64,000 bases of DNA from an uncultured Caldilineaceae bacterium (lineage in GTDB: Bacteria; Chloroflexota; Anaerolineae; 4572-78; J111). Below are positions 1-64,000 of the stretch, one piece after another. The notes beneath the pieces were generated by a model that made no database searches, was not told where the DNA came from, and saw only the letters and a list, made by a program, of their open reading frames with translations. Numbering within the stretch: the stretch's first letter is position 1; each line of letters starts with the position of its first letter. The position numbers were made by a program, and so were the translations under genes. The DNA is taken from positions 18,900-82,899 of the forward strand of contig CAZFCE010000016.1 in the NCBI GenBank assembly GCA_964517605.1, written 5' to 3'.

Positions 1-1279
1 GGAGCAGCCCAAAGTAGTATCAGCCGAAGCTTATGTTGTGCCGGTAAAAAAGGCCAACCTCTCTTTTGAATCCGGTGGGCGCGTTGTGGCCGTGGCGGCA
101 GACGAAGACCAATCGGTTGAAGCCGGCAAAATGCTGGTGCAACTAGATGACGCCACCGAGCGCGCTCAACTCAACGAAGCCAAAGCCAATCTGTCCCAAA
201 TGGAAGCCAAACTCACCGAGGCCGCCGCGGGATTATCTCAGGCGCAGGCCAGCCTGGCCAAAGTAAAAGCCGACCCCACCAAAGAGGAAATCGCCCAGCT
301 TAAAGCCGGCCTGGATAGCGCCCAGGCCGCGCTGGACCAACTGGTAGTTGGCCCCAAACCCCAAGAGATTGCCCAGTCCGAAGCCGCCGTTCGCACCGCC
401 CAGGCCCAATTGAACGAACTGCTGGCCAAAGCCCGGCAAGAAGATTTGCAATCTGCCGGCGCGCGCCTGTTGCAAACCCAGGCCGATGTGCGCCAGTCGC
501 AACAAAAATACGACGAAGTTCGCTACGGCGACCCCGACGACGTGCTGGTAGCCGGCGTGGCCCTGGAAAAAGCAACCCTGGCCTACGAAGCCGCCCAGGC
601 CGATTACGACAAGCTGGCGCACGGCGCTACACCCGAACAAATTGCCACGGCCAAATCGCGGGTGGCCGAAGCTCAGGCCGCGCTGGCGGTAGTAAAATCC
701 GGCGCTACGCCCGAACAAATTGCCCAGGCGCAGGCCGCAGTTGCCCGCGCCCAGGCCGACCTGGACAAATTGCTGGCCGGAGCCACTGACGAAGACATTG
801 CCATTGCCGAAGCGCAGGTAGAAACCAGCCAGGCTTCGGTTGAATCGGTGCGGGCCAGCGTTGATGCCGCCAAATCGCAGGTTGAATCGGCCCAGGTGCA
901 GGTTAACAAGCGGCAACTGGTTGCCCCGTTTGCGGGCGTGGTGGGCAGCGTTGATGTAGAAGTGGGCGAAGTGGTGCAGCCCGGCTCGTCGGCGGTTTCG
1001 CTGGGAGATACCGGCAAGTGGCAAATTGAAACCGACGACCTGACCGAGATTGACGTGGTCAACGTGCAGCCCGGCGCCAAAGTAACCATCAAAGTTGATG
1101 CCCTGCCCGGCGAAGAATTTGAAGGCAAAGTGGTGCGCGTAAAACCCAAATCCGAAACCAAAGCCGGCGACGTAACCTACACCGTTTTAATTGATATTAC
1201 CAAAGGCAGCACCAGCCGGTTGCGCTGGGGCATGACTACCTATGTTGACATCGAAGCCGATTCCGGCATTCCCCGGTAA
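1..1279 (+). CDS. HlyD/MacA-family membrane-fusion (periplasmic adaptor) protein, 5'-truncated by the window edge
   Basis: Frame is open from nt 2 (EQPKVVSAEAYVVP...), so the listed GTG at 38 is internal. Lipoyl-like segment GGRVVAVAADEDQSVEAGKMLVQLDD, a very long Ala/Gln coiled coil with GATPEQIA repeats, and C-terminal beta segments LVAPFAGVVGSVDVEVGEVV and VTYTVLIDI. Confidence 0.8.
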   Translation, partial: EQPKVVSAEAYVVPVKKANLSFESGGRVVAVAADEDQSVEAGKMLVQLDDATERAQLNEAKANLSQMEAKLTEAAAGLSQAQASLAKVKADPTKEEIAQLKAGLDSAQAALDQLVVGPKPQEIAQSEAAVRTAQAQLNELLAKARQEDLQSAGARLLQTQADVRQSQQKYDEVRYGDPDDVLVAGVALEKATLAYEAAQADYDKLAHGATPEQIATAKSRVAEAQAALAVVKSGATPEQIAQAQAAVARAQADLDKLLAGATDEDIAIAEAQVETSQASVESVRASVDAAKSQVESAQVQVNKRQLVAPFAGVVGSVDVEVGEVVQPGSSAVSLGDTGKWQIETDDLTEIDVVNVQPGAKVTIKVDALPGEEFEGKVVRVKPKSETKAGDVTYTVLIDITKGSTSRLRWGMTTYVDIEADSGIPR

Positions 1280-1324
1280 TCTGGCGGCCATTCCGGTTTC
1301 TGTAGTAAAAAGCGAGACAGAACA

Positions 1325-2821
1325 ATGAAAAAATTTACTCTTTTGCTGGCTATCATTTTAGGTTTACTGGTTAATTTAAGCGTGGCTGCCGCCGCCCTGG
1401 CCCAGGAAGATACCGACGCCATTTTGGCTCGCGCCGCCGCCAAAAGCTTTTTAGTTACCCTTACCCGCCCGGAACTAACCAGTGTGCGCGCATTTTACCT
1501 GGCAGATGGCCTTACCGCCGACGCCATTGTGGCCCAACTGGGCGGCCCCGTAACCGATGCTGAAATCATCAAAGCCGATTGGCTGAAGCCCGGCCAAACT
1601 TACCAGGTGCAGGCCAAACTTTTGCCCGGCGGCCAAACCATCCGCGTTAACACCGGCAAAATCAACAACCGCTGGCGGGTAAACGGCCTGGAATTAATCG
1701 CGCCCGCCGCCGGCAAAACCGGCCAGGCAATTACCACCACCACCACAACCGGGCCGCAACCGGTAGATGGCAATGGCACTGGCAAACTGGCCTTTCAAAC
1801 CGGCAGCGGCGGCGATATTTACGTCATCAACGCCAACGGCACCGGCCTGCACCTTGTAACCACCGGCCTAGACCCGCAACTTTCGCCCAACGGTAATCAG
1901 ATTGCCTTTACGCGCTGGTCGCCGCAGCCGGAACTGTTCACCATTAATGTGGATGGCACCAACGAGCGCGCCTGGTTTAGTGGCCGCCTTCAAATGAAAT
2001 CGCCCACCTGGAGCGCCGACGGCACCAAACTGGTGTTCAGCTACCAAAACGGCGGCAAACTGGAGGCCGAAACCAAAAAGTACACCCAAAAAACGCTCAT
2101 CAGCGCCGCCATGCAGGGCGATTCGGTGCGCATTCCCGATAACGCCCGGGGCGTTAAATACGAAAACGGCGTGCTGCAATTTACCATTCCCGCCGATGCC
2201 TACTGGTGGCTGGCCGAAGTTGACACCGCCGCCAACACCTACCGCGACCTGTCAACCGGTTCGCGCTACAACTACGCGCCCACCGGCCACCCCACCGACC
2301 CGGCCCGGCTGTACTACCGCACCGACAAAGGCATTGGCGAATACAACGATGCCGGCCAAACCAGCCGGCCCGTTAGCAGCGATGACCGCGACCGGGGCGC
2401 TATCGCCATTTCGCCGGATGGAACCAAAGCCGCCTTCACCTACTATCAGGATGGCAACTGGGAAATTCACACCATCAACCTGGATGGCACCAACCGCCAG
2501 CGGCTCACCAAAACCCCACTCAACGTGGTTGCCGAGCGCACCATTACCGACAACCAGGTTGAGATTAACATTGAAGGCTACCGCACCATGAGCCGGGCGC
2601 AGGGCGGCGCGATGGCCAACCTCAACTGGAACAACGCCGCGCCCGCGTGGTCGCCGGATGGCAGCCAGATTGCCTTTGTAACCGACCGCGCCGGCCAATG
2701 GGAAATCTGGCTAATGAACGCCGATGGCTCAAACCAGCGGCCCATGTTTCCCAACGGCGCGCTCACCGGCATCCAGCTTCAGTTTAACGGCGTAGACGAG
2801 CGCATGCTCTCGTGGCGGTAA
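1325..2821 (+). CDS. Secreted PD40/TolB-like beta-propeller repeat protein
   Basis: Signal/anchor MKKFTLLLAIILGLLVNLSVAAAALA. Repeated PD40-type blades (SPDGTKAAFTYYQDGNWEIHTINLDGTN; SPDGSQIAFVTDRAGQWEIWLMNADGSNQRP). Confidence 0.7.
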   Translation: MKKFTLLLAIILGLLVNLSVAAAALAQEDTDAILARAAAKSFLVTLTRPELTSVRAFYLADGLTADAIVAQLGGPVTDAEIIKADWLKPGQTYQVQAKLLPGGQTIRVNTGKINNRWRVNGLELIAPAAGKTGQAITTTTTTGPQPVDGNGTGKLAFQTGSGGDIYVINANGTGLHLVTTGLDPQLSPNGNQIAFTRWSPQPELFTINVDGTNERAWFSGRLQMKSPTWSADGTKLVFSYQNGGKLEAETKKYTQKTLISAAMQGDSVRIPDNARGVKYENGVLQFTIPADAYWWLAEVDTAANTYRDLSTGSRYNYAPTGHPTDPARLYYRTDKGIGEYNDAGQTSRPVSSDDRDRGAIAISPDGTKAAFTYYQDGNWEIHTINLDGTNRQRLTKTPLNVVAERTITDNQVEINIEGYRTMSRAQGGAMANLNWNNAAPAWSPDGSQIAFVTDRAGQWEIWLMNADGSNQRPMFPNGALTGIQLQFNGVDERMLSWR

Positions 2822-2965
2822 TGCCCATCACCCAAACCGGCCACCACTAACTGCATTTTCAGAGCAAACCAACCGAATCGGCGATACCGCAACGAGTGAT
2901 GAAAATACCACTCCGGGCGAAGCGAAGAGGCTCCGTAACAAGTAACCGGAGACCCTTCGGCGCTT

Positions 2966-3000
2966 GCGCCTTCAGGGTGACATTCGCCATTCGCAATTTT
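2966..3000 (+). repeat. Partial copy of the promoter-proximal intergenic repeat (cagggtgacattcgccattcgcaatttt module)
   Basis: ttcagggtgacattcgccattcgcaatttt matches the 3' half of the element at 3074-3147. Confidence 0.6.
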
Positions 3001-3073
3001 CAAGAGAGACGGACTCAGCCGGCGGCAACGCGCCGCAGAATGAAAATTGTAGAGGCAGGCCTTGCGCCTGCCC

Positions 3074-3147
3074 ACCTTGGGCGACCGCGAGGGTCGCCCC
3101 TACTCAGGGTAACATTCGGTATTCGCCATTCGCAATTCGTTATTTTT
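3074..3147 (+). repeat. Roughly 73-bp dispersed intergenic repeat, copy A (GC hairpin plus cattcg-type short repeats), ending 13 nt before the PFK-like start codon
   Basis: accttgggcgaccgcgagggtcgcccctactcagggtaacattcggtattcgccattcgcaattcgttattttt. Contains the hairpin gggcgacc-gcga-gggtcgccc. Near-identical to the reverse complement of 9848-9920. Confidence 0.85.
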
Positions 3148-3160
3148 AAGGGAGTGACCC

Positions 3161-4399
3161 ATGATCCATAAACGTGTTGGAATTTTAGTTGGGGGCGGCG
3201 ACGTGCCCGGTCTCAATATGTGTATCAAAAGCCTGGTGTACCGGCTCATTGACGAAGGTTTTGAACCCATCGGCATTCGCAAAGGGTGGGAAGGTTTAAT
3301 CCGCTACAACTACCACGATCCCACCACCTACGGTGATAACTTCATCGAACTGAATAAAAACATGGTGCGCCCCATAGACCGCACCCCCGGCTCTTTTTTG
3401 CACTCGTCCCGGATTAACCCGCTGGCAACGCCCGCCAAATACATTCCGGAGTTTGAGCGGCAACCGGGGCAAGCCACTCAGGATATGAGCCGGCACATCA
3501 AAGAAGTGGTAGAGCGGCTGGGCTTCAGGGGCCTGATTGTCATTGGCGATGACGACATGCTGCGCTCCGCCGCCGTGCTCAGCCGGGCCGGCGTGCCGAT
3601 TATCGGCATCCCCAAAACCATTCACAACAACATTTTTGGCACCGATTACACCATTGGCTTTAGCACCGGCCTGGCCCGGGGCGTGGCCTTTATCCACGAA
3701 CTGCGCTCGCTGGCCGGTTCGCGCGAGCAGATGGTGGTGATTGAGACCTTTCGGGTAAACTCCGGCCTCAGCACGCTGATGGTGGGCTTTTTGGCCGGCG
3801 TAGACCGGGTGCTCATTCCCGAAGTGCCTTACGACCCCGAAAAACTGGCCGTGCTGCTGCAACAGGATAAAGCCATTAACCCCAGCAACTACGCCGTGGC
3901 GCTGGTTAACGATGGCGCGACCATTGTTGAGGACAAAATCCTCAAATATTCGCCGCACCTGTCGCCGCGCAGCAAATCGCAGGCGCTCAAATTGATGACC
4001 GAAGAAAAGGCCAAACAGGCCCGGCAAGAGGATGATTTCTCGCTGGATGAAGTGGTTGAAACCGGCAGCAGTTTGGCCGGCAGCGGCATGGTGGTGGCCG
4101 AGTTGATGCGCCATCTCACCGGCGAAGATGTGTTTTTGCAATCGCTCACCTACCTGCTGCGCACCGGCAGCCCCGACGGGCAGGATTTGCTGGGAGCCAC
4201 CAATTTTGCCATTCGGGCGGCCCGCATGGTGAAAGAGAACCGATTTGGCCGGATGACGGCCTATCAACAACGCTATAACCTCACCGATGTTGATTTGCAG
4301 CTTGTAACTCAGGGCGTAAACGGCGTTAACGTGGCCGAAATGTACGATGTGGACGATTACAAGCCTAAAGTCAACTTGATTTGGGCCGTGCAGGAGTAA
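3161..4399 (+). CDS. Phosphofructokinase-family protein (PfkA-like fold, atypical active-site motif)
   Basis: GILVGGGDVPGLN, VIGDDDM and IIGIPKTIHNNIFGTDYTIGF match the PFK family consensus (GGD.PG.N; GGDGS/GGDDT; P[GK]TIDNDI.GTD.T.GF). RBS aagggag lies 6 nt before the ATG. Confidence 0.75.
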   Translation: MIHKRVGILVGGGDVPGLNMCIKSLVYRLIDEGFEPIGIRKGWEGLIRYNYHDPTTYGDNFIELNKNMVRPIDRTPGSFLHSSRINPLATPAKYIPEFERQPGQATQDMSRHIKEVVERLGFRGLIVIGDDDMLRSAAVLSRAGVPIIGIPKTIHNNIFGTDYTIGFSTGLARGVAFIHELRSLAGSREQMVVIETFRVNSGLSTLMVGFLAGVDRVLIPEVPYDPEKLAVLLQQDKAINPSNYAVALVNDGATIVEDKILKYSPHLSPRSKSQALKLMTEEKAKQARQEDDFSLDEVVETGSSLAGSGMVVAELMRHLTGEDVFLQSLTYLLRTGSPDGQDLLGATNFAIRAARMVKENRFGRMTAYQQRYNLTDVDLQLVTQGVNGVNVAEMYDVDDYKPKVNLIWAVQE

Positions 4400-4422
4400 C
4401 CGCCGGCCCGCAGGAGTACATT

Positions 4423-5169
4423 ATGTTTAACAGCAATACCCAAAAACCGGCTGATTACGAATACGTTGTTCAGGTTAAAGATGTGGTCAAAAGCTTTAAA
4501 GTGGGCGATGGCGAAGTGACCATTCTCAAAGGCATCTCCTTTGATGTGAAAAACGGCGAGTTTGTCTCGATTGTCGGCCCGTCGGGCAACGGCAAATCAA
4601 CTTTGCTCAACATGATTACCGGGATTGACCGCCCCAGCGATGGCAACGTGCTGGTGACCGGTCGCAATCTCAACAAAATGTCCGAAAACCAAATGGCGGC
4701 CTGGCGCGGCGAAAACGTGGGCATTATCTTTCAATTTTTCCAAATGCTGCCCGCCCTTAGCCTGCTGCAAAATGTTATTTTGCCAATGGACTTTGCCAAC
4801 AAATATTCGGCCAAAGAACGCCGCGAGCGGGCCATGCACCTGCTGGAAATTGTGGGGCTGGAAGACCAGGCCAACAAACTGCCCAGCATGGTTTCGGGCG
4901 GGCAGCAGCAACGCGCCGCCATTGCCCGCGCCCTGGCCAACGACCCGCCGCTGCTGGTTGGCGACGAACCCACCGGCAATCTGGATTCGCGCACGGCGCA
5001 GGATGTGTTTGATCTTTTCTCCAAACTGGTTGAATCCGGCAAATCCATGTTAATGGTTACGCACGATAAAGAGATGGCGCGCCGGGTGCCGCGGGTGGTG
5101 GAGATTACCAACGGCAAAATTACCCGCGACGAGTACATTGGCGGAGGCGTTAGCTGGACAGGGTATTAA
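4423..5169 (+). CDS. ABC transporter ATP-binding protein (MacB/LolD-like)
   Basis: Walker A GPSGNGKST, signature VSGGQQQRAAIARAL, Walker B LLVGDEPTGNLD, H-loop VTHD. ATG 4423 is preceded by caggag; the listed 4381 start overlaps the upstream gene. Confidence 0.9.
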   Translation: MFNSNTQKPADYEYVVQVKDVVKSFKVGDGEVTILKGISFDVKNGEFVSIVGPSGNGKSTLLNMITGIDRPSDGNVLVTGRNLNKMSENQMAAWRGENVGIIFQFFQMLPALSLLQNVILPMDFANKYSAKERRERAMHLLEIVGLEDQANKLPSMVSGGQQQRAAIARALANDPPLLVGDEPTGNLDSRTAQDVFDLFSKLVESGKSMLMVTHDKEMARRVPRVVEITNGKITRDEYIGGGVSWTGY

Positions 5170-5170
5170 G

Positions 5171-7582
5171 ATGAGCGTTATTTGGCACAAAGTTTGGTCC
5201 GATTTATGGGATAACAAAGTTCGCACCATGCTGGCGGTGCTGAGCATTTCTGCCGGCGTTTTTGCCATTGGCGCTATTTTTGGCATGAACGACCAGCTTC
5301 TCACCGGCATGGACGCCGCTCACCAGGCGGTGGTGCCTTCGCACATTTTTATGGGGCTGCAAAGCGATATTGACCGCGACACCGCCGACCGCCTGAAAAA
5401 AATCAAGGGCGTTGAGGACATTGAGGTGCTCAACGAGGTAGCGGTGCGCTACAAAATCAAGCCCCAAGACGATTGGCGCTCGGCCCGGATGATTATGCGC
5501 GATGATTACTACGATCAAACCTACGACCGGCTGCAACTCAAAGAGGGTGAATGGCCCCACAAAGACAACCTGGCCATTGAGCGCCTGTCGAGCCAGTACT
5601 ACGGCATCAACATTGGCGATGAAGTAATCTTTGAAACCGACAAATCGGATCGCCGGCTGTTGATTACCGGCAAAGTGCGGCACAACTTTGTTGAGCCGCC
5701 CCAATTTGGCGGTGATGCCGTATTTTTAGCCGATGCCCCGGCGCTGGAACGCTTCAACGTAAAAGAGGGGCGTTTTGGCAGCCTGTTTGTGCGGGTAAAA
5801 CCCTACAGCCTGGAACTTGCCCACGAAGTCGCCTCGGAAATTAAAGACCGGCTGGGCAAAGAGGGCGTTGGCGTTGGCTTTGCCACCTACCAGGACCCCA
5901 ACAAGCATTGGGGCCGCATGTTTGTGGAAGGCATTAATCTGGTGCTGCAAGTTTTGGCCGTAATCTCCCTGTTTATGAGCGTGATTTTGGTGACTAACAC
6001 CATGACGGCCATTATTACCCAGCAAACCAACCAGATTGGGATTATCAAGGCCATTGGCGGCACCACCGGCGCAATTTTAAAAGTGTATTTAACCACTGTG
6101 TTTATTTACGGGCTGCTGGCGTTTTTAATTTCGCTGCCGCTGGGGGCGCTGGTGGCCTATGAGTTGAGCCGCTGGTTTTTAAACCTGTTCAATATAGATT
6201 ACGAAACCTTCCAATTTTCCAGCCGCGCCGTTATTTTGCAGGGCGTGGCGGCCACGCTTATTCCGCTGCTGGCCGCGTTGTGGCCAATTTTAAACGGCGC
6301 GGCCATTACCGTGCGCCAGGCGATTGCCAGCTACGGGCTGGGCAGCGGCAAATTTGGCGGCAGCCCGCTGGATCGCAGCATTGAGCGGTTGGGCCAGCGC
6401 ATGCTATCGGCGCCCAATGCGGTGGCGTTTGGCAATATGTTCCGGCGCAAGGGGCGGCTGCTGCTAACGCAACTATCGCTGGTGGCCGCTGGAACTATGT
6501 TTTTGGTGGTGATGAGCCTGTCGGCTTCCATCAACTACACGCTCGATACCGAACTGAACCGGCGCGGGTTTGATGTGCGCCTGGGGTTTGACGATGCCCA
6601 ACGCACCGACCGCATTGAAGCCATGAGCCAGGCGGTGCCCGGCGTGGCCCAAACCGAGGTGTGGTTCACCACGCCGGCCTCAATTTTAAAACAGGGCCAG
6701 CGCACCAAAGAGGCGGGCGTGGGCGCGCAGTTAACCGGCATTCCCGGTGGCAGCCGCATGTACGCGCCGCTGATTGTGGCCGGGCGGTGGTTGCAACCCG
6801 GCGATGACCGGGTGGTGGTCATTAGCAAAGATACCGCCGACGACAACAACATCAAGGTTGGCGATACCGTTACCTTGAACTTGTTTGATTTAGGCGATTC
6901 CGATTGGCGGGTGGTGGGGTTGTTCCAGGTGATTTTTGGCGGCGGCTTTGATTCCGAGCCGATTTACGCGCCGCTTGATGCCGCCTACAACGCCACCAAA
7001 AAACACAATACCGGTGACCGCCTGCTGATAAAAACCACTCCCCGCGATACCGCCAGTATTGAAAAAATAGCGCAACAGCTAAAAGATAACTTTACCGCCC
7101 GCAATATGGATATTAACGGGTTTGCTACCGGCACCACGCCGCAAGATAAAATCGAGGCGGCAACCCAGTTTGCCATCACCACCAATATGTTAATGGCGCT
7201 GGCCATTATTGTGGCTATGGTGGGCGGCATTGGGTTAATGGGGTCGCTATCAATCAGCGTGGTAGAGCGCATCCGTGAAATTGGCGTCATGCGGGCCATT
7301 GGCGCGCGCACGCCCACCATTATGGGCATGTTTATGCTAGAAGGCGTGCTGCAAGGGCTGTTTAGCTGGCTGATGGCGGTGCCGTTATCCATGCTGGTGG
7401 CCAAACCGCTGGCCGATGCGTTGGGGCAGGCCATCTTTGAAGCCAACCTGGATTACCAGTACAGCTACCAGGCGGTGCTGGTGTGGCTGCTCATCATTTT
7501 GATGATTTCTACGCTGGCCTCGCTGGTGCCGGCGCGCAACGCCACGCAAATCAGCGTGAGCCAGAGTTTGGCCTACCAGTAA
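5171..7582 (+). CDS. ABC transporter permease with duplicated FtsX/MacB-type modules
   Basis: Two large extracytoplasmic domains, each followed by FtsX-type TM bundles (LVLQVLAVISLFMSVILVTN...; MLMALAIIVAMVGGIGLMGSLSISVVERIREIGVMRAIGA). ATG 5171 lies 1 nt after the ATPase stop. Confidence 0.85.
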   Translation: MSVIWHKVWSDLWDNKVRTMLAVLSISAGVFAIGAIFGMNDQLLTGMDAAHQAVVPSHIFMGLQSDIDRDTADRLKKIKGVEDIEVLNEVAVRYKIKPQDDWRSARMIMRDDYYDQTYDRLQLKEGEWPHKDNLAIERLSSQYYGINIGDEVIFETDKSDRRLLITGKVRHNFVEPPQFGGDAVFLADAPALERFNVKEGRFGSLFVRVKPYSLELAHEVASEIKDRLGKEGVGVGFATYQDPNKHWGRMFVEGINLVLQVLAVISLFMSVILVTNTMTAIITQQTNQIGIIKAIGGTTGAILKVYLTTVFIYGLLAFLISLPLGALVAYELSRWFLNLFNIDYETFQFSSRAVILQGVAATLIPLLAALWPILNGAAITVRQAIASYGLGSGKFGGSPLDRSIERLGQRMLSAPNAVAFGNMFRRKGRLLLTQLSLVAAGTMFLVVMSLSASINYTLDTELNRRGFDVRLGFDDAQRTDRIEAMSQAVPGVAQTEVWFTTPASILKQGQRTKEAGVGAQLTGIPGGSRMYAPLIVAGRWLQPGDDRVVVISKDTADDNNIKVGDTVTLNLFDLGDSDWRVVGLFQVIFGGGFDSEPIYAPLDAAYNATKKHNTGDRLLIKTTPRDTASIEKIAQQLKDNFTARNMDINGFATGTTPQDKIEAATQFAITTNMLMALAIIVAMVGGIGLMGSLSISVVERIREIGVMRAIGARTPTIMGMFMLEGVLQGLFSWLMAVPLSMLVAKPLADALGQAIFEANLDYQYSYQAVLVWLLIILMISTLASLVPARNATQISVSQSLAYQ

Positions 7583-7587
7583 CCGGC

Positions 7588-9129
7588 CTAGTTGTACCAA
7601 CTTTTTTTGGCGGGGTCGGGTTGATCCATCACTTGAAAAATAACGGCAAATTCATCCTGGTACACCCGTTTGAGGTAGGGGTCCAGGTCGGCTTTATCCA
7701 GAAAGCCGGAATGCTTCAAATCGGTGATGGCAAACCGGGCGTTGAACTCGGTTTTGATGACCGGGCCGATGTTGCCCCAGCCGTTGGTGGTATCGCGCCA
7801 CACCTGGTACAACTGCGGGTTGGCCAGCGCCATGTAGGTGGGGTCCAGCCCCAACGTGTAGGTGTTGGCGGTGTTGTAAAAGAATAGCTGGCAAAAATCA
7901 TCCCAATCTGATTGAAAAATTATGCTGCCCGGCGCGCTGTTGTTTTGCAGCCAGGTGGCGGCGGCGGCGTATTGCTGGTAGGGGCTGCTTTGCCCCAACG
8001 TGGTTTGAACCTGCCGCACGGTAAAAATCAGCAAAGGCAACAGCAGTAAGGCCAGCACCAGCGGCAGCAGCCGGGCCTGCCGCGCCCGCCGCCGCCAATC
8101 GAGCAGCAGCGGCTTCCAGGCCACGGCGCAAAAAATCAGCGCAAAGGCCGGAAAATACTCAATAAACCGGCGCGATTTGAGCAGCAGCACCCCAAAAAAC
8201 AGCGTCACCATAAATAATACGGCGGTGGCAGTATCCATGCGGCGGTCGCGCAGGCCCAGCGCCAGCGCCGCCGCCGCCAGCGCCAGCAGCGTTGGCCCGG
8301 AGTTTTTAGCCAGCGCCCATGTGCTGTAGGCGTACCACTCGTTGCCCACGTCAATATCGGCGGTTGCCAAATCGGTGAGTTTGGGCAGGTAGTGGTGGTA
8401 AATAAAAATAACATTATTGGGGAAATAGGGGTTAATCAGCAGGCCCAGCACGCCGCCCAGGCCGGCGTACCACAGCGGCGCAAGGTTGAGTTTGCGCTCA
8501 ACCAGCCCAACGGCCAGCACGTACATGCCAACCAGCCCCAGTAGCAGCGGCAGGGCATCGTACAACCAGGCGTAGGTAAATGCCAGCGGCAACAACCGGC
8601 GATGCCGCCCGGTGAGCAGCCAGTGCAGCGCCAGCAGCAGCGCCAACAACGATACCGCCTGCACCCTGACCATGCTCAGCCGGAACAAAAACGCATCCGA
8701 TACGGCAAAAAAACCCAGCGCCCACAGCGCCGCCAACGGCACGTTTTGCCCGCGCAACACAATCCAGCCCATAAAAAAGGCCAGCGCCGCAAAAATAACC
8801 GCCGCCCACTTGGCCCCAATCCGCAAATCTCCGCCGGTAAAAGGGATGAGCAGCACGTGGTACAAAAAATGGTGGTCGGCGTAGGTATCGGCCTTGAGGA
8901 TGGTAAGCGGCAGCCACACAAAAGCCGGGCGCACCCCCTGCTGGCGCATCACCTGGGCAAATTTTATGTGAAAGTAATCATCGTTGCCGGCCAAGTTAGG
9001 TGTGGAAAATTGAATAACGGCCCACAACGCCACAAAGCCCAGCAACACCGCCGCGCCGGTTAAAAAAGTTTGGCCGTGGCGGCGCGGTATATTTGCCCAC
9101 AAACCGGTTGACAATAACGAGATTTTCAT
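7588..9129 (-). CDS. Polytopic membrane protein (possible GT-C-type glycosyltransferase), function unassigned
   Basis: More than 10 hydrophobic helices followed by a soluble C-terminal domain of about 130 aa. Only the topology resembles ArnT/PMT-like enzymes; I saw no diagnostic motif. Confidence 0.55.
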   Translation of the reverse strand: MKISLLSTGLWANIPRRHGQTFLTGAAVLLGFVALWAVIQFSTPNLAGNDDYFHIKFAQVMRQQGVRPAFVWLPLTILKADTYADHHFLYHVLLIPFTGGDLRIGAKWAAVIFAALAFFMGWIVLRGQNVPLAALWALGFFAVSDAFLFRLSMVRVQAVSLLALLLALHWLLTGRHRRLLPLAFTYAWLYDALPLLLGLVGMYVLAVGLVERKLNLAPLWYAGLGGVLGLLINPYFPNNVIFIYHHYLPKLTDLATADIDVGNEWYAYSTWALAKNSGPTLLALAAAALALGLRDRRMDTATAVLFMVTLFFGVLLLKSRRFIEYFPAFALIFCAVAWKPLLLDWRRRARQARLLPLVLALLLLPLLIFTVRQVQTTLGQSSPYQQYAAAATWLQNNSAPGSIIFQSDWDDFCQLFFYNTANTYTLGLDPTYMALANPQLYQVWRDTTNGWGNIGPVIKTEFNARFAITDLKHSGFLDKADLDPYLKRVYQDEFAVIFQVMDQPDPAKKSWYN

Positions 9130-9175
9130 ACCCGCTATTTTAACCGATTTTTATTGGCTTGAGAAACGCCGCCGG

Positions 9176-9835
9176 TTAACCGGCCCGCCGCGCCGCCAGA
9201 ATTTCTTTAATGGCCACAACGCTTTCGCGCTCATACTCCAGCATCCGCCGAATCACTTTGCGAGGCGTCCACTCATCGCCATCAAAAACGGTGGTTTGGG
9301 CGCGTTGCCCCTCGGTGAGCGCCCGCAGCCGTTCCAGCGCCACCCCGCGCGCCGCCGCCAGCCTGAACAACGCCGCTTCCGGCCATTTTTCCAGCCGGTC
9401 GGTGTACCAAATATCGGCTTCGGCAATATCATGCAAAATTTCTTTAATTGATGGCGCGCCGTCGACCTTCCAGTTTAAATCCACTTCGGGCAAATCTTTA
9501 ACCAGGCCCAGCAACTCCTGCCGCGAAACCGCCAGCCAACGCAGCATGGTTTCCATTTCGTTGGGGCGTAGCGCATCAAAATCGGTGGGAAACGTGGCGG
9601 TGGCGGTTTCTTCAAAATCCAGTAGCAACCCTTCACTCACGCGAGGCACCGGTTCGCCCACCTCGCGCAGCAGGCGCAGGTACTCCTCAACCGCGCCGCG
9701 AATCTTCTGGCGGGCTTCATCTACCGTGCTGCCCCGCACCGACGCCCCCGGCAGCGACGGCACATGCGCTGTTGCGCCTGGGGAGGTAACGGCATCGCCC
9801 ACAGTTTCAATGTAAACCAAAAATTTAGCCATCAT
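9176..9835 (-). CDS. HicB-like (UPF0150) N-terminal domain fused to a DinB-family helical domain
   Basis: N-terminus FLVYIETVGDAVTSPGATAHVPSLPGASVRGSTVDEARQKIRGAVEEYL is HicB-like. The C-terminal part (LVKDLPEVDLNWKVDGAPSIKEILHDIAEADIWY) is DinB-like. RBS aaggag; the start is either of two adjacent ATGs (9835 or 9832). Confidence 0.6.
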   Translation of the reverse strand: MMAKFLVYIETVGDAVTSPGATAHVPSLPGASVRGSTVDEARQKIRGAVEEYLRLLREVGEPVPRVSEGLLLDFEETATATFPTDFDALRPNEMETMLRWLAVSRQELLGLVKDLPEVDLNWKVDGAPSIKEILHDIAEADIWYTDRLEKWPEAALFRLAAARGVALERLRALTEGQRAQTTVFDGDEWTPRKVIRRMLEYERESVVAIKEILAARRAG

Positions 9836-9847
9836 TCAACTCCTTGG

Positions 9848-9920
9848 AAAATAACGAATTACAAACTACGAATTACGAATGTCACCCTGAGTAGGGGCGA
9901 CCCTCGCGGTCGCCCAAGGT
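9848..9920 (-). repeat. Roughly 73-bp dispersed intergenic repeat, copy B, ending just upstream of the RBS of the HicB/DinB gene
   Basis: Reverse complement reads accttgggcgaccgcgagggtcgcccctactcagggtgacattcgtaattcgtagtttgtaattcgttatttt. The first 43 nt match copy A except for one a/g difference, and the last 13 nt (aattcgttatttt) are identical to copy A. Confidence 0.85.
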
Positions 9921-10080
9921 AAAGAGGTTCTACCTAAATTTTACCCGATAATTGGCTTTAATCACACCCCGGCCCGCCATTCTGCAACCCAACAGAAAGC
10001 CCGATCACCGGTTTGATTGGACTGCCCGGCTGCCGGCAAATTGGCTCTATCCAAAGCATAATTGGCGTGCTATAATTAGG

Positions 10081-10096
10081 CCAATTTTAAAATTGG
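10081..10096. promoter_or_regulatory. Perfect 16-bp palindrome ccaattttaaaattgg, 12 nt upstream of the MocR-type regulator start (candidate operator)
   Basis: Self-complementary over 16 nt. The same AATTGG core recurs at 9950, 10015, 10039 and 10060. Confidence 0.4.
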
Positions 10097-10107
10097 ATTG
10101 CAACTTT

Positions 10108-11637
10108 ATGTCGTTAAACGGAATTGAGCTAAACCGGCAATCTGACCGGCCCATGTATTTGCAGGTGGCCGACCAGCTTCGCGCTCAAATTGAAACCGGA
10201 ATACTGCCCGCCGAAACCCGGCTGCCGGCCAGCCGCATTCTGGCCAGAAAACTGGGCGTTAACCGGATTACGGTGGTTAACGCCTACAGCGAACTGGAAG
10301 CCGAAGGGCTGGTAATCACCAAAGTTGGCAGCGGCACTTACGTGGCTCCGGCCAAACCAACCGGCGCGCCCCCGCCGCCGGTAGAACCGCCGCGCTGGCG
10401 CGGCCCGCTGGCCCTGCGCCGCCAGTGGACCGCCAACCAGATGATGCTGGAAATGAGCCGGCTGGTGCGCCAGCCCGGCGTCATCTCTTTTGCCGGGGGC
10501 GCGCCCGCCAGCGACTTTTTGCCCGTGCACGAATTTAGGCGGGCGCTGAACGATGTGCTGCGCCGCGACGGGGCCGACGCCCTGCAATACGAGGAATCGG
10601 CGGGCTACTACCCGCTCCGCGAGAAAATAGCCGAAATGCTGCAAGAGCGGAACATCCACGTTAAAGGCGAGGATATTTTAATTACCGCCGGCTGCCAACA
10701 GGCCGCCGATATTGCCCTGCAAGTGCTGGCCCGGGGCGCCGACAGCGTGCTGGTGGTCGAAGACCCCTGCTACCTGGGGCTGCTCAATCTGGTTACGTCG
10801 CGGCAAATTACGCCGATTGGCATTGCTATGGATGAGCACGGCATGCTCACCGACCGGCTGGAGCAGGTGATTTTGCGGCATCACCCCCGCTTAATTTACG
10901 TTACACCCAATTTTCACAACCCCACCGGCCTTACCATGCCGCTCAACCGGCGGCAAGCCTTGCTTGAGATTGCCACCCGCTACGGCGTGCCAATTTTAGA
11001 GGACAGCAGCTACGTGGGCCTGCGTTTTGAAGGCCAGCCCATGCCCAGCCTGAAAAGCATGGATCGGGAAGATATTGTGTTTTACGCCGGCGGCTTTAGC
11101 AAAACCCTGGTGCCGGGCCTGCGGATTGGCTATTTGATCGCCCCGGCCCTGCTGCAAGACCGCATGATTGCCACCAAACAAACCGCCGATATTCTCACCT
11201 CGCCGTTAAACCAGCGGGCGCTGCACGCCTATTTGAGTACCGGCCACTTTGCCCATCACCTTGAGTTGGTGCAACGCGAATACAAACTGCGCCGCGATGT
11301 TATGATGGATGCCGCCAGCCGCCATTTTCCCGCCGATGCCCACTGGCGCACGCCCGCCGGCGGCATCTACCTGTGGGTAGAAATGGACCCCGACGGCCCT
11401 TCGGCCACCGAGCTATACCTCACCGCCATTAATTACAACGTGGCCTTTTCTATTGGCTCGGTTTTTTCGGCCAGCGGCTCGTTTACCCACGCCATGCGGC
11501 TAAACTTTGCCACCCCGTCGCCCGACGAAATCGAAGAAGGCATGCGCCGGTTGGGTAAAGCCTGGCACGAGCTTTTGGCCCGGCACAGCAACGTCACCCA
11601 GCCCGTTCGCCGCCGCTCCGCCCTTGAAATTCTTTAA
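10108..11637 (+). CDS. MocR/PdxR-type regulator: GntR-family wHTH fused to a PLP-dependent aminotransferase-like domain
   Basis: wHTH YLQVADQLRAQIETGILPAETRLPASRILARKLGVNRITVVNAYSELEAEG. Fold-type I aminotransferase domain with FSKTLVPGLRIGY. ATG 10108 is chosen because the listed upstream extension has no domain content. Confidence 0.85.
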   Translation: MSLNGIELNRQSDRPMYLQVADQLRAQIETGILPAETRLPASRILARKLGVNRITVVNAYSELEAEGLVITKVGSGTYVAPAKPTGAPPPPVEPPRWRGPLALRRQWTANQMMLEMSRLVRQPGVISFAGGAPASDFLPVHEFRRALNDVLRRDGADALQYEESAGYYPLREKIAEMLQERNIHVKGEDILITAGCQQAADIALQVLARGADSVLVVEDPCYLGLLNLVTSRQITPIGIAMDEHGMLTDRLEQVILRHHPRLIYVTPNFHNPTGLTMPLNRRQALLEIATRYGVPILEDSSYVGLRFEGQPMPSLKSMDREDIVFYAGGFSKTLVPGLRIGYLIAPALLQDRMIATKQTADILTSPLNQRALHAYLSTGHFAHHLELVQREYKLRRDVMMDAASRHFPADAHWRTPAGGIYLWVEMDPDGPSATELYLTAINYNVAFSIGSVFSASGSFTHAMRLNFATPSPDEIEEGMRRLGKAWHELLARHSNVTQPVRRRSALEIL

Positions 11638-11654
11638 TCCCATTGATTGAACCC

Positions 11655-12581
11655 ATGAACCAATTACACTTTGCCCAAATCAGCGATATTCACATTTCAG
11701 CCGCCGGCGACCACCACGATATGTTGTCCGGGCAAACGGCGGGCTTTTTAACCGGCGTTGTGGCCCGGCTTAACCAAATTGATGACCTGGACTTTACGCT
11801 CATCACCGGCGATTTGTTTGATACCGCCAGCGCCACCGAACTGGCCCGGTTTCAACAGGTGATGGGCGCGCTGGCCAAACCATATTACATTATCCCCGGC
11901 AACCACGATCGCCGCGCCCCCGACCAATCCGCCGGGTTAACCCGCCACGATTTTGCCCGGCTGTTCAACCCGCAGGTTAGCCGGCGACCGGCGCACCCGG
12001 CGGCGCAAGCCGGTTACTGGTCGCTGGCGGTTGCGCCGGAAGTGCAGCTTATCGGCCTGGATTCCATTCGGGATGACGACTGGAGCGGCGTGATTGACTC
12101 GCTGCAACTGGACTGGCTGCGCCACGAACTGGCCGCCGCCGCCGACAAACTGGTGATTGTGGCGGTGCACCATCCGCTGCACCCGCTGGCCCCCATTGAC
12201 GCCGATCCGCACTGGCGGCGGTTTGTGCTGGATAACGGGCCGGAACTGCTGGCGCTGCTGAACACCCAGCCGCAGGTAAAACTGGTGCTCACCGGCCACC
12301 ACCACCTTACCAAAGCCGACCGGCTGGGTGGGCGCTGGCATTTGGCCGGCCCGGCGCTGGCCACTTACCCGTGCGCCTACCGCACCATCCGCCTAAGCTG
12401 GCCCGCCGGTGAGCTTGAGTGGCGCACTCACCCCGCCGCCAACACCGAGGTTGTAGCGGCGGCCCAACAGGCTATGGCTGCGGCCTGGGCCAAAGCCGGT
12501 TTTCTGCCGGAGTTTGTGGCCCACCACGTAGCCCTGGCGTTGGGCAATGATTTTGACCGGAACGGCCGGGCGCTGCTTTGA
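11655..12581 (+). CDS. Calcineurin-like metallophosphoesterase (CpdA-like)
   Basis: Motifs ISDIHIS, TGDLFD, PGNHD, VAVHHP and GHHH in canonical order. Confidence 0.8.
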   Translation: MNQLHFAQISDIHISAAGDHHDMLSGQTAGFLTGVVARLNQIDDLDFTLITGDLFDTASATELARFQQVMGALAKPYYIIPGNHDRRAPDQSAGLTRHDFARLFNPQVSRRPAHPAAQAGYWSLAVAPEVQLIGLDSIRDDDWSGVIDSLQLDWLRHELAAAADKLVIVAVHHPLHPLAPIDADPHWRRFVLDNGPELLALLNTQPQVKLVLTGHHHLTKADRLGGRWHLAGPALATYPCAYRTIRLSWPAGELEWRTHPAANTEVVAAAQQAMAAAWAKAGFLPEFVAHHVALALGNDFDRNGRALL

Positions 12582-13477
12582 ACAAACCCACCGCGCCCCA
12601 AACCTGGTTTAACCCCGGTTCGGCCCCGCTGCGGGGGGTGCTGCTTACTCTGGCTTCGGCGGCCTGCGTTTCGGTAACTTTTATTGCCAGCAAAGAAGCC
12701 ATGCGCCAGCTTTCGCCGCTGGCGTTTTCGCCGCTCTGGTTTGGAGCGGCATCGGTGTGGGGCGGCGCATTTTATGTGGCCCAAAACGGGCTATCGCTGC
12801 CGAGGGGGCTGCGCCGGCTGGCCTGGCCGCTGTTGTGGCTGGGCGTTTTTAACGGGCTGGCCAACCTGCTGCTGTTTATGGCCATTGATTTGGGTGATCC
12901 CACGCTGGCGGCCTTTTTTAGCCGCAGCGAAACCGTCTATTCGGTGCTGCTGGGGGCGCTGCTGCTGGGCGAGCGCATGCTGGCGGGGCAGTGGGCAGGT
13001 GTGGGGCTGGCCATCATCGGCGCGGGAGTCATCACCTTTAAAAGCGGCAGCGTGGTGGGGCTAATGCTGATTTTTACGCTGGTGTCCAACTTTTTTCTGT
13101 CGCTCAGCACGTTAATTGCCAAACGGCACATTTTGGCGGTGCCGCCGCTGCTACTCAGCACCATCCGCACTGCGCTGATGACGCTGATGCTGGGCGTCAT
13201 TGGCCTTGTTGCCGGCCAACTGAGCTGGCCCAACGCCGTGGCCTGGGCCTGGATTTGGGGCGGCGCGTTTTTTGGCCCGTTTTTAAGCTATGTGCTGTTT
13301 TACCAGGGGCTACTGTACCTGGATTTGGGCAAGGGCGTGGTGATTCGCTCGACCCAGCCGCTGTTTGTGGCCATTTACAGTTTTATCCTGTTTGGCGCGC
13401 TGATGACGCCACAGCAATTTATCGGCGGGATATTGCTGCTGCTGGGCGTAATTTTAATGTTGCAACAACAAAACTAA
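12578..13477 (+). CDS. EamA/DMT-family transporter
   Basis: About 10 TM helices arranged as two EamA-like halves. The TTG start overlaps the upstream stop by 4 nt (tttga). Confidence 0.7.
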   Translation: MNKPTAPQTWFNPGSAPLRGVLLTLASAACVSVTFIASKEAMRQLSPLAFSPLWFGAASVWGGAFYVAQNGLSLPRGLRRLAWPLLWLGVFNGLANLLLFMAIDLGDPTLAAFFSRSETVYSVLLGALLLGERMLAGQWAGVGLAIIGAGVITFKSGSVVGLMLIFTLVSNFFLSLSTLIAKRHILAVPPLLLSTIRTALMTLMLGVIGLVAGQLSWPNAVAWAWIWGGAFFGPFLSYVLFYQGLLYLDLGKGVVIRSTQPLFVAIYSFILFGALMTPQQFIGGILLLLGVILMLQQQN

Positions 13478-13498
13478 ATCATACCGAGGACTAATTTT

Positions 13499-14467
13499 AT
13501 GACGGATCAACCCATTCCCACTTTGCACGATGTATTTGCCGCCCGGCCCAACGTTTACCGTTATTTGCGGCCCACGGCGCTGTACCCCTACTCTGGCCTG
13601 AGCGAACTGGTGGGCGCTAACGTGTGGGTAAAACACGAAAACCACCAGCCGGTGGGCGCGTTCAAGGTGCGCGGCGGGCTAAACTTTGCCGCCCACCTGC
13701 CCAAAACCGCCGCCCAGGCCGGCCTGTTCACCGCCTCAACCGGCAACCACGGCCAGAGCATTGCCTTTGCCGCCAAAACCTACGGGCTAAAAGCCACCAT
13801 CGCCGTGCCGCAGGGCGCTAACCCGGCCAAAGTGGCGGCGATGCGCAGCCTGGGCGCAGAAGTTATTTTCCACGGGGCCGACTTTGACACCGCCCGCGAA
13901 TGGATTATGGCCGAAGCCGAAGCGCGGGGCGGCCAGTTTGTTGGCCCCACCGAAGACCTGCTCATTGCCGGCGTGGGCACCTACGCCCTTGAAATTCTGG
14001 AAGATTTGCCGCAAGTAGAGGTTATCATTGTGCCGGTGGGCGCGGGCAGCGGCGCGTGCGGCACCAGCATTGTGGCCAAAACCATCAACCCCAAAATTCA
14101 GGTGATAGCGGTGCAATCGGCGCAGGCCCCGGCCATGAAATTAAGCTGGGAAAGCGGCCAGCTTGTTACCGCCGAAATGCGTACCTTTGCCGAAGGCGTT
14201 GCCACGCGGGTGCCATTTGCCAATACCCAGCGCATTATGAGAAAATATCTGGATGATTTTGTGCTGGTTGACGACCAAGCCATTAAACAGGCCATTGTGT
14301 TGATGTTGCAGCACACCCGCAACCTGGCCGAAGGCGCGGGCGCGGCCCCGCTGGCGGCGGCGTTGCAACTCAAAGAGCAGTTGGCCGGCAAAAATGTGGT
14401 GCTGGTGCAAAGCGGCGGCAATATTGCGCTTGAACGGCTGCAAGAAATTTTGGCCGCAGCCCATTAA
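13499..14467 (+). CDS. PLP-dependent threonine/serine dehydratase-family enzyme (fold-type II)
   Basis: PLP-lysine motif HQPVGAFKVRGG, STGNHGQS, glycine-rich loop PVGAGSGACG. Length of 322 aa (catabolic-type, no ACT-like regulatory domain). Confidence 0.8.
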   Translation: MTDQPIPTLHDVFAARPNVYRYLRPTALYPYSGLSELVGANVWVKHENHQPVGAFKVRGGLNFAAHLPKTAAQAGLFTASTGNHGQSIAFAAKTYGLKATIAVPQGANPAKVAAMRSLGAEVIFHGADFDTAREWIMAEAEARGGQFVGPTEDLLIAGVGTYALEILEDLPQVEVIIVPVGAGSGACGTSIVAKTINPKIQVIAVQSAQAPAMKLSWESGQLVTAEMRTFAEGVATRVPFANTQRIMRKYLDDFVLVDDQAIKQAIVLMLQHTRNLAEGAGAAPLAAALQLKEQLAGKNVVLVQSGGNIALERLQEILAAAH

Positions 14468-14500
14468 CCATCAATTTTTGGGGGTGGTTATACCGGCAAC

Positions 14501-14710
14501 GGGTCTGCAACCGTCGCGCAGGGGTCTGCAACCGTCGCGCAGGGGTCTGCAACCGTCGCGCAGGGGTCTGCAACCGTCGCGCAGGGGTCTGCAACGGTCG
14601 CGCAAGGGTCTGCAACGGTTGCGCAGGGGTCTGAAATGGTTGCGCAGGGGTCTGCAACCGTCGCGCAGGGGTCTGCAACGGTTGCGCAAGGGTCTGCAAC
14701 CGTCGCGCAG
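14501..14710. repeat. Tandem array of 10 x 21-bp units (consensus gggtctgcaaccgtcgcgcag)
   Basis: Units 1-4, 8 and 10 are identical. Units 5, 6, 7 and 9 are variants (gcaacggtcgcgcaa, gcaacggttgcgcag, gaaatggttgcgcag, gcaacggttgcgcaa). The units are head-to-tail with no spacers. Confidence 0.95.
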
Positions 14711-14770
14711 GCGATAAGTGCCGGTCACTTTAGCACTTGTTCTAACCATAATATGAGTTACGCAGTTCAT

Positions 14771-14866
14771 GTCATTTCGATGAGCGAAGCGAAGAGAAAT
14801 CCCTGAAACCGCCCATTGCACCAGCAGTTCCCGGGGATTTCTCGCTCATTCTTCGCTCGAAATGAC
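14771..14866. repeat. Imperfect inverted repeat (about 33-nt arms, 30-nt loop), MITE/REP-like
   Basis: Left arm gtcatttcgatgagcgaagcgaagagaaatccc and right arm gggatttctcgctcattcttcgctcgaaatgac. Shares the gcgaagcgaagag module with 2917-2929. Confidence 0.75.
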
Positions 14867-14958
14867 ATTTAAACAGTCAACCGCGCAAGTTCTACATAAG
14901 CCTAATTTTTTATAGGCAACCGCAGGTTGCTTTTATACCAATAACAGAGGAAGGGCAA

Positions 14959-15297
14959 ATGAGCGAAATAACCTACGTAAAATGGGCTAACCTGGCCCCG
15001 GTAGAAGTATCTCCCCTGATACAGCGCCGGCTAATCAGCGGCGATAACATGACCTCGGTGGAGTTTACCTTTAAGGCGGGCGCGGTAGTGCCCCTGCACA
15101 GCCACCCCCACGAACAAATCAGCCACATCCTCACCGGCAAAGTTGAATTTGAAATCGCCGGGCAAAAGCGGGTGCTGGGCGCGGGCGAAGCCGTGCTGGT
15201 GCCATCGAACGTGGTGCATGGCGTGGTGGCGCTGGAAGATGCCATTGAAATTGAAGTGTTCAGCCCGCCCCGGGCCGATTTTTTACCCCAGGCGTAA
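14959..15297 (+). CDS. Cupin-domain protein
   Basis: 112 aa with cupin metal motif HSHPHEQISHILTGKVEF...VPSNVVHGV. RBS agaggaaggg. Confidence 0.75.
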   Translation: MSEITYVKWANLAPVEVSPLIQRRLISGDNMTSVEFTFKAGAVVPLHSHPHEQISHILTGKVEFEIAGQKRVLGAGEAVLVPSNVVHGVVALEDAIEIEVFSPPRADFLPQA

Positions 15298-15303
15298 CCA
15301 GCC

Positions 15304-16332
15304 ATGAAAAAGATTGATCTACGTAGCGACACCGTTACCCTGCCCAGCCCGGCCATGCGCCAGGCTATGGCCACCGCCGAACTGGGCGACGACGTGTACG
15401 GCGAAGACCCCACCGTTAACCAACTTGAGGCGCTGGCGGCAGCCATGCTGGGCAAAGAAGCGGCGCTGTTTGTGCCCAGCGGCACCCAAAGCAACCTGCT
15501 GGCCATTATGAGCCACTGCCAGCGCGGTGATGAGTACATAGTGGGGCAGCAGGCGCACACCTACAAATACGAAGCCGGCGGCGCGGCGGTGCTGGGCAGC
15601 GTGCAGCCCCAACCGCTGGATTTTGAGCCGGATGGCACCATCAGCCTGCCCAAAATAGAAGCCGCCATTAAACCGGAAAACGACCACTTTGCCAAAACCC
15701 GGCTGCTGTGCCTGGAAAACACTCAGGCCGGCATGGTGCTGCCGCTTGATTACATGGCGCAAGCCACCGCGCTGGCCCGCCGGCACAATTTGGCCACTCA
15801 CCTGGATGGCGCGCGCGTTTTTAACGCCGCCGTAAAACAACAGGTAAACGTGCAGGAAATTACGCAACACTTTGATTCGGTTTCGGCGTGCCTGTCCAAA
15901 GGGCTGGCTGCGCCGGTGGGATCGGTGCTGTGCGGGCGGGCCGGGTTTATCAAAACGGCCCGGCGCTGGCGCAAAATGGTTGGCGGGGGCATGCGGCAGG
16001 CCGGCGTGCTGGCGGCGGCGGGCATCCTCGCCCTAACAGAGATGGTGGAGCGGCTGGCCGACGACCACGCCAACGCCAGCCGGTTGGCCGTTGGCTGGGC
16101 GGCAATTCCGGGGATAAGCGTTAACCTGGATATGGTTCAAACCAACATGGTGTTTTTTAGCCTGGCCCAACCGCTGGTGGGCAAATTTGGCCCATTTATG
16201 GCCGAGCGCGGTATTCTTGTGGGCGATGGGCCGGCTCCCATTCGGGCCGTTACCCATTACGGCATCGAAGCGGCAGATATTGATTTTGTTATTGACGCTG
16301 CAACCCAATGCAGCGCTCACTATTTAAGTTAA
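15304..16332 (+). CDS. ltaE: Low-specificity L-threonine aldolase
   Basis: [37 protein letters not shown] at the N-terminus, and [12 protein letters not shown] (PLP-lysine region). Confidence 0.85.
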
Positions 16333-16346
16333 AGGGAGGATTTTTT

Positions 16347-16661
16347 ATGGCAGATAAAAAACCGTACAGCCCGGTTGCGCCCTACGCCGAACTCAAACGG
16401 GTAGAGCAGGAACTCATCGCCGCCGTTTCGGTGGAAAAAATTAAAGAGTTGGTGGTCAAAGACGGCCCCAAAGTAGGTTACAAAGCCTTTTGTTACATGC
16501 TCGGCGGCAAAATGACGCCCGAAGCGATGAAACCGGACGAGGCTTGCGAAGCCGCCGCCGCGCTCGAAACGCAGGGCAAAACCGAAGAAGCACTGGAAAT
16601 TTATAAACGAGTGGTTGAGGTTCACCCCGACCACCCGCTTGCCACGGGCAAAGTCGCCTGA
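16347..16661 (+). CDS. Hypothetical small soluble protein (104 aa)
   Basis: ATG 16347 is preceded by a strong RBS agggagga. No recognisable motif; the C-terminus (EEALEIYKRVVEVHPDHPLA) is TPR-like. Confidence 0.5.
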   Translation: MADKKPYSPVAPYAELKRVEQELIAAVSVEKIKELVVKDGPKVGYKAFCYMLGGKMTPEAMKPDEACEAAAALETQGKTEEALEIYKRVVEVHPDHPLATGKVA

Positions 16662-16709
16662 GGAATCCAAATTAGGTCCTAAAGATTTAGTAAACCAAAG
16701 GAGAGAATT

Positions 16710-17636
16710 ATGACAACCCCAAATGGCAGCCCCAAAAAAGAAAACGGCGCGCCGCAAGAAGTAGCCACCTGGCGAGTAAAAGTTGGGCTGGCCCAAATGC
16801 TCAAAGGCGGCGTAATTATGGACGTGGTAACTCCCGAACAGGCCAAAATTGCCGAAGAAGCCGGTGCTTGCGCCGTAATGGCGTTAGAACGGGTACCCGC
16901 CGACATCCGCGCCAACGGTGGCGTGGCCCGCATGAGCGACCCGGGGATGATTCAGCGGATTATGGAAGCGGTGTCCATTCCGGTAATGGCCAAAGCCCGG
17001 ATTGGCCACTTTGTTGAGGCGCAAATTCTGGAAGCCATCGGCGTGGATTATATTGACGAAAGCGAAGTGCTTACGCCCGCCGACGAAATGTTCCACATTA
17101 ACAAGCATCCCTTTAAAGTGCCGTTTGTGTGCGGCTGCCGCAACCTGGGCGAAGCGCTGCGCCGCATTGGCGAAGGCGCGGCCATGATTCGCACCAAAGG
17201 CGAAGCCGGCACCGGCGACGTGGTCGAAGCGGTGCGGCACGCCCGCACCGTGCTGGGCGAAATCCGGCGGCTGCAAAACATGCCCGATGAAGAGTTAATG
17301 ACCTACGCCAAAGACATCGGCGCGCCGTATGATTTAGTCAAAGAAACCAAAGAATTGGGCCGGTTGCCGGTAGTTAATTTTGCCGCCGGCGGTGTAGCCA
17401 CTCCCGCCGATGCGGCGCTGATGATGCAACTGGGCGTGGATGGCGTGTTTGTGGGTAGCGGTATCTTTAAAAGCGGCAACCCGGCCAAACGCGCCAAAGC
17501 CATTGTAGAAGCGGTAACGCACTTCCAAAACGCGGCTATTCTGGCCGAAGTCAGCAAAGATTTGGGCGAGCCGATGGTTGGCATTAACGTGAGCAGCCTG
17601 CCCGAACAAGAGTTGATTGCCGGGCGCGGTTGGTAG
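16710..17636 (+). CDS. pdxS: Pyridoxal 5'-phosphate synthase, lyase subunit PdxS
   Basis: Near-invariant PdxS/SNZ blocks [88 protein letters not shown]. Confidence 0.97.
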
Positions 17637-17717
17637 TTTGGGTTTCCAAAGAAACAAAAACTTTCGGAGTTGCGCTTTTGCGGCAGGCATTTTTAGCCCA
17701 GTAGTACCATTGATTGC

Positions 17718-17746
17718 TTGACCAAGATTTTACCGTTATTTAAAAT
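17718..17746 (+). promoter_or_regulatory. Candidate sigma-70-type promoter (TTGACC-17 nt-TAAAAT)
   Basis: Lies in an AT-rich gap 83 nt upstream of the 17829 start. Confidence 0.4.
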
Positions 17747-17828
17747 AGAGTTAACCCTTTCTTAACTCAAGGGGTGTATACTATCCCCAAAGCTAGTTTG
17801 GGTAAAAGGCAAGCTTTAAGGAGCTTCA

Positions 17829-18476
17829 ATGGTATTATCATCAATGGTAACTTCGGCAAAACGGAGTGCAACAATCATCAAATATAATGATGAGGCTATT
17901 GCCCGGTGGGTTTCGCATGTTATTAGCCCGCATGTGGTTGGTGTGGTGATTACGGCCATAATGGCGTATCAGTACAGCGATAATCCGTGGGAAACCCTGG
18001 CGTGGCTGACAATGCTGTTGCCGTTAATTGTAATACCGCCGTTTGGCTACGTGCTTTGGCTGGTGCATCGGGGTACGCTGGAGGATATTTACATGCCCCG
18101 CCGTGAAACCAGAATGCGCCCGCTGGCGGTGATTATGGGCTGGCTGCTGGTGTGCTGGGGGTTAATCCGGTACTGGGGAGCGCCATCAATTGTTGAGTCT
18201 ATTTTGATTGTCAGCGTAATGCTGGTGGGGGCGTTAAGTTTTGTAACGCTGTTCTGGAAAATCAGCTTTCACGGCGCAACCGTTTCGGCGGCAGCCACGG
18301 CCACGGTTATTATGATTGGCAGCTGGACATGGCCGGTTATGTTACTGGTGCCGCTGGTGGGCTGGTCACGGATCAGACTACTACGCCACACCCCCCGGCA
18401 GGTTATTTTTGGCTCGCTGGTAGGGGCAACGGTTGCGCTGGTAGTGGTAAATAGCGTGCTGCTGCGCCTGCGCTGA
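17829..18476 (+). CDS. Integral membrane protein, weakly PAP2-like
   Basis: Six hydrophobic helices. SFHGA and SRIRLLRHTPRQV resemble PAP2 motifs C2/C3 (PSGH; SRxxxxxHxxxD) but are degenerate. Confidence 0.45.
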   Translation: MVLSSMVTSAKRSATIIKYNDEAIARWVSHVISPHVVGVVITAIMAYQYSDNPWETLAWLTMLLPLIVIPPFGYVLWLVHRGTLEDIYMPRRETRMRPLAVIMGWLLVCWGLIRYWGAPSIVESILIVSVMLVGALSFVTLFWKISFHGATVSAAATATVIMIGSWTWPVMLLVPLVGWSRIRLLRHTPRQVIFGSLVGATVALVVVNSVLLRLR

Positions 18477-18506
18477 TAAAAAAACGCAATTCCATTTAAA
18501 CCAAAA

Positions 18507-18530
18507 AGCGCCGGTTTTTTAACCGGCGCT
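18507..18530. terminator. Bidirectional rho-independent terminator between convergent genes
   Basis: agcgccggtt-tttt-aaccggcgct, a 10-bp perfect stem flanked by an A-run and a T-run. Confidence 0.85.
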
Positions 18531-18550
18531 TTTTTTATTGAGAAAAACAA

Positions 18551-19732
18551 CTACCGCCCCTGGATGTGCATGGGCATAATTACGTGGGTAAAGTGTTCAT
18601 CGCCAATGGGCCGGAACACGCCGGGGCTGGCCGAGGTGCTGGTTTCGAGCGCAAATTGCGGGCTATCAATAACGCTTAGCACATCAATGAGGTATTTGGC
18701 GTTAAACGCCACTTCAATGGCGTTGCCGTCAATCGAGGCGTCAATTTCGGTCACGTTGTCGCCCAGTTCGGCGCTGGTGGCCACCAGCGTAATGCGCCCG
18801 TTCATCAACTCGTCGCCGCTGGGCACAATATCCAGCCGCACAATATTGGCCGAATCGCGGGCAAACAAGTGCGAAATTTTTACGGCCTTTAAAAGACTGG
18901 CGGTATCAACCACACTGCGGGTGGAAAAACCCTGCGGAATAATGCGGTTGTAATCGGGAAAGTCACCTTCGATGAGTTGCGACACCAGTTCGATGTCTTG
19001 CAGGTGAAACAGAATTTGCCGCCGCGACGGGGTGATAATCAAATTGATGGGCTGTTCCTGGTCGCCGGAAATGCGCGCCAGTTCCAGCAGGGCGCGGGCG
19101 GGGATAATCAGGCTGGGCGATTTGGTCGCGCTGCCGTTCAACCCGATTTCGGCCAGCGTATCGGCCACGCTGTGGTTTAACGGCGTCGCCCGCACCGATA
19201 ACCGGAAACCGTCGGCGGCCACCATCGTCACTTTGTCGTCATCAAACTTAAGCAACACGCCGGTAAAAACCGGGCGGCTTTCATCGGTGGCGGCGGCAAA
19301 AACCACTTGCTTGATCATGGTGCGCAACGATTCGGGATCGAGTTTAATGGCCACATCGTTTTCGGTGGCGCTGGCTACCGCCGGAAATTCGTGCGCGTCT
19401 ATGCCTTTGATGTTTGATTCAACGCGCGCGCAACGCAGGTTGAGGGTTTGGGTGGCTTCATCAAGGTCCAGGTCAATCCGTTCCGGGGGCAGCGAATTGA
19501 CAAAATCGGCCAGCAGCCGGGCGGGAACGGTAATAGCGCCGGGCTGATCAACTTTTGCGCCAACCCAACAGTTGATACCAAGCTCAAAATTGTTGGCCGA
19601 AAGTTTCAACCGGTCGCCATCGGTGGCCAGTAACACGTTAGACAGAACGGGAAGGGTACTCCGGCTGGCCACGGCCCGGCCAACAATGCTGAGTCCTTTT
19701 GCCAGATTTTCTTGTAAACAGGAAACCTTCAT
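18551..19732 (-). CDS. dnaN: DNA polymerase III beta sliding clamp
   Basis: MKVSCLQENLAKGLSIVGRAVASRSTLPVLSNVLLATDG..., with three-domain clamp length (393 aa from ATG 19732) and C-terminus PMHIQGR. The listed upstream extension adds 16 aa with no RBS. Confidence 0.93.
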   Translation of the reverse strand: MKVSCLQENLAKGLSIVGRAVASRSTLPVLSNVLLATDGDRLKLSANNFELGINCWVGAKVDQPGAITVPARLLADFVNSLPPERIDLDLDEATQTLNLRCARVESNIKGIDAHEFPAVASATENDVAIKLDPESLRTMIKQVVFAAATDESRPVFTGVLLKFDDDKVTMVAADGFRLSVRATPLNHSVADTLAEIGLNGSATKSPSLIIPARALLELARISGDQEQPINLIITPSRRQILFHLQDIELVSQLIEGDFPDYNRIIPQGFSTRSVVDTASLLKAVKISHLFARDSANIVRLDIVPSGDELMNGRITLVATSAELGDNVTEIDASIDGNAIEVAFNAKYLIDVLSVIDSPQFALETSTSASPGVFRPIGDEHFTHVIMPMHIQGR

Positions 19733-19863
19733 GGTATCACCCTTTGCTTTTGAGATTTTATTTTTATCGAGGAGATGCAAAATGCACCATAATTAGTGGT
19801 ACCTGGCTAAAGTATACAACATTTTGTAGGAGAGGACAAAGAAACAGCCTGTAGAATCAAAAA

Positions 19864-19891
19864 AGCGGGAACATGCAAATTTGTTCCCGCT
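19864..19891 (-). terminator. Rho-independent terminator downstream of the LPXTG-protein gene
   Basis: agcgggaaca-tgcaaatt-tgttcccgct, a 10-bp stem with flanking A/T runs. Confidence 0.8.
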
Positions 19892-19915
19892 TTTTCAAAA
19901 GATCGTTTTTTGCGT

Positions 19916-21376
19916 TTAATCGCGCCGGTGGCTATAAAGCAGGCCAATTGTGGCGGCAGCGCCCAAAATTACCAGCACAAATCCGCCAAACGCCACCAGG
20001 CCCAGCGAAACGGGCATTGAAAGCACCGCCCCGGAGGTGGGCAATTTGGCGGTTTCTTCTGACGGAACTGAAACCGCCGGTTTAACCGCAATGACGGCGG
20101 TGCCGGATACGGCTTTGGTCAGCGAAACCTGGTCAACATCAAAATTTACCTCAACGTTGGTGGGGAATTTTTTCAAGCCCCGGATAAACAACGTAATCTG
20201 ATGGGCGTCGGGCGCGGTGCGGAGGGTACCGGTAATGTGTTGGTACACCAGCGGGATGTCTTCGGGAAAGGCCGCATGCGAGCCGAGGCGATTTTGCTCA
20301 TTGAGCGGCATTAGCTGCCAATCAGTTACGTTTTCGTAGTTGCCTTCGCCGTGCGGGTCAACGCCCCAGTGCATCTCAAATTCAGATTTGTTTCTGAGTT
20401 CACGGTCGGCGGTGGTGCGCATAATTGCGTACAAATCCAGCGCGTAAGTTGTGCTGGGGGCAACATCCACCGTTTGGTAAATGGCCATCACCCGGTCAAG
20501 CTGGTTGGCTTCAACTTCATAAATTTCCATCAGTTGCGCCTGCTTGCCGTGGCGCACCGCTTCGGGCCAGAGTTCCTCGTACCAGCCAAAATGGGCGTGG
20601 CCGTTATCGTAGCTTTGCCATTCCGGGGCCACGCCATCCTGTTGCGCCCACGGCGTTTCAAAATCACCGTTGCGGATGATATTCACTGCGGCGGCCTGCG
20701 GCGCGGGTTGAGTAACGGCTTGCCCGCCGGCTACCGCCACGGTATTGGATAAAACCGCGCCCAGCGGAGCGCCGGGCAGTTCGATGAAATGCACATTGAT
20801 TTCCACCGGGTTTTGCCAGATGGCGGTTTTGGCCAGTTGAATCTGGTCGGCGTTACTGGAGTTGATTTGCTGCGCGGTAATCCGGTAGCTAGTGGAGCCG
20901 CCGGCGGTGGTGATACTGCTTGGGTCCAGGTTGCCCACAAACAACGATATTTCCGGCGGGCCGGCGGTGGCGGCGGTAACAGCCGTGCCAATTGTGCCGG
21001 TGATAAACTGAGCTTTGCCGTTGAACACCATGTTACTAAGGGAATCAAACCCCGTACCCACGCCGGCGGCGGTTACTACCGTCCAGCCATCGCTCCGGGT
21101 TTGTTCGTTGTAGGTGAATTTCAAGTCGGTGGCGGCCTTTTTGAGCTTGCCAAGCTGGTCGGTAAGCGAGGCCACGCTGGGGCTGCCGCCCGCCACCGCC
21201 TGCTGCGCCGCCGGAGAAAGCTCCAACACCTGCCGCACTTCCCATTGGCCGTTCTGGTAAAACCCAATCTGGGTATCAACCCGCACCGGGCCGGGGAGTT
21301 GAAACAACACCACCGAGGCCACCACCACGGCTACGGCGCTCAAAATTTTGCCCGATAAATTAATGAGTGAAAACAC
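19916..21376 (-). CDS. Cell-surface protein with N-terminal signal anchor and C-terminal LPXTG-type sorting signal
   Basis: C-terminus KLPTSG followed by a long hydrophobic stretch (about 30 aa; AVLSMPVSLGLVAFGGFVLVILGAAATIGLLYS) and a charged tail HRRD. The central region IIRNGDFETPWAQQDGVAPEWQSY resembles carbohydrate-binding-module openings. GTG 21376 is preferred because the listed TTG 21382 directly abuts the RBS gagggagg. Confidence 0.65.
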   Translation of the reverse strand: MFSLINLSGKILSAVAVVVASVVLFQLPGPVRVDTQIGFYQNGQWEVRQVLELSPAAQQAVAGGSPSVASLTDQLGKLKKAATDLKFTYNEQTRSDGWTVVTAAGVGTGFDSLSNMVFNGKAQFITGTIGTAVTAATAGPPEISLFVGNLDPSSITTAGGSTSYRITAQQINSSNADQIQLAKTAIWQNPVEINVHFIELPGAPLGAVLSNTVAVAGGQAVTQPAPQAAAVNIIRNGDFETPWAQQDGVAPEWQSYDNGHAHFGWYEELWPEAVRHGKQAQLMEIYEVEANQLDRVMAIYQTVDVAPSTTYALDLYAIMRTTADRELRNKSEFEMHWGVDPHGEGNYENVTDWQLMPLNEQNRLGSHAAFPEDIPLVYQHITGTLRTAPDAHQITLFIRGLKKFPTNVEVNFDVDQVSLTKAVSGTAVIAVKPAVSVPSEETAKLPTSGAVLSMPVSLGLVAFGGFVLVILGAAATIGLLYSHRRD

Positions 21377-21499
21377 CGGCAACCTCCCTCAAAAATAAGG
21401 CTTTACATTTCAAAACCCAACATAATACCACAGGTTCATCATAACATACCTGCCACAAATATTCAACGCGACTGCCGGATTCCTTATGACTGCCGGATT

Positions 21500-22414
21500 T
21501 TAAATGGAGGCCGATTTTTTCAGCGGGGTTTTAAAATCGTAAATACCGTCTTTTACCTGCCAGCCGGTGTGGCAAACCTGGCAGATCAGCACATGCTCCG
21601 CGCCAAGGCCGGGTTCGGTCACAGCCAGCGCCGGTGATTTACACGCGGGGCAGCGAAAAAATCCAGCCGAGGCGGGCGGCGTATTTTTTTGGGCTTGCGC
21701 CTGCAAAAACACGCTGGGGGTAAGTTGCCACCACCGACCGGTGGACTGCGCCCAGGTATCCAGTTTTACCAGCAGGGATGTTGGCAGAAATTGTTTCAAC
21801 GTGGCAACCCGATAGTGAGACAGGGTGCGAATTTTTTTCACGTGAAGCCCGGCAGCTTCAAACTGCTGGCGCATCCAGCCGGGGTGAAAATTAAAATTGA
21901 GTTCCACAAACTCAACCGGTTCGGGGTTAAAGGGATTCCACTTTTGCAGGCCCAATCCCCACCGCAAAATGGACTTGAGATTAAATTTGCTGGCATGCTC
22001 AATTACCGCCACGCCGTTGGGTTCAATAATCCGGTGGAGTTCAGCCAGCGCCGCCGGCACCTCAACCAAGTGGTGCATCACCCGGATCATGGTGAGCGCA
22101 TCAAACAGGTTATCCACAAACGGCAGGTTGTACACATCGGCCACCACGTAGGTAATGCGCGGGTCGTGCCCCAAAAATTTTTGCGCCTCCAGCAATTGCG
22201 TGCGGGCGTAGTCTACCAGCACTATTTGCCCATAGCCCCGGTACAAATCCACCAGCCGGCCAAAACCGGCCCCAATTTCAATAAGACGCTGCCCCTGGGG
22301 TGGAAGCATTTTTTCCAGCGCGATGCGTTCAACAGCATCCTCGTAGGCCCGAATGGGGCTACCCCAAAACTCGGTACGATATTTACTGCCTTCGTAATCA
22401 CAAATTCTAGGCAA
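21500..22414 (-). CDS. Class I SAM-dependent methyltransferase with C-terminal Trm112-like zinc ribbon
   Basis: SAM motif RLIEIGAGFGRLVDL. C-terminal CPACKS...CQVCHTGWQVKDGIYDF. TTG start with RBS agagg. Confidence 0.75.
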   Translation of the reverse strand: MPRICDYEGSKYRTEFWGSPIRAYEDAVERIALEKMLPPQGQRLIEIGAGFGRLVDLYRGYGQIVLVDYARTQLLEAQKFLGHDPRITYVVADVYNLPFVDNLFDALTMIRVMHHLVEVPAALAELHRIIEPNGVAVIEHASKFNLKSILRWGLGLQKWNPFNPEPVEFVELNFNFHPGWMRQQFEAAGLHVKKIRTLSHYRVATLKQFLPTSLLVKLDTWAQSTGRWWQLTPSVFLQAQAQKNTPPASAGFFRCPACKSPALAVTEPGLGAEHVLICQVCHTGWQVKDGIYDFKTPLKKSASI

Positions 22415-22494
22415 AAGACACCTCTTTAATCAAACAGTCACCACTATATTTAGTAGAAGCCAGATAAAAGCGTCAATATATTGTATAAAAATGG

Positions 22495-22510
22495 TGTTTC
22501 ACGTGAAACA
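22495..22510. promoter_or_regulatory. Perfect 16-bp palindrome tgtttcacgtgaaaca (CACGTG core), either a short terminator hairpin or an operator
   Basis: Self-complementary. Lies 9 nt past the sugar-transferase stop and is followed on the minus strand by cattttta. Confidence 0.45.
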
Positions 22511-22518
22511 ATAGCAGC

Positions 22519-23910
22519 CTAATAAGCGTTCCGGTCATTGAAAACCTGCAAAAGCGTTCGGATTAAAATTCGAAAATCCAGCGCCAGTGACCAGTTTTCG
22601 GTATACCACAGATCGTATTTGGTGCGCTCGATAATCGAGGTATCGCCGCGCAAACCGTTAATTTGCGCCCAGCCCGTAATCCCCGTTTTTTCCCGGTGCC
22701 GATCCATGTAACGCGGAATGGTTTCCTTGAACTGTTCCACAAACACCGGGCGCTCCGGGCGCGGCCCCACCAGGCTCATATCGCCAATTAAAACGTTGAT
22801 GAGCTGCGGGAGTTCATCAATTGAAAAGCTGCGCAAAAAAGTTCCCAACCGGGTGCGCCGGTCGTCGCCGGAAGTGGCCCAAACCGGGCCGGTTTCCCGC
22901 TCGGCATCCTGCCGCATCGAGCGGAATTTGAGCATCATAAACCGGCTGCCGTCAAGCCCCATCCGTTCCTGGGTGTAAAAGACCGGGCCTTCGGACTCCA
23001 GTTTTATCAGTACCGCCAGCAACATCATTACCGGCGAAAGCAGCACCAGGCCGGCACCGCTACCCAGAATATCAATGCTACGCTTCAGGGCGAGCTGCCA
23101 CCCCCGCATGGCGGTATCTCTAACCGTGAGCAGGGGCAACCCGCCCAAATCGCCAATGGTAACTTCTTTGGCCATAATCTGGAATACATCGGGAAAAACT
23201 TTGATGGCCACTTTGCCCCGGTCGCACTTGCTCACAATTTGCAATGTTTCTAGGTGCGACGCTTCCGGCAGGGCGATAATCACTTCGTTGATGTGGTACG
23301 ATTGAATCAGGTCGGGGAGTTCGTCGGTGTTGCCCAGCACCGGCACATCCTGAATGGCCTTAACTTTGGGGTTGTCATCCACAAAGCCCACCACGCGATA
23401 CCCCAACTCCGGCGACCTGGATATTTTTTGCATTACAATCCGGCCAACCTCACTGGTGCCCACAATTAACAATAGTTCTTCGCCCCAGGTTCGCGCCTGC
23501 AAAGAACGCTGAATTCTGGATTGAATCGCCCGGCCAATCGAGGTGAATAAAATGATCAAAATCCACACGTAAACCATCATCAGGCGCGGGTAATCAAGCT
23601 GGTTTTTAAAGAAAAAGGAAATAAAGGCAATGGCGATAATTGTGCCCACCGACGCCGCACCAAAAATGGCATAAAACTGATCCACATACGAGAGCGACCG
23701 CTGGCGGTGATAAAGCCGGTAAAAGAAAAACACAATCAAAATGGCAATCACATGCACCAGGGCCATGCCAATATAATTAGAAAACGGCAAAATATTTTCA
23801 TAGTCTGACCTGAGCCGAAGCTGATAGCCCACATAAAAAGCCAGGCCCACCATTAGAAAATCTAACCCTACCAGCGATAAAGTAAAAATTAACGGCGCGC
23901 GCTTCTTCAT
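22519..23910 (-). CDS. Polyprenyl-phosphate glycosyl-1-phosphate transferase (WbaP/EpsB-type initiating sugar transferase)
   Basis: N-terminal TM bundle and central Rossmann-like domain. C-terminal bacterial sugar-transferase domain KRSIDILGSGAGLVLLSPVMMLLAVLIKLESEGPVFYTQERMG...MLKFRSM...DELPQLINVLIGDMSLVGPRP. Confidence 0.9.
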   Translation of the reverse strand: MKKRAPLIFTLSLVGLDFLMVGLAFYVGYQLRLRSDYENILPFSNYIGMALVHVIAILIVFFFYRLYHRQRSLSYVDQFYAIFGAASVGTIIAIAFISFFFKNQLDYPRLMMVYVWILIILFTSIGRAIQSRIQRSLQARTWGEELLLIVGTSEVGRIVMQKISRSPELGYRVVGFVDDNPKVKAIQDVPVLGNTDELPDLIQSYHINEVIIALPEASHLETLQIVSKCDRGKVAIKVFPDVFQIMAKEVTIGDLGGLPLLTVRDTAMRGWQLALKRSIDILGSGAGLVLLSPVMMLLAVLIKLESEGPVFYTQERMGLDGSRFMMLKFRSMRQDAERETGPVWATSGDDRRTRLGTFLRSFSIDELPQLINVLIGDMSLVGPRPERPVFVEQFKETIPRYMDRHREKTGITGWAQINGLRGDTSIIERTKYDLWYTENWSLALDFRILIRTLLQVFNDRNAY

Positions 23911-24851
23911 TTTGTCACCTTGGCCGGTTTTGGATTGACGTCGCCGGTCTGGGCCGCCGGCCCGTTCAACCTAAATTCAGTTAACTTTTTTTTGAGTTTG
24001 ATGCCCAGCAGAATCAAGCCATGCAACCAAAACGGGGTGCTGTTGGCGTAGTACTTGTAGTAAAAAATTTCCATCGCCCGATAAAATTCAATTTGAGCCT
24101 TGGCGCTTAACCGGCTGGAGGCCCGTTTGACGTGGGTAACAGTAACAGCCGGGTTGTAATAAATTTTCCAGCCGTGCGTCTTGATTTGGTAAGCCCAATC
24201 AATATCTTCACCGTACATAAAATAGGTTTCGTCCAGCAGGCCGGCCTGGGCAATAGCCTCGCGCCGAACCAGCATAAACGCGCCCACCACGGCATCCACC
24301 TCGATGAGTTCATCGGGGTTGGCAAACGTCATATTGTAACGACCAAAACGCGGACTGCGCGGGAAAAGTTTTGAAAGGCCAACCATGCGGTAAAAACTCA
24401 CTTGCGGCGTGGGAAACGAGCGGCGGCAGGCCAAATCGAGGCTGCCATCCAGCCGGATGAGTTTGGGGCCGGCCGCGCCGGCCTGGGGATGAGTGTCCAT
24501 AAAATCAAGCATGCCGACCAGCGCCGAGGGTGGCAAAACGGTATCCGGGTTGAGTAGTAACGCAAACCGGGGCGCGGTGGGGCCGGGAAAGCCATCGCTG
24601 GCAAAACCGGCATGCTTTAGCCCCAGATTGTTGGCGTAGGCAAATCCGCCGTTGGTGGGGCTAACAATTAACGTGGCCTGCGGAAACTCGGCGGACACCA
24701 TGACCACGCTGTCATCCGTTGAGTCGTTATCTACAACAATCACTTCAAAGTTGATATTGCCCACCGATTGGTAAACGGAGCGCAGGCAATCTCGTAATAA
24801 ATCGCAGGTATTATAATTTACAATTACAATTGCTAAGTCTAACATAGTCAA
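23907..24851 (-). CDS. Glycosyltransferase family 2
   Basis: LAIVIVNYNTCDLLRDCLRSV...VVDNDSTDDS, with GEDIDW (DXD-like). Overlaps the downstream gene by 4 nt. Confidence 0.85.
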   Translation of the reverse strand: MTMLDLAIVIVNYNTCDLLRDCLRSVYQSVGNINFEVIVVDNDSTDDSVVMVSAEFPQATLIVSPTNGGFAYANNLGLKHAGFASDGFPGPTAPRFALLLNPDTVLPPSALVGMLDFMDTHPQAGAAGPKLIRLDGSLDLACRRSFPTPQVSFYRMVGLSKLFPRSPRFGRYNMTFANPDELIEVDAVVGAFMLVRREAIAQAGLLDETYFMYGEDIDWAYQIKTHGWKIYYNPAVTVTHVKRASSRLSAKAQIEFYRAMEIFYYKYYANSTPFWLHGLILLGIKLKKKLTEFRLNGPAAQTGDVNPKPAKVTK

Positions 24852-24921
24852 AATAGAAAAGACTGAGCCACGGCCCAGCCTGCGTCTTTCCGGGAGAATT
24901 TTGGGTCACATTAAAAATGCG

Positions 24922-25941
24922 TTACAGTTCGCGTTTCATCCAGAGCAACATTTGGGTTTGGCGCAGCCCCAACGCCACGTAGGCTTGCACCGCTTCGGGG
25001 TGATAGGCCGGGTGCCGGATGGAAAGGCTCTGGGTTGGCCATTGACTCAGGTAGTTGAGCGCCCGGCTGATTAACGGTTTTTCCAGTTCGCCGCGCCAGT
25101 CGGGGTGGACGGTTAAATCAATTTGATGCGGATTGCGCCAGCCGCCCGGCAGAACATTGGCCGTTGCCACAAAGCGGTGGCCATCTTCAACCACCCAGCG
25201 GGCAACCGGAGCGCCGCCCCACAACCAGGTTAACGAGTTGGTAAAGGTTTCGTTGGTGTTAAGCCGAAAGTGGCTTTGGCGAATGGGCCACTCTTTTTGC
25301 ACCGCCAACGGCGTAGACGCCGTAGCCAGTTCATACGCCGAGCGCGTATCGCTGAGGTTGTAGTTTCTGGCGCGAAGCTGCACCGAATTGGGCAGCGGCA
25401 GCACTTGTTGAATTTTGGGTACGGTGGAAGCGGTTAAATAAGCGGTGCCGGAAACTTCTTTAAAGTTCAGATCGCGGTAAAGCCGGAGGGCGGGTTCGTT
25501 ATCGGCCCTAACTTGCAGCGAAACCAGCGTGCCGTTGTGCTCTTTGGCCAAATCCAGCGCGGCGTTCATTAAGCCGCGTGCAATTCCACGCCGGCGATAG
25601 TTGGCCGAAACGGCCACATTGCTAATCAACCAGCGCCGCGACCCGGCGCTGCTCCGGTTTATGGTAATGTTCCCCACCACTCTGCGTTTTTCTTCCCACA
25701 CAAACCCGGAGAGAAAATCGGTGTGGTCGGGGTTGGTGTAGGCCATCCACCACAACAGTGGTTTTAAATGGCAAAGCCAGCGCAACTCGCGCAGGGCGCT
25801 TTGGCCGGATTGGTCTAAATCTGCGGCAAACGCTTCTTCAATTAAATCGGCTACCGCGCCCAGGTCTTTCATGGGGTTCATCGGGCGCAAGCCAAAATAT
25901 TCCTGTTTAAGCTGACTGGCCAGTACCGCCATTGGTGCCAT
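24922..25941 (-). CDS. GNAT-family N-acetyltransferase (two-lobed, 339 aa)
   Basis: Acetyl-CoA loop VSANYRRRGIARGLMNAALDLA. Confidence 0.7.
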   Translation of the reverse strand: MAPMAVLASQLKQEYFGLRPMNPMKDLGAVADLIEEAFAADLDQSGQSALRELRWLCHLKPLLWWMAYTNPDHTDFLSGFVWEEKRRVVGNITINRSSAGSRRWLISNVAVSANYRRRGIARGLMNAALDLAKEHNGTLVSLQVRADNEPALRLYRDLNFKEVSGTAYLTASTVPKIQQVLPLPNSVQLRARNYNLSDTRSAYELATASTPLAVQKEWPIRQSHFRLNTNETFTNSLTWLWGGAPVARWVVEDGHRFVATANVLPGGWRNPHQIDLTVHPDWRGELEKPLISRALNYLSQWPTQSLSIRHPAYHPEAVQAYVALGLRQTQMLLWMKREL

Positions 25942-25949
25942 TCACCATG

Positions 25950-26405
25950 TTACTCTCGGGATTTTATGAGCATGCGCCATTCGCCTTTGTGCACAACTTC
26001 ATTGTTTTGGTTGATCACGCGCGCGTCAAATACCACCAATCCCCCGCCGAGCCGGGGCATGGATTTGGTTTCAATCACATTGATTTGGGCAAAAATCGTA
26101 TCGCCAATAAAAACGGGCTTGGTAAACTTCCACGTTAGTTCGCGAAAGGCCAGCGTGGTGCCGTCAATAAACCCTTGTTGCACGGCCAGACCGGTAGCAA
26201 TCGAGGCGACCAGCATGCCGTGCGCCACCCGTTGCCCAAAAGGCGTGGTTTTGGCGGCTTCGGCGTTGGTGTGAATAAAATTAAAATCACCCGACAGGCC
26301 GGCAAAATTCACCAGGTCGGCTTCGGTAATGGTGCGGGCGTTGGTTTGAATTTCAAGGCCGATTGTAAATTCTTCAAAGTGCATTCCGCGCACAGGGGCG
26401 TTCAT
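25950..26405 (-). CDS. MaoC-like (R)-specific enoyl-CoA hydratase / hot-dog fold dehydratase
   Basis: FAGLSGDFNFIHTNAEAAKTTPFGQRVAHGML hydratase-2 motif region; 151 aa. Confidence 0.8.
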   Translation of the reverse strand: MNAPVRGMHFEEFTIGLEIQTNARTITEADLVNFAGLSGDFNFIHTNAEAAKTTPFGQRVAHGMLVASIATGLAVQQGFIDGTTLAFRELTWKFTKPVFIGDTIFAQINVIETKSMPRLGGGLVVFDARVINQNNEVVHKGEWRMLIKSRE

Positions 26406-26421
26406 GCAATCCTCCGCAGGT

Positions 26422-27369
26422 TTAGATAACCAGGCTATCGTACAGCAGTTCCAGGCTGAGTTGCTGGTACACGGTGTCGTCGGTGGCCAGCGTAAGGGCC
26501 GCCGCGCTTACGCCCAACCGGACGGCTTCGTCAATGGGCAGGTTATTGAGCAACCCAAAAACAACGGTGGCCGTGAGCGCATCGCTGGCACCGGTTGAAT
26601 CAACCAGTTCGGTGGCCATGGCCGGCACATGGCCGCTGGCGTTGGCCGTGGCGTACACCACGCCTTCTTCAGCCAGGGTGATTAGCGCAATTTCCACGCC
26701 CCGGGTTACCAACTGCCGCGCCGCCGTAATGGCGTCGTTCTCGTTGTTAATGGAACATTCGCACAGCACTTCGGCTTCGGCGATGTTGGGCGAAACCATG
26801 TAAATTTTAGAAAGATGGGGTTTTAACCGGGCCGCCAGCACAGTTGAGGTGGGGTCGGCGCACACTTTTACTTTGTATTGTCGGGCCACTTTAAAAATGG
26901 TGTTGATGGTTGGCTGCGACAGATTGCTATCCAGCACCACCAACTGCGCTTTTTTAATAAGGTCGCGGCGTTGTTCAATGATTTGGGGGGTAATGCAGGC
27001 CAGCACCCTCATATCATCCACCGACATCACCAGATTGCCGTTTTCATCCAGCACCGCCAGATAAGCCGAAGTGTGGCCTTCGGTAGTAATCAGGCAAAAA
27101 TCGGTGTTAAGGCCCACTTCGGCAGCGTTGTTGAGAATGCGCTTGCCAGAACCGTCCTGGCCAATGGCCGAAAGCAGCACGGTTTCAACACCCAGCCGGG
27201 TAAGGTTTTCGGCCACGTTACGAGCCACGCCGCCCACCGTTACCCGCACTTTACCCGGCGTGCTGGTGCCCAACGTGAGCGGCCCGCCGCCCCGGCCTTT
27301 AGAATCAATACTGGCCGCGCCAATTACCAGCACATACGGTTGGGTTGGAATAGAGTTGGCCATGCTCAC
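26422..27369 (-). CDS. PfkB-family carbohydrate/nucleoside kinase
   Basis: VLVIGAASIDSKGR at the N-terminus, GGVARNVAENL, and C-terminal DSTGASDALTA anion-hole motif. Confidence 0.8.
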   Translation of the reverse strand: MSMANSIPTQPYVLVIGAASIDSKGRGGGPLTLGTSTPGKVRVTVGGVARNVAENLTRLGVETVLLSAIGQDGSGKRILNNAAEVGLNTDFCLITTEGHTSAYLAVLDENGNLVMSVDDMRVLACITPQIIEQRRDLIKKAQLVVLDSNLSQPTINTIFKVARQYKVKVCADPTSTVLAARLKPHLSKIYMVSPNIAEAEVLCECSINNENDAITAARQLVTRGVEIALITLAEEGVVYATANASGHVPAMATELVDSTGASDALTATVVFGLLNNLPIDEAVRLGVSAAALTLATDDTVYQQLSLELLYDSLVI

Positions 27370-27450
27370 CTGCTAAAAACTACACTTTGCAAAAACTATA
27401 CCATAACTTGAAAGGGATGTAAAAGTGCCCAATGTCCCAGGCAAACTGAA

Positions 27451-28548
27451 CTATTTATTCACGTTAAAGCGGATAACCAAAATGTCGCCATCGTTAACGA
27501 TGTACTCTTTGCCTTCCAGCCGGATTTTGCCCACGGCCCGCGCCGCCGCGTTTGAGCCGGCAGCCATCAGGTCGGTGTAGCTCACCACCTCGGCGCGGAT
27601 AAAGCCGCGCGCCAGATCGGAGTGGATGGTGCCGGCGCAGTCCAGCGCCGTTGCGCCCCGATTGGTTTCCCAGGCTTTCACTTCGTCCTCGCCCACGGTA
27701 AAAAAGACCATCCGGCCCAGCAAGTCGTAGCTTTCGCGGATAATCCGGGCGGCGCTCAGTTCAGTCAGTCCGTACTCATCCATAAACATGGCCCGGTCGT
27801 CATCGTTATCAAGCTGGGCGATGTCCATTTCCAGCCGGCCATGCACGGCGGTGATGGCGCTTTTTTTGTAGGGATAATCAAGCCGGGGCGGGCTGGCGTC
27901 ATCACCTAAATTAAACATAATCAGCATGGGTTTGGCGCTGAGAAATTGAAAACCGCGCAGCCGCCGGATTTCGTCATCGGTCAAATCAAAATCGCGAATG
28001 GGCAAGCCCTGTTCTACGTGCGGTTTGAGCCGGCTGAGAATATCAAACTCAATTTTGTCATCCTCAAACGAGGGAATGGCCTTGCCCTTTTTCAGGCTGA
28101 TTTCCAGCCGTTCCAGCCGGTTTTCTATTTTGCTCAAATCCGACAGGGTGAGTTCGGCGTCAAGGTGGCTCACATCGCGCAGCGGGTTAACGGTTTCCAA
28201 CGGATGCGGCACGTTGGCATCCTCAAAAGCACGCACCACGTGCAGCAAGGCATCGTTATTGGCAATGGCGTTCACCAGCTCACCGCCAATGCCGGCACCG
28301 CGTTTTTCACCGTCGGTGCTGCCGCCCAGCCCGGCAATATCGGCATATTCAACCCGGGCGTAAGAAATTTTTTTGGGGTTGTGCATTTTTACCATGGCGT
28401 CAACGCGCTCGTCGGGCACGTTGACCATGGCCGTGTTCACCTGAAACGCGCCGCCGGTGTAAGCCGCTGTGGGCGCGTGGCCGCCGGTGAGCACGTTAAA
28501 TATTGTGGTTTTGCCGCTGTTAGGCAGGCCAATAATTCCAATTCGCAT
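27451..28548 (-). CDS. ychF: Ribosome-binding ATPase YchF
   Basis: MRIGIIGLPNSGKTTIFNVLTG, with a coiled-coil insert and a C-terminal TGS-like domain GFIRAEVVSY. Confidence 0.92.
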   Translation of the reverse strand: MRIGIIGLPNSGKTTIFNVLTGGHAPTAAYTGGAFQVNTAMVNVPDERVDAMVKMHNPKKISYARVEYADIAGLGGSTDGEKRGAGIGGELVNAIANNDALLHVVRAFEDANVPHPLETVNPLRDVSHLDAELTLSDLSKIENRLERLEISLKKGKAIPSFEDDKIEFDILSRLKPHVEQGLPIRDFDLTDDEIRRLRGFQFLSAKPMLIMFNLGDDASPPRLDYPYKKSAITAVHGRLEMDIAQLDNDDDRAMFMDEYGLTELSAARIIRESYDLLGRMVFFTVGEDEVKAWETNRGATALDCAGTIHSDLARGFIRAEVVSYTDLMAAGSNAAARAVGKIRLEGKEYIVNDGDILVIRFNVNK

Positions 28549-28574
28549 GTTTATGCCTCATTTCTGAAAGAAAT

Positions 28575-28596
28575 GCCCACCGAAACACAGGTGGGC
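28575..28596 (-). terminator. Candidate terminator after rnj
   Basis: gcccacc-gaaacaca-ggtgggc. On the minus strand it is followed by atttcttt. Confidence 0.5.
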
Positions 28597-28651
28597 TTAA
28601 CTTTGGGCTTATTCTATTTCAGCGGCGCAGATTGGTCAACCTGAACAGCCG

Positions 28652-30301
28652 TTACTCAATCACCACCGGCATTATCATCGGCTGGCGCTGGGTTTCGCTG
28701 TAGAGAAAATCGGCCAGCGATTTGCGGATGGCTGTTTGGGGGTCGGATGGGTTACGGCGTAACGCCGCAATCACCTGGTCTTCGGCGCGTTCAATCAGTT
28801 CCATATTTTCTTTAACATACACAAATCCGCGCGTAATAATCTGCGGGCGGCCTGCCACTTCGCCGGTTTTTTCATTGAAGCGCACCACCGCCATTACAAA
28901 ACCATCCTGCGATAAAATTTCGCGGTCGCGCAGCACTTGCGGGCCAATATCGCCCACGCCGCTGCCATCCACAAAAATGTAACCGCCGGGAATGCGCTCA
29001 ACAATGCGCGCGCCTTTTTCATCAAACTCAACCACCGTGCCATTTTCTACCACAAAAATATTCTCACCGGGGATGCCCTGTTCACGGGCCAGCCCGGCGT
29101 GCGAGTGCAACTGGCGCAGTTCACCGTGCACCGGGATAAAATATTGGGGTTTTACCAGGTTGATGAGCAATTTTAGCTCTTCCTGGCTGGCGTGGCCGCT
29201 TACGTGCACGTTGCTGCTGCCGCGATCATAAATAACTCGCGCCCCGCGTTTAAATAATTTGTTGATGGCCCGGCCCACCAACTGCTCGTTGCCGGGGATA
29301 ACCCGCGACGACATCACCACGGTATCGCCCGGTTTGATGGTGATTTGCCGGTGGCGGCCATCGGCCATGCGCCCCAACGCGGCGCTGGGTTCGCCCTGGC
29401 TGCCGGTGGCAATGATGACAATCTGGTGATCCGGGCGGCCTTTCAGCCCGGCCAAATCGGTGAGCACGCCGGGCGGCACATCCAGATAGCCCAAATCCTG
29501 GGCGCGCTCCACGCTTTCTTCCAGGCTGCGCCCGTCAATGGCTACCACGCGGTTGTGTCGCGCCGCCGCACGGATAACCTGCTGCACCCGCGAAATCAAC
29601 GAGCCAAACGTGGCCAAAATCACCCGGCCTTTGGCCTCGCGGAAAACGCGGTTTAGCCCTTCGTCCACCGTTTTCTCCGAAGGGGTGAAGCCGGGATTAT
29701 CGGCGTTGGTGCTATCAGAGAGCAGCACCAGCACGCCTTCGCTGCCCAGCCGGGCCAGCGCGCCAAAATCGGGCGGGTCGCCCCAGGCGGGCGTGTAATC
29801 AAACTTAAAATCGCCGGTGTGCACAATCATCCCGGCGGGAGTACGAATGGCCAGCCCCACCGCATCGGGAATGGAGTGGCACACGTGGAAAAATTCCACA
29901 TCGAACAGCCCGCCCAACGATTTGCGGTCGCCCGGTGAAACAATGTTGAGGTTGGCCTGGCTGGCTTTGCCGTGCTTGCTGAGTTTCAACTCAATCAAAC
30001 CGGCGGTGAGGCGGGTGGCGTAAATGGGAGCCTGCACGTCGGCCAGCAAAAACGGCAGCGCCCCAATGTGGTCTTCGTGGCCGTGCGTAACCACAATGCC
30101 GCGCACCCATTCTTTTTTGTCTTTTAAATAGGCGGTGTAATCGGGGATAACCAGGTCTATGCCCAGCATATCGTGTTCGGGGAACATTACGCCGGCGTCA
30201 ATAATGAGCACGTTGCGGCCATACTCAACGGCCAGCATATTTTTGCCCACCTCGCCCAAACCGCCCAGAGGGATAATTCTTAATTTGTTTGCAGTTGCCA
30301 T
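28652..30301 (-). CDS. rnj: Ribonuclease J
   Basis: KLRIIPLGGLGEVGKNMLAVEY, metallo-beta-lactamase motif THGHEDHIGALP, beta-CASP and C-terminal domain; 549 aa. Confidence 0.93.
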   Translation of the reverse strand: MATANKLRIIPLGGLGEVGKNMLAVEYGRNVLIIDAGVMFPEHDMLGIDLVIPDYTAYLKDKKEWVRGIVVTHGHEDHIGALPFLLADVQAPIYATRLTAGLIELKLSKHGKASQANLNIVSPGDRKSLGGLFDVEFFHVCHSIPDAVGLAIRTPAGMIVHTGDFKFDYTPAWGDPPDFGALARLGSEGVLVLLSDSTNADNPGFTPSEKTVDEGLNRVFREAKGRVILATFGSLISRVQQVIRAAARHNRVVAIDGRSLEESVERAQDLGYLDVPPGVLTDLAGLKGRPDHQIVIIATGSQGEPSAALGRMADGRHRQITIKPGDTVVMSSRVIPGNEQLVGRAINKLFKRGARVIYDRGSSNVHVSGHASQEELKLLINLVKPQYFIPVHGELRQLHSHAGLAREQGIPGENIFVVENGTVVEFDEKGARIVERIPGGYIFVDGSGVGDIGPQVLRDREILSQDGFVMAVVRFNEKTGEVAGRPQIITRGFVYVKENMELIERAEDQVIAALRRNPSDPQTAIRKSLADFLYSETQRQPMIMPVVIE

Positions 30302-30394
30302 ATCTAATTTCTCCTTGAAGTAATTTTCTGGCTGTAGGTAGTAGAAGGTGTGGATGGCAGAATAATTCGCAAAGTAACGGTGCCGGTAACAAAA

Positions 30395-30416
30395 AACCCC
30401 AGCTAAAGCCGGGGTT
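30395..30416 (-). terminator. Rho-independent terminator after the cold-shock gene
   Basis: Minus strand reads aaccccggc-tttag-ctggggtt followed by ttttttg. Confidence 0.75.
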
Positions 30417-30434
30417 GCCTTTTCTTGTGAGTAA

Positions 30435-30644
30435 CTACTTGCGGGCTACTTCTAACGCGATGGGGCCACTCGGCTTACGAGTGACGGAGAATTCCACGCG
30501 GTCTCCAGCTAACAAATTTCTGAAGCCGCTGCCGGTAATGGACTGGTAGTACACAAAAATATCTTCATCCATCCCGCCGTCAATGTAGCCATATCCTTTA
30601 GAGGGATTAAACCATTTCACGGTTCCGGTCAGTCGTTCTGGCAT
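30435..30644 (-). CDS. Cold-shock domain protein (CspA family)
   Basis: GTVKWFNPSKGYGYI (RNP1-like) and IFVYYQSI (RNP2-like); 69 aa. RBS aaggagg. Confidence 0.92.
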   Translation of the reverse strand: MPERLTGTVKWFNPSKGYGYIDGGMDEDIFVYYQSITGSGFRNLLAGDRVEFSVTRKPSGPIALEVARK

Positions 30645-30756
30645 TGGGGATTACCTCCTTTCCGGATTGATGCGCAGGCAACAAAAAAACCGCTGGATCG
30701 ATACTGCACTCCTGCGGCTTTGCGAAAGACTACCAAATATCGTATTTCCGTGGACT

Positions 30757-30784
30757 AGTATACCGCTAAATTGGCTTTTGTCAA
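30757..30784 (-). promoter_or_regulatory. Candidate promoter for the cold-shock gene (TTGACA-16 nt-TATACT) giving a leader of about 105 nt
   Basis: Minus strand reads cttgacaaaagccaatttagcggtatactag. Sits just past the stop of the upstream Eis-like gene. Confidence 0.6.
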
Positions 30785-30789
30785 GGGGG

Positions 30790-32013
30790 TTAAAACCAAT
30801 CGGCGGCCTGAATATATAGCGGCGTATCGGCAATGATTTTATCCAGCCACGAAGCGGTGTCGGCATCGGTGGCAAAACGGCCCAACCAGCGGGCATCGGT
30901 GGCTTTAAGGTAGCCGCACAACACCTGGGTAAGCGTGGCGATGTCGGTTTCTATTTGCGGTTTAGCGCCGGCGGCGGGCCGGGTTTCGGCCCGGCCATCC
31001 ACCAGCCGAAAGACCAGCGGCTCTTCATTGGCCGGAATGAGCGGGTCCGTTACCTTGAAAACGCGCTCACCCGATACGCCCCGGGTGTAAAACCGGCTGG
31101 TAAAGGCTTTGGGCAAGTTGATAATCCGGGCCATGGGGCCGGGGGTAAGGTGGCACAGGTCGTTAAAAACCCAAAACCTATTTTCTGCGTTTACGGCAAC
31201 GGGCTGGCGCAGGCTGTGGCGCAGCGGCGTATCGGCGGGAGCCAGGTATTCAATCACGTCAACGTTTTGCGCCGCCAGATGAGCCAGCAAGCCCTGCAAG
31301 GCCGCCGGTTCGCCGGCAAAAAACTCTCTGAGGTGCAACACCCGTTTGCCATCAAGGCTGTTCTTGTAAAAATACATGTAGTAGCCCTCAATCATGCCGT
31401 CATTTTCAAACACCACCAGATTGGGCCACCGCTCGATAATTTTATCCCACCAGGCGTTGCTGCGGGTAAACCAGCCGTTGCGCCAGGTGAGCTGGCCTTT
31501 GTAGACCACTCGCAGCATGGGCAAATCTTCCGGCAAAAAGTGACGGACTTTACCGGTATCGCCCGTTACCGCCAAATTTTGGGGATCAACGGCGTAGGCG
31601 TGCAGATCACCCACCACGCCGTACCCAAATTTGTGGTAATATTGCGGCGAAAACGGGAACAACACCGACAGGGCCACGCCATCGGTGTGCATTTTGGCAA
31701 TGAGCGTTTGCATAATTTTGCCGGCAATTCCGCATGCGCGATATTGCGGCAGCACGGTTACGCCCGCCACTGCGCCCAAACTCAGCGGCACGCCGCTCAA
31801 CCACATTTGAGCCGGAAAGGCGGTAGCCGTGCCCACAATCCGGCCCTGGTATTCGGCAGCCACCACATGCGAAACATCGGCGCGAGGGTCATCTTTAAGC
31901 CGGGCCAACAGCAACTCCTTTTGCCCGCCAAAGCCAATCGCCCGCAAATCGGCCACGGTATTTAACTCATCGGAGACAATGGGCCTGATGGTTACGGCAT
32001 CCAGGTTGATCAT
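30790..32013 (-). CDS. Eis-like GNAT acetyltransferase with C-terminal SCP2-like domain
   Basis: 407 aa. GNAT core QYRACGIAGKIMQTLIAKM, second GNAT-like lobe and sterol-carrier-like tail, as in Eis-family enzymes. Confidence 0.7.
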   Translation of the reverse strand: MINLDAVTIRPIVSDELNTVADLRAIGFGGQKELLLARLKDDPRADVSHVVAAEYQGRIVGTATAFPAQMWLSGVPLSLGAVAGVTVLPQYRACGIAGKIMQTLIAKMHTDGVALSVLFPFSPQYYHKFGYGVVGDLHAYAVDPQNLAVTGDTGKVRHFLPEDLPMLRVVYKGQLTWRNGWFTRSNAWWDKIIERWPNLVVFENDGMIEGYYMYFYKNSLDGKRVLHLREFFAGEPAALQGLLAHLAAQNVDVIEYLAPADTPLRHSLRQPVAVNAENRFWVFNDLCHLTPGPMARIINLPKAFTSRFYTRGVSGERVFKVTDPLIPANEEPLVFRLVDGRAETRPAAGAKPQIETDIATLTQVLCGYLKATDARWLGRFATDADTASWLDKIIADTPLYIQAADWF

Positions 32014-32570
32014 TTTTCCCTCCCGTTTAGCTGCGTTACCAATAATTTAACCGCTTCGGGGGCGGTGCGGGCAATTGTGACCAGTTTTTGGTATTCGTCG
32101 CGCACGTAGTCTCCGGCGATAAAGGCCGCCAGCGTGCGCTGCCACAAACCGCCCACCGTAATAATGGGCCGCGCCGAAATTTCGCCCACCTGCACAAAAC
32201 TCCAAATCAGCGCCAACTCCGACAGCGTGCCCACGCCACCCGGCATAATAATTGCGCCGTGACAATTATCAACCAGGTACAGCAGCCGCTCGCGCAGCGT
32301 TTGGCATTTGATTTCTTCGGCCACCCACGGATTGGCGGGCATGGGCCGAAACTGCTCAATTTGGGCGCAGGTTATGCCAATAACATGGCCGTTGGCTTCG
32401 CGGGCGCCCTGGCTGGCCGCAGACATCACCCCGGAGTAGCCGCCGGTTTGCACGGTAAAGCCGGCTTCGGCCAGCAGCCGGCCCACGCTGCGCGCGGCTT
32501 CGTAATCGGCGGCGCCGGGTTTGGGCGCGGCGCTGCCAAAAACACTGATGACTTTGGGCTGGTTGGTCAT
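32010..32570 (-). CDS. LOG/TIGR00725-family protein (Rossmann-like nucleotide-binding)
   Basis: VISVFGSA, TGGYSGVMSAASQGA, and PGGVGTLSELALIW (PGGxGTxxE motif). Confidence 0.8.
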   Translation of the reverse strand: MTNQPKVISVFGSAAPKPGAADYEAARSVGRLLAEAGFTVQTGGYSGVMSAASQGAREANGHVIGITCAQIEQFRPMPANPWVAEEIKCQTLRERLLYLVDNCHGAIIMPGGVGTLSELALIWSFVQVGEISARPIITVGGLWQRTLAAFIAGDYVRDEYQKLVTIARTAPEAVKLLVTQLNGREK

Positions 32571-33404
32571 TTATACCCCTCGCGGATAAGAACCCAACAA
32601 TTTGAAAAAGGTGGTAAATTCTTGCAGATGCTTGAGCGCGTTCTGGCAGCGATCTTCGGCAATGCTGCCGATAAAATCAATGTAAAACAGGTATTGCCAG
32701 CGTTTGCCTTGCCACGGGCGCGATTCTATTTTGGCCAAATCAATATCGCGCAGGGCAAACACAGCCAAACTTTTATATAACGAGCCGGGAACGTTATCCA
32801 TAGAAAAAACAATGGATGTTTTGGCTTCGCCAACCGGCAGCACCGGCTCGCGGGCAATCACCACAAAGCGGGTGTAGTTTTCCGGGTCGTCGTGCATATC
32901 GGTGCGGAGAATGTTCATCCCGTAAATTTGGGCGGCGCGGGCGCTGGAAATGGCCGCGCTGTTGGTAAGGTGCTGGTCTTTGAGTATTTTTACGCTGCTG
33001 GCGGTATCGTAGGTAGAAATGAGTTCGGCGTGAGGCAGCAGTTGGCTGAGGTTGCGCTCGCACTGAGCCAGCGGTTGGGGGTGAGAATACACTTTTTGCA
33101 CATCGGCCAGCGCTACGCCGGGCAGCGCCACCAACTGGTGCGCCACGTGGATTTGGGTTTCGCCGATAATGGCCAAATCGTAGCGCAACAGCAAATCATA
33201 ATTGTGGTGAATACTGCCCGCCAGCGAGTTTTCCAGCGGCAAAATGCCCTGGTCAACTTCGCCATTGGCGACGGCTTCAAAAATGTTATCAAATTCCTTA
33301 CAAGAAACAAACGTAACGGCGTCGCCAAAATATTCCACCGCCGCGGCTTCGCTGTAAGAACCGCGCTGGCCCAAATAACCAACGCTCAGCCCGTTGTTGC
33401 TCAT
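32571..33404 (-). CDS. pheA: Prephenate dehydratase
   Basis: VGYLGQRGSYSEAAA, TRFVVIA, and C-terminal ACT domain with IESRP. Confidence 0.9.
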   Translation of the reverse strand: MSNNGLSVGYLGQRGSYSEAAAVEYFGDAVTFVSCKEFDNIFEAVANGEVDQGILPLENSLAGSIHHNYDLLLRYDLAIIGETQIHVAHQLVALPGVALADVQKVYSHPQPLAQCERNLSQLLPHAELISTYDTASSVKILKDQHLTNSAAISSARAAQIYGMNILRTDMHDDPENYTRFVVIAREPVLPVGEAKTSIVFSMDNVPGSLYKSLAVFALRDIDLAKIESRPWQGKRWQYLFYIDFIGSIAEDRCQNALKHLQEFTTFFKLLGSYPRGV

Positions 33405-34060
33405 GTTGGCACCTCAATGTCCAGCACTTTGTAGGGATAAATGTTCACCACGTGGGTTTGGTTAAACCGGGTTTCGGTGGTTTCGGAGATGTTATAAACA
33501 TGCCGGTGGCCATGCACCATATATTTGGGTTTGAACACCTGCATTAACCACACAAACGATTTGAAGCCAACGTGAATCCGGTCATCGCCGTTGTGGATGC
33601 CAAATGGCGGAGAATGGGCCACAAACATATCTACGTAGCGGCCATAGCGTAATTTGTTAACCAAAAATTTGGGAACAAGATGAAGCAATACGTTGAGCCA
33701 CATTTCTTGCTGGCTGTACTGAAACCGGCCATCGCGGTAGCGAATTGAGCCTTCTAGCCCGGCCAGCAACAACTTTTTTACCCGGTACGCCTGGCAATGT
33801 AAATTGAGGCCGCCCAGCGGCCCGGCCACTATCGAGCCGTCAGACAGGTATTCGCGTTCCGGGTCGTGGTTGCCATGCACATACAGCAAAGAAACGTTTA
33901 AAACCGACTGGATGTATTCCAGGTAATAATAGGGTAGATCGCCACAACCAACAACCAGTTCTACATCGGCGTATTTGGCCGTGATAGAGGAGCTGTAGAT
34001 GTGTTCGACAACTTTATCGCTAACAAAAAGTACCTTCACCTGATTTACGTTCTGCGACAC
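33401..34060 (-). CDS. Metallophosphoesterase-family protein
   Basis: VLFVSD, GCGDL, VHGNHD, VAHSPP, and VHGHRH in canonical order. 4-nt overlap with pheA. Confidence 0.75.
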   Translation of the reverse strand: MSQNVNQVKVLFVSDKVVEHIYSSSITAKYADVELVVGCGDLPYYYLEYIQSVLNVSLLYVHGNHDPEREYLSDGSIVAGPLGGLNLHCQAYRVKKLLLAGLEGSIRYRDGRFQYSQQEMWLNVLLHLVPKFLVNKLRYGRYVDMFVAHSPPFGIHNGDDRIHVGFKSFVWLMQVFKPKYMVHGHRHVYNISETTETRFNQTHVVNIYPYKVLDIEVPT

Positions 34061-34159
34061 AAAATTTCAGGCCATTCTACCACGAAGGGGTACCGGTGTC
34101 AATGAACCCAAAAACCCACAAAAAAGGGGCGATGTTGATCGCCCCTTGCGGTTAGTAGC

Positions 34160-35557
34160 TTACGGTTTTTCCAGCTCAAATTCCTGGTGAAGGGCGCGCA
34201 TGGCTTTTTCGGCATCACCCTGAGCAATGACCAGCGAAATGTTGTATTCGCTGCTGCCCTGAGCAATGGCGATGATGTTGATTTTTTCGCGGCCCAACGC
34301 GCCAAACAGGCGGGCGCTCACGCCGGGAGTACCCTTCATGCCGGAGCCAACCGCCGCCAGAATAACGGTGTTGCCTTCGGAGCGCACCCGATCCAGGTCG
34401 CGCCGTTCAATTTCGCGGGATAGCTCATCTTCCAACGATTTGACCACTTTGGGCACATCGGGGGTGGGTACCACAAAGCAAATAGATTGCTCCGACGAAG
34501 CCTGGCTGATCATCAACACGTTGGTATCGGTGCGGGCCACGGCGGTAAAGGTGCGGCCCGCCACGCCCGGAATGCCAATCATGCCCGGCCCGGCAACGGT
34601 AATCAGGCTCATATTTTTTATGGCGGCCACCGCTTTTACGGTTTTGCCGTTGTCCGTTTCTTCGGCGGTGATGATTGTACCGGGATGCTCCGGCTCAAAG
34701 GTGTTGAGAATACGCACCGGCATGCCTACCCGCCGCGCCGGGCGAATGGCCTGCGAATGCAGCACTTTGGCCCCAAAGTATGAAAGTTCGCTGATTTCGG
34801 CGTAGGAAAGATGGCTGATGGAGCGGGCTTCGGCCACTATGCGGGGATCGGTGGTCATGACACCGTTCACATCGGTCCAAATCCAAACTTCGTCGGCGGG
34901 CAGGGCGCGGCCAATAATAGTGCCGCTGTAATCGCTGCCGCCCCGGCCCAGCGTGGTGGTAATGCCCTGTTCGGTGGCCCCAATGAAGCCGGTAACAACC
35001 GGCGTAAGCCCTTTGGCCAGCAGCGGTTTTAGCCCGGCCTGGGTTTTTTCGGCGGTGGCGTTGATAATGGGCACGGCTCCACCAAAGCGGTCGTCGGTAA
35101 TAATCAGTTCAGTTGAAACTACGGCTTCGGCAGGAATGCCGGCGTTGTTAAGAATAGCCGCCACTTGCGGGGCGCTCATGCGCTCGCCCAGGCCGCCAAT
35201 CACATCCAGCGCGCGCGGCGTGAGTTCGCCCAACACATGAATGCCGTGGCACAGCGATTCAAACTCGTTGAGCATGTCTTTAATCTGGGCCATTACCCGG
35301 TCGCGTTCCGGAGTGTTGCCCAAAAAGTGAAGCGTGGCGTTGGCGTGTTTTTGCTCAATTTCCAGGCGAGACTGGTGGGCAAAGGTTTCGTTGCCGGCTT
35401 CGGCCTGGTGCGCGGCATCCAGCAACAGGTTAGTGACGCCGCTCATGGCCGAGACCACCACTACAACTTGATGGCCATCGGCGCGGGCTTTGGCCACAAT
35501 ATTGATTACATGCTGTAACGCCGGGGCGCTGCCCACCGACGTTCCCCCAAATTTCAT
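34160..35557 (-). CDS. lysC: Aspartate kinase with tandem ACT domains
   Basis: MKFGGTSVGS, TLGRGGSDYSG, and two C-terminal ACT repeats. ATG 35557 is preceded by ggaggag. Confidence 0.92.
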   Translation of the reverse strand: MKFGGTSVGSAPALQHVINIVAKARADGHQVVVVVSAMSGVTNLLLDAAHQAEAGNETFAHQSRLEIEQKHANATLHFLGNTPERDRVMAQIKDMLNEFESLCHGIHVLGELTPRALDVIGGLGERMSAPQVAAILNNAGIPAEAVVSTELIITDDRFGGAVPIINATAEKTQAGLKPLLAKGLTPVVTGFIGATEQGITTTLGRGGSDYSGTIIGRALPADEVWIWTDVNGVMTTDPRIVAEARSISHLSYAEISELSYFGAKVLHSQAIRPARRVGMPVRILNTFEPEHPGTIITAEETDNGKTVKAVAAIKNMSLITVAGPGMIGIPGVAGRTFTAVARTDTNVLMISQASSEQSICFVVPTPDVPKVVKSLEDELSREIERRDLDRVRSEGNTVILAAVGSGMKGTPGVSARLFGALGREKINIIAIAQGSSEYNISLVIAQGDAEKAMRALHQEFELEKP

Positions 35558-35593
35558 TACAATTAACACGGCGGCTCCTCCTGCCAAAATAAA

Positions 35594-35630
35594 ATACGGT
35601 CATCCTGCCCATTAAAGCAGTTGACCGTAT
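35594..35630 (-). terminator. Hairpin plus U-tract between the receiver gene and lysC (terminator or attenuator)
   Basis: Minus strand reads atacggtca-(19 nt)-tgaccgtat followed by tttatttt, 25 nt before the lysC RBS. Confidence 0.5.
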
Positions 35631-35664
35631 AGTACTCAGGCTGAAAAAAACGGCAAAATCCGGC

Positions 35665-36063
35665 TCAGGCGTGGACGCGCATGGTAGACAGGCGCACGGC
35701 AGACTCAACCCGCAGCCACAGTTCTTCCAAATCCAGCGGTTTGGAGACAACATCATCCACGCCAACTTCAAGGGCATTCAACCGGGTTTTGCGGTCGGCC
35801 AAATGCAGCAACATAATGATGGGAATGTGGGCAGTACGAGTATCTTCCAAAAGCTGCTGGCAGGTATGGTAAGGGTTGGCATCGGTAAATTCGGTGCTCA
35901 CCAAAATGGCGTTGGGCTGCCACTGCCGGGCCGCGCTCATAATTACAGCGGCGGTGTTAACCAGTTGAACTTCATGGTGCTTTAACTCAAAATACACCGC
36001 CATAGTGCGGCTAATGTCGGGGTCGGGATCAGCAATTAATATTCTGGATTTGATGGCACTCAT
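35665..36063 (-). CDS. Single-domain response-regulator receiver (atypical phospho-acceptor position)
   Basis: RILIADPDPD acidic pocket and VVSKPLD (conserved Lys). The expected acceptor position reads AILVSTEF, with no Asp. Confidence 0.75.
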   Translation of the reverse strand: MSAIKSRILIADPDPDISRTMAVYFELKHHEVQLVNTAAVIMSAARQWQPNAILVSTEFTDANPYHTCQQLLEDTRTAHIPIIMLLHLADRKTRLNALEVGVDDVVSKPLDLEELWLRVESAVRLSTMRVHA

Positions 36064-36159
36064 GGCGCAACCTCTTTCACGCAAACTAAATCCGCCTGCC
36101 TGTTGAAAGTATGCGCCAAGGCCACAGTTTTTGCCATAGGAGAATAGTATTACACCCCA

Positions 36160-36756
36160 TCAATTGGTCATAAAAAAAGCGATGGCTTTTTTTAGCTCGT
36201 CAAAACTGTACACAAAGACAATACATTCGCAATCGGCCAGCATCAGCGGCAATTCGTGCCGGATTTGCCGGCCCGCATTAATGTAGGCCAGCAGGTGCGA
36301 GAAAACCGTTTCGCCCACATGTTCGCGCAGGGCGTGGTTGTTTTGCAATTCGTCCCGGCTGCCCAGGCCGATAGGCGCAAAGGATTTGCCATCATTAAAC
36401 CACACAATGCTGGTTCGGCCCTGGCGGGCGTCGTCCATAATTTCGAGCGTGGTCACGGCTCCAATCGTGGTTGAGGTGATTTCGTACACGCGCAGCCGGG
36501 CTTGTTCGCGCGCTTTCTTTTCCTGCGGCGCGTCAATGCCCCAAATATACTCGCGGCCATGCGTGCTGGGGTGAATTTGGGGATCAAAATAAGACCATCC
36601 CCGATTATCCAACCACAACGCCAGCGGGTCGCGGCCAGGGTTGCGCACCGGGCCGGAGCGCCCCTGAATATTGCACGCGCCGCCGGTAAACAGTAACGGT
36701 TTAATGCCCGCCACCATCATTTCTGATGTTACTAACATACCATTAGATTCAGCCAT
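36160..36756 (-). CDS. Hypothetical protein, nucleoside 2-deoxyribosyltransferase-like (Rossmann-like) by motif resemblance
   Basis: KPLLFTGGAC...YFDPQ...VYEITSTTIGAVTTLEIMDDARQGR resembles the NDT-like G-rich loop and the T.G..T.LE(I/L) block. No search was run. Confidence 0.4.
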   Translation of the reverse strand: MAESNGMLVTSEMMVAGIKPLLFTGGACNIQGRSGPVRNPGRDPLALWLDNRGWSYFDPQIHPSTHGREYIWGIDAPQEKKAREQARLRVYEITSTTIGAVTTLEIMDDARQGRTSIVWFNDGKSFAPIGLGSRDELQNNHALREHVGETVFSHLLAYINAGRQIRHELPLMLADCECIVFVYSFDELKKAIAFFMTN

Positions 36757-36784
36757 AATTCACCCCGTTTTGTAACCTGGTATT

Positions 36785-37075
36785 TTACCCACGCAACCGC
36801 GCCCGCGCTTCGGCGCAATGCGGACACCGCTCGCCCCGGTAGTCGCGCCCGCAGGTGAGGCAGGTTTTTACCTCGCCTTCGGACTGGCTGCGGCCCACCG
36901 GCGCGCCCACCAAAATAAATTCTGCGCCGTCAAATTCGGTTAGCCACTGCTCCAGGCTGATGCCGTCAATTGAAATTCCGGTTAAACCAATTGTTAACGT
37001 GCCGCGCAACACTTTTGCGCCCATCTCGGTGCCGCTTTTGGCCAATTCTCGCGCATCGCTTCTTGAAATTCCCAC
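36785..37075 (-). CDS. Hypothetical small protein with C-terminal CxxC...CxxC zinc ribbon
   Basis: 96 aa ending CLTCGRDYRGERCPHCAEARARLRG. Begins 4 nt after the rsmI stop. Confidence 0.5.
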   Translation of the reverse strand: MGISRSDARELAKSGTEMGAKVLRGTLTIGLTGISIDGISLEQWLTEFDGAEFILVGAPVGRSQSEGEVKTCLTCGRDYRGERCPHCAEARARLRG

Positions 37076-37079
37076 TAAA

Positions 37080-37913
37080 TCACTCCTGTTTATCGCTAAT
37101 ATTTTTTACCAGGTTGTACACATCGCGTTTGGGCCAGCCGCTTTGCGCCGCTACTTGCCGGGCCGCATCTTTGGCCGTCGTGCCGGCGGCCAACGCCGCG
37201 CCCAACGCCGCCTCAACTTTTTCCGGCGACCAATCCGGCTCCGGCGCGGCCCCGGCCACAACCAGAGTAAATTCACCGCGAGGTTCGCGGCTGCGCCATT
37301 CGGCCAGCGCGCCGTCTACCGTGCCGCGCCAAATTTCTTCGTGCAGTTTGGTTAACTCGCGGCACACCACCATGGCCCGGCTGCCGCCAAAAATAGCGGC
37401 CATATCGCTTAACGCCGCCAGCAGCCGGTGCGGGGCTTCAAAACAAACCAACGTAACGGGCAACTGCCCAACTTCGGCCAGCGCGCGTTGGCGGTCGCTG
37501 GTTTTACGCGGCAAAAAGCCCAAAAACATAAAACGATCCGTGGGCAAGCCGCTGGCCGATAGCGCCACCGGCACGGCACTGGCGCCGGGCAGCGGCGTTA
37601 CGCCATAACCGGCAGCCACCGCCGCCTGCACCAGCCGGTAGCCGGGGTCCGAAACCAGCGGTGTGCCGGCCTCGGACACCAGCGCAACATCGCCCTGCGC
37701 CAGCGCGGTTAAAATGCGCTCAAGCTGGCCCGGCGGGCTATGCTCAAAATAGCTGATGGTGGGGCAGGTAATTTCAAAATGATTGAGCAGTTTAACGGTG
37801 GTGCGGGTATCTTCGGTGGCAATTAATGACACCTCTTTTAACACGCGCAGCGCCCGCAACGTAATATCTTCAAGGTTGCCCAGCGGCGTGGGCACAATGT
37901 ACAAAGTTCCCAT
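37080..37913 (-). CDS. rsmI: 16S rRNA (cytidine1402-2'-O)-methyltransferase
   Basis: GTLYIVPTPLGNLEDITLRALRVLKEVSLIATEDTRTTVKLL, a tetrapyrrole-methylase-fold RsmI signature. Confidence 0.9.
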   Translation of the reverse strand: MGTLYIVPTPLGNLEDITLRALRVLKEVSLIATEDTRTTVKLLNHFEITCPTISYFEHSPPGQLERILTALAQGDVALVSEAGTPLVSDPGYRLVQAAVAAGYGVTPLPGASAVPVALSASGLPTDRFMFLGFLPRKTSDRQRALAEVGQLPVTLVCFEAPHRLLAALSDMAAIFGGSRAMVVCRELTKLHEEIWRGTVDGALAEWRSREPRGEFTLVVAGAAPEPDWSPEKVEAALGAALAAGTTAKDAARQVAAQSGWPKRDVYNLVKNISDKQE

Positions 37914-37916
37914 AAT

Positions 37917-39326
37917 TTATAGTTTCACCGGGGCAATTACATCCGGCAGCGCCGCCTTGAGCGCGGCCAGCAACGTTTTATCCTGCCGGGGCAAAACGGT
38001 GCGGGGATCAAATAAAATCCGGTCGTTTTCAATCCTGGCGATAACCGGCGGCAGGTTAACCGGCTGGCGCAGCCGCTCGGCCAGCGCAGTAACGGCATCG
38101 AGTGAAATGGCTAGCGCCCAGGTGGGCAGCGTTTGGCCGGGCAAACTGCCGCCGCCAACGGTAGACACCGTTTTAACAACCTTGAACGAAACCCGCGCCA
38201 GGCTGGGTTCTTTTTGCAGCGCCGTTTGCCAGGCGCGCGCTCGCCGGGCCAAACCGGCCGGCGCGGCGGACATCATTTGCCACACCGGGATTTCGGTGGT
38301 GGCCTTGTTTTCCCGGTAGGCCAGCAGCGTGGCCTGCAACGCCGCCAGCGTAATTTTATCAACCCGCAACGCCCGGATAAGCGGATGCTTTTTTAGTTTT
38401 TCAAGCAGCGGTTTGCGCCCCAAAATCAACCCGGCCTGCGGGCCGCCCAGCAGTTTATCGCCGCTGGCGGTAACAATGTCCACTCCGGCGGCCAGGCTTT
38501 CCTGGATGGTTGGTTCGTGGGCCAAACCAAAGGGAGTGGTATCCAGCAGCGTGCCAGAACCCAAATCTTCCATAAGCGGCAGGTTGTGCCGCCGGGCCAA
38601 ATCGGACAGTTCGGCCAGCGCCGGCTGCGCCGTAAATCCGCTAATGCGGTAATTACTGGGATGCACCGCCAACAGCAGCCCGGTTTGGCCCGGCACAATG
38701 GCCTGTTTGTAATCCTGAGTGTAGGTGCGGTTGGTGGTGCCCACTTCAACCAAGTTACAGCCCGATTGCGCCATAATCTCCGGCACTCGAAAGCCGCCGC
38801 CAATTTCAATCAACTGGCCCCGGCTGATAATCACCTCGGCGCCACGCGCCAGCGCCGAAAGCGCCAGCACCACCGCCCCGGCGTTGTTGTTGACCACCAC
38901 CGCCGCTTCGGCTCCGGTGAGCCGGCAGAGCAAATCGGCGGCGTGTACATACCGAGACCCGCGCCCGCCGGAGGTCAAATCGTATTCCAGATTTAAGTAA
39001 TCCGAGGCCGCCTGCTGCATGGCCAGTTTGGCCCGCTCACTGAGCAGCGCCCGGCCCAGATTGGTGTGAATAATCACGCCGGTGGCATTGATGACCGGCT
39101 GCAACGATGGCCGGATTTCTGCCGCAACGCGCCCCACCACCGCCGGCACCAGCGCCGCTTCTACCCCGGACGGTTGGCCGGCTAAAATTTGCTGCCGGAC
39201 CAGGTCGAGTTCGGCGCGGATGGCCGCCACTACCACGCGGTGGCCATGCACCGCCACCAGCGCCGCCAGTTCGGCAGTTTGGAGTAGTTTGTCAACGCTG
39301 GGCAAATTACGCAGTTCCGATTGCAT
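37917..39326 (-). CDS. selA: L-seryl-tRNA(Sec) selenium transferase
   Basis: LRNLPSVDKLLQ N-terminus, NNNAGAVVLAL, and SGDKLLGGPQAG (PLP-lysine); 469 aa. Confidence 0.88.
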   Translation of the reverse strand: MQSELRNLPSVDKLLQTAELAALVAVHGHRVVVAAIRAELDLVRQQILAGQPSGVEAALVPAVVGRVAAEIRPSLQPVINATGVIIHTNLGRALLSERAKLAMQQAASDYLNLEYDLTSGGRGSRYVHAADLLCRLTGAEAAVVVNNNAGAVVLALSALARGAEVIISRGQLIEIGGGFRVPEIMAQSGCNLVEVGTTNRTYTQDYKQAIVPGQTGLLLAVHPSNYRISGFTAQPALAELSDLARRHNLPLMEDLGSGTLLDTTPFGLAHEPTIQESLAAGVDIVTASGDKLLGGPQAGLILGRKPLLEKLKKHPLIRALRVDKITLAALQATLLAYRENKATTEIPVWQMMSAAPAGLARRARAWQTALQKEPSLARVSFKVVKTVSTVGGGSLPGQTLPTWALAISLDAVTALAERLRQPVNLPPVIARIENDRILFDPRTVLPRQDKTLLAALKAALPDVIAPVKL

Positions 39327-39328
39327 GC

Positions 39329-39706
39329 TTATTCTCGCGTTAGAAAAAAGACTTCAATCAAAATAAAGGCCAACCCCAGGATCGCGCCCATCATAAAACT
39401 CAGCTCGCGCACCAGTTGCAAATAGGCCACAATTACCCCAAACAAGCCCACCCAGGCGGCCTGTCGCACCAATCTGAATTTGTCCAGGTGCAGCCAGCCG
39501 GCTTTGGCAAACCGATAATTTAAGTAGGCCGCCGGCGGAACGGTGACAGCGCCTAAAAACAAAAACCAGCAGATAAAAAAGAGAACCTGCGGCAAGGCAA
39601 AAAGAGAATCAGGTTCCGGCCATAATAATGAAACCACACTGTATAATCCTCCCAAACTTAAAATGGCCAGAATTGTAGAAAGGAATACCCACCAGCGCAG
39701 GCGCAT
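39329..39706 (-). CDS. Small membrane protein (4 TM), hypothetical
   Basis: 125 aa, strongly hydrophobic. Its stop (39329-39331) directly abuts the selA start at 39326 (2-nt gap). Confidence 0.55.
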   Translation of the reverse strand: MRLRWWVFLSTILAILSLGGLYSVVSLLWPEPDSLFALPQVLFFICWFLFLGAVTVPPAAYLNYRFAKAGWLHLDKFRLVRQAAWVGLFGVIVAYLQLVRELSFMMGAILGLAFILIEVFFLTRE

Positions 39707-39780
39707 CAGTTATCCCAAACATAAAGTAATACCGTATTATACCCCAATTTGGGGTAATCGTCATGGAATATGTTATTCAC

Positions 39781-40340
39781 ATGGTATTGTTTATTAATTA
39801 ATTATAAGTAGTAATAAATAGTAGGCCCTGTGGATAAGTGGATAACGTCGCCCGGCGGCGACGGCTTATACTACATCTTGTGTAAAATAGTTTTTACAAA
39901 CCGGCATTTTGTTGTTGCCGCGCGTGGTTAGCTGTGGATGGCGGCTGGGGATAAAAACTAATAATTGTGGATAGATAAATGGGGGAACATTTGTCAAATG
40001 GCTTAGAAATTAATGGACTCTACATCTTGGGTAACAAAAATACTTCGTCCTACATATTGTGGTGCTTTTGGATCGTAATTTTCTGGATTCTTAAAAATTT
40101 GGCGAGTTATCCCCATTTGGATGTACTTATCCACAGTTATCAAGCGGTTATCCACAGAACATGTGATACAAAAATACGTTGCGGAGAGAATCCGGGGAAT
40201 TTTTTACGGGTTACGCCTGGAAACTAAACTTGTTGTTAGTTGTCGGCGCAGGTTGCGCTCCTTTGGGGCTAACGAAAGCTAACATAAGTTATCCCCATTC
40301 AAGGATAACTTATCCACAGATATAAGCCGGGTTATCCACA
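39781..40340. other. oriC segment downstream of dnaA: AT-rich tract plus at least 10 DnaA boxes
   Basis: Five perfect boxes: TGTGGATAA at 39829 and TTATCCACA at 40127, 40148, 40310 and 40332. Near-consensus boxes at 39838 (gtggataac), 39966 (tgtggatag), 40107 and 40289 (ttatcccca). AT-rich 39781-39825 (atggtattgtttattaattaattataagtagtaataaatagtag). Confidence 0.85.
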
Positions 40341-40425
40341 AAAATTTAAGGAAAATGAAAAATAGTGGCTTTTTTATAGAAAGCCACTCAATTATTATAT
40401 TGAAGGAGAATTTTTTGCAGAGGCG

Positions 40426-41820
40426 TTAATAGAGGGGGGTATTGGAGTAAATGATTTCTCTGATGGCCAGCATCTCCCGCCTGAGGCGGTCGTTTTGCTC
40501 AATTTGCGACGCAATTTTCTCCCAACCGTGCATAATGGTGGTGTGATCGCGCCCTCCCAGCGCGTCACCAATTTGCGGCAACGACGCGCCCGTTTCTTCG
40601 CGGGCCAGATACATGGCCATTTGGCGCGCCGCCGACACATCTTTACTGCGGCCCCGGCTGATCAGCACTTCCGGGTCAACCCGGTAAAACGAGGCCACCG
40701 CTTTTACAATTTGGGTTACGGTGAGTTCGGCCTGCCGCGAGACAATATCTTGCAACGCGTCCGAGGCCAGTTCCAGGCTAATCGGCTGCCGCAACATGGC
40801 AGCGTGGGCAATTACTTTGTTGAGCGCGCCCTCCAGCTCGCGGATGTTGTTTTGGGCGCGGCGGGCCACAAATTCCATCACGTCATCGGGCACGCTGGTA
40901 GCCAACGAATCGGCCTTAAAGCGCAAAATGGCAATCCGGGTTTCCAGGTCGGGCGGTTGAATGTCGGCCAGCAACCCCCACTCAAACCGGGAGCGCAGCC
41001 GTTCTTCCAGCGTGGTGATAGCTTTGGGCGGGCGATCACTGGAGAGCACGATTTGCCCGCCGGATGAGTGCAGCGCGTTAAAGGTGTGGAAAAATTCTTC
41101 CTGAGTGCTTTCTTTGCCGGCGATAAACTGAATGTCGTCAATCAGCAAAAAGTCGGTGGTGCGGTATTTTTCACGGAAAGAATCGGTTGATTGGGTGCGG
41201 ATGGCGTTGATTAAATCGTTGGTGAAGGTTTCTGAGGTGGTGTAAATAACCCGTTTGCTTTGGGTAATGGCAAAATGGGCAATGGCTTGCAACAAGTGGG
41301 TTTTGCCTAACCCCACCCCGCCGTACAAAAAGAGCGGGTTGTAGGCTTCGGCGGGCTTTTCGGCCACCGCCAGCGAGGCCGCATGCGCCAGCCGGTTTGA
41401 CGCCCCCACAATAAACTGATCAAACGTGTACCGAGTATTTAACATAAACGGCTGCCTGCCTTTACCGTGATTCCCGTTGCCATTATTGGGGGCGGTAACA
41501 AACAAAGATGCGGCCTGAAAATCGTGGTGCACTTCGTGCGGTTCGGTTTCTTGGGCATCGGTTTCGGTGCTGGTATCTATTTCAAATTGAATTTCAACTT
41601 TGTGGCCCAGAACGCTGGTAACGGTACGGCTAATTGTATTGAATAATCGGTTTTCCAGCCAATCTTTGGCAAAAGGGTTTTTAGTGCCAATCACCAAATG
41701 ATGGTCATTCTGAGCAATAATGCGGGTGTCTTTTAGCCACGTATCAAACGTGGCTCTGGTCATTTGTAATTGCAACTGGCCCAACGTGGTTTGCCAGATT
41801 TGGTCCGTATTAATTGACAT
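40426..41820 (-). CDS. dnaA: Chromosomal replication initiator protein DnaA
   Basis: MSINTDQIWQTTLGQLQLQMTRATFDTWL, Walker A GGVGLGKTHLL, LLIDDIQF, and C-terminal DNA-binding HTH DHTTIMHGWEKI. ATG 41820 gives 464 aa. Confidence 0.96.
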   Translation of the reverse strand: MSINTDQIWQTTLGQLQLQMTRATFDTWLKDTRIIAQNDHHLVIGTKNPFAKDWLENRLFNTISRTVTSVLGHKVEIQFEIDTSTETDAQETEPHEVHHDFQAASLFVTAPNNGNGNHGKGRQPFMLNTRYTFDQFIVGASNRLAHAASLAVAEKPAEAYNPLFLYGGVGLGKTHLLQAIAHFAITQSKRVIYTTSETFTNDLINAIRTQSTDSFREKYRTTDFLLIDDIQFIAGKESTQEEFFHTFNALHSSGGQIVLSSDRPPKAITTLEERLRSRFEWGLLADIQPPDLETRIAILRFKADSLATSVPDDVMEFVARRAQNNIRELEGALNKVIAHAAMLRQPISLELASDALQDIVSRQAELTVTQIVKAVASFYRVDPEVLISRGRSKDVSAARQMAMYLAREETGASLPQIGDALGGRDHTTIMHGWEKIASQIEQNDRLRREMLAIREIIYSNTPLY

Positions 41821-41857
41821 ACATAAATCTCCACTATTAGCAATACCCGCAAGGGGG

Positions 41858-42376
41858 CGTGGATAAAGTGACAACAAAATTAAAGGGCATGCCCAAAACC
41901 TGCAAAACGGGGCAACCCACAGAATAAATATTAAATTTTAACGGTGAATGCAGATTAAGAGATTTTGAGGAAAATCTCTGGTTACGGCCTTACTCACCCT
42001 AATTCAATCTGGAGAGTTTAGCTGGTAGGTGCGCCTATCAGCAGGTTGAAGTTCAAGTGTAAGAATTTGGTTTTTCTTGGAAACAGGGCGTGGCCAGCCT
42101 GTTTAAAAATCAACCCATCTCCCTCCTCTGATGTGGCACTATCAATATCGTTAAAGCGATGTTAAATCAACGTTAAATATTTATAAAAATTCAACTGTAC
42201 ACCAAAGTGACTAGCATTTTATCAGACCTAGCCAATGCTTTCAATACCCGTACCTTAAAAAAGCGATAGCGGCTGCCGGTTTTAAGAATAGTTATGGTGA
42301 GTTAATTCACGAATGTGGATAAGTTGTTGATAACGGTAGTTAAATCTTGGGAAAGTTGAGGATAATTTGGGGATAA
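41858..42376. other. Second DnaA-box / AT-rich cluster upstream of dnaA (bipartite origin or dnaA autoregulatory region)
   Basis: cgtggataa at 41858 (38 nt before the dnaA start). Same-orientation boxes tgtggataa 42314, tgttgataa 42325, tgaggataa 42357 and tggggataa 42368. AT-rich 42160-42200. Confidence 0.7.
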
Positions 42377-42459
42377 CTTTTGCGGCGTTTTGCCGGCGTA
42401 TCCGGTTGAGACGCACGTTAGATTGCGCCACAGGCCGGTTTTTGCCCATGCCGGGTAGT

Positions 42460-43407
42460 TTAAATGATAAATTTTGATAGCTGTTCGGCGATTTGCCGGC
42501 ATTGATGGCGAATCATCCCCAGTGGCACATTGGTGCTGAGGGCCAGCGACAACAAAATACCGTCGGCCAGGGTAAGGGTGTACAGCCGGTAGGCTCCGCC
42601 TTCGTGGAGGCTTTGGGTAAACCGCCCGGTCCGTTCGCCCAAAAATGTGGCGGCTTGCGCGGCGGCCTGCGTGCTTTGCGCCACCAGCACCGCCAAATCC
42701 AGGCATTCTTCCCGGCTGAGCATGCCGGCGTGGGCAATTAAATCCGCCCCGGCAATTAACAAAATGGCTTCGGCCCGCACCTCTCGATTTAAATCGCCCA
42801 GGTAGCGTAAAATCTCGTTTTCGCTGGCGCGCAAAAACCGAATGGTTTCTTGCGGCACCACCGGCGGAGCCAGCAAGTTGGTGTCTATTTCCAGCGCCGG
42901 CGGCGCAGAAACAGGCACGGGTGGTGCGGCGACGCTAACGGCGGCGGGCGGCGCTTCCTTTTCGGTGGCAACCGGCGCGGGGGCGCTTTTAGCCGGCGGG
43001 GTAAAGGCCGGCATTACTGTAGCCGAAGGCGTGCGTTGCCGGCTGCGGCCCAGAGCTTTTTCAACCAGATCGGGCAAATCGCCCACAAAAAACGGTTTGG
43101 GCAAAATACCGTTAATGCCCAACTTGCTGTAGGCATCCGGCAACGCCTGGCCAATCAAGGGAATCATCATTATTTTTACTTCGCCTCTGGTTTCGCGGAT
43201 GGCTTTTACCAGAATGCCGGGTTTCATATCGGTGATGCCCACATCAATAATAACCAGATCAAAACTTTGCTCAACCACAGCCAATAAGGCATCGCTCCCG
43301 GAATGCACGCAGGTGGCAATATATTGCCCGGAATTCTGCAATCCTTCTGCCAGCATTACACCAAAGCCTTCGTCGCTATCTACTACCAAAATGTTGGGCT
43401 TTACCAT
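42460..43407 (-). CDS. Response regulator: receiver domain + Ala/Pro linker + Roadblock/LC7 (MglB-like) domain
   Basis: Receiver NILVVDSDEG...FDLVIIDVGITDMKPG...GILPKPFF. C-terminal part ILRYLGDLNREVRAEAILLIAGADLIAHAGMLSREE...GGAYRLYTLTLADGILLSLALSTNVPLGMI has a Roadblock-like pattern. Confidence 0.7.
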   Translation of the reverse strand: MVKPNILVVDSDEGFGVMLAEGLQNSGQYIATCVHSGSDALLAVVEQSFDLVIIDVGITDMKPGILVKAIRETRGEVKIMMIPLIGQALPDAYSKLGINGILPKPFFVGDLPDLVEKALGRSRQRTPSATVMPAFTPPAKSAPAPVATEKEAPPAAVSVAAPPVPVSAPPALEIDTNLLAPPVVPQETIRFLRASENEILRYLGDLNREVRAEAILLIAGADLIAHAGMLSREECLDLAVLVAQSTQAAAQAATFLGERTGRFTQSLHEGGAYRLYTLTLADGILLSLALSTNVPLGMIRHQCRQIAEQLSKFII

Positions 43408-43418
43408 GAGTACATCCG

Positions 43419-43454
43419 TGAGGTTTATTTTGAGGTTAATATTGAGGTTACTGT
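43419..43454. repeat. Three 12-nt direct repeats (tgaggtta core) in the leader of the RR-Roadblock gene
   Basis: tgaggtt occurs at 43419, 43431 and 43443, at exact 12-nt spacing, starting 12 nt upstream of the start codon (minus-strand sense aacctca). Confidence 0.8.
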
Positions 43455-43520
43455 TAGCGTTTTTTCTTACGAATTAGTGGCATTTTAATGGATTTTGAAC
43501 AAAAGTCAACAACGTTGGCG

Positions 43521-44567
43521 TTACTGTTTTTTGCCTTTTATAAAAACATAAACGGCAATTACCCCCAACGCCAAAACAAAAAATAACAAAATACCGCCTA
43601 AACTTAAAAAATTAAAGGCTGATGCCGGTTTGGGCAGCTCTTTGACCGGCCCGGCGGCGGTTATAACCGGCGTTGGGGCGATAGTGACGGTGGCAGTTGC
43701 GATTGCCGGCGGTGTTGGTGTAGGTAAAGCGGTTCGCGTGGGTTGCGCCGTGGCGGTGGGCAAGACGGTTGCCGCTGCCGCCGCCGCAGCCGGCGGAGTG
43801 GCGGGTTCTGCCGGTAATGGTTGCCCGGCCAGGTTTTCTTGTTCTGGCATTGGGGCGGACTCTAATTGAACGGACCCTTCTGCCGGCACTTCGACTGCCA
43901 GCGCCGGCGGCGCGGCGGCTGCCGCACTTTTGGCCACGGGCGCTGCCGGTGCTGCGCCGCCGACGGCATCTTGCGCCAACATCATCTCCTGGTTAGCGGT
44001 GATTGGCGCTGCCGGCGGCGCGGCAGCTGCCGCCGCTTCGGCTTTTTCCTCTATAACTGCTGTGGCCACGGCGGTGGGTTGCGCTTCGATTGATTTTTTC
44101 ATAACCGCCGGTTCGGTGGCCAACACTGCGGGCGCGGCAGGCGCTTTTGCTACCGTCTCCGCTGCTGCCTCTTTTTGTTGCGCCACCATTTGCGCCGGGG
44201 CGCTCTGGCTGCCCGAAAACTGCGTACCCCAAAAAAGCCCGCCGCCAACGGCTAAAACGCAGATTATTGCCGCCGCCGCGGCGGCCAATCCCCCTGCCCA
44301 GGCCGGTAGCCAAAAACGGCGTTTGGGCTGGGGTTGCACTTCGGTGGCGGTGAGCGTAAAGGGGCGCGGGGCCGGCATTACCGGCAGACTGGCCAACAGC
44401 GTCACCGTTTGCCGCAACGAGGCCAAATCTGCCTGCAATTCGGGCGATTCGGCCAGCGCAGAATCTACCCGCGCGCGCTCGGCGGCGGTCACTTCACCGT
44501 CCAGATAAGGCGATAGCAACTCCCGGATTTCTTCGATATTTGGTTGCTGAGGTGTATTTGTCGCCAT
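43521..44567 (-). CDS. Membrane-spanning anti-sigma factor (N-terminal anti-sigma domain, TM, Ala/Pro/Thr-rich ectodomain, C-terminal TM)
   Basis: ELLSPYLDGEVTAAERARVDSALAESPELQADLASLRQT is a typical RsiW/RskA-type N-terminus. TM FWLPAWAGGLAAAAAAIICVLAVGGGLFW. Begins 11 nt after the sigma-factor stop. Confidence 0.75.
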   Translation of the reverse strand: MATNTPQQPNIEEIRELLSPYLDGEVTAAERARVDSALAESPELQADLASLRQTVTLLASLPVMPAPRPFTLTATEVQPQPKRRFWLPAWAGGLAAAAAAIICVLAVGGGLFWGTQFSGSQSAPAQMVAQQKEAAAETVAKAPAAPAVLATEPAVMKKSIEAQPTAVATAVIEEKAEAAAAAAPPAAPITANQEMMLAQDAVGGAAPAAPVAKSAAAAAPPALAVEVPAEGSVQLESAPMPEQENLAGQPLPAEPATPPAAAAAAATVLPTATAQPTRTALPTPTPPAIATATVTIAPTPVITAAGPVKELPKPASAFNFLSLGGILLFFVLALGVIAVYVFIKGKKQ

Positions 44568-44578
44568 GATTGCTGCGT

Positions 44579-45178
44579 TTATTGCTTTCTATCTTCTAGA
44601 CGATATTGGCCGGGCAAAAGTTCCTGTTGCGTGAGCAAAAAATCGCGCAAGCGCCGCCGCCCCCGGTTTAACCGAGATTTAACCGTTCCCAACGGCTGTT
44701 CTATAATTTCGGCGGTTTCCAGGTAGCTTAGACCCTGCACGTCACACAAAACCACCACCACGCGCTGATCCTGCGGTAACTGGTTAATGCCCATTTGCAG
44801 CCACTCGGCCAGTTCGCCCCGGAGCATGCGCTCTTCGAGCGGCTCATCGGCATTCATCAGGCTGGCGCTGTGCTCAGGAGCCTCTTCTACCAAATCCTCC
44901 AGCGAAGTTGCCGGTCGGCGGTTGCTGTAGCGAAGGTGGTCGTAACAGGTGTTGGTCACAATGCGCAAAATCCAGCTTTTAAACGACCCGCCCTGGTATT
45001 GTCGCAACGATTTATACGCCTTTAAAAAGGCATCCTGGCAGGCATCGGCGGCGGCATCACTGGAGCCGGTAACGCGATAAGCCACGTTGTAGGCGGTGCC
45101 CTGGTAGGCCATTACCAACTGGTTAAAGGCCGACAGGCTTCCTTTTTGCGCTTCAGAAATTATGCGAAGTTCATCCAT
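44579..45178 (-). CDS. ECF (group 4) RNA polymerase sigma factor
   Basis: Region 2 (AFNQLVMAYQGTAYNVAYRVTG...DACQDAFLKAY) and region 4 HTH (QRVVVVLCDVQGLSYLETAEIIEQPLGTVKSRLNRGR). Confidence 0.9.
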   Translation of the reverse strand: MDELRIISEAQKGSLSAFNQLVMAYQGTAYNVAYRVTGSSDAAADACQDAFLKAYKSLRQYQGGSFKSWILRIVTNTCYDHLRYSNRRPATSLEDLVEEAPEHSASLMNADEPLEERMLRGELAEWLQMGINQLPQDQRVVVVLCDVQGLSYLETAEIIEQPLGTVKSRLNRGRRRLRDFLLTQQELLPGQYRLEDRKQ

Positions 45179-45219
45179 GAGCTAAAATGGCCGGCCTTGT
45201 ATCATTTGGCTTAGGCAAT

Positions 45220-45248
45220 TTGACGTATAATCTTACATCAATTATACT
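45220..45248 (+). promoter_or_regulatory. Candidate promoter for tRNA-Leu (TTGACG-17 nt-TATACT)
   Basis: -35 at 45220-45225 and -10 at 45243-45248, with the tRNA 5' end at 45268. Confidence 0.6.
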
Positions 45249-45267
45249 TCTGAACTGTAAGACGTTC

Positions 45268-45349
45268 GCCGGAGTGGCGGAACAGGCAGACGCGCGCGAC
45301 TCAAAATCGCGTGGAGAAATCCTTGTGGGTTCGATTCCCACCTCCGGCA
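45268..45349 (+). tRNA. tRNA-Leu (anticodon CAA), class II with long variable arm
   Basis: Acceptor gccggag/ctccggc with discriminator a. Anticodon stem cgcga/tcgcg with loop ct-CAA-aa. Variable arm ggagaaatcc. T arm gtggg-ttcgatt-cccac. CCA is not encoded. Confidence 0.92.
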
Positions 45350-45413
45350 TTGATTATAACACCATTCATTATGATGTGCTAGGGCGATGTAACTTCGCTC
45401 ACCGGGTAAGGTG

Positions 45414-45436
45414 AGGCCACCTCGTAGAGGCGGCCT
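45414..45436 (+). terminator. Candidate terminator after tRNA-Leu
   Basis: aggccacc-tcgtaga-ggcggcct (one mismatch) followed by ttaatttt. Confidence 0.4.
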
Positions 45437-45492
45437 TTAATTTTGAATTCAAGGGTTTGTTTTTTTTTAGTAGTTAGTTTGTTTTTGCGCAG

Positions 45493-46575
45493 ATGGTCAA
45501 AAAGAAAAAAAATCGTCGCGGGATAGACCGCCGGATACTGATTTTTGTATCAATTGCCCCGGTGGGGTGTTTGCTGGCCTTGTTGTTTGGGTTGGTGTTA
45601 GCCTGGTATCTGTTTCCCACCCGATTTGTGAATGCCCGGGTTTCGGATTTGTCACCGCAACACGCCGACGAAGTGGTTATTATGGCGGCGGCGGATTTTG
45701 CCAAAAACAAAGACATCAAACGGGCCGATGAAATTCTTGGCCAGCTCAATGTGCCCAACAAACCCCAGTTTGTGTCGCTGGTTGCCGAACGGATGATTCG
45801 CACCAACCGTGGCCCGGTTGACGATGATATAAAAGAAGTAGTACAACTGGCCGATGCGTTGGGAGTGAGCACCGTTTCTATGGTGGCCTATGTTTCAACG
45901 CCCACGCCCACCTTTACCCCGGTCCCACCCACACCCACCGCTACCAGCACCATCCCGCCCACTCCCACCGATACACCCACGCCCCCCGTTCCTACGCCCA
46001 CGGCCACTCCGGTAGCCACCGATACGCCGGTGCCGGTAGTTAACACGCCCGTGCGGAATACGCCCACCCCGGCTCCGCCCACCGACACGCCCACACCTGC
46101 CGCCACCGCTACACCCTCGGTTGATTTTGTTATTACTAAACAGCGGTTGTTGACCAAACAGGAAAACGGCGGCTGCGCCGGGAATCATAATATTTTTGTG
46201 GATGTTATTGACGCCAAAGGCAACCCCATCAAAGGGGTGCAACTTGGCGATGCCTGGAATAACCCCGGCCCGGTGACCGGCCACAAAGGGGATAACCTGC
46301 CCGGCCACGCCGAGTACGACCTGTACAAAAACGGCGGTTTTATGATCTTGGTAAAATCCGATCCCACCGCCGGACGCCCCGTAACCAGCCAAACCTCCGA
46401 ATTGCTCAGTTCCGATGACTGGAAAATCGGGATTCCCAGATTGATTGAAGCCGGTTACTGCCCCGACGAAGCCACCTGCAAAGTGTTATGGAACAGCGGC
46501 GTGTTTGGCGTTGGCAACAACTCGATTTGCTGGGGGCACTATTCCTGGGAAGTGGTGTTCCAAAGAACCTGGTAA
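45493..46575 (+). CDS. Paralogue 1 of an unassigned family: TM anchor + helical juxtamembrane domain + Pro/Thr linker + Cys-containing C-terminal domain
   Basis: TM ILIFVSIAPVGCLLALLFGLVLAWYLF. Helical domain ...AAADFAKNKDIKRADEILGQL...VVQLADALGVST. PT-rich 135-215. C-terminal domain VDFVITKQ...GGCAGNHNIFVDVIDAKGNPIKGV...CWGHYSWEVVFQRTW. Confidence 0.8.
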   Translation: MVKKKKNRRGIDRRILIFVSIAPVGCLLALLFGLVLAWYLFPTRFVNARVSDLSPQHADEVVIMAAADFAKNKDIKRADEILGQLNVPNKPQFVSLVAERMIRTNRGPVDDDIKEVVQLADALGVSTVSMVAYVSTPTPTFTPVPPTPTATSTIPPTPTDTPTPPVPTPTATPVATDTPVPVVNTPVRNTPTPAPPTDTPTPAATATPSVDFVITKQRLLTKQENGGCAGNHNIFVDVIDAKGNPIKGVQLGDAWNNPGPVTGHKGDNLPGHAEYDLYKNGGFMILVKSDPTAGRPVTSQTSELLSSDDWKIGIPRLIEAGYCPDEATCKVLWNSGVFGVGNNSICWGHYSWEVVFQRTW

Positions 46576-46602
46576 CAGGCTTTTGTTAGGAAAATCGGGA
46601 TA

Positions 46603-47655
46603 ATGCAAAATTTAAATTCCAAAATGATGATAATTATAGCGGCGGTAGTAGTGCCCGTTTTTTGCGTGGCCTTGATGATAGCCGGTGGGTTGGTCGGTTT
46701 TTTGGCTACCTCGTCCATTTCAGCCGCCGATACTGTTCCGTTTAATGGGCGCAGCCAGGAAGAAGTCGAGGCTGAAATTCTGAATATTGCCGCTGACTAC
46801 GCTAACACCTCGGATTTGGAAGCGGTGCACGCCCGGTTAACGGAACTGCATATTCCCAACGAAGCCCAATACATCTCCTTTATGGTAGATCGCTATATTC
46901 AAGAGAGGCGCGGGGCCGAAGATGCCGACACCAAAAACCTGTTTGGGTTGGCCCAGGCGTTGGGTTCCAGCACCAAATCAATGGTGTTGGCTTTAACCAC
47001 GCCCACGTTTACGCCCACGCCCACCCTCCCGCCTACTTCAACCCCAACTCCGCCGCCCACGGCTACACCCGTTCCTACCGAACCGCCCACTAACACGCCC
47101 ACGCCGGTGGTTCCCACCGATACGCCCGCTCCGGCGGCCACGGATACCCCGGTTCCGGCGGTAGCCAAAGTAGCGGCTCCGCCCACCAACACGCCCGAAC
47201 CCACCGCCACTCCGGAACCTACCAAACCGGCGGTAGATTTTGCCGTTGCCCAGGCTCTTATGGTACCCAACCCGGCTTACGGTAGTTGCCCCGGTTTGCA
47301 CAACATTTTTGTGACAGTGGTTGACGCCGCCGGCAACCCCCTCAATGGCGTAACGGTTGAAGATACCTTTAAAGCCGCGCCGCCGCATACTGCTGGCGAT
47401 AAAGGCCCCGGCAAACTGGAATATGATTTGTGGGATAACGGCTTTTCGTTGCAAGTAACCAAAAAAGCCGATGGTTCTCCGGCTACCAGTGAGCAAACCC
47501 CCAAACTCAGTTCCTGGGATGAAGACATCCCCAACGAATGGCTGATTCAGGCCAACTATTGCAAAGACATGGCCGACTGTGTTGAACGCAAAGGCCACAA
47601 TCAATTGTGCCGTGGCCATTATTCTTATCAGGTTATATTTAAACAAACTTACTAA
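46603..47655 (+). CDS. Paralogue 2 of the same family
   Basis: TM MMIIIAAVVVPVFCVALMIAGGLVGFL. Helical domain ...NIAADYANTSDLEAVHARLTEL...LFGLAQALGSST. PT linker. C-terminal domain VDFAVAQ...GSCPGLHNIFVTVVDAAGNPLNGV...CRGHYSYQVIFKQTY. Confidence 0.8.
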   Translation: MQNLNSKMMIIIAAVVVPVFCVALMIAGGLVGFLATSSISAADTVPFNGRSQEEVEAEILNIAADYANTSDLEAVHARLTELHIPNEAQYISFMVDRYIQERRGAEDADTKNLFGLAQALGSSTKSMVLALTTPTFTPTPTLPPTSTPTPPPTATPVPTEPPTNTPTPVVPTDTPAPAATDTPVPAVAKVAAPPTNTPEPTATPEPTKPAVDFAVAQALMVPNPAYGSCPGLHNIFVTVVDAAGNPLNGVTVEDTFKAAPPHTAGDKGPGKLEYDLWDNGFSLQVTKKADGSPATSEQTPKLSSWDEDIPNEWLIQANYCKDMADCVERKGHNQLCRGHYSYQVIFKQTY

Positions 47656-47670
47656 CCGGGCTAATAATGA

Positions 47671-48795
47671 ATGCACCGGCCAGATCATCAATCTGACCCA
47701 CCGTTAAATGAAAACTCCACTCCGGCCCGGCCCAAAAAACCGGCGCAGAGTGGTTCGGTACAGGTTGGTGACGCACCTTTAACAACCCAAACGCAAGGCG
47801 ACGCCGTTCGCCGCCCGCCGCTTACCCTGCGCAGCACTCCTCCCGGCAAAGGCGACTGGTTGTGGTGGCTGGTCAGTTTTCTCTTTGGAGTTTTGGTTGG
47901 CCTGGTTATGTCGCTGGGCTACGGCTGGATATTAGACCCGCGCCCGCAGCCGGTTACTCCGGCAGATTTACGGGCCGAGGACAAAGCCTTTTACTTGCGC
48001 CTGATTGCGCTGGCTTTTGCCAAAGACGGCAACCTGCAACGAGCGCAGGCCCGGCTCAATACTTTAAATAACCCGTCTGTGGCCGCCTTAACGGAACAGT
48101 ATATTAACCAGGAGCAGGATATTCGTGATATTAAAGCGCTGGTGGCCTTATCCGAGGCGTTGGGGCAAACTTCAAGCGTAATGGCTGCCTTTATTGTCAC
48201 GCCCACGCCACTGCCAACTTCTACCTTTACCCCCGCTCCCACACCCACTCCCCGGCCCACCAAAACACCCACGCCTAAAGCCTCACCAACGGCTACCGTT
48301 ACCAACACGCCTTCTCCCACTCCATCGGCTACACCTACCGCCAGTAACACGCCCACCGGCACCAGTACCCCCACCGTTACCAACACGCCCACAGTTACCC
48401 CTACCCCCACCGCCACCAGTACGCCCACGCCGGGGCCGGATTCGCCGTTTGGCCTGGCCCAATCGGAAATGTTGTGCGAGGCGGGCGATCATCCGGGGAT
48501 ACTCCGGGTGTATGTTCGGGATAGGCTGGGTGTCGGAGTGCCGGGCATCGGCATTGAAGTTACCTGGTCGGGCGGCAAAGACACGTTTTTTACCGGCTTC
48601 AAGCCCGAAATTGATCCCGGTTACGCCGATTTTTACATGTCACCGGCGCAGCGGTACGAGATAACGCTGCTCAACGTAAAAACTGCCGGCGAACTGCCAG
48701 ACATTGATATCAATAACCCATCGCTTTGTACCAACCTGCCCGCAAACACGTTACCATCGTGGCGAGTGGTTTTTCAACAAGGCGTAAAAAGATAG
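47671..48795 (+). CDS. Paralogue 3 (divergent) of the same family, with about 60 aa of extra cytoplasmic N-terminus
   Basis: TM WLWWLVSFLFGVLVGLVMSLGYGW. Helical domain ...LIALAFAKDGNLQRAQARLNTL...LVALSEALGQTSS. PT linker. C-terminal domain LCEAGDHPGILRVYVRDRLGVGVPGI...LPSWRVVFQQGVKR. Confidence 0.75.
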   Translation: MHRPDHQSDPPLNENSTPARPKKPAQSGSVQVGDAPLTTQTQGDAVRRPPLTLRSTPPGKGDWLWWLVSFLFGVLVGLVMSLGYGWILDPRPQPVTPADLRAEDKAFYLRLIALAFAKDGNLQRAQARLNTLNNPSVAALTEQYINQEQDIRDIKALVALSEALGQTSSVMAAFIVTPTPLPTSTFTPAPTPTPRPTKTPTPKASPTATVTNTPSPTPSATPTASNTPTGTSTPTVTNTPTVTPTPTATSTPTPGPDSPFGLAQSEMLCEAGDHPGILRVYVRDRLGVGVPGIGIEVTWSGGKDTFFTGFKPEIDPGYADFYMSPAQRYEITLLNVKTAGELPDIDINNPSLCTNLPANTLPSWRVVFQQGVKR

Positions 48796-48854
48796 GGGGA
48801 ACCGGTTAACCCGCCACCGGCGCGGTTAGCTGCCTGTCTCAACAACTCAACTCA

Positions 48855-48901
48855 TTTTGAACCGGCGTTTTTCTCACCATAAACCCGCCGCCGGTTCAAA
48901 A
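48855..48901. promoter_or_regulatory. 13-bp perfect inverted repeat (ttttgaaccggcg-21 nt-cgccggttcaaaa) abutting the RBS of paralogue 4
   Basis: Arms at 48855-48867 and 48889-48901. The RBS-like gagaagga begins at 48904. Confidence 0.6.
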
Positions 48902-48921
48902 TTGAGAAGGATGGATGTGCG

Positions 48922-51900
48922 TTGAAGGAACAATTTATAAAAAACACGCCGCTTTTTGGCGGTCTAACCGACGATGAACAACGCGCCGTTGGCAAGCGCA
49001 TGCGCCAGGAACAATACGCTTCTGGCGAAACGCTGTTTATAAAAAACACCGAAAGCGACACCCTCTACCTGATTAGTGAGGGCTGGGTTAAGCTTTCAAG
49101 CGATGACCAATCGCCGGTGGTGGCCAATTTAGGCCCCGGCAGCCTGCTGGGCGAAACCGATTTCTTTTCGGGCCGGCCCTACGCCATGACCGCCCGCACC
49201 GCCGGCGAAGTGACGGTTTGGTCGCTGCACCAAACCGATATGGCCAACCTGCTCGAAGAGCGCCCGGAGTTGGGCATCTATTTAGGGCTGGCTTTTGGCC
49301 GGGGGATTGTGCAGTACCAAAACTACCTGGCCGAGCGGCTGGCCGGCATTCCGCTGCTGCAAGATTTATCGGCGCGGGAACGCCGCCTGGTGGCCCAGTA
49401 CCTTTCGCCCCGGCGTTACGCCACGGGAACGGCCATCTACCGCAGCGGCGACGCGGCGGCGGGCTTGTTTTTTCTTGAAAGCGGCCGCATTCACCTGTTG
49501 GGCGACACCGATGAAGATTACACCGAACTGAAAGCCGGCGAAGCCTTTGGCGAAATGGCGGTTATTTCAAACATGCCGCACCCCAATACCGCCCAGGCCG
49601 CCAGCGACGTGATTGTGTGGCAACTCAGCCCCGCCGATTTTGCCGCGTTAACCCGCACCAATCCTTCCATAAAAACCAATTTAAGCCGTAACCTGCGCGC
49701 CCGGTTAAGCGCCACCGATCAATCTTACGCGGTGGCGGTTTTGGGCCGCATTGCCCTGTTTGCCGATTTGCCCCGCGCTGTTCTCACCGATATTGCCCGG
49801 CTGTTATTGTTGCGGCACGTGCCCGCCGGCGAACTCATTTTTAGCCAGGGCGACCCCGGCGACGCGATGTACATTGTAGATAGCGGCGCTGTTACCGCCG
49901 ATTCGCCGCACCAGCCCGGCCAGTTTAAACGCCGCTTAAGCGATGGCGACTACTTTGGCGAAACGGCGCTGCTCACCGGCAAAACCCGCGAATTTACCGC
50001 CCACGCCGCCAACAACACCAATTTGTGGTGCCTGTATCGCACCGATTTTGACAGCCTGCTGGTAAAACACCCGCAAATCAGCGTGGCGCTTAGCCAGGCG
50101 CTCCGCGACCGGCTGGCTGCCGCCGAAGATTACACGCCCGAACCGCACCTGCGCAAAATTGCGGCGGCGGGCGGCCTGTCGCGCACGCAACTCGATGAGC
50201 TTTCGGCCATGCTGCAACCCCGGCGTTACCAGGGCGGCAGCACCATCTACTACGAAGGCGGGGCCAGCGATGAAATGTATTTCATTGAGCGCGGCCAGGT
50301 TGAATTGTGGGCCAACTCGGCGCAGGGGCCGGTTTTGCTGGAAGCTCTGGGTGAAAGCGACTATTTTGGTGAAATGGCCCTGTTTTCGGGCCGATCCCAG
50401 TTGGGAACCGCCTACGCGCTGGTTGATACCCAAATTTGGGCGCTAACCAAACGCGATTTTGACGACTTTTTGAACCGCTACCCCAATTTGGGCGTGATTA
50501 TGAGCCGCATTTTGAGCGAGCGCATGGAGCAAACCATGTCGCAATTGCGCGGCGTGCCGACTCAACGCAGTTTGCCCGCGCCGGGAGCCGGTTCTGTACC
50601 GGCCCGACCCGGTTCGGCCCAATACGCGGTGCCGCCGGTGTATCCGGTTTCAAACCGACCACCCACCACGCCGGTTGCGCCGCCGCCGACCAGCCGCCCG
50701 CTCACGCCGGTCAATCGTCCCCCCGGAGCCATGCCGCCGGTGCGTTTGCGCCCGGTTGGCCCGCCGCCGGGGTCTCGCCCGGTGGCGGCGTTACCGCCCG
50801 GAAATTTGCCAGCCGGCCCCACGCCAGGCCACAGCCAGTTTACCCAACCCATGCCGCCGGTGGCTCCGCCTCCGCCGCCGGTTTCCCGGCCAATGGCGGC
50901 TCCGGGGCCAGCGCCGCAAACCCAGGCCATGCCGGCTGCTGCTCAACCGCTGCCGCCCCAACCCAAACGGGATAAACGCGAGAAAAATAAAAAGAAGAAG
51001 AATACCTCGGCCAAACCGTTGCCCCCGCCGCCGGCTATGGCCGCTTTGCCGCCGCCACCGGCGCAATCCGCCCCCACCGGCGCGGCGCAACCGGCTTCGC
51101 GTTTTGCGGCGGCTCGCTCGTACACCAACCGCAAAATTGAGCGCCAGCGCCGAAGCATTTCGGTGTGGTTTGCCAAACGCACGCTGGGCGCAAAGTTAAG
51201 ATTGCTGGCTATTGCTATCGCTTTAATCTGGGTGTGCGGGATTATGGCCCCATCGTTTATTATTAACGCGCTGGCCTCAACGTTTGCCGATGATGGTGCG
51301 TTGCCCGGCGATGCCCGCAGTCCGCTTGAACAAATGCGCGAAGAGGGAGCAGTTGGCGCGGCGGCGGTGTTGCCGTTTGTGGAAACGGCTACGCCCACGC
51401 CCACCGAAACGCCCACGCGCACGGCCACGCCTACCACTACGCCCACGCCCACCGAAACACCCATTCCCACCAGCACGGCCACGCCCACGTTTACGCCCAC
51501 GCCCACCGAAACGCCGACGCCGGTTTTTACGCCCACGCCCACCGAAACGCCGACCCGGGTTTTTACGCGCGTTCCGCCGACCCCCACCGATACGCCCACA
51601 CCCGAAGCCACGGCCACGCCCGCGGTGGATTACCGGGTAATGAGTATTCGTCAGCTTACGCCGTGTGAAAACGAAGGCAAGCACCATATCTTTATCCAGG
51701 TGCAGGATGCCACCGGCCAGGGGGTTAATGGCGTGCCGGTAAAAATAAAATGGGCCGAAACCAAAGACGGCTCGGTGATTGCCAATACCGAAACCAAGAC
51801 CAACCTCACTGGCCAACCCGAACCCGGCCACATTGACTTTGCCATGTTCAAGGGCAGCTACGTGGTTGAGGTGATGGGCGGATCCAGCGAAGTAACCAAG

Positions 51901-52005
51901 CCGATTACCCCCGACTACGGCACCAACGAATCGTGCGGGCCAAACTCGGTGGCCAACTCGCTGTTCCATCTGTCGTTCCAGGTTATTTTCCGGCGAACCT
52001 ACTAA
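48922..52005 (+). CDS. Paralogue 4: four tandem cyclic-nucleotide-binding (cNMP) domains + Pro-rich region + Lys-rich patch + single TM + Pro/Thr linker + the family C-terminal domain
   Basis: Four repeats of the CAP/cNMP pattern (e.g. [16 protein letters not shown]...[19 protein letters not shown]...LGETDFFSG; FGEMAVIS; FGETALLTG; FGEMALFSG). P-rich region at about aa 550-690, then [47 protein letters not shown] repeats. C-terminal [37 protein letters not shown]...[17 protein letters not shown] start. Confidence 0.8.
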
Positions 52006-52033
52006 AAAACCGCAAAACCCGGTTTACCAGCCC

Positions 52034-52062
52034 ATCTCCCGGAAGCAGTCAGTCCGGGAGAT
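52034..52062 (+). terminator. Strong rho-independent terminator after the four-paralogue array
   Basis: atctcccgga-agcagtcag-tccgggagat followed by ttttgttt. Confidence 0.85.
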
Positions 52063-52124
52063 TTTTGTTTGCGCCCGGTTTGACGCTATACTATCGGCTT
52101 AAATACCCGCTACAGGAGTAACCC

Positions 52125-52379
52125 ATGACTGTGCCCGCCGATATATTAGCAATTTTACGTTGCCCCTATTGCGTTAGCGGCGATACGCGCAAACCAACCC
52201 CGGACCCCGGCCAACTAAAATTAACCGCCAACGGCTTGTGGCTGGTGTGCCAGGAAGCCGATTGCCGGCGCAAATATCCCATCCGCGAGGGGGTGCCGGT
52301 GATGCTGATTGACGAAGGCAGCAAATGGATGGCCACGTCCGTTGATAACTTGCCCCAACCGGGCAATCTGGTGAGCTAA
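52125..52379 (+). CDS. Trm112/YcaR-family small zinc-ribbon protein
   Basis: ILRCPYCVSG...CRRKYPIREGVPVMLIDE; 84 aa. Confidence 0.8.
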   Translation: MTVPADILAILRCPYCVSGDTRKPTPDPGQLKLTANGLWLVCQEADCRRKYPIREGVPVMLIDEGSKWMATSVDNLPQPGNLVS

Positions 52380-52381
52380 TT

Positions 52382-53722
52382 ATGAACCAACGCCAATACT
52401 TTTTTCTTTTTATTATAACAATGGCGCTGGCGTTGCTGGCGGCGCAGCCGTTGGCCGCGCAGGGCAACATTGAAACCGCCAACGCCAAATGGGAAAGTAA
52501 ATTCAGAGACCACCTCACCTTTACCATTGATGCCAAAAGTTCGGCGCAAATTAAGCAGGCGGAATTGTTTTACCAGATTGTGGGCGAGTTGGCCAGCGTG
52601 CGCAATGCCGCCGAATTTACGCCGGGCACGGCGATTACGGCCAAATTCACCGTTGATCAAACCAAGCCCGAAAATTATGTGCCGCCCGGCACCGAAGTGG
52701 AATACTGGTGGAAATTTGTTGACGCCAACGGCAATCAACTAAAAACCAACAAAGAAAAAATTACGCTGACGGATGAGCGTTACACCTGGCAGCAATTGCA
52801 AAACAACCGGCTAACCCTGTACTGGTATCAAGGCGACCAGAAATTTGGCGAAGCCCTGTTTCAACGGGCCAACGAGGCGCTCGATACCCTCAGCTCCGAT
52901 ATCGGCATAAAAATTGAGCATCCCATTAAAATTTTTATCTACGCCAGCCACACCGATTTGATGGACGCCATTAACGCCACCTCGCCGGAGTGGACCGGCG
53001 GGCAGGCTTTTTCTAAAAACGGGGTGGTGGTGATTGGCATTGAACCCACCGCCGACTCGCTGAAGTGGGGCTTGGGGGCAATGTCGCACGAAATGACGCA
53101 CCTGGTGGTGTACCAGGCCACCGATAGCCCATATGCCCAATTACCGCGCTGGCTTGATGAAGGCATTGCCGTGTACAACGAGGATCGCAACGGCCTGGTG
53201 CAGGATTTTCGGCTGGTGTTCGATCAGGCGGTGGCCAACAACCAGTTGATGACGCTGCGTACCCTGTCTAGCCCGTTCCCCCCCGACCCCAAAGAGGCTA
53301 ATTTGGCTTACGGCCAGAGCGGTTCGGTGGTTAAATTTATTGTGGATACCTATGGCCCCGACGCTATGGCCAAACTGCTCGCCATTTTTTCCCAGGGGGC
53401 TTTGTACGATGAGGCGCTGCAACAAGCCTTGGGCGTAGATACCGATGGGTTGGACAATGCTTTTCGGGCCAGTTTGCACTTGCCGCCGTTGCCCGGCAGC
53501 AAAACCGAAACGGCTCCGGCGGCCAATAGCGCCGGCGCTAAAGCCACCGTTGAGCCGGCGGCCCAACCGCAATCGGGCCTGGGCGAGGTGTCCGGCGCGG
53601 GCAAAGCCGCTCAACCCGAAACCACGCCATCACCGGCGGATAAACTGGCCAAACTGTTGCCCTGTTTGGCCGGAGTGTTGGCTTTGGTTTTTATGGGGGG
53701 GCTGGTGTATGGCCGGCGGTAG
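52382..53722 (+). CDS. Secreted/membrane-tethered zinc metallopeptidase (peptidase MA-like, HExxH)
   Basis: Signal peptide FFLFIITMALALLAAQPLAAQG, HEMTHLV plus downstream WLDEGIAVY (third ligand Glu), and C-terminal TM LLPCLAGVLALVFMGGLVYGRR. Confidence 0.75.
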   Translation: MNQRQYFFLFIITMALALLAAQPLAAQGNIETANAKWESKFRDHLTFTIDAKSSAQIKQAELFYQIVGELASVRNAAEFTPGTAITAKFTVDQTKPENYVPPGTEVEYWWKFVDANGNQLKTNKEKITLTDERYTWQQLQNNRLTLYWYQGDQKFGEALFQRANEALDTLSSDIGIKIEHPIKIFIYASHTDLMDAINATSPEWTGGQAFSKNGVVVIGIEPTADSLKWGLGAMSHEMTHLVVYQATDSPYAQLPRWLDEGIAVYNEDRNGLVQDFRLVFDQAVANNQLMTLRTLSSPFPPDPKEANLAYGQSGSVVKFIVDTYGPDAMAKLLAIFSQGALYDEALQQALGVDTDGLDNAFRASLHLPPLPGSKTETAPAANSAGAKATVEPAAQPQSGLGEVSGAGKAAQPETTPSPADKLAKLLPCLAGVLALVFMGGLVYGRR

Positions 53723-53737
53723 GTTTAACCGCCCGAC

Positions 53738-54421
53738 TCAATCATAATCGCCGTCTTGCCAGCCGTGTTCGCCCAGCAGCGGCACAAAAGCCACCGGAGC
53801 CAACCGGGTGGTGGTAAAATTGTCGTCGTGGCGTTCCAGGCACAATAAATCCTGATATCCTCTGGGGCCAACTGGCACAATCAGTTTGGCCCCATTTTTT
53901 AATTGCGGCAACAGCGGCGCGGGCACTTCGGGCGCGGCGGCTGTAACAATAATACCATCGTAGGGGCCGTGTTCCGGCCAACCGTAGCCGCCATCGCTAA
54001 CTTTTATCTCCACATTGAAGATTTCCAGCGCCAGCAGCGTTTGCCGGGCCTGTTTGGCCAGCGGCACCAGGCGTTCCACGCTGTAAACCTGGGCCACCAA
54101 CTGGCTGAGAATTGCGGCCTGATAGCCCGAACCGGTGCCAATTTCCAGCACCACCGCCGAGCCATCCGCCGGCAGCGCCAACGCCTGCGTCATAAAAGCA
54201 ACAATATAAGGCTGAGAAATAGTTTGCCCGTGGCCAATGGGCAGGGGGCGGTCTTTGTAGGCAGAATTGAGCAATTCCTGGCCAACAAAGCAATGGCGGG
54301 GAATTTTACCCATTGCTTTGAGCACATGCGGGTCAGAAATATCTCGCCGGGCCAGTTGGTACGTTACCATATCGGCCCGTTCTTGCTCCAGGTCCGGTTT
54401 TTGACCAGGCATAGTCACCAC
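53738..54421 (-). CDS. pcm: Protein-L-isoaspartate O-methyltransferase
   Basis: GHGQTISQPYIVAFMTQAL, VLEIGTGSGYQAAILS, and DGIIVTAAAPEVP. Confidence 0.9.
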   Translation of the reverse strand: MVTMPGQKPDLEQERADMVTYQLARRDISDPHVLKAMGKIPRHCFVGQELLNSAYKDRPLPIGHGQTISQPYIVAFMTQALALPADGSAVVLEIGTGSGYQAAILSQLVAQVYSVERLVPLAKQARQTLLALEIFNVEIKVSDGGYGWPEHGPYDGIIVTAAAPEVPAPLLPQLKNGAKLIVPVGPRGYQDLLCLERHDDNFTTTRLAPVAFVPLLGEHGWQDGDYD

Positions 54422-54610
54422 CTTATTTATTATTTAAGCACACTCCGGCTTGATTAGCAAGCGGATTTTTAGCCTGATTTTTAGCGCAAAACGCTTTTTT
54501 TGTTGGCCGTCATCATTCGTGTTATACTTTTGAGCTGTTATCTTACAGTTTATTGGTTCAATTGTCTGCAAGCCGCCGGGTTTGCAGATTTGTTTTTAGG
54601 AGTTTTAATT

Positions 54611-56140
54611 GTGACGTTGTTGATGGTTGTGTACGTAGTTACGACGGTTTTGCTGGCCGTTTACGCCCTTAACTCGTGGATACTCACCCTGTTGTATTGG
54701 GTTAACCGCCACCGCCGCCCGCCAACTCCCCCGGCTGGCGCGCCTTTACCGCCAGTAACGGTGCAGTTGCCCATTTTTAATGAGGCGTTGGTGATTGAGC
54801 GGTTAATCGAAGCCGTTGTGCAACTGGATTACCCAGCTCATTTGCTGCAAATCCAGGTGCTCGATGACTCAACCGACGAAACCACCGCGCTGGCTCAGGC
54901 CCGGGTAGATTTTCACCGGGCGCGCGGGCTTAACATTGAGCTAATCCATCGCGTTGAGCGGCCCGGCTTTAAAGCCGGCGCGCTGGCCAACGGGCTAAAA
55001 ACCGCCACCGGCGAGTTCATCGCTATTTTTGATGCCGATTTTGTGCCAACTCCCGATTTTCTAAAACAGACGATGCCCCACTTTGCCGGCAATCCCCAGC
55101 TGGGTATTTTGCAAACCCGGTGGGATCACTTAAACCGCCACTATTCCTGGTTAACCGCCGCCCAGGCGTTGGCCCTTGATGGCCATTTTGCCATTGAACA
55201 GGCCGCCCGCAATCGCTCCGGGTTGATGATTAACTTTAACGGCACCGCCGGGGTGTGGCGGCGAGCCTGTATTGAAGCCGCCGGCGGCTGGCAGGGCGAC
55301 ACCATTTCTGAGGATTTTGATTTGAGCTACCGCGCCCAGTTGGTTGGCTGGCAATGCCTGTTTTTGCGGGATGTGGCGGCTCCCGCCGAAATTCCGCCGC
55401 AGTTGGCCGCCCTCAAACGGCAGCAATTTCGCTGGGCCAAAGGCTCAATCCAGTGTTTTAAAAAGCTGGGCTGGCCGGTGTTCAGGGCCAATTTAAAATG
55501 GACGGTAAAATTGCAGGCGTTGGTTCACCTGAGCAGTTATTTTGTGCACCCGTTGATGGTACTGCTGGCGCTGGTAACGCCGCTGTTAATCATCAGCGGC
55601 GGCGCTGATAAAATTCGGTTTCCGCTGATTTACCTCAGTTTGATTAGTTTGGGGCCGCCCCTGTTGTACGCGGTGGCGCAAATCAGCCTGCACCCGGCTG
55701 ACTGGCGGCAAAATTACAAAGCCATGCCGTTGCTTATTTTGCTGGGCAGCGGCATTGCCCTGAGCAACACCAAAGCGGTGGTCGAAGCCCTGTTGGGCGT
55801 GGGCAACGTATTTAGGCGCACGCCCAAATTCAACGTAAATTCCACCACCGACCGCTGGCAAACCAGCTCGTACCGGCTGCGGCTGGATGGCTTGGTGCTG
55901 GGCGAACTGGCGCTGGCGTTGTACTCGTTGGCGGGCGCGGTGGCGGCAATGTTCAGCGGGCATAAAGTGGCGGTGCCGTTTATTTTGCTGTATGTGTTGG
56001 GGTTTGGCTATGTGGCGCTTTTGGGCTTGTGGGATGAATCGCAGCCCCTGGTGCGCCGGTTTTACAAGCAGTATCGGCTGCGCCGCAGTTTGGCCCGCGC
56101 TAAAACCGCCGGTCGCCGCCCGTTAAGCGCCGAACACTGA
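54611..56140 (+). CDS. Processive family-2 glycosyltransferase (cellulose-synthase-like / beta-glycan synthase type) with C-terminal TM bundle
   Basis: VLDDSTDET, IFDADFVP, ISEDFDLSYR (TED-like), and QQFRWAKG (QxxRW). GTG 54611 is preferred (RBS aggag 8 nt upstream); TTG 54500 is possible. Confidence 0.82.
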   Translation: MTLLMVVYVVTTVLLAVYALNSWILTLLYWVNRHRRPPTPPAGAPLPPVTVQLPIFNEALVIERLIEAVVQLDYPAHLLQIQVLDDSTDETTALAQARVDFHRARGLNIELIHRVERPGFKAGALANGLKTATGEFIAIFDADFVPTPDFLKQTMPHFAGNPQLGILQTRWDHLNRHYSWLTAAQALALDGHFAIEQAARNRSGLMINFNGTAGVWRRACIEAAGGWQGDTISEDFDLSYRAQLVGWQCLFLRDVAAPAEIPPQLAALKRQQFRWAKGSIQCFKKLGWPVFRANLKWTVKLQALVHLSSYFVHPLMVLLALVTPLLIISGGADKIRFPLIYLSLISLGPPLLYAVAQISLHPADWRQNYKAMPLLILLGSGIALSNTKAVVEALLGVGNVFRRTPKFNVNSTTDRWQTSSYRLRLDGLVLGELALALYSLAGAVAAMFSGHKVAVPFILLYVLGFGYVALLGLWDESQPLVRRFYKQYRLRRSLARAKTAGRRPLSAEH

Positions 56141-56170
56141 GCCGTTTTTTGCTCAATTGATTGCCTGCAA

Positions 56171-56193
56171 AAACCATCCCTTGCGGATGGTTT
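56171..56193 (+). terminator. Rho-independent terminator after the GT2 synthase
   Basis: aaaccatcc-cttgc-ggatggttt followed by ttgtttg. Confidence 0.75.
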
Positions 56194-56321
56194 TTGTTTG
56201 GGGCGTAATTGCCGCTGTATTTGTGTTATTTATCACTTGTGCAAAAAAAGAACGGGGACTATGATGTGCCTGCCTGATTCTTTTTCAAATACTTTTTCAA
56301 TGACGAATAAAGGACAAATCA

Positions 56322-57434
56322 ATGAAAACTCGGCTTTACTTTTTAGATAACCTGCGTGCATTTGTAATATTTTTGGTAGTGTTGCTGCATGCGGCGCTTT
56401 CTTACATGGCGTATGCCCCGGAATGGTGGTACGTGCTCGACCCGCAACGCAGCCTGTTTTTTACAATGGTGGTGCTGCTGGTAGATGTGCCCATTATGCA
56501 AATGATGTTTTTTGCTTCGGGCTATTTTGCTATGCCGTCGTTGGCAAAACGGGGGGCCGGCCCTTTTTTGCGCGATAAATTTATGCGGATTGGCCTGCCG
56601 TGGATTTTTGGGGCGCTGGTGCTGGCTCCGCCCACCGCCTATTTAATTTACTACACCCGTAACGTGCCTATGTCGCTGGGGCAATTCTGGCTCACCGATT
56701 TTTGGGGGCCGTTGTTCCAGCAATCGGTGTATTGGTATTTGGGGGTTTTGTTTTTGTTTTTTGGGCTGCTGGCGCTGGTTTACTCGGCCAACAGTCGGCT
56801 GCAAAACTGGGTTCCCGCCAACCAACCGCCCACCTGGCGATTGTTTGTGGGGTTTGTGCTGTTAACGGCGGTGGCTTCGCTGCTGCTCAACCTGGTATTT
56901 CCGCTGGATACCTGGTACACCAAACTTTACCTGATTGTGTTCCAGCCAGTCAGGTCGCCGTTGTACGTGAGCTATTTTCTGCTGGGCATTTACGCTTACC
57001 AGCGCGGCTGGTTTACCGCCGAAGGCTACAAACCGAATGTGGTGGTGTGGGTGCTGCTGTTCGTGTTTTCGGGCATAGGGTATTTGGGCTACCGGATGAC
57101 CATCCCCGAACCGCTGCAAACCACGATTGTGCTCAAGGCCATTACCGCGTTATTGTTTAACCTGTTCTGCCTGTCATCTCTAATGGCCGGGTCGGCGGTG
57201 TTCCAGCAGTATGTTAACGGCAGCAACGCCTTCTGGCAGAGCCAGTCCCGCAGTTCTTACGGCATTTACTTTATCCACCCGCTGATTTTGTATCCAATGA
57301 TCTACCTGTTTGTGCCGTTAACCATTTCCATTTACCTTAAAGCCACAATTGTTACCCTGCTGGGCTGGTTATTATCGTGGGGCGTGAGCGCGTTGGTGTT
57401 AACTCGCGCGCCGGGCCTGCGCCGCATCTTTTAA
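56322..57434 (+). CDS. Acyltransferase family 3 (OafA/OpgC-like) membrane protein
   Basis: YFLDNLRAFVIFLVVLLHAALSY N-terminal signature, about 10 TM helices. Confidence 0.82.
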   Translation: MKTRLYFLDNLRAFVIFLVVLLHAALSYMAYAPEWWYVLDPQRSLFFTMVVLLVDVPIMQMMFFASGYFAMPSLAKRGAGPFLRDKFMRIGLPWIFGALVLAPPTAYLIYYTRNVPMSLGQFWLTDFWGPLFQQSVYWYLGVLFLFFGLLALVYSANSRLQNWVPANQPPTWRLFVGFVLLTAVASLLLNLVFPLDTWYTKLYLIVFQPVRSPLYVSYFLLGIYAYQRGWFTAEGYKPNVVVWVLLFVFSGIGYLGYRMTIPEPLQTTIVLKAITALLFNLFCLSSLMAGSAVFQQYVNGSNAFWQSQSRSSYGIYFIHPLILYPMIYLFVPLTISIYLKATIVTLLGWLLSWGVSALVLTRAPGLRRIF

Positions 57435-57457
57435 ACCCACAAAAACCCAATAAAAAA

Positions 57458-57485
57458 GGCGACCCGCTGGATTGTGCGGGTCGCC
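57458..57485. terminator. Bidirectional rho-independent terminator between convergent genes
   Basis: ggcgacccgc-tggattgt-gcgggtcgcc flanked by aaaaaa and ttttt. Confidence 0.85.
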
Positions 57486-57507
57486 TTTTTGTTTTGTGGC
57501 TAATGGT

Positions 57508-58668
57508 TTAGCCGTGGCGGCGCACAAACCGGCCCATGCGTTCCAGCGCCTCTTCTATTTTTTCGTAGGCGGTGGCGTAAGAGCAGCGCACGTACCCCGC
57601 CCCGCCAATACCAAACGAGCGCCCCGGAATTACCGCCACGCGCTCTTCGGTGAGCAGCCGCTCGGCAAATTCGGCATCGTCCATGCCAGAGCCGCGCACG
57701 GAGGGAAAGGCGTAAAACGCGCCTTTGGGTTCAAAACATTTCAGGCCGATGCTGTTCAGCCCGTCCACAATCAGTCGCCGCCGCCGGTCGTACATTTGGC
57801 GCATTTCTTCAACCGCCGCATCGCCCTCTTTGAGCGCAGTCATGGCCGCATCCTGGGCTATAGTAGGGGCCGACATAATGGTGTACTGGTGAACCTTGTT
57901 CATGGCCTCCTGAATTTCGGGCGGAGCGGCGGCAAATCCCAGCCGCCAGCCGGTCATGGCGTAGGCTTTGGAAAAGCCGCCCAGCAAAATGGTGCGTTCC
58001 CACATGCCGGGCAGCGAGGCAAAGCAGACGTGTTCGGTATCGTACACCAGCCGGTCGTAAATTTCATCGGAGATAACCAGAATATCGTGCTTTTTAACCA
58101 CGGCGGCAATTTCTTCCAGGGTTTCGCGTTCTAGCACCGCGCCGGTGGGGTTGTTGGGGTAGCCAATCAACAGCGCCTTGGTGCGCCGGGTAATGGCGGC
58201 CTCAATTTCTTCGGCGGTCACTTGAAAGTTGTTTTCCACGCGGGTGGCAATCGGCACGGGGATGCCGTTGGCCAGGCTGACCTCGGCCATGTAGGATACA
58301 AAGCAGGGTTGCGGCACAATCACTTCGTCGCCGGGGTTGAGAATGGCGGTCATGGCCAGGTACAGGGCTTCGGACACGCCCACCGTTACCAGCAATTCCA
58401 GCGCCGGATCGTATTCAACGCCGTACAGCCGGTTTAAATGCTGCGAAATGGCGGTGCGTAGCTCGGTGGTGCCGCTGTTAGAGGTGTAGTGAGTGTTCCC
58501 GGCCCGCAACGAGCTAATTCCGGCTTCGAGAATGGCATTTGGCGTTACAAAATCCGGCTCGCCAATCCCCAGTGAAATCACATTTTCCATAGAGGCCGCA
58601 ATGTCAAAAAAGCGGCGAATCCCCGAAGGCGGAACTTGTTGAACTCGATTTGAAATGAATGAACGCAT
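57508..58668 (-). CDS. Class I/II PLP-dependent aminotransferase (aspartate/aromatic type)
   Basis: GIRRFFDIA, LGIGEPDF, YPNNPTG, and FSKAYAMTGWRLGF (PLP-lysine). Confidence 0.88.
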   Translation of the reverse strand: MRSFISNRVQQVPPSGIRRFFDIAASMENVISLGIGEPDFVTPNAILEAGISSLRAGNTHYTSNSGTTELRTAISQHLNRLYGVEYDPALELLVTVGVSEALYLAMTAILNPGDEVIVPQPCFVSYMAEVSLANGIPVPIATRVENNFQVTAEEIEAAITRRTKALLIGYPNNPTGAVLERETLEEIAAVVKKHDILVISDEIYDRLVYDTEHVCFASLPGMWERTILLGGFSKAYAMTGWRLGFAAAPPEIQEAMNKVHQYTIMSAPTIAQDAAMTALKEGDAAVEEMRQMYDRRRRLIVDGLNSIGLKCFEPKGAFYAFPSVRGSGMDDAEFAERLLTEERVAVIPGRSFGIGGAGYVRCSYATAYEKIEEALERMGRFVRRHG

Positions 58669-58725
58669 AACCCCTCAATTTTTGGTGATGAACTAAAAAA
58701 CTACAGGATTAATTATTGGTTGGCT

Positions 58726-59832
58726 TTAGTTTATAACTAACGGCTGGTAGTCCAGATCAAAGGCTTCGGCCACCGCCCGGTAAGTGATTTTGCCCTGGTA
58801 GGTGTTTACGCCCAGCGCCAGCGCCTTATCCTGGCTAATCGCCTTTTCAAAACCAAGGTTGGCCAGTTTGAGCACATAAGGCAGGGTGGCGTTGGATAGC
58901 CCGTAGGTGCTGGTGCGCGGCACCGCGCCCGGCATGTTGGCCACGCAGTAGTGCAAAATGCCGTCCACGTAAAACGTGGGATCCGAGTGGGTGGTGGGCC
59001 GCGTGGTTTCTACGCAGCCGCCCTGATCTACTGCCACGTCTACAATAACGCTGCCCGGCTTCATTTGGGCAATCATTTCGCGGGTAACAAGTTTGGGCGC
59101 TTTGGCCCCTTTCACCAGCACCGCGCCAATCACCAGGTCGGCGCGTTTGACCGCCTCGGTGATAGAAAACGGGTTTGAGGCGATGGTGGTAAAGTTGCCG
59201 TGCATTACGTCGCTCAGGTAGCGCAGCCGGTCCAGGTTGATGTCCATCATTGTTACCTGCGCGCCCAGCCCCAGCGCCATTTTGGCGGCTTCGGTGCCAA
59301 CCACCCCGCCGCCAATTACCACCACACTGGCGGGCCGCACGCCCGGAATGCCGCCCATCAATTTACCGCGCCCACCGGCGTGCCGCTCCAGGTAGTGCGC
59401 GCCAATCTGAATGGACATGCGCCCGGCCACCTCGCTCATGGGGGTGAGCAGCGGCAGCGAGCCGTTGGGCAGTTCCACCGTTTCGTAGGCCAGGCCGGTT
59501 ACGCCGCTGCCGGCTACCGCCCGCGTCAGCTCTTCGTCGGCGGCCAGGTGCAAATAGGTAAACAGCACCAAATCGGGCCGCAAATAGGGGTATTCGGTGG
59601 GCAGCGGCTCTTTTACCTTAACCACCATATTGGCCTGCTGCCAAACTTCGGCGGCAGCCATAATTTTGGCCCCGGCTTCAATATAACGGGAATCTGAGAA
59701 GTAGCTGCCCTCGCCGGCCCCGGCTTCAACCAGCACGGTGTGGCCGGCCTCAACCAGTTGATGAACACCGGCCGGCGTCATTGACACCCGGTATTCGTTG
59801 TTTTTTATTTCTTTAGGTACGCCAACAATCAT
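58726..59832 (-). CDS. ald: Alanine dehydrogenase
   Basis: [47 protein letters not shown] (NAD fold), and [12 protein letters not shown] 59832 with RBS aaggaga. Confidence 0.93.
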
Positions 59833-59957
59833 TTTTACTTTTCTCCTTATTGATAGCTTCATAGCCTGGCAGGTTCACTTAATGTGAAAGCTGCGGTTTT
59901 TGTTTGGGTAACTTTGCCGGTTTCATCGTTGATGGGCAATAGTTTGTAACTATGGGG

Positions 59958-60968
59958 TTATTTGTTTAAATTGGTTAAAATATCTTCCGGGCCGTAAACC
60001 TTTACGCCGTAAACCTGCTGCATCAGTTTGGCCAGTTCCAGAGTGCGCTCGGCAATTGATTTTTGCTGCAAGCTGATAGAATTAATCAGGGCCAGGTTGG
60101 CGGCGGCGGCTCCGCCCAGCATGGCCTGTTTTTCCAGTTCGATGGCCAGATTTCGCAGGTAAATATTGATTTGTTTGATGATGCCCTCAATTTGGGTTTC
60201 GATCATCTGGATTGAAAAATCATCCAGGTTGGGCAAAATTGCGTTGTTGCCCCCGGCCTCGGCCTCGGCTTCCGGGGGAATGGCTACCGGCGCGGCGGCG
60301 GTTCGCGCTGCCTGGCCGCGCTGCACCTTTAAAAAATGTTCGGCGGCGGCAAACAGCCACTTTAGTTCGGTATTGATGCTATCCTGTTCGGCGGTGGTAA
60401 AGCAGCTCATTTGGGTAACAACTTTGGTTATTACCCCAATGCCGGTAGCCACGGCGCTCACTTCCTGCGCGGTGCCGCGCACGGTTCGGGCGGTGTTGCC
60501 GCGCCCGCGCCGGGCCGAACTATCTGCCGGAGTTGGCGCGGTGGCCGGCGGCGGGGTTTCTGCCGGTTGGCCCAGAACCTTTTTAATAACCGCCGCCAAC
60601 TTATCAAAATTCTCCGGCGAGGCGGTTTCTTTAAAATCAAGCCACTGAACGCCGGCCAGCGCGTATTCAAACATCACCGGGATTTCGGTGGGCCGCCACA
60701 GCAGCGGCACAATCGGTTTGGCATGGGTTTCGGCCAGGTCAACCTCTTTGCGGATGTTCGCCGATTGCACCGCGTCGGGTGAGAGCACCAGCACAAACAC
60801 CCGGCAATCCCTGATGCCCTCGGCAATGGAACTACGCCACTGGTCGCCCACTTCAATGCTTTCCTGATCAAACCAGGCTACAATGCCCCGGTTGGCCAGT
60901 TCGCGGTGCAGCCGGGTAACAAACTCAATATCTTTGCGGCGGTAGCTGATGAACACCTCAAATGGCAT
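59958..60968 (-). CDS. TIR-domain protein with Pro/Ala/Arg-rich linker and an unassigned helical C-terminal domain
   Basis: MPFEVFISYRRKDIEFVTRLHRELANRGIVAWFDQESIEVGDQW...VFVLVLSPDAVQSANIRKEVDLA follows the bacterial TIR_2 pattern, including the conserved Glu. The C-terminal ~190 aa is predicted helical by eye. ATG 60968 with RBS gggaga. Confidence 0.8.
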   Translation of the reverse strand: MPFEVFISYRRKDIEFVTRLHRELANRGIVAWFDQESIEVGDQWRSSIAEGIRDCRVFVLVLSPDAVQSANIRKEVDLAETHAKPIVPLLWRPTEIPVMFEYALAGVQWLDFKETASPENFDKLAAVIKKVLGQPAETPPPATAPTPADSSARRGRGNTARTVRGTAQEVSAVATGIGVITKVVTQMSCFTTAEQDSINTELKWLFAAAEHFLKVQRGQAARTAAAPVAIPPEAEAEAGGNNAILPNLDDFSIQMIETQIEGIIKQINIYLRNLAIELEKQAMLGGAAAANLALINSISLQQKSIAERTLELAKLMQQVYGVKVYGPEDILTNLNK

Positions 60969-61002
60969 GGTCTTCTCCCTGCAATGGAAAAATAGTGGCT
61001 CT

Positions 61003-61031
61003 ATTGTAACACAGGAATACCCTACCAACAA
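61003..61031 (-). promoter_or_regulatory. Candidate promoter of the TIR gene (TTGTTG-17 nt-TACAAT with TG extension)
   Basis: Minus strand reads ttgttggtagggtattcctgtgttacaat, about 35 nt upstream of ATG 60968. It overlaps the longer ORF start listed in the track, arguing against that start. Confidence 0.45.
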
Positions 61032-61089
61032 TTAATTTTTGCCTTGGCATTGAGCTATCTGCCCCTGCTTTTCGCCTGTTCTCAAGTTA

Positions 61090-61098
61090 TGGTATAAT
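61090..61098 (+). promoter_or_regulatory. Candidate extended -10 element (TGgTATAAT) for the ABC-F gene
   Basis: tggtataat lies 40 nt upstream of ATG 61138. The -35 is weak (ttcgcc). Confidence 0.45.
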
Positions 61099-61137
61099 TT
61101 TTCAAATTCTAACAGAAACACCACAAATAAGTAGATT

Positions 61138-63042
61138 ATGGCAATTCTTTCAGTTCAAAATTTGGGCAAATACTTTGGAGGACAGGATATTTTTTCTGAC
61201 CTCAACCTGGTGATTGAGCACGGCGACAGGATTGCCCTGATTGGCCCCAACGGCGAAGGCAAAACCACGTTGTTGCGGGCCATTGCCGGCGTTGAACCGG
61301 CCACGCAGGGCCGCGTATTTGCCGCCAAAGAAACAAAAATTGGCTATCTGGAACAGCACGCCTCGTTGTTATCAACCGTTGGCACCTTGTGGGAGCTGGC
61401 AATGGGCGCGTTTGCCGCCTTGATTCAGGCCGAAACCGACCTGCGCGTTATGGAACATGCCATCGCCGCCGAAACCGACGACGCCCGTCACGCCCAACTG
61501 CTTGAAAAATACGGCGAGGCCCAAATTCAATTTGAACACGCCGGCGGTTACGCCTACGAACAAACCGCCCGGCAGGTGCTCAGCGGATTGGGCTTTACCC
61601 CGGCTGATTATCACCGCCCGCTGGCTCAATTTAGCGGCGGCGAACAAAGCCGCGCCCAACTGGCCCGCATTTTGCTGGAACGGCCCAGCCTGCTGCTGCT
61701 CGACGAACCCACCAACCACCTTGATTTAGCCTCGGTGGAGTGGCTGGAAAATTACCTGCAAAGCTGGCCCGGCGGGTTGCTGGTGGTAGCCCACGACCGC
61801 TACTTTTTAGACAAAGTGGCCACCCGCGTGTGGGAAATGTCGCTGGGCCGGGTAGAAACCTATCGCGGCAACTTTTCGCAATACGTGGTTCAACGCGCCG
61901 AGCGGCTGGATCGGCTCAAAAAGGATTACCAGGCCCAACAGGAATTTATTGCCAAAGAAGAGGATTTTATCCGGCGCAATATTGCCGGGCAGCGCACCAA
62001 GGAAGCGCAGGGTCGCCGTAAGCGGCTGGAGCGGCTGGAAAAAGTGGATCGCCCGCTGGAACAGAAAACCCTCAACCTCAACCTGCAAACCACGCTCCGC
62101 TCCGGTGATTTGGTGCTGGCCACACACGGCCTGGTGGTGGGCTACCCCAACGCCGCCGCCCTGTTTGCCTGCCCGGATTTAGAAATTCGGCGGGGGCAAA
62201 CCGTGGCTTTGTTGGGGCCAAACGGCGCGGGCAAAACCACCTTTATCAAAACCATACTGGGCAGCCTTTTGCCCCAGTCCGGCGAAATCCGGTTTGGAGC
62301 CGGGGTAAAAGTGGGCTACTTTGCCCAAACTCATTCCAGTCTCAACCTCGAAGCCTCCATTCTGGACGAAATTCTGTCGGTGCGCAACCTGCCCGTGGGC
62401 GAGGCCCGCAACTATTTGGGCCAATTTCTCTTTTCCGGCGATGACGTGTTCAAGCCCATCGGCGCGCTGTCCGGCGGCGAGCGCAGCCGGGTGGCGTTGG
62501 CCAAGCTCACGCTAACGGGATCGAACTTTCTTATTTTGGACGAACCCACCAACCACCTTGATATCGCCTCGCAGGAAAATCTGGAAGACGTGCTGAACGA
62601 TTTTGCCGGCACCATTCTGCTGGTATCGCACGACCGGTATTTTGTAGATGCGCTGGCTACCGAGGTGTGGGCGCTGGAACCCGACACCAAATCAGTCGCC
62701 GTAACCGAAGGCGGCTACAGCGATTATCTGGCGGTGCAGCAGGCGCAACTGGCGGCGGCAGCCAACGGCAAACCGGGCGGCGAAGCGCCCAAAGGCAAGC
62801 TCATCCGTGAGCAAAACAAAGCCGAAAAACGGGCCATCGAAAAGAAAGCCCGGCAAATTGCCGAAATTGAAACCATCATTGCCGCCACTGAACAAAAACT
62901 GGCTCAACTTTCGCAGCAACTCGAAGCCGCCAGCATGGCGCAGGATATTTTTAAGCTGCAAGAGTTGGGTGAAGCCTATCAATCTACCGAAGTAAAACTG
63001 GAGGAGTTGATTACCCAATGGACCGAAATGGAAGCGGCTTGA
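61138..63042 (+). CDS. ABC-F family ATPase (two NBDs, no TM; Uup/EttA-like)
   Basis: Two Walker A motifs (GPNGEGKTT; GPNGAGKTT), two signatures (FSGGEQSRAQLARIL; LSGGERSRVALAKL), an inter-domain linker and a C-terminal coiled coil. Confidence 0.9.
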   Translation: MAILSVQNLGKYFGGQDIFSDLNLVIEHGDRIALIGPNGEGKTTLLRAIAGVEPATQGRVFAAKETKIGYLEQHASLLSTVGTLWELAMGAFAALIQAETDLRVMEHAIAAETDDARHAQLLEKYGEAQIQFEHAGGYAYEQTARQVLSGLGFTPADYHRPLAQFSGGEQSRAQLARILLERPSLLLLDEPTNHLDLASVEWLENYLQSWPGGLLVVAHDRYFLDKVATRVWEMSLGRVETYRGNFSQYVVQRAERLDRLKKDYQAQQEFIAKEEDFIRRNIAGQRTKEAQGRRKRLERLEKVDRPLEQKTLNLNLQTTLRSGDLVLATHGLVVGYPNAAALFACPDLEIRRGQTVALLGPNGAGKTTFIKTILGSLLPQSGEIRFGAGVKVGYFAQTHSSLNLEASILDEILSVRNLPVGEARNYLGQFLFSGDDVFKPIGALSGGERSRVALAKLTLTGSNFLILDEPTNHLDIASQENLEDVLNDFAGTILLVSHDRYFVDALATEVWALEPDTKSVAVTEGGYSDYLAVQQAQLAAAANGKPGGEAPKGKLIREQNKAEKRAIEKKARQIAEIETIIAATEQKLAQLSQQLEAASMAQDIFKLQELGEAYQSTEVKLEELITQWTEMEAA

Positions 63043-63075
63043 GGGTAAAATTTGCTCGTCAAGGAGGCGGCAAAT

Positions 63076-64000
63076 ATGGCACATAAAATAGTGATTGGCT
63101 TGACGGGTAATATTGCCACAGGAAAAAGCCTGGTTTTGCGCATGCTGCAAGAACTGGGCGCAACCGCAATTGATGCCGATAAACTGGTGCACGAGTTGAT
63201 GCGGCGCGGCGGCTCGGTGTACAATGCCATTGTTGAGGAGTTTGGCAAGTTTATTCTGGATGAAACGGGGCAGATCAGCCGGGCCAAGCTGGGCAAAATT
63301 GTTTTTAGCGATCCCACGGCGTTATCGCGGCTGGAGGCGCTTACCCATCCGGGAGTAACCGCCGAAGTGCTGCGGCAAATTGAAAGCGCCCCTACCCCGA
63401 CAGTGGTGATCGAAGCCATTAAATTATTTGAGTCGGGGTTGGCCGAACAATGCACCGCCACGTGGGTGGTGGTGGCTCCGCCGCAACAACAACTCAAGCG
63501 GCTCATTGAGCGGCGTAGAATGAGTCCGGAGCAGGCCAAACAGCGCATCCAGGCTCAATCGCCGCAGCAGGAAAAGGCGCTCAAAGCCGATTTGGTGATT
63601 GACAATAGCGGCGCGCTGGCCAAAACCTGGACCATTGTCAAAAACAATTATCAAAAACTACTCACGTCCCAGGCTGTTGAAACCGTGGCCGAACCCGACG
63701 AACCCGAAGCGGCGGCCCCGGTAGTTACCACAGCCCCGGCCCTGGAGGAGATTGACGTGTCACAAGTTACCTTACGGCGAGCCAAACGCGGTGATTTGAA
63801 TGCCATGGCCGAATTAATGTCGCTGGGCACAGCGGATACAATTAAACCCGATATCTCCGAAATGATGGAGTCGTTGTTCTCTCGCGCCTACCTGCTGGCC
63901 GTAGTTGGCGAACGCATTGTGGGAATGATCGGCTGGCAAACCGAAAACCTGGTAGCCGGTCTGCAAGATTTTTACATGCGGCGCAACGATTTGTGGGATT
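63076..64000 (+). CDS. coaE: Dephospho-CoA kinase fused to a C-terminal GNAT-like extension, 3'-truncated by the window edge
   Basis: My own translation from ATG 63076 (RBS aaggagg) gives MAHKIVIGLTGNIATGKSLVLRMLQELGATAIDADKLVHEL...LTHPGV...VIEAIKLFE. After about aa 200 comes a Pro/Ala/Glu linker, then VTLRRAKRGDLNAMAELM...YLLAVVGERIVGMIGW. The frame is open to nt 64000. Confidence 0.8.
   Translation, partial: MAHKIVIGLTGNIATGKSLVLRMLQELGATAIDADKLVHELMRRGGSVYNAIVEEFGKFILDETGQISRAKLGKIVFSDPTALSRLEALTHPGVTAEVLRQIESAPTPTVVIEAIKLFESGLAEQCTATWVVVAPPQQQLKRLIERRRMSPEQAKQRIQAQSPQQEKALKADLVIDNSGALAKTWTIVKNNYQKLLTSQAVETVAEPDEPEAAAPVVTTAPALEEIDVSQVTLRRAKRGDLNAMAELMSLGTADTIKPDISEMMESLFSRAYLLAVVGERIVGMIGWQTENLVAGLQDFYMRRNDLWD

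Follow-up and report, generated by a model that had tools for sequence, protein, structure and literature searches.

Surface signalling in which ECF sigma/anti-sigma pairs are combined with extracellular sensor modules is exemplified by RsgI-SigI of Clostridium thermocellum. SH3_3 is a family widely annotated as wall-binding, and the E. coli tufB operon is a co-transcription unit of tRNA and mRNA with an internal attenuator. The Anaerolineae and Caldilineae, both filamentous, abound in sludge, sediments and hot springs, and to our knowledge their envelope biology is almost unstudied. Here we analyse a 64,000-nt stretch of DNA from an uncultured Caldilineaceae bacterium (GCA_964517605.1, contig CAZFCE010000016.1, 18,900–82,899 of the forward strand; hereafter the window), in which this filamentous Chloroflexi bacterium carries four co-directional ORFs, p1–p4, at positions 45493–52005 (+). 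Our literature searches returned nothing on the locus or on the C-terminal domain (C-domain) family that its proteins share.

As in the RsgI-SigI type, a zf-HC2 anti-sigma factor and an ECF sigma factor lie beside membrane proteins exposing binding-type ectodomains. The ectodomains of the array, however, are on separate proteins rather than on the anti-sigma factor, whose outer part is low-complexity Ala/Pro sequence, and the linkage is found in 19 of 26 loci, with no sigma-dependent promoter identified. Like the tandem CNB proteins (PKA/PKG regulatory subunits, CRP/FNR, MloK1/SthK), p4 contains bona fide CNB domains, four of them within aa 1–545, but it has no kinase, HTH or channel output; in their place, one TM helix is followed by a Pro/Thr stalk and an outside C-domain.

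Organization of the four-gene array

The array and its protein-coding neighbours comprise the following features.

43521–44567 (−): zf-HC2 anti-sigma factor (Pfam match)
44579–45178 (−): ECF sigma factor (Sigma70_r2 and r4_2 Pfam matches)
45493–46575 (+): p1, 360 aa; K/R-rich cytosolic tail, TM at about aa 15–40
45625–45897 and 46114–46572 (+): p1 juxtamembrane (JM) module and, beyond a Pro/Thr stalk, canonical four-Cys C-domain
46603–47655 (+): p2, 350 aa; TM at about aa 8–35
46726–46998 and 47227–47652 (+): p2 JM module and, beyond a Pro/Thr stalk, canonical four-Cys C-domain
47671–48795 (+): p3, 374 aa; cytosolic tail of about 60 aa, TM at about aa 64–90
47935–48204 and 48436–48792 (+): p3 JM module and, beyond a long Pro/Thr stalk, reduced two-Cys C-domain
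48922–52005 (+): p4, 1027 aa, TTG start; four cNMP-binding domains (aa 1–545), Pro-rich and Lys-rich linker, TM at about aa 755–785, Pro/Thr stalk
51619–52002 (+): p4 reduced two-Cys C-domain
52034–52070 (+): intrinsic terminator ending the array, ATCTCCCGGA...TCCGGGAGAT then TTTTTGTTT, read directly from the sequence
52125–52379 (+): Trm112-like zinc-ribbon gene
52382–53722 (+): membrane Peptidase_MA_2 gene

The initial annotation had described four ORFs on one strand with gaps of 27, 15 and 126 nt, all of which are exact, and its closing terminator is present as a hairpin (52034–52062) followed by TTTTTGTTT, which our consensus scan passed over because the loop is about 9 nt. The ribosome-binding site of p4, AAGGAAGGA, and its TTG/GTG start are kept across loci; an internal promoter in the p3–p4 gap was rejected, conservation there being limited to these two elements. 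We confirmed the membrane anchor and Pro/Thr linker in all four proteins, with the p4 anchor positioned after the cNMP-binding domains. A K/R-rich segment precedes every TM and the cNMP domains are necessarily cytosolic, showing that p1–p4 are single-pass membrane proteins with an N-in/C-out topology, in which the long Pro/Thr stalks place the homologous C-domain outside the cell.

The four cytosolic domains of p4, which had gone unmentioned, match PF00027 (cNMP_binding) in four stretches (E 3.6e-77, 254.9 bits, above the gathering score). The PDB matches of p4 are the tandem CNB domains of PKA/PKG, and FGE motifs are visible in CNB domains 2–4. Judged by family membership, p4 is a putative binder of cyclic nucleotides.

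The C-terminal domain and the juxtamembrane module

Homology of the C-domain extends across all four proteins, as originally proposed. BLASTP linked p1 to p2 (1e-30), p1 to p4 (2e-7) and p3 to p4 (1e-3), and the p4 domain matched an independent profile at 1e-8. The p3 domain was recovered only by profile-to-profile comparison, aligning with the family profile (hhalign 97.2%, E 4e-11) and with p4 (97.4%, E 1e-11), the terminal SWxVVFQQ strand included. The p1 and p2 domains are canonical, that of p4 is reduced and that of p3 is the most divergent: both p3 and p4 are shortened and retain two Cys of four, p3 has no H134 region, and the proposed opening motif (VD[FY]-x-[VI]...) does not fit p3. 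In the canonical form, an insert of about 55 residues carries helices and four conserved Cys, accompanied by an ENGGC-x-G-x-H loop and a terminal strand GHYSWEV-x-FQRT[WY]. Exactly four Cys occur in 107 of 129 family domains, suggesting two disulfides and agreeing with a position outside the cell. In all 129 matches, no more than 7 residues separate the end of the domain from the protein C terminus, and the domain never occurs as a tandem repeat. A polar patch is conserved (R11, E17-N18, H25, S91, H134-Y135-S136 and Q142-R143), with family-wide conservation of 0.99 for H134, 0.95 for S136, 0.93 for S91, 0.95 for D33, 0.81 for H25 and 0.84–0.88 for E17-N18.

Both shared modules had been called unassigned, and this remains so: neither matched Pfam or NCBIfam at E≤1, a PADLOC scan returned nothing for them, no PDB sequence match was better than 0.02, and Foldseek against the PDB gave nothing at E≤1e-3. 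The fold of the C-domain could be placed from its AF2 model (pLDDT 88.6). The predicted structure is a seven-stranded transthyretin-like beta-sandwich that Foldseek superposed on carboxypeptidase M/D/N and teneurin TTR domains (probability 0.95–0.99, rmsd 2.7–4.0 Å, 74–79 columns), and the family profile cross-matched CarboxypepD_reg/Big_1 repeat proteins over positions ~22–90. These results bear out the earlier guess of a carboxypeptidase-regulatory/transthyretin-like opening (best probability 0.99, about 75 residues, about 3 Å) and show, at the level of a predicted model, that the core is a divergent beta-sandwich of this type with a four-Cys helical insert in the canonical form. The C-domain shares with CarboxypepD_reg (PF13620) and Big_1 the V-x-D-x-x-G-x-P-[LIV]-x-G-V motif and a core of about 75 residues that superposes at ~3 Å on the C-terminal domains of carboxypeptidases M, D and N; unlike them, it adds the four-Cys insert, the ENGGC loop and its own terminal strand, and it is always C-terminal and never tandem. 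PF13620 matched 2 of 14 aligned family domains (best E 3e-4), its gathering score of 32.3 bits was not reached, and no window protein matched it at E≤1. The structure matches say little about function because they cover the generic sandwich core alone. This was also all that a viral structure library matched; only one of its matches fell below E 1e-3, a pectate-lyase-like structure (7e-4) with a poor superposition (rmsd 17.6 Å, TMq 0.27). The top Foldseek hit, an intradiol dioxygenase (4ilt), was rejected (TM 0.34, rmsd 10.6 Å, no Dioxygenase_C Pfam match even at E≤10).

The JM module was correctly described as common to p1–p3 (BLASTP p1–p2 4e-13, p1–p3 2e-5). It is membrane-proximal and consists of five helices (AF2 pLDDT 87.6); Foldseek gave a best E of 0.16, to MA3/HEAT-like folds, and a weak, sub-threshold similarity to TPR_19/Cdc23 was rejected.

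An exhaustive C-domain profile search found 347 representatives at E≤1e-10, and all named members are Caldilineaceae or Anaerolineaceae. Most relatives are built of TM, five-helix JM module, SH3_3 and C-domain: the JM module is present in 46 of 67 relatives, and 40 of 68 longer relatives, the majority of those of p1/p2, resemble SH3_3 cell-wall proteins in carrying SH3_3 between stalk and C-domain, including the direct p1 and p2 counterparts in locus L031. Unlike such proteins, p1–p4 of the window contain no SH3_3, and its partner, the C-domain, belongs to no known amidase, peptidase or muramidase family. Other members have FHA or AAA_35+TPR in place of the cNMP domains, and C-domain proteins of a stand-alone, lipoprotein type are found in unrelated contexts. 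The array had been called diversifying, a view that we reject on the basis of orthologue identity (78% for the p1 C-domain vs 77% for DnaA) and of dN/dS, which is 0.09–0.19 for every module, like DnaA. By these sequence measures, the modules evolve under purifying selection and the array is conserved.

Upstream leader and genomic neighbourhood

Between the sigma gene and p1 lie a tRNA gene and a conserved leader that the initial annotation overlooked.

45220–45248 (+): sigma70-type promoter, TTGACG-N17-TATACT (consensus scan, 10/12 matches)
45268–45349 (+): tRNA-Leu(CAA) gene (ARAGORN; Rfam RF00005, 56.2 bits)
45353–45361 (−): ATTATAnCA box, invariant in the alignment; reverse complement of an extended −10 (TGnTATAAT)
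45382–45445 (+): structured leader, two small hairpins and a terminator hairpin (45413–45437) with U-tract, about 48 nt 5' of the p1 start

Genomes were scanned with a single-sequence query. With few exceptions among the loci, the tRNA gene stands directly 5' of p1, also in those without the sigma gene and in the most distant, and the tRNA-leader-p1 unit is nearly universal. Both promoter hexamers are kept in 16 loci, among them the distant L026 and L030; this promoter would drive the tRNA and possibly, by read-through, the array too. The ATTATAnCA box is kept in loci that have the sigma operon but is missing from six sigma-less loci (L005, L006, L016, L019, L024 and L025), suggesting that it is probably the promoter of that operon. 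A further ARAGORN call, tRNA-Trp at 12225–12320, was rejected for lack of Rfam support.

For the leader, RNAalifold predicts 21 pairs, with 95.8% of cells paired vs 49–60% when partners are slid, and eight covarying pairs vs 3.6±1.2 in shuffles. In helix 3 alone, five pairs covary and 98.2% of cells are paired, and an invariant TTTTG follows; with its GC-rich hairpin, U-tract and compensatory changes, the element has the makings of an intrinsic terminator. The structure can be assigned to the + strand from its G-U pairs. A covariance model found one match per locus, just 5' of p1, in 23 sources, and the leader matched no Rfam family. We consider it a candidate attenuator. We rejected a promoter lying after the leader terminator but before p1, since L013, L014 and L018 leave no room for one; in some loci p1 starts as little as 13–20 nt past the U-tract. 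Inspection 5' of p1 recognized no ECF-type −35/−10 motif. The order of strong sigma70 promoter, tRNA, conserved terminator hairpin and protein genes resembles that of tRNA-mRNA units such as E. coli tufB, with the differences that no antiterminator pairing was recognized in the leader by eye and that co-transcription is only a candidate here.

The neighbouring pair is an ECF sigma/class I anti-sigma unit, consisting of a sigma factor with only Sigma70_r2 and r4 and an adjoining zf-HC2 membrane anti-sigma factor. It is absent in 7 of the 26 loci, also adjoins the array in L031 and L033, and is kept beside it at 43–48% C-domain identity (L026, L029, L030 and L033). The initial annotation had proposed a dedicated envelope system tied to this pair; adjacency in 19 loci makes such a system plausible, although the linkage is not universal. 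The two operons do lie on opposite strands, as it had noted, but they are not directly divergent, the tRNA gene and terminator intervening, and proximity to the origin, to which it also attached meaning, was rejected because dnaA does not adjoin the array in distant loci. Downstream, the Trm112-like and Peptidase_MA_2 genes are conserved neighbours within Caldilineaceae (L003, L005, L006, L008, L009, L014 and L031), and in L031 a GAF-nucleotidyl cyclase also adjoins the array. Array composition varies (p1-p2, p1-p3-p4 or p1-p4), and a minimal two-gene version beside sigma/anti-sigma still has a p4-type protein. Variable composition and the sigma-less loci make it unlikely that a four-part complex, or coupling to sigma, is obligatory.

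Proposed function and alternative readings

Our best reading of the array is a lineage-specific cell-envelope complex of the class Anaerolineae, Chloroflexota, and we tentatively propose that this complex binds a wall ligand at the cell surface and is coupled to signalling by cyclic nucleotides and by the sigma factor. The C-domains would bind a cell-wall component or outer polymer as a hetero-complex of the canonical p1 and p2 with the reduced p3 and p4, p4 would couple the state of this complex to cytosolic cAMP/cGMP in either direction, and together with the neighbouring ECF sigma/anti-sigma pair the array may form an envelope-sensing module in most genomes. Expression would come from the tRNA-Leu promoter region, throttled by the terminator-containing leader directly 5' of p1. 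A wall context is suggested by the frequency of SH3_3 and the JM module among relatives, and a signalling context by the swaps between cNMP, FHA and AAA_35+TPR modules, the p4-type protein of the minimal version, the L031 cyclase and the sigma adjacency. We count against this reading that the conserved His/Ser/Glu could equally mark an active site, that the window proteins are without SH3_3 and that no ECF-type promoter was recognized 5' of p1.

Alternatively, p1–p4 could be purely structural tethers or adhesins that fasten an outer wall, sheath or S-layer to the membrane, the sigma and tRNA neighbourhood being inherited synteny without functional coupling and the cNMP domains only tuning localization or turnover. 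Anchor, long Pro/Thr stalk and terminal globular domain are classic wall-spanning tether anatomy, the array persists where sigma linkage is lost, and the stand-alone lipoprotein-type proteins occur elsewhere; the repeated fusion of C-domains across the membrane to cytosolic signalling modules (four cNMP domains, FHA, AAA_35+TPR) and the persistence of sigma/anti-sigma at 43–48% identity nevertheless make this somewhat unlikely. We also regard as unlikely an enzymatic role of the C-domain outside the cytoplasm, such as wall or exopolymer remodelling, with p1 and p2 active and p3 and p4 degenerate regulatory pseudo-enzymes. The near-invariant polar residues (H134, S136, S91, D33, H25 and E17-N18) would suit such an enzyme, SH3_3 followed by a C-terminal domain recalls SH3-targeted peptidoglycan hydrolases, and the losses of the H134 region in p3 and of two Cys in p3 and p4 are the pattern expected of active and inactive paralogues. 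Against this, we found no sequence or fold similarity to a hydrolase, transferase or oxidoreductase, the dioxygenase superposition being poor; D33 and G36 fall within the sandwich's generic V-x-D-x-x-G-x-P motif, domains of this fold class are typically binding or spacer modules, and the even Cys count favours disulfides over a nucleophile.

It is highly improbable that the array is an anti-phage system with p4 as a Pycsar-like defence effector activated by cyclic nucleotides. PADLOC models for PycTIR, TIR effectors and PycC match p4 at E 1e-20 to 1e-28, but only through their CNB part (profile positions ~18–146), leaving the TIR/cyclase catalytic region unmatched. Pycsar effectors pair a single CNB with TIR or multiple TMs beside a PycC cyclase; p4, in which four CNB domains precede one TM and an ectodomain, is unlike PycTM/PycTIR, and there is no cyclase among the window genes scanned. 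The locus moreover evolves under purifying selection and forms a stable block of chromosomal synteny, and searches of phage and plasmid sequences gave no match, leading us to reject a viral, phage or plasmid origin.

Taken to its fullest, the signalling proposal would make the array a transmembrane device peculiar to filamentous Anaerolineae, in which a hetero-complex of canonical and degenerate C-domains reads a wall or septal polymer, p4 converts this to, or receives it from, cyclic-nucleotide occupancy of its four CNB domains, and the signal feeds the anti-sigma/ECF sigma pair with no enzymatic output domain, while the tRNA-linked, terminator-containing leader sets expression as a previously undescribed regulatory RNA. 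This full version is speculative and, taken whole, quite improbable.

The locus defines two uncurated modules, of which one is a C-terminal TTR-like domain, probably braced by disulfides and known from hundreds of representatives, and the other the five-helix JM module, together with a recurrent architecture that connects them through the membrane with cytosolic modules of cNMP, FHA or STAND type. Both merit DUF-type family models, and the leader merits consideration as an RNA family candidate. If the C-domain does bind a wall polymer, the family would provide a handle on how Anaerolineae and Caldilineae sense or organize their envelope, and a rare case of cyclic-nucleotide sensors tethered to an ectodomain.

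A four-gene array of paralogous membrane-anchored proteins

The array comprises four plus-strand genes and a closing hairpin, the latter read directly from the sequence; its loop length had caused the consensus scan to overlook it.

45493-46575, +, p1, 360 aa
46603-47655, +, p2, 350 aa
47671-48795, +, p3, 374 aa
48922-52005, +, p4, 1027 aa, TTG start
52034-52070, array-closing hairpin, ATCTCCCGGA(9 nt)TCCGGGAGAT then TTTTTGTTT

The ORF coordinates match the intergenic gaps of 27, 15 and 126 nt reported in the initial annotation, and its claim that the four proteins are homologous was borne out as well. BLASTP aligned the C-termini of p1 and p2 (E 1e-30), p1 and p4 (E 2e-7), p2 and p4 (E 2e-5) and p3 and p4 (E 1e-3), and the juxtamembrane (JM) module of p1 with those of p2 (E 4e-13) and p3 (E 2e-5). 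The C-terminal domain of p3 fell under the BLASTP threshold; a profile built from its 19 orthologues aligned with the family (97.2% probability, E 4e-11) and with the p4 type (97.4% probability, E 1e-11), the latter alignment taking in the second Cys as well as the terminal strand. Together these alignments establish the homology of all four. The proteins p1 and p2 carry canonical C-terminal domains, and p3 and p4 carry shortened two-Cys derivatives.

Each protein contains a single strongly hydrophobic segment (at about residues 15-40 in p1, 8-35 in p2, 64-90 in p3 and 755-785 in p4) preceded by a K/R-rich stretch, and we therefore assigned an N-in/C-out topology to all four. Across loci, p3 and p4 are separated by 6 to 216 nt, and conservation in this gap is limited to the ribosome-binding site and start codon, consistent with co-transcription.

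Architecture of the C-terminal domain, the JM module and p4

No Pfam or NCBIfam model matched the C-terminal domain (C-domain), even at E<=1, and the best match in a profile search of PDB sequences was invasin (E 0.024). The high-confidence AF2 model (pLDDT 88.6, pTM 0.85) has six strands with a helical insert at 102-127 and a last strand at 145-151. Foldseek found nothing in the PDB at E<=1e-3 with this model; its consistent matches were the transthyretin-like domains of carboxypeptidases M, D and N and of teneurins (probability 0.95-0.99), which superpose on the model with an rmsd of about 3 Å over about 75 columns, in agreement with the loose resemblance of the opening strands to carboxypeptidase-regulatory/transthyretin-like folds noted in the initial annotation. 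We rejected two other candidates: the nominal top Foldseek match, an intradiol dioxygenase domain, superposed poorly (TM 0.34, rmsd 10.6 Å) and had no sequence support, and the sole match below 1e-3 in a viral structure library, a pectate-lyase-like protein (E 7e-4), also superposed poorly (rmsd 17.6 Å).

An exhaustive HMMER search with the C-domain profile over 1.84 billion representatives returned 1126 proteins at E<=1e-3, of which 347 reached E<=1e-10 and 63 reached E<=1e-30. The multi-repeat giants are CarboxypepD_reg/Big_1 repeat proteins, in which the match is limited to profile positions of about 22-90. In all 129 full-length matches the domain ends 0-7 residues from the protein C-terminus (exactly at it in 99), and in 107 of the 129 domains the Cys count is exactly four, with the residues at profile positions 21, 115, 121 and 131. 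The family also conserves the polar residues R11, E17-N18, H25 (0.81), S91 (0.93), H134 (0.99), S136 (0.95) and Q142-R143. From this sequence pattern we infer two putative disulfides and a putative conserved functional surface. Taxon-named members all belong to Caldilineaceae or Anaerolineaceae.

The JM module, predicted as five helices (pLDDT 87.6) with only sub-threshold similarity to TPR or MA3-like folds, is found in 46 of the 67 complete proteins that bear a C-domain. Four metagenomic proteins of 128-146 aa (P0181-P0184) consist of nothing but a TM helix and this module, which is thus a separate unit able to occur in the absence of the Pro/Thr-rich stalk or the C-domain. An SH3_3 domain lies between stalk and C-domain in 40 of 68 longer members; in a few members, cytosolic FHA or AAA_35+TPR modules are present instead, and others are simple and lipoprotein-like, with a signal peptide, a Pro/Thr linker and the C-domain.

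Residues 1-545 of p4 form four cyclic-nucleotide-binding (CNB) domains (PF00027, E 3.6e-77), which the initial annotation did not mention and which are similar to the tandem CNB domains found in the regulatory subunits of PKA and PKG. They are followed by a Pro-rich and Lys-rich linker, the TM helix, the Pro/Thr stalk and the C-domain; on this domain order, p4 spans the membrane, with its sensor-type domains intracellular and the shared C-domain extracellular. The window genes that were scanned included no cyclase. At the locus L031 of a distant genome, a gene for a GAF and class III nucleotidyl cyclase (Guanylate_cyc) protein immediately follows the array neighbourhood (17807-19447, minus strand) and is a possible ligand source for p4.

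Conservation of the array and its upstream region

Orthologues of p1 were present in thirty genome loci, all in Chloroflexota, class Anaerolineae. Most Caldilineaceae have all four array genes; the array consists of p1-p2 only in L011, L015 and L018, of p1-p3-p4 in L025, L026, L028 and L030, and of p1-p4 in L029 and L033. A pair of genes for an ECF sigma factor and a zf-HC2 anti-sigma factor adjoins the array in 19 of the 26 loci with enough upstream sequence, including loci where C-domain identity is down to 43-48%, and unrelated genes take its place in the other seven. Two elements of the initial annotation were not supported: proximity to the origin as a feature, since dnaA lies adjacent solely in the closer relatives, and the description of the array as diversifying, because median orthologue identity is housekeeping-like (78% for the p1 C-domain, with DnaA at 77% and the ECF sigma factor at 72%) and dN/dS is 0.09-0.19 throughout, compared with 0.09 for dnaA, these values being approximate since dS is near saturation. 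The structured modules are conserved to the level of housekeeping genes, and variation is confined to the low-complexity stalks.

The spacer between the sigma gene and p1 contains the following features.

45220-45248, conserved promoter TTGACG-N17-TATACT upstream of the tRNA gene
45268-45349, +, tRNA-Leu(CAA) gene
45353-45361, -, invariant ATTATAnCA box, exactly complementary in reverse to TGnTATAAT, an extended -10 element
45382-45445, +, conserved leader between tRNA and p1, with two small hairpins and a terminator hairpin with a U-tract

The tRNA lies immediately 5' of p1 in nearly all loci, including those lacking the sigma gene and the most distant ones, a tighter linkage than that between sigma pair and array. 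In the leader alignment, 95.8% of cells are paired, compared with 49-60% when partners are slid, and eight pairs show compensatory changes, compared with 3.6+-1.2 in shuffles; G-U pairs assign the structure to the plus strand. The leader has no Rfam match. In 23 sources, of which nine lay outside the training set, its covariance model matched once per locus, just 5' of p1. The leader may be an attenuator of the array or may simply be the terminator of the adjacent tRNA gene. In L013, L014 and L018, p1 starts only about 13-20 nt past the U-tract, so that the array there would most simply be expressed by read-through (attenuation). All loci that have the sigma operon retain the ATTATAnCA box, and all loci without the operon have lost the box; we therefore propose it as the promoter of that operon, which suggests an mRNA starting here and running antisense across the tRNA-Leu gene.

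Elsewhere in the window, a 96-nt 'tRNA-Trp(cca)' called by ARAGORN within an ORF (12225-12320, minus strand) had no Rfam support at the gathering threshold and is probably a false positive. No tRNA-Sec was detected in the window; with SelA at 37917-39326, one might be expected somewhere.

Other genes of the window have the following features. The zf-HC2 anti-sigma protein (43521-44567, minus strand) combines a TM segment at about residues 93-115 with a long low-complexity region rich in Ala and Pro, and its extreme C-terminus is again hydrophobic; in L033 the counterpart is divided between two proteins, one zf-HC2 (67 aa) and one rich in Thr and Ala (555 aa). A receiver-domain gene in the same orientation (42460-43407, minus strand), kept in Caldilineaceae loci, encodes an Ala/Pro linker and an unassigned C-terminal domain of about 130 aa that looks Roadblock/LC7-like by eye, without Pfam support. 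Downstream of the array (52125-53722, plus strand), a gene for a Trm112-like zinc-ribbon protein is followed, after 2 nt, by one for a membrane-anchored Peptidase_MA_2 protein (HEMTH motif); in Caldilineaceae, as in L031, the two genes lie downstream of the array, and they could serve in processing the stalked proteins. A TIR-domain protein (59958-61031, minus strand; TIR_2, E 1e-26) matches PADLOC models for ThsB, SAVED-TIR and PDC-S66; its gene is a possible defence gene with no apparent connection to the array.

Possible roles of the array

We tentatively favor a surface complex whose C-domains would bind a component of the wall or outer polymer, with p4 linking the complex to cyclic nucleotides and, in many cases, also to the ECF sigma pair. 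That the proteins are purely structural tethers and the synteny coincidental is rather doubtful; such a reading would have to accommodate the sigma pair's retention at divergent loci. It is unlikely that the C-domain is an enzyme and that p3 and p4 are pseudo-enzymes; this reading would draw on the conserved polar residues and the shortened two-Cys derivatives. PADLOC matches of p4 raise the idea of a Pycsar-like defence effector, but these are confined to the CNB part of the models, and we consider this highly improbable.

The fold superfamily, the cNMP domains and ECF pairs are already known. In the libraries scanned and the literature searched, we found no description of the four-Cys domain in its elaborated, strictly C-terminal form, the JM module, the transmembrane combination of these two with cNMP, FHA or STAND modules, or the tRNA-leader-array unit. 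The array is a solid, conserved, lineage-specific system that is not rapidly diversifying.

Follow-up and report, generated by a model that had tools for sequence, protein, structure and literature searches.

A membrane protein family of Anaerolineae with four tandem CNB domains, a predicted single transmembrane helix and one probable cyclic-nucleotide site

A functional 3',5'-cNMP site in a CNB (CAP/cNMP-type) domain consists of a cassette with Gly-Glu and Arg-[Thr/Ser/Ala], in which the arginine holds the cyclic phosphate. Not every CNB fold binds such a ligand: the regulatory subunits of trypanosome PKA (PKA-R) are cAMP-independent, and their Arg-less cassette can bind nucleosides instead of cAMP. 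To our knowledge, few bacterial cyclic-nucleotide effectors are understood outside the CRP-type regulators, and we are aware of almost nothing on signalling in the Anaerolineae, filamentous bacteria that abound in sludge, sediments, and hot springs. The closest described systems are the regulatory region of apicomplexan PKG (Plasmodium PKG, PDB 5DYK/5DYL) and Toxoplasma PCR12, which give the best sequence and fold matches to the protein described here; both are eukaryotic and soluble, and their CNB domains inhibit a fused kinase. In bacteria, the cAMP-binding protein CbpA of Pseudomonas aeruginosa contains CNB domains, is polarly localised, and acts through localisation (cited in PMC11139211).

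The 4xCNB protein is encoded in a window of 64,000 nucleotides (the whole stretch of DNA that was analysed) and is a real, conserved, uncharacterised membrane protein of Anaerolineae. The gene and the parts of its product are as follows.

48922-52005, + strand: 4xCNB gene, an ORF of 1027 aa with a TTG start
48922-49326, + strand: CNB domain 1 (aa 1-135), 64.9 bits alone with Pfam PF00027
49327-49728, + strand: CNB domain 2 (aa 136-269), 66.0 bits alone with Pfam PF00027
49729-50136, + strand: CNB domain 3 (aa 270-405), 72.1 bits alone with Pfam PF00027
50137-50556, + strand: CNB domain 4 (aa 406-545), 69.4 bits alone with Pfam PF00027
50557-51153, + strand: basic, Pro-rich cytoplasmic linker (aa 546-744), predicted to be disordered from AF2 pLDDT <50 and composition
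50965-51003, + strand: 13-residue patch within this inner linker (aa 682-694)
51154-51285, + strand: conserved juxtamembrane segment (14 residues) and predicted single TM helix, from hydropathy, AF2, and conservation
51286-51618, + strand: predicted extracytoplasmic stalk, with an acidic segment, LPFVET (aa 817-822), and Pro/Thr repeats of the TPTPTETPT type
51619-52005, + strand: predicted C-terminal extracytoplasmic beta-sandwich (aa 900-1027) and stop codon, from the AF2 model and profiles

The TTG start is supported by a ribosome-binding sequence, GAAGGA, about 11 nt 5' of it, and by the N-termini of homologues, which read M/L/V-K-E-x-F-I-K-N-x-P-L-F as in the window protein and mostly begin at TTG or GTG. 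At least 120 homologues are found among the matches listed, 109-111 of them with the full architecture, and 63 non-redundant genomic loci carry the gene; judged from these sequences, the family spans the class Anaerolineae (Chloroflexota). Complete MAG chromosomes with a member of it include CP070811.1, OZ241372.1, and CP059258.1. A full-text literature search found no paper on it. An assembly or annotation artefact, for example a frameshift-joined gene pair, had been named in the first-pass annotation as a way in which its account could fail. The DNA of the PT repeats is of a kind prone to misassembly, but no actual support for an artefact was found: an independent gene call on a JGI contig of 120 kb gave the identical 1027-aa protein, and more than 100 homologues from independent assemblies keep the same end-to-end architecture. 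The family data rule out a fusion artefact, and the artefact reading as a whole is barely credible.

Pfam cNMP_binding matches four stretches of the protein (254.9 bits in total), and each domain scanned alone scores 64.9-72.1 bits against a PF00027 cut-off of 27.5 bits, which bears out the earlier proposal of four tandem CAP/cNMP-type domains at the N-terminus. In the AF2 model the region folds into four units of beta-roll plus helix with pLDDT >90, and in a whole-chain Foldseek search it matches PKG and PKA-R; that search confirms the CNB folds and nothing further, the arrangement of the domains not being comparable.

The four domains differ in the phosphate-binding cassette, and CNB domain 3 is the only one of the four in the window protein with an arginine in register. 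This canonical residue of the 16-residue cassette, Arg356, falls in the alignment column of the corresponding Arg in PKG and PCR12 and is Arg in 109/109 homologues; G346, E347, G353, and R356 are all invariant (alignment A2). The corresponding position of the 16-residue cassette is occupied by Tyr87 in domain 1 (Arg in 53, His in 28, and Tyr in 25 of 109 across the family), by His220 in domain 2, which aligns with the Arg of PfPKG/PCR12 (His in 104 and Tyr in 5 of 109), and by Gln493 in domain 4 (His in 81, Arg in 10, Tyr in 10, and Gln in 8). The first-pass annotation had the arginine shifted or absent in some repeats; it is absent from domains 1, 2, and 4 (Y87, H220, Q493), but it is not shifted in domain 3, which reads GKTREFTA. 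Likewise, the FGE[MT]A cassette described for every domain does not extend to domain 1, where the sequence is LGETDFF. The same annotation concluded that the ligand could not be inferred, which was too pessimistic for domain 3: because its cassette follows the canonical G-E...R-[T/S] pattern and does not vary within the family, one or another 3',5'-cyclic nucleotide is to be expected as ligand, and domain 3 is a probable cyclic-nucleotide site. In the window protein the residue after R356 is Glu, in place of the Thr or Ser found in 87 of the 109 homologues, and this could weaken nucleotide binding. By this reading of the cassettes, only one of the four CNB domains looks able to bind cyclic nucleotide.

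Beyond the CNB module, the chain in the AF2 model consists of linker, TM helix, and beta-sandwich. Pfam and NCBIfam scans found no enzymatic or DNA-binding output domain in the protein, in agreement with what had been seen by eye in the translation. No HTH family is matched at E up to 1 (Pfam), and the NCBIfam CRP/FNR models match the CNB part only, far below their cut-offs, so that the feature expected of a CRP/FNR regulator is lacking. The same holds for the marks of other CNB-containing or similarly built proteins: the window protein has no Pfam match to Pkinase or RIIa (PKG and PKA-R), no zf-HC2 or other anti-sigma domain (class I anti-sigma factors), neither HTH_25 nor RodZ_C (RodZ), and no multi-helix pore or channel domain (cyclic-nucleotide-gated channels). 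As for a source of ligand, no cyclase family (Guanylate_cyc, PF00211) occurs among the 40 window ORFs scanned, and no cyclase lies within 10 kb in three related loci. The window also encodes two generic Metallophos proteins (11643-12581 and 33401-34060), which are not assignable as cNMP phosphodiesterases.

The inner linker (aa 546-744) contains 29% Pro and carries a net charge of +23; across the family its median length is 214 aa (61 to 387 aa among homologues), with 20% Pro and a net charge of +25 that never falls below +5. It is followed by the single hydrophobic segment of the window protein and the one predicted TM helix, which has a hydrophobic core of 27 residues at aa 759-785, a hydropathy peak at 763-781, and a helix at aa 755-788 in the AF2 model. 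The N-side flank of the helix has 10 K/R, the C-side flank 2 K/R and 6 D/E. The stalk (TPTPT) spans about aa 813-899, and in it L817, P818, and F819 are nearly invariant; family stalks have a median of 125 aa (91 to 137 aa), 47% P+T, and a net charge of -6. AlphaFold pLDDT is <50 for aa 548-744 and 810-897. No signal peptide was found in the 4xCNB protein, and the positive-inside rule is satisfied by the window protein and, as net charge, across 109 homologues; a bitopic N-in/C-out protein with its four CNB-fold domains in the cytoplasm is the topology supported by these predictions. The first-pass annotation had placed the cNMP domains in the cytoplasm by the positive-inside rule, and both this placement and its domain order (four CNB domains, Pro-rich linker, one TM helix, TPTPT stalk, C-terminal domain) are upheld. 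The juxtamembrane/TM segment has an invariant W749 and a nearly invariant F750, W770, C772, and P777, a pattern of conservation that suggests intramembrane partner contacts.

The outer domain (128 aa) is all-beta in the AF2 model, with pLDDT 90; it contains the motif CENxGxHH, a conserved pair Cys915/Cys1005, and the ending H-x-S-F-x-V-I-F-x-R-T-Y. By Foldseek it comes nearest to the transthyretin, CnaB, and CarboxypepD_reg folds, with TM-scores no higher than 0.3-0.4 and nothing found beyond generic CnaB, pilin, and transthyretin sandwiches, and the best match of the outer-domain profile among PDB sequences is a non-significant one to transthyretin (E 0.011). No Pfam family scores above threshold and no NCBIfam model matches; below threshold are SdrD_B (20.9 bits vs a 29.7-bit cut-off) and Big_1, Ig_DR_A0283-like, and CarboxypepD_reg in 15-28/44 members, while RodZ_C gives no match at E up to 1 among 44 outer-domain sequences. 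The modelled fold class is alike to transthyretin/Ig-type sandwiches, with no profile match that would place the domain in one of the named families, and the beta-sandwich appears non-enzymatic, recognisable catalytic features being absent from it. A profile search retrieved 201 representatives below 1e-10. Elsewhere the domain follows zf-HC2 anti-sigma, SAF/GH5-like, FG-GAP, dockerin, and CarboxypepD_reg modules, and since it occurs after so many unlike modules it is regarded as a general extracytoplasmic module. Some relatives of the 4xCNB protein differ here: P0117 and P0118 have no outer domain, and P0047 has RodZ_C (58 bits) in its place, on a single 3.7-kb contig; the repetitive DNA of the PT linker may have given rise to a chimera in this last case. 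That the outer domain is replaceable or dispensable in these proteins suggests that what stays constant is the anchoring of the CNB module to the membrane.

The 4xCNB gene is the last of a conserved cluster, whose other members in the window are listed here together with the adjoining divergent genes.

43521-44567, - strand: zf-HC2 class I anti-sigma factor (Pfam, NCBIfam)
44579-45178, - strand: ECF sigma factor, SigW/SigM/SigE-like (Pfam, NCBIfam)
45220-45248, + strand: tRNA-Leu promoter, TTGACG-17-TATACT (promoter scan)
45268-45349, + strand: tRNA-Leu(CAA) gene (ARAGORN; Rfam 56 bits)
45493-46575, + strand: paralogue 1, with N-terminal TM, PT stalk, and common C-terminal domain
46603-47655, + strand: paralogue 2, with N-terminal TM, PT stalk, and common C-terminal domain
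47671-48795, + strand: paralogue 3, with N-terminal TM, PT stalk, and common C-terminal domain

That the C-terminal domain is shared with neighbouring genes, as first proposed, is confirmed for all three paralogue ORFs (tblastn, alignment A1). Between the N-terminal TM and the PT stalk the paralogues have a helical outer domain of about 100 aa; they match nothing in Pfam or NCBIfam, and a PDB sequence search with paralogue 1 returned only a match of the low-complexity linker. The conserved order is tRNA-Leu(CAA), one to three small single-pass outer-domain proteins, and then the 4xCNB gene; the paralogue and CNB genes are co-directional, with short or overlapping gaps. Paralogue N-domains are found by tblastn upstream in most related loci, and divergent loci without such a match still have, immediately 5' of the CNB gene, a gene with a YEV.FQR-type C-terminus; in the loci examined, a gene with the common C-terminal domain takes this position, in some lineages with stop/start overlap.

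Conservation of the surroundings was counted in 40 non-redundant related loci with at least 5 kb of upstream sequence. The tRNA-Leu(CAA) gene, directly upstream of the operon in the window, has the same position in 35 of the 40; the divergent sigma/anti-sigma pair is present in 32 and missing in 8, of which 3 keep the tRNA-Leu and the operon. Close relatives also have genes for a metalloprotease, a GT2 protein, and an acyltransferase nearby; together with the ECF pair of envelope-stress type, these point to a function at the cell envelope. A TATAAT on the minus strand at 45353-45358 is a candidate for the start of the ECF operon. A search for an ECF-type promoter upstream of the operon gave a best bipartite motif in 9/26 loci vs 7 in shuffles, and Rfam identifies the tRNA but no riboswitch or other known RNA between it and the operon. 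In seven genes of the cluster TTG makes up 0.35-0.48 of the Leu codons, vs 0.23 in the window, but the share is 0.15 in paralogue 3 and 0.26 in the CNB gene; bldA-like control by tRNA-Leu(CAA) was rejected, the TTG trend being too weak and the counts small.

The reading that we favour, tentatively and somewhat short of calling it probable, is that the 4xCNB protein is a membrane-tethered cyclic-nucleotide receptor or scaffold rather than a conformational relay; its mechanism is read from anatomy, and we therefore infer it. The outer domain would serve as an anchor, holding the protein to a component of the envelope and/or to the outer domains that the co-encoded paralogues carry, and cNMP binding at domain 3 would change how the four-domain module associates with itself or with a cytoplasmic partner. 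Coupling between inside and outside, if any, would proceed via localisation or clustering and not by allostery along the chain. CNB domains 1, 2, and 4 may be structural, or may bind a non-phosphate ligand as the nucleoside-binding PKA-R of trypanosomes do.

The first-pass annotation described the CNB domains as wired through one TM helix to the outer domain, in an inside-out coupling by which nucleotide binding would alter the TM helix conformation and thereby outer-domain activity, with a scaffold role as the alternative. In favour of such signalling, a TM segment that is itself conserved connects a ligand-binding module in the cytoplasm with a conserved outer domain; but about 200 residues inside and about 110 outside are predicted to be disordered (pLDDT <50), their lengths vary widely between homologues (61-387 and 91-137 aa), no catalytic features are recognisable in the outer domain, and some relatives lack this domain or have another. 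Because the linkers are variable in length and predicted disordered, and the outer domain is lost or swapped, a rigid conformational relay is improbable; on the models, allosteric wiring is unlikely, inside-out signalling in this sense is quite improbable, and tethering, scaffolding, or clustering, including the alternative of the first-pass annotation, fits better. A different reading denies the ligand altogether: the protein would be a pseudo-receptor, a RodZ-like envelope or morphogenesis scaffold in which the CNB folds serve as protein-interaction modules linking a cytoplasmic structure to the wall without cyclic nucleotide. The loss of Arg from three of four cassettes, a layout that mirrors RodZ, the true RodZ_C of the close relative P0047, and the lack of a nearby cyclase in the window ORFs scanned or in the three related loci speak for it, but the G, E, G, and R of the domain 3 cassette, invariant in 109 homologues, form a retained ligand-site signature, the window protein has neither RodZ domain, and the P0047 variant may be an assembly chimera; this reading is doubtful.

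As an accessory regulator of the neighbouring ECF pair, the 4xCNB protein would form a membrane complex with its paralogues and the zf-HC2 anti-sigma factor, and release of the sigma factor would depend on cytoplasmic cNMP together with the state of the envelope. The divergent pair accompanies the gene in 32/40 loci, including relatives with a protein identity as low as about 35%, the sigma factor belongs to the envelope-stress type (SigW/SigE-like), the outer domain also terminates other zf-HC2 anti-sigma factors (P0133, P0174, P0197), and the TM segment is conserved. Against these stand the 8 loci without the pair, including the 3 that keep tRNA-Leu and operon, the tRNA gene with its own promoter between the two units, the lack of a conserved ECF-type promoter motif, and a window anti-sigma factor without the common outer domain; adjacency alone is no proof of physical interaction, and we consider this regulation unlikely, if worth keeping in mind. 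Far less credence is due to a Pycsar-type anti-phage effector, in which a CNB domain joined to a membrane segment is activated by cyclic pyrimidines. The PADLOC models for PycTIR and Pycsar effectors are matched with E-values of 1e-20 to 1e-29, but only in their CNB part; the protein contains no TIR, cyclase, or multi-TM effector, TIR and cyclase are absent from the neighbourhood (no cyclase adjoins the gene in the window, nor in the three related loci), and the class-wide fixed chromosomal position, among tRNA-Leu, the ECF pair, and housekeeping genes, is unlike that of patchy defence islands. A role as a defence system was rejected on these grounds, and the Pycsar reading is largely refuted and very improbable.

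A bolder form of the receptor or scaffold reading, which we hold to be unlikely, would see in the cluster a new type of signalling device for the envelope, spread throughout the class. It would consist of the small outer-domain protein(s), the 4xCNB protein, and usually the divergent ECF sigma/anti-sigma pair; a cytoplasmic second messenger bound at the one live CNB site would control the clustering or placement of an outer assembly and/or gate the ECF sigma factor, the assembly being built from a previously undescribed transthyretin-like domain and the three other CNB sites being degenerate. If so, it would be a bacterial cNMP effector that is not a transcription factor, channel, or kinase. 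The 4xCNB family offers a defined, conserved target, with a predicted live site at R356 and three degenerate ones whose ligand, if any, may be of another kind, and its undescribed extracytoplasmic domain recurs on anti-sigma factors and surface proteins, while the fixed neighbourhood points to the envelope. Should cNMP binding and a partner be shown, a tether/scaffold-type effector would be added to the known bacterial cyclic-nucleotide readouts; should they not, this would be one more uncharacterised multidomain membrane protein.

Among known systems, the protein resembles Plasmodium PKG and PCR12 in having four tandem CNB domains per chain with at least one degenerate site. It differs from them in having no kinase, a single-pass anchor, an outer domain, and three of four sites non-canonical, and the overall TM-score is about 0.16-0.19, which does not establish a likeness of domain arrangement. 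Tandem CNB folds are also shared with the PKA regulatory subunits (Trypanosoma PKA-R, PDB 6HYQ, 6FTF, 6FLO), but the window protein has no dimerisation/docking domain, inhibitor sequence, or kinase partner. Its fold matches include trypanosome PKA-R structures with inosine or guanosine, which are a precedent for non-phosphate ligands in Arg-less cassettes, although the replacement residues Tyr, His, and Gln of the window protein differ from those of trypanosome PKA-R. The MloK1 and SthK channels and the Pycsar CNB effectors are likewise membrane proteins with cytoplasmic CNB domains, and the CNB sequences of MloK1 and SthK and the Pycsar effector models give matches; in these, however, pore, multi-TM, or TIR parts are directly coupled to the CNB domain, whereas in the window protein some 200 residues, predicted to be disordered, lie between the CNB module and the one TM helix.

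RodZ is built on the same bitopic plan: a binding module in the cytoplasm leads through a basic juxtamembrane region, one TM helix, and a linker rich in Pro/Thr to a small beta domain at the C-terminus. The window protein lacks HTH_25 and RodZ_C, however, and the resemblance is architectural, not one of homology. CbpA is, like the window protein, a CNB protein without enzymatic or DNA-binding output, although it is soluble with two CNB domains where the window protein has four, a membrane anchor, and an outer domain; this comparison is made at the level of the CNB fold. Class I (zf-HC2) anti-sigma factors such as RsiW/RseA also cross the membrane once and have a binding module in the cytoplasm and a domain outside it; the cytoplasmic part of the 4xCNB protein is made of CNB domains instead of an anti-sigma domain, but some zf-HC2 anti-sigma factors carry the same outer domain, and the 4xCNB gene usually adjoins a sigma/anti-sigma pair of this kind.

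The CNB gene (48922..52005, + strand) is the sole long ORF at that place in the window, and its 1027-aa translation agrees with the protein described in the first-pass annotation. Its TTG start, the earliest start codon past an in-frame TAA at 48880, lies ~11 nt 3' of a GAAGGA ribosome-binding site; the N-terminal residues are the same in homologues, whose starts are mostly TTG or GTG. A perfect 13-bp inverted repeat (TTTTGAACCGGCG ... CGCCGGTTCAAAA; 48857-48900, + strand; fold z-score -2.6) is found directly 5' of the ribosome-binding site, and close relatives carry another inverted repeat, GATTTTGGA...TCCAAAATC, at the same site.

With a limit of E <= 1e-10, a protein search with the CNB protein finds 207 sequences. 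Its 120 top-ranked hits are nearly all 900-1150 aa, come from Anaerolineae, Caldilineae, Ardenticatenia, and other Chloroflexota MAGs, and are annotated at fullest as 'cyclic nucleotide-binding domain-containing protein' or 'CRP-like cAMP-binding protein'; 109-111 of the 120 have the same end-to-end plan and share the C-terminal ending H-x-S-[FY]-E-V-x-[FI]-Q-R-T-[YWF]. A GTDB scan with one genome per species gives 143 matching stretches, and the four-CNB gene is present in 63 non-redundant loci out of the 80 kept, every one of the 80 bearing a Chloroflexota lineage label. The CNB protein is a member of a real, conserved family. An assembly or annotation artefact, such as the fusion against which the first pass had cautioned, can practically be dismissed, since the identical 1027-aa product is called on a 120-kb JGI metagenome contig (3300022666, Ga0248168_1000222) and so many homologues share its plan.

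Pfam assigns four cNMP_binding domains and no other family above threshold, and NCBIfam returns CNB-containing models only, every one far below its cut-off. Scanned singly, D1, D2, D3, and D4 score 64.9, 66.0, 72.1, and 69.4 bits (cut-off 27.5), which bears out the cNMP-type identity first assigned to the repeats; they are 27-35% identical to one another, D3 and D4 being the closest pair. Full-length AlphaFold2 modelling, based on 41 homologues, predicts this layout:

aa 1-545: four confident CNB folds (pLDDT mostly >90)
aa 548-744: inner linker (pLDDT <50)
aa 737-751: short helices
aa 755-788: long helix
aa 810-897: second low-confidence stretch
aa 900-1027: confident all-beta domain

The chain opens directly with a CNB domain, an N-terminal signal sequence being absent, and the TM core is flanked by 10 K/R on its N-side and by 2 K/R and 6 D/E on its C-side. 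From these features an N-in/C-out topology is predicted and is well supported, in line with the earlier placement of the CNB domains in the cytoplasm by the positive-inside rule. The inner linker is 29% Pro with a net charge of +23 and contains, at aa 682-694, the patch noted in the first pass; across 109 homologues it spans 61-387 aa (median 214), is Pro-rich, and carries a net positive charge in every case (median +25). In the same homologues the outer linker spans 91-137 aa, is 47% Pro+Thr, and is net negative. Conservation of the juxtamembrane/TM segment is unusually strong, with W749 invariant and F750, W770, C772, and P777 nearly so.

The cassette Gly-Glu is retained in all four CNB domains. 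In HMMER alignments with Plasmodium PKG and Toxoplasma PCR12, R356 of D3 lines up with the cassette Arg of both proteins, and His220 (D2) and Gln493 (D4) stand at the corresponding position; the same column holds Tyr87 in D1. The suggestion that this Arg is shifted or absent in some repeats thus holds as absence in D1, D2, and D4, whereas in D3 the Arg is in register.

Residues at the cassette Arg column (number of the 109 full-length homologues)
D1: R in 53, H in 28, Y in 25
D2: H in 104, Y in 5
D3: R in 109
D4: H in 81, R in 10, Y in 10, Q in 8

Because the Arg of D3 is universal and G346, E347, G353, and R356 are invariant, D3 alone shows the constraint expected for a true cyclic-phosphate pocket and is the putative cNMP site. 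A conserved G-[KR]-P-H variant in D2 and D4 looks like a deliberate alternative, not decay. R356 is followed by Glu in the window protein and by Thr or Ser in 87/109 homologues; the nucleotide identity at D3 is not deducible from sequence.

An AlphaFold2 model of the outer domain, made from an alignment of 41 family members and the three window paralogues, shows an all-beta sandwich that includes a single short helix (pLDDT 90). Against the PDB, Foldseek matches it best to CnaB/pilin domains, the carboxypeptidase D transthyretin-like domain, and transthyretin, at TM-scores of only 0.3-0.4; the alignment profile also finds transthyretin as its top match among PDB sequences (E 0.011), and Pfam gives sub-threshold matches only (Big_1, SdrD_B, Ig_DR_A0283-like, CarboxypepD_reg). 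Invariant or near-invariant residues include C915/C1005, E916, N917, H921, H922, and H1016; the cysteine pair fits an extracytoplasmic location, and the His/Glu cluster is a possible metal or ligand site. In a profile search of 1.84 billion representatives, 1100 proteins carry the domain at E <= 1e-3, of which 201 reach E <= 1e-10, and it almost always forms their very C-terminal end. It is found on zf-HC2 anti-sigma factors that also have SAF and GH5/cellulase-like domains, on one FG-GAP/Big_5 protein and on one dockerin/CarboxypepD_reg protein (these three types include proteins P0133, P0174, P0197, P0129, and P0142), and on proteins with a single CNB domain or three. The outer domain behaves as a general extracytoplasmic module of the lineage, not a catalytic one, and is an undescribed domain family with ~200 representatives below 1e-10.

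The CNB gene closes a run of four same-strand genes, upstream of which lie a tRNA gene and a divergent ECF sigma/anti-sigma pair:

42460-43407, - strand: response regulator with MglB/Roadblock-like C-terminal part (NCBIfam MglB 31.5 bits; Pfam Robl_LC7 weak)
43521-44567, - strand: zf-HC2 anti-sigma factor (Pfam/NCBIfam)
44579-45178, - strand: SigW/SigM/SigE-like ECF sigma factor (Pfam/NCBIfam)
45268-45349, + strand: tRNA-Leu(CAA), separating the ECF sigma gene from the paralogue/CNB operon
45493-46575, + strand: paralogue 1, single-pass, with helical outer domain, PT (Pro/Thr-rich) stalk, and shared C-terminal domain
46603-47655, + strand: paralogue 2, same layout
47671-48795, + strand: paralogue 3, same layout

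The paralogues match no family in Pfam or NCBIfam. In the loci examined, a gene with the shared C-terminal domain is found just 5' of the CNB gene; tblastn detects the paralogue N-domains in most loci, a YEV.FQR-type ending is visible directly before the CNB start in several divergent ones, and the junctions are short gaps or stop/start overlaps. Of the 40 non-redundant related loci whose upstream sequence extends to 5 kb or more, 35 have tRNA-Leu(CAA) directly 5' of the operon, down to ~35% protein identity, a tighter linkage than that of the divergent ECF pair (32/40).

The tRNA gene has a canonical TTGACG-17-TATACT promoter (45220-45248). Just past the tRNA, an exact minus-strand TATAAT (45353-45358) occurs in 32/33 loci (1.4 expected from shuffles). 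In 20 loci it has an extended TGn (45359-45361 in the window), and in 27 a [CT]T[AG]GC element stands 18-19 nt before it (-35-like element at 45378-45382 in the window). The ECF start codon directly adjoins the tRNA promoter in several loci, with no space left for a further promoter, which argues that the TATAAT element is probably the ECF operon promoter. Such a promoter would read antisense through the entire tRNA-Leu gene, facing the tRNA promoter, probably a conserved convergent-promoter design. Two or three hairpins follow the tRNA (45381-45445, + strand; no Rfam match), their stems differing between loci yet staying paired; the last, GGCCACCTC-GTA-GAGGCGGCC followed by TTTAATTTTG, is terminator-like and ends merely ~50 nt before the ATG of paralogue 1. 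Read-through of transcripts that begin at the tRNA promoter may account for expression of the operon. In seven cluster genes within 42460-56140 (response regulator, anti-sigma, ECF, paralogues 1 and 2, Peptidase_MA_2, and GT2), 35-48% of Leu codons are TTG (window mean 23%); paralogue 3, at 15%, and the CNB gene, at 26%, fall outside the trend, and codon counts are small.

The anti-sigma factor consists of zf-HC2, a TM helix, and a ~210-aa Ala/Pro/Thr-rich low-complexity outer region, with a second hydrophobic segment and KGKKQ at the end that resembles a C-terminal anchor or sorting signal. The response regulator, whose receiver is joined to its MglB/Roadblock-like domain by a Pro/Ala-rich linker, accompanies the ECF pair only in the closest relatives. 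Genes 3' of the CNB gene (Trm112-like small ORF, Peptidase_MA_2, PCMT, multi-TM GT2, Acyl_transf_3) are likewise retained in close relatives only; the 84-aa Trm112-like zinc-ribbon ORF (52125-52379, + strand), also called in the JGI record and in one relative, stops 3 nt before the Peptidase_MA_2 start (52382). Elsewhere the window carries ordinary chromosomal genes (such as dnaA, dnaN, SelA, RNase J, and aspartokinase), with no mobile elements among the genes scanned. With dnaA (40426-41877, - strand) 7 kb from the cluster, dnaN at 18551-19780, and the lowest GC at 40001-42000 (0.487), the window may lie near the replication origin. A 96-nt tRNA-Trp called by ARAGORN within a Metallophos ORF (12225-12320, - strand; ORF 11643-12581) is probably a false positive, Rfam giving no report at its gathering threshold. 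No nucleotide cyclase was found among the 40 window ORFs scanned or within 10 kb in three related loci.

Three elements are constant across the family, namely the module of four CNB domains with its single conserved canonical site, the long leash of basic, disordered sequence, and the conserved TM segment; an outer beta-sandwich of the kind found in the co-encoded small membrane proteins is usually present as well. P0117 and P0118 end in a short tail only, P0119 and P0120 carry an extended outer domain, and in P0047 (1003 aa) the four CNB domains, TM, and PT stalk are followed by RodZ_C (PF13464, 58 bits) in place of the family's outer domain; P0047 rests on one 3.7-kb contig and could be a chimera across PT-repeat DNA. 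That some relatives lack the outer domain or have a different one points to tethering of the CNB module at the membrane as the core feature. Classical inside-out allostery, the 'wired' coupling through the TM helix first proposed for this protein, is very unlikely, because two long disordered linkers of variable length argue against conformational coupling between pocket and outer domain. For these two reasons the tentatively favoured reading is that of a tethered receptor or scaffold, and the scaffold role first offered as an alternative fits better. The outer domain would set the position of the protein: on the envelope, in a complex with the paralogues, or both; cNMP at D3 would then alter self-association or cytoplasmic partner binding, and any inside/outside communication would run via clustering or localisation.

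The main rivals, each unlikely, are an accessory role in controlling the adjacent ECF pair, which neighbours the gene in most loci, and a nucleotide-independent, RodZ-like envelope scaffold. The protein lacks the defining features of anti-sigma factors. RodZ is the closest protein by layout, but its defining features are absent too, and the D3 pocket is invariant. A Pycsar-like defence effector is barely credible, the defining features of Pycsar effectors, as of CNG channels, being absent.

The tethered receptor or scaffold is a function inferred from anatomy only, for a family conserved and unusual enough to merit experiment and carried mostly by uncultured organisms. Literature searches found no description of this family, and database names are generic; the CNB sensor domain is well known, and the architecture, outer domain, and conserved cluster are undescribed. 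The known membership of the CNB protein is the CNB superfamily only, the defining features of CRP/FNR regulators and of PKA-R/PKG being absent. The apicomplexan PKG four-CNB regulatory region and PKA/PKG regulatory subunits are closest by sequence and fold, and the matches include trypanosome PKA-R proteins, whose cassettes have no Arg and which therefore bind nucleosides. The bacterial protein nearest in logic to the window protein is P. aeruginosa CbpA, described as a CNB-only protein that binds cAMP and acts via localisation (PMC11139211).

Follow-up and report, generated by a model that had tools for sequence, protein, structure and literature searches.

A TIR domain protein with an undescribed C-terminal helical module in a housekeeping block of a filamentous Anaerolineae bacterium

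Introduction

TIR NADases are central to bacterial, plant, and animal immunity. These enzymes form an active site only upon oligomerisation, and the control of their assembly is a key mechanistic question. What, then, is a TIR domain protein with an unassigned helical C-terminus doing among housekeeping genes? This question is raised by a gene, here called TIR-X, on a stretch of 64,000 nucleotides (the window) from an uncultured filamentous Chloroflexota (Anaerolineae) bacterium. The source is contained in three public sequencing runs, all of DNA and all from a single biofilm metagenome study. An earlier note on this DNA described the gene as an orphan, possibly a stand-alone abortive infection or signalling effector, or else half of a system with its partner gene at another place. 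Here, we analyse its domains, their relatives, and the locus, and weigh the functions that they suggest.

Results

TIR-X consists of two conserved domains joined by a disordered linker

The minus-strand open reading frame comprises 336 codons followed by a TAA stop (Table 1). An AGGGAG ribosome-binding site at 60980-60975 lies 6 nt 5' of the ATG. As the homologues in our alignment begin with the same MP(F/N)(E/D)VFISY, we take this ATG, and not the upstream TTG at 61031, as the start. Three parts make up the protein: an N-terminal TIR_2 domain, a linker rich in Pro, Ala, and Arg, and, at the C-terminus, a helical module that we call X. Comparison with orthologues in two genomes of the same genus (73% and 66% identity) yielded a dN/dS of 0.23-0.26 for the whole gene. 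The values for the TIR domain and X, 0.18-0.27 and 0.21-0.22, respectively, show that both are under purifying selection and thus that the reading frame is not a chance one, with X being the better-conserved half. The linker has a dN/dS of 0.45-0.64 against the same orthologues, varies in length and sequence among TIR-X homologues, and is modelled at pLDDT <50 over residues 135-168 in the full-length AF2 prediction, in agreement with the low-complexity linker of the earlier note.

Table 1. Coordinates of TIR-X, its parts, and its surroundings in the window
Feature	Position	Strand	Basis
TIR-X gene, 336 aa + stop	59958..60968	-	ORF, translation, orthologues
TIR domain, residues 1-134	60567..60968	-	Pfam TIR_2, Foldseek, dN/dS
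Glu75 codon, predicted catalytic glutamate	60744..60746	-	phmmer alignments to AbTIR, PdTIR, SARM1
Asn71 codon, at the usual Trp position 4 residues before Glu75	60756..60758	-	alignments
Pro/Ala/Arg-rich disordered linker, residues 135-170	60459..60566	-	pLDDT, alignment, dN/dS
Module X, residues 171-336, five-helix domain	59961..60458	-	AF2, profile searches, dN/dS
H3-turn-H4 hairpin core of X (IYLRNLAIELEKQAMLGGAAAANLALINSISLQQKSIAE)	60039..60164	-	hhalign with domain Z, reciprocal profile matches
Promoter-like TTGTTG-17 nt-TGtTACAAT, TG extension	61003..61031	-	by eye only; weak
ald (alanine dehydrogenase), 95 nt 3' of TIR-X	58726..59862	-	Pfam AlaDh_PNT_N, AlaDh_PNT_C
Class I/II aminotransferase, last gene of putative TIR-X-ald-aminotransferase unit	57508..58668	-	Pfam Aminotran_1_2
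Strong bidirectional terminator-like hairpin, 15 pairs + T runs, directly past aminotransferase	57453..57490	.	consensus scan

The TIR domain is predicted to cleave NAD

Both the TIR identity and the position of the catalytic glutamate proposed in the earlier note are borne out. Residues 5-124 score 94.5 bits with Pfam TIR_2 (PF13676), whose cut-off is 28, and cover positions 1-121 of the 122 in the profile. In Foldseek, the full-length AF2 model resembles the TIR structures of SARM1, AbTir, MyD88, and TRR-2 (probability 1.00, target TM 0.66-0.78), and the N-terminal part is accordingly modelled with a flavodoxin-like, SARM1/AbTir-like TIR fold. The best matches in sequence and structure together are the NAD hydrolases AbTIR and SARM1. 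In phmmer alignments, Glu75 (in NIRKEVD) pairs with the catalytic glutamates of AbTIR (NYELD) and PdTIR (QKELD); with the SARM1 TIR, too, the aligned region contains it.

Work on AbTir and SARM1 has shown that a Trp four residues before the Glu is important for catalysis. This Trp of the WxxxE motif is absent from TIR-X; according to the alignments, Asn71 takes its place throughout the family, and E75 and N71 are both almost invariant. The other TIRs of this genome also miss the Trp, which suggests that its absence is typical of the clade and not a sign of decay. We conclude that the TIR of TIR-X probably cleaves NAD, although the family-wide Asn means that its activity or product may differ.

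Module X is an undescribed compact helical domain

Module X spans about 165-166 residues, not the roughly 190 given in the earlier note, which was right in calling it helical and without a family match. AF2 packs its five helices into a compact bundle (pLDDT 96.8, pTM 0.91) in which the Pro-rich loop is ordered and small beta bridges occur, features that rule out a simple coiled coil. Since the columns conserved at ≥90% in the wider X family (alignment A3) are only hydrophobic and Gly/Pro (W, Y, L, P, G, I), X lacks a catalytic signature. It is thus a small-type, non-enzymatic, mostly alpha-helical module, and it is always terminal or tandem.

Searches of Pfam, NCBIfam, PADLOC, and PDB with X gave no match. 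Up to E≤10 the sole Pfam hit was DUF7680, at 12.8 bits; none of the defined Pfam EAD/bDLD models was matched, nor was any PADLOC model at E≤1 by X alone, and nothing among the PDB sequences fell under E 0.29. The fold search that the earlier note had proposed led to no assignment: Foldseek found no PDB structure at E≤1e-3 (TM≤0.45), and in a wide search with VIA-align the best Z score was 7.3 (IncA), followed by 6.5 for the Rx CC domain, both under the level that is meaningful for helical bundles, so we assign X to no fold. A search of the ESM Atlas returned nothing usable. Neither sequence nor fold searches support X as a SAM, Death-fold, or ARM domain. In the libraries searched, X is therefore an undescribed domain.

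X is shared with proteins of EAD/STAND-type architecture

Among 1.84 billion representative sequences, 100 relatives of X were found at E≤1e-3. The roughly 100 protein clusters that contain X come nearly all from one Anaerolineae order, while phages, plasmids, and viral contigs yielded no relative. Of 124 X-family proteins, 26 consist of X, 24 are TIR-X, 17 are EAD7-TIR-X, and 4 are EAD7-X; X repeats, Z-Z-TIR-X, and nSTAND2-X also occur. Judged by domain composition, this is the company kept by the EAD/STAND conflict systems of multicellular bacteria (Kaur, Burroughs, Iyer, and Aravind, eLife 2020, PMC7159879, and 2021, PMC8195603). The fusions of X to EAD7, nSTAND2 NTPases, and domain Z place TIR-X in such a network, and we have revised the proposal of a stand-alone abortive infection gene to this effect. 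The term orphan holds for this genome; it does not hold for the module, whose family fuses it to these partners.

According to the EAD coupling rule set out in PMC7159879, one copy sits on the NTPase core and further copies on effectors of the same genome. This arrangement was seen for X in genus g9, and the metagenomic homologue P0085 is consistent with it. The g9 genomes carry TIR-X together with an nSTAND2-X gene adjoining a STAND-PD40 gene; as neither NTPase bears an effector domain, a TIR could be recruited there through no shared module other than X. The pairing of an X-bearing NTPase with an X-bearing effector is absent here and in most other TIR-X genomes. Of all genomes with TIR-X, about two-thirds, including this one, have no further X-bearing gene, which argues that an X-X partner in trans cannot be the general mechanism. 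Genome searches found neither a second full X nor an EAD7 here, and for the g9 nSTAND2-X NTPase only weak NTPase similarity (E 1e-9) and no orthologue. In genomes whose TIR-X bears EAD7, that domain occurs 15-22 times, and in this genome not at all; such tracking of copy number is what the EAD coupling rule (PMC7159879) predicts.

In the X tree, where resolution is poor at many forks, neighbouring genes and genes of one genome do not carry the most closely related X copies. Genome G016, with four X copies in tandem, has members in each of the two deep clades, and the nSTAND2-X sequences of g9 form a clade that is not the sister of its TIR-X. The two deep clades alternate or coexist at one locus, a pattern that reads as birth-and-death. 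The TIR-X gene was not found in about one-third of the genomes of families f1 and f2.

The hairpin core of X resembles domain Z

The X profile detects a second domain, Z, in its own genome, and the Z profile in turn detects the H3-turn-H4 hairpin within other X proteins. An hhalign comparison of the two gives a probability of 95.9% and E 6e-9 over just 40 columns. Domain Z has eight copies in this genome, on NACHT, AAA_16-TPR NTPase, FGE-sulfatase, and caspase proteins, and matches nothing in Pfam at E≤5, EAD models included. In the Z-Z-TIR-X fusion of G035, Z fills the slot of EAD7. Through this remote hairpin similarity, the Z-bearing NTPases are the sole candidate partners for TIR-X in this genome.

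TIR-X lies in a conserved housekeeping block

TIR-X is outside any defence island and lies in a housekeeping block. Pfam identifies its neighbours as alanine dehydrogenase, a class I/II aminotransferase, ABC-F, and CoaE. This confirms the earlier placement of the gene between ald and the ABC-F gene, and, as also stated there, no SIR2/SLOG, STING, STAND, or Argonaute gene adjoins it. The only SIR2_2 gene of the genome is on a different contig, adjoining a Z-FGE-sulfatase gene. The promoter of its own previously ascribed to TIR-X is plausible from the TTGTTG/TACAAT motif, but a consensus scan found no minus-strand promoter at 61003-61031. No terminator-like site was found in the spacer between TIR-X and ald, and TIR-X may be co-transcribed with ald.

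Aminotransferase orthologues 84-89% identical to the one in the window adjoin TIR-X in eight related genomes, and the same-strand order with TIR-X upstream of ald and the aminotransferase is conserved over many genera. In family f1, at least five genera show the close co-directional linkage (sugar nucleotidyltransferase)-ald-aminotransferase, and in families f2 and f4 X is found within a few kb of ald. The earlier note had considered that the C-terminal domain might belong to a structural housekeeping family conserved in synteny with ald; the synteny does extend across the clade, but X is not a housekeeping family. The gene directly 3' of X is ald, the aminotransferase, an NTP-transferase, UDPGP, or further X genes. 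Because of this variation, TIR-X has no constant metabolic partner.

Discussion

A putative assembly-activated effector

The reading that we favour, and to which we give an even chance, takes TIR-X for a TIR NADase effector that becomes active on assembly, X being the homotypic module for assembly or adaptor function, and places it in the conflict and cell-death networks of multicellular bacteria. In this mechanism X, carried on the flexible linker, would mediate self-association of TIR-X and so bring several TIR copies together, leading to NAD+ cleavage, depletion, or signal production. Where other X proteins are present (nSTAND2-X, EAD7-X, X-only), they would couple to TIR-X or regulate it. 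The role of X would be analogous to that of the Death-fold for MyD88 and of SAM for SARM1, and a homotypic role governing enzyme assembly is the most likely one for X. In this genome, the EAD7 docking domain would have been lost from TIR-X or would never have been part of it. Its status as the only X protein, without EAD7, would leave self-assembly, or a Z-like hairpin engaged by the Z-bearing NACHT/AAA_16-TPR NTPases; TIR-X may thus be linked to the Z proteins and may have an immune or cell-death role. This reading is favoured by the TIR fold with Glu75, the compact X bundle that lacks a catalytic signature, the architectures of the family, the g9 genes, the Z-Z-TIR-X fusion, the tracking of EAD7 copy number, the reciprocal detection of the X hairpin and Z, and the dN/dS of about 0.2 in both domains. 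Against it stand the lack of a further X-bearing gene in about two-thirds of TIR-X genomes, the X copies that are not closest relatives, the length of X, about double that of described EADs, the Asn in place of the Trp, the best structural match of X being generic (Z score 7.3) so that no analogue backs an assembly role, the restriction of the X-Z similarity to 40 residues, and a housekeeping location with possible co-transcription with ald, which is unusual for immune effectors.

Alternatively, TIR-X could be sensor and effector in one protein, with X sensing a phage or stress cue and releasing or assembling the TIR NADase in stand-alone abortive infection. The solitary X protein in most genomes, including this one, fits this idea, as does the lack of a conserved partner gene adjoining TIR-X; moreover, X is C-terminal and in nSTAND2-X occupies the place where STAND NTPases bear their sensors. 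We nevertheless consider it unlikely, since effector-less EAD7-X, X-only genes, and tandem repeats of X are hard to accommodate, nSTAND2-X would be left without an effector domain, and X is under purifying selection (ω 0.21) whereas sensors of invaders usually diversify.

A physiological or developmental role, in which TIR-X as the first gene of an operon with the NAD-dependent alanine dehydrogenase and the aminotransferase would act on NAD+ or on a nucleotide signal to serve metabolism, dormancy, or the differentiation of filaments, appears improbable to us. The recurrence of the ald-aminotransferase linkage in f1 and the proximity of X to ald in f2 and f4 speak for it, together with a strong terminator-like site past the aminotransferase and none before ald, the low ω of TIR-X (~0.2), and an inheritance that looks vertical, with nothing in phages, plasmids, or viral contigs. 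These points are set against the inconstant downstream gene, the failure to find the gene in about a third of f1/f2 genomes, the birth-and-death of two deep X clades at the locus, and the fact that the companions of X and Z (EAD7, nSTAND2, NACHT, caspase, FGE-sulfatase) are all conflict-system domains. Finally, a non-catalytic scaffold, in which the TIR only assembles proteins in the manner of MyD88/TLR and TIR plus X form a two-headed adaptor without NADase activity, would suit the Asn in place of the Trp and the MyD88 TIR filaments within the top structural matches, but is very improbable given the almost invariant Glu75, the best matches to the NAD hydrolases AbTIR and SARM1, and the clade-typical absence of the Trp from the other TIRs of the genome.

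Regarding significance, the X family is a compact, confidently folded, and undescribed putative control module for TIR NADases. Its shuffling among TIR, EAD7, the likewise undescribed, adaptor-like Z, and STAND NTPases suggests a wider adaptor vocabulary of the prokaryotic apoptosis-like networks that have been postulated in multicellular bacteria. Effectors of this kind are rarely passed on vertically within a housekeeping block, as TIR-X appears to be, possibly on one transcript with an NAD-dependent enzyme; such a gene makes it possible to test how immune and physiological roles are balanced in bacterial TIRs. A bolder version of the assembly reading, which we hold to be doubtful, would make X and Z a new superfamily of homotypic death-fold-like adaptors of filamentous Anaerolineae and TIR-X a chromosomally fixed, vertical cell-death/NAD-signalling effector co-transcribed with ald. 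If it were true, an immune-type TIR would be tied either to filament differentiation or to core NAD/alanine metabolism, with the locus near ald serving as a birth-and-death nursery for X genes. If X were merely a lineage-specific oligomerisation tag, the outcome would be a useful annotation of two new domain families and no new principle.

Comparison with known systems

TIR-X resembles the EAD-coupled TIR effectors of STAND/ternary conflict systems in that its TIR is joined to a small non-enzymatic helical module and its orthologues carry EAD7. X occurs on both the nSTAND2 NTPase and effectors, as in EAD systems, and the host lineage is filamentous Chloroflexota in either case. However, X is about twice as long as EADs (~165 aa versus 60-90 aa), X and Z fall outside the Pfam EAD models, and adjacent X copies, unlike classical EAD pairs, are not closest relatives. 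The TIR-X of this genome further differs in having neither EAD7 nor a cognate X partner, and in residing in a housekeeping, operon-like block instead of beside its NTPase.

Thoeris ThsB and the stand-alone defence TIRs (bSEFIR, PDC-S66, SAVED-TIR, retron-TIR) share the TIR_2-type domain and the catalytic Glu; they give weak profile matches, through the TIR part of TIR-X. In contrast to those systems, no ThsA, SAVED, or reverse transcriptase lies beside TIR-X. Thoeris is rejected by its scores as well (ThsB_TIR 20.2 against a cut-off of 21.2, ThcB4 43.9 against 220) and by the lack of a neighbouring ThsA. For bSEFIR (PADLOC PDLC03957), the full protein reaches 26.7 bits over a long envelope; we reject it because no PADLOC model, not even the C-terminal part of bSEFIR, is matched when X is searched by itself.

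SARM1 (SAM-SAM-TIR) and MyD88 (Death-TIR) likewise combine a TIR, a linker, and a helical homo-oligomerisation or adaptor domain by which TIR assembly is controlled, as is proposed for X, and among structures the TIR of SARM1 matches TIR-X best. The order is reversed in TIR-X, with the TIR N-terminal. The likeness is one of analogy, and nothing points to homology beyond the TIR. The match of X to the plant Rx CC domain is non-significant (Z score 6.5). Unlike in plant NLRs, the TIR belongs to a small protein of its own, encoded elsewhere; nevertheless, the g9 genes suggest an arrangement reminiscent of plant TNL/CNL and paired NLRs, with STAND-PD40 as the sensor, nSTAND2-X as the helper, and the TIR supplied in trans.

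Module X is a predicted helical domain without a match in domain libraries

The full-length AlphaFold2 model of TIR-X (mean pLDDT 83.1, pTM 0.79) falls into three parts, whose boundaries are listed in the table together with the other features discussed here. Both the Pro/Ala/Arg-rich linker and the helical C-terminal domain proposed in an earlier note on this DNA are present in the model. The ATG is preceded, at a distance of 6 nt, by AGGGAG. The gene begins at this ATG rather than at the in-frame TTG at 61031, because the homologues share the same N-terminal sequence, MP(F/N)(E/D)VFISY.

Coordinates of TIR-X, its parts, the terminator-like site and the Z-bearing genes (C, contig; L, locus)
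Feature	Position	Remarks
TIR-X ORF	59958-60968	minus strand; 336 codons, TAA stop
TIR-type alpha/beta domain	TIR-X residues 1-134	AlphaFold2 model
Disordered linker	TIR-X residues 135-168	pLDDT below 50, AlphaFold2 model
Helical C-terminal domain X	TIR-X residues 171-336	AlphaFold2 model
Strong bidirectional terminator-like hairpin	57453-57490	perfect 15-bp stem, A and T runs flanking; between convergent acyltransferase and aminotransferase genes
Z-bearing ORF (L039)	C46:6796-7863	own genome outside window
Z-bearing ORF (L040)	C7:175385-177274	own genome outside window
Z-bearing ORF (L041)	C28:2-1954	own genome outside window
Z-bearing ORF (L042)	C13:2-2368	own genome outside window
Z-bearing ORF (L043)	C57:1083-3497	own genome outside window
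Z-bearing ORF (L044)	C7:144940-145368	own genome outside window
Z-bearing ORF (L045)	C7:191268-195431	own genome outside window
Z copy	C6:9784-9999	within unannotated 615-aa ORF (C6:9784); own genome outside window

Module X had no match in Pfam, NCBIfam or PADLOC, the best Pfam model being DUF7680 with 12.8 bits. When 1.84 billion representative proteins were searched exhaustively with phmmer, 100 relatives were found at E<=1e-3, 73 of them at E<=1e-10. Modelled with very high confidence (pLDDT 96.8, pTM 0.91) from an alignment of the module alone (A3, 20 sequences), X consists of helices at 2-14, 22-46, 80-113, 122-150 and 156-165 (module numbering) and an ordered Pro-rich loop. Among solved structures, Foldseek gave no match at E<=1e-3 and an independent VIA search nothing specific (best Z score 7.3); the X profile found no match in PDB sequences. 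Trp204 and Tyr320 are the only invariant residues of the wider family, and Leu, Pro, Gly or Ile occupy the remaining columns with >=90% conservation, so X carries no catalytic signature. In the genome of the window (5.67 Mb, 71 contigs) the profile detected one full X, that of TIR-X itself, and partial matches to its H3-turn-H4 hairpin.

X is fused to TIR, EAD7 and STAND-type NTPase domains

A Pfam scan of 97 X-family proteins detected TIR_2 in 27, EAD7 (an effector-associated domain, EAD) in 10, EAD8 in one and nSTAND1/nSTAND2 NTPase models in one. When architectures were counted among 124 proteins with custom HMMs for X, TIR, EAD7 and Z, we found X alone (26), TIR-X (24), EAD7-TIR-X (17) and EAD7-X (4), besides X-X and longer X repeats; several proteins carry an unknown N-terminal region followed by X. 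Single examples include TIR-EAD7-X(x4) (P0027) and nSTAND2-X (P0085). Further arrangements were found in genomes of the same order: EAD7-X in G033, one ORF with the order Z-Z-TIR-X in G035, and one to three extra X genes in tandem with TIR-X in four genomes (G015, G016, G020, G039). In G015 (L056, G015:C245, 1828-3249) the product of the gene adjoining TIR-X is 474 aa long, has X at its C-terminus and weakly matches CATRA-N (CASPASE and TPR Repeat-Associated N-terminal domain; 18.7 bits, below cut-off), a hint that X may be connected with caspase-type systems in further ways.

Genus g9 is represented by three genomes; in each, a STAND-PD40 beta-propeller gene (864-877 aa) is directly followed by one for nSTAND2-X (680-692 aa), and TIR-X is located elsewhere. 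Neither NTPase has an effector domain; of their modules, only X is also present on an effector. All these architectures are read most economically if X is a non-enzymatic module for homotypic assembly or an adaptor, and that X controls TIR-X in this way is, in our judgement, an even chance: nSTAND2-X and EAD7-X would serve to nucleate or bridge TIR-X, proteins made of X alone or of X repeats would act as scaffolds or dampers of assembly, and TIR-X by itself would self-assemble. The rival reading of X as a sensor is less likely.

EADs are small helical modules found on core NTPases and on effectors, which make homotypic contacts and whose cognate copies are correlated within genomes (Kaur et al., PMC7159879, section 30). 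Genomes of genus g6 with an EAD7-carrying TIR-X contain 15-22 EAD7 copies in proteins of many sizes, whereas we found none in the genome of the window, which has the short TIR-X. The N-terminal docking domain of TIR-X therefore tracks the adaptor repertoire of the genome, which supports placing the family in an EAD/STAND network.

Domain Z resembles the hairpin of X

The partial matches of the X profile in the genome of the window define a second, unannotated domain, Z, of about 100 aa, which has no Pfam match and carries the motif NL.IL.EREA.YGG.AP.EL.NQI.DH..AI ... LRPLLV (alignment A4). Of the 56 genomes in the order, 26 carry Z, in up to 12 copies each; the genome of the window has eight. 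There, Z is N-terminal in one NACHT, two AAA_16-TPR, one TPR and one FGE-sulfatase protein and in a 143-aa stand-alone protein, and lies near the C-terminus of a 1388-aa caspase-AAA_16-TPR protein. In profile-profile comparison Z matched X with 95.9% probability (E 6e-9) over 40 columns, exactly the X hairpin; conversely, the Z profile matched the hairpin inside several X proteins with up to 27.7 bits. From its occurrence, Z itself looks like an adaptor of the EAD type, and X contains a Z-like hairpin; a functional X-Z link is hypothetical, the similarity being remote and confined to 40 residues.

On C46 of the genome of the window (6796-11905, partly in L039), the gene directly behind that for the Z-FGE-sulfatase protein encodes the only SIR2_2 protein of this genome (PF13289, 73 bits, 333 aa), and a 1032-aa ORF comes next; together they may form a small conflict-system operon. 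A stretch of about 60 kb (C7:139444-198356), dense in very large ORFs (1754, 1387, 2433, 1388 and 1003 aa), may be a conflict-system island: three of its genes carry Z, and another encodes a protein with a PQQ beta-propeller and an X/Z-like hairpin at its C-terminus (E 9e-6). In G017 (C4:717201-718148), at least four consecutive Z repeats lie in a single open frame of 5714 aa.

TIR-X resides at a housekeeping locus in one Anaerolineae order

All genomes compared are MAGs of 55-99% completeness, in which "not found" is not "absent". Among the 31 genomes of family f1, about 21 have a full-length TIR-X, as do 8 of the 11 from f2; it was not found in the 13 from f4, one of which has X alone. Within the class, 9 of 401 sampled genomes contain X, eight from f1 or f2 and the ninth with a weak partial match; the phylum sample yielded only the genome of the window and weak partial matches in two others. 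All named X records are uncultured Anaerolineae, Anaerolineales or "Caldilineaceae" MAGs, and phage, plasmid and viral-contig collections gave no relatives. The window DNA is present in runs of one biofilm metagenome study.

In genera g1, g2, g5, g6 and g9, TIR-X has the same orientation as, and ends a few to about 95 nt before, a string of genes for a sugar nucleotidyltransferase or UDPGP (absent from g1), alanine dehydrogenase (ald) and an aminotransferase, in this order; in g1, g5 and g6 an oppositely oriented GT2 glycosyltransferase gene comes next. The other side holds divergent rpsO-pnp or, in the genus of the window, ABC-F and coaE. As the earlier note stated, TIR-X in the window lies between ald and the ABC-F ATPase gene; a class I/II aminotransferase and CoaE are encoded beyond them. 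Its proposed promoter is less certain: an extended -10 (TGtTACAAT) can be read by eye but was not reported by a consensus scan. No terminator-like site was found between TIR-X and ald and a strong one follows the aminotransferase gene, so that TIR-X, ald and the aminotransferase gene could form a single transcription unit. Of two further genomes of the same genus, one (L049, G026:C4, 9444-11698) lacks ald at the locus, with TIR-X followed directly by the aminotransferase gene, whereas the other (L050) has it; ald was therefore gained or lost at this site. A physiological role of TIR-X linked to ald and NAD, a further rival reading, seems improbable.

TIR-X evolves faster than its neighbours: its identity across genomes is 40-73%, whereas ald reaches 73-77% and the aminotransferase 84-89%. 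It is under purifying selection, with dN/dS of 0.18-0.27 for TIR, 0.21-0.22 for X, 0.45-0.64 for the linker and 0.12-0.19 for neighbouring genes, values that are approximate as dS is near saturation. A tree of 26 X modules has two deep clades (99/98 support). Each is represented at the ald locus; G015 and G016 have the two in tandem, and within g1 and g6 they replace one another. Neighbouring copies do not group as closest relatives, nor is the nSTAND2-X clade of g9 sister to the TIR-X of that genus. The pattern suggests an old tandem array from which copies were lost differentially, i.e., birth-and-death evolution.

The TIR domain and its proposed control by X

The TIR domain of TIR-X is ordinary in itself. 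The earlier note's assignment is borne out by a TIR_2 match at residues 5-124 (94.5 bits, cut-off 28) and by Foldseek, which grouped the domain with TIR structures of SARM1, AbTir, MyD88 and Hydra TRR-2 (probability 1.00, target TM 0.66-0.78). In the alignments, Glu75 (NIRKEVD) takes the position of the catalytic Glu of AbTIR and PdTIR, and it falls inside the stretch aligned to SARM1 TIR. Four residues upstream, the whole family has Asn71 where Trp normally sits; Trp is also missing from other TIRs of this genome, and its absence is therefore typical of the clade. A non-catalytic scaffold role of the TIR, another rival reading, is improbable. Elsewhere in the genome (C15:96483-104637; L047, L048), two giant genes in tandem, for proteins of 1372 and 1358 aa, combine an N-terminal TIR with many WD40 repeats; the second, which also has an NB-ARC match, has Gln at the catalytic Glu position (LIRRQW), so that one member of the pair may be an inactive or sensor-type paralogue.

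Because TIR enzymes become active only on oligomerisation, X as an assembly module would be the control element. In the genome of the window, TIR-X has neither EAD7 nor an X partner and would act alone, or, more speculatively, Z-bearing NTPases would engage its Z-like hairpin.

How effectors, adaptors and STAND NTPases work together in multicellular bacteria has, in general terms, already been published. What appears to be new is the modules X and Z themselves, which are absent from Pfam and PADLOC (X also from NCBIfam) and of which no description was found in the two papers of Kaur et al. (PMC7159879, PMC8195603), as well as the confinement of X to one Anaerolineae order and the fact that a conflict-type effector resides stably in a housekeeping neighbourhood that may be an operon. 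By analogy, with no claim of homology, the role of X would be likened to that of the SAM domains in SARM1 and the Death domain in MyD88.
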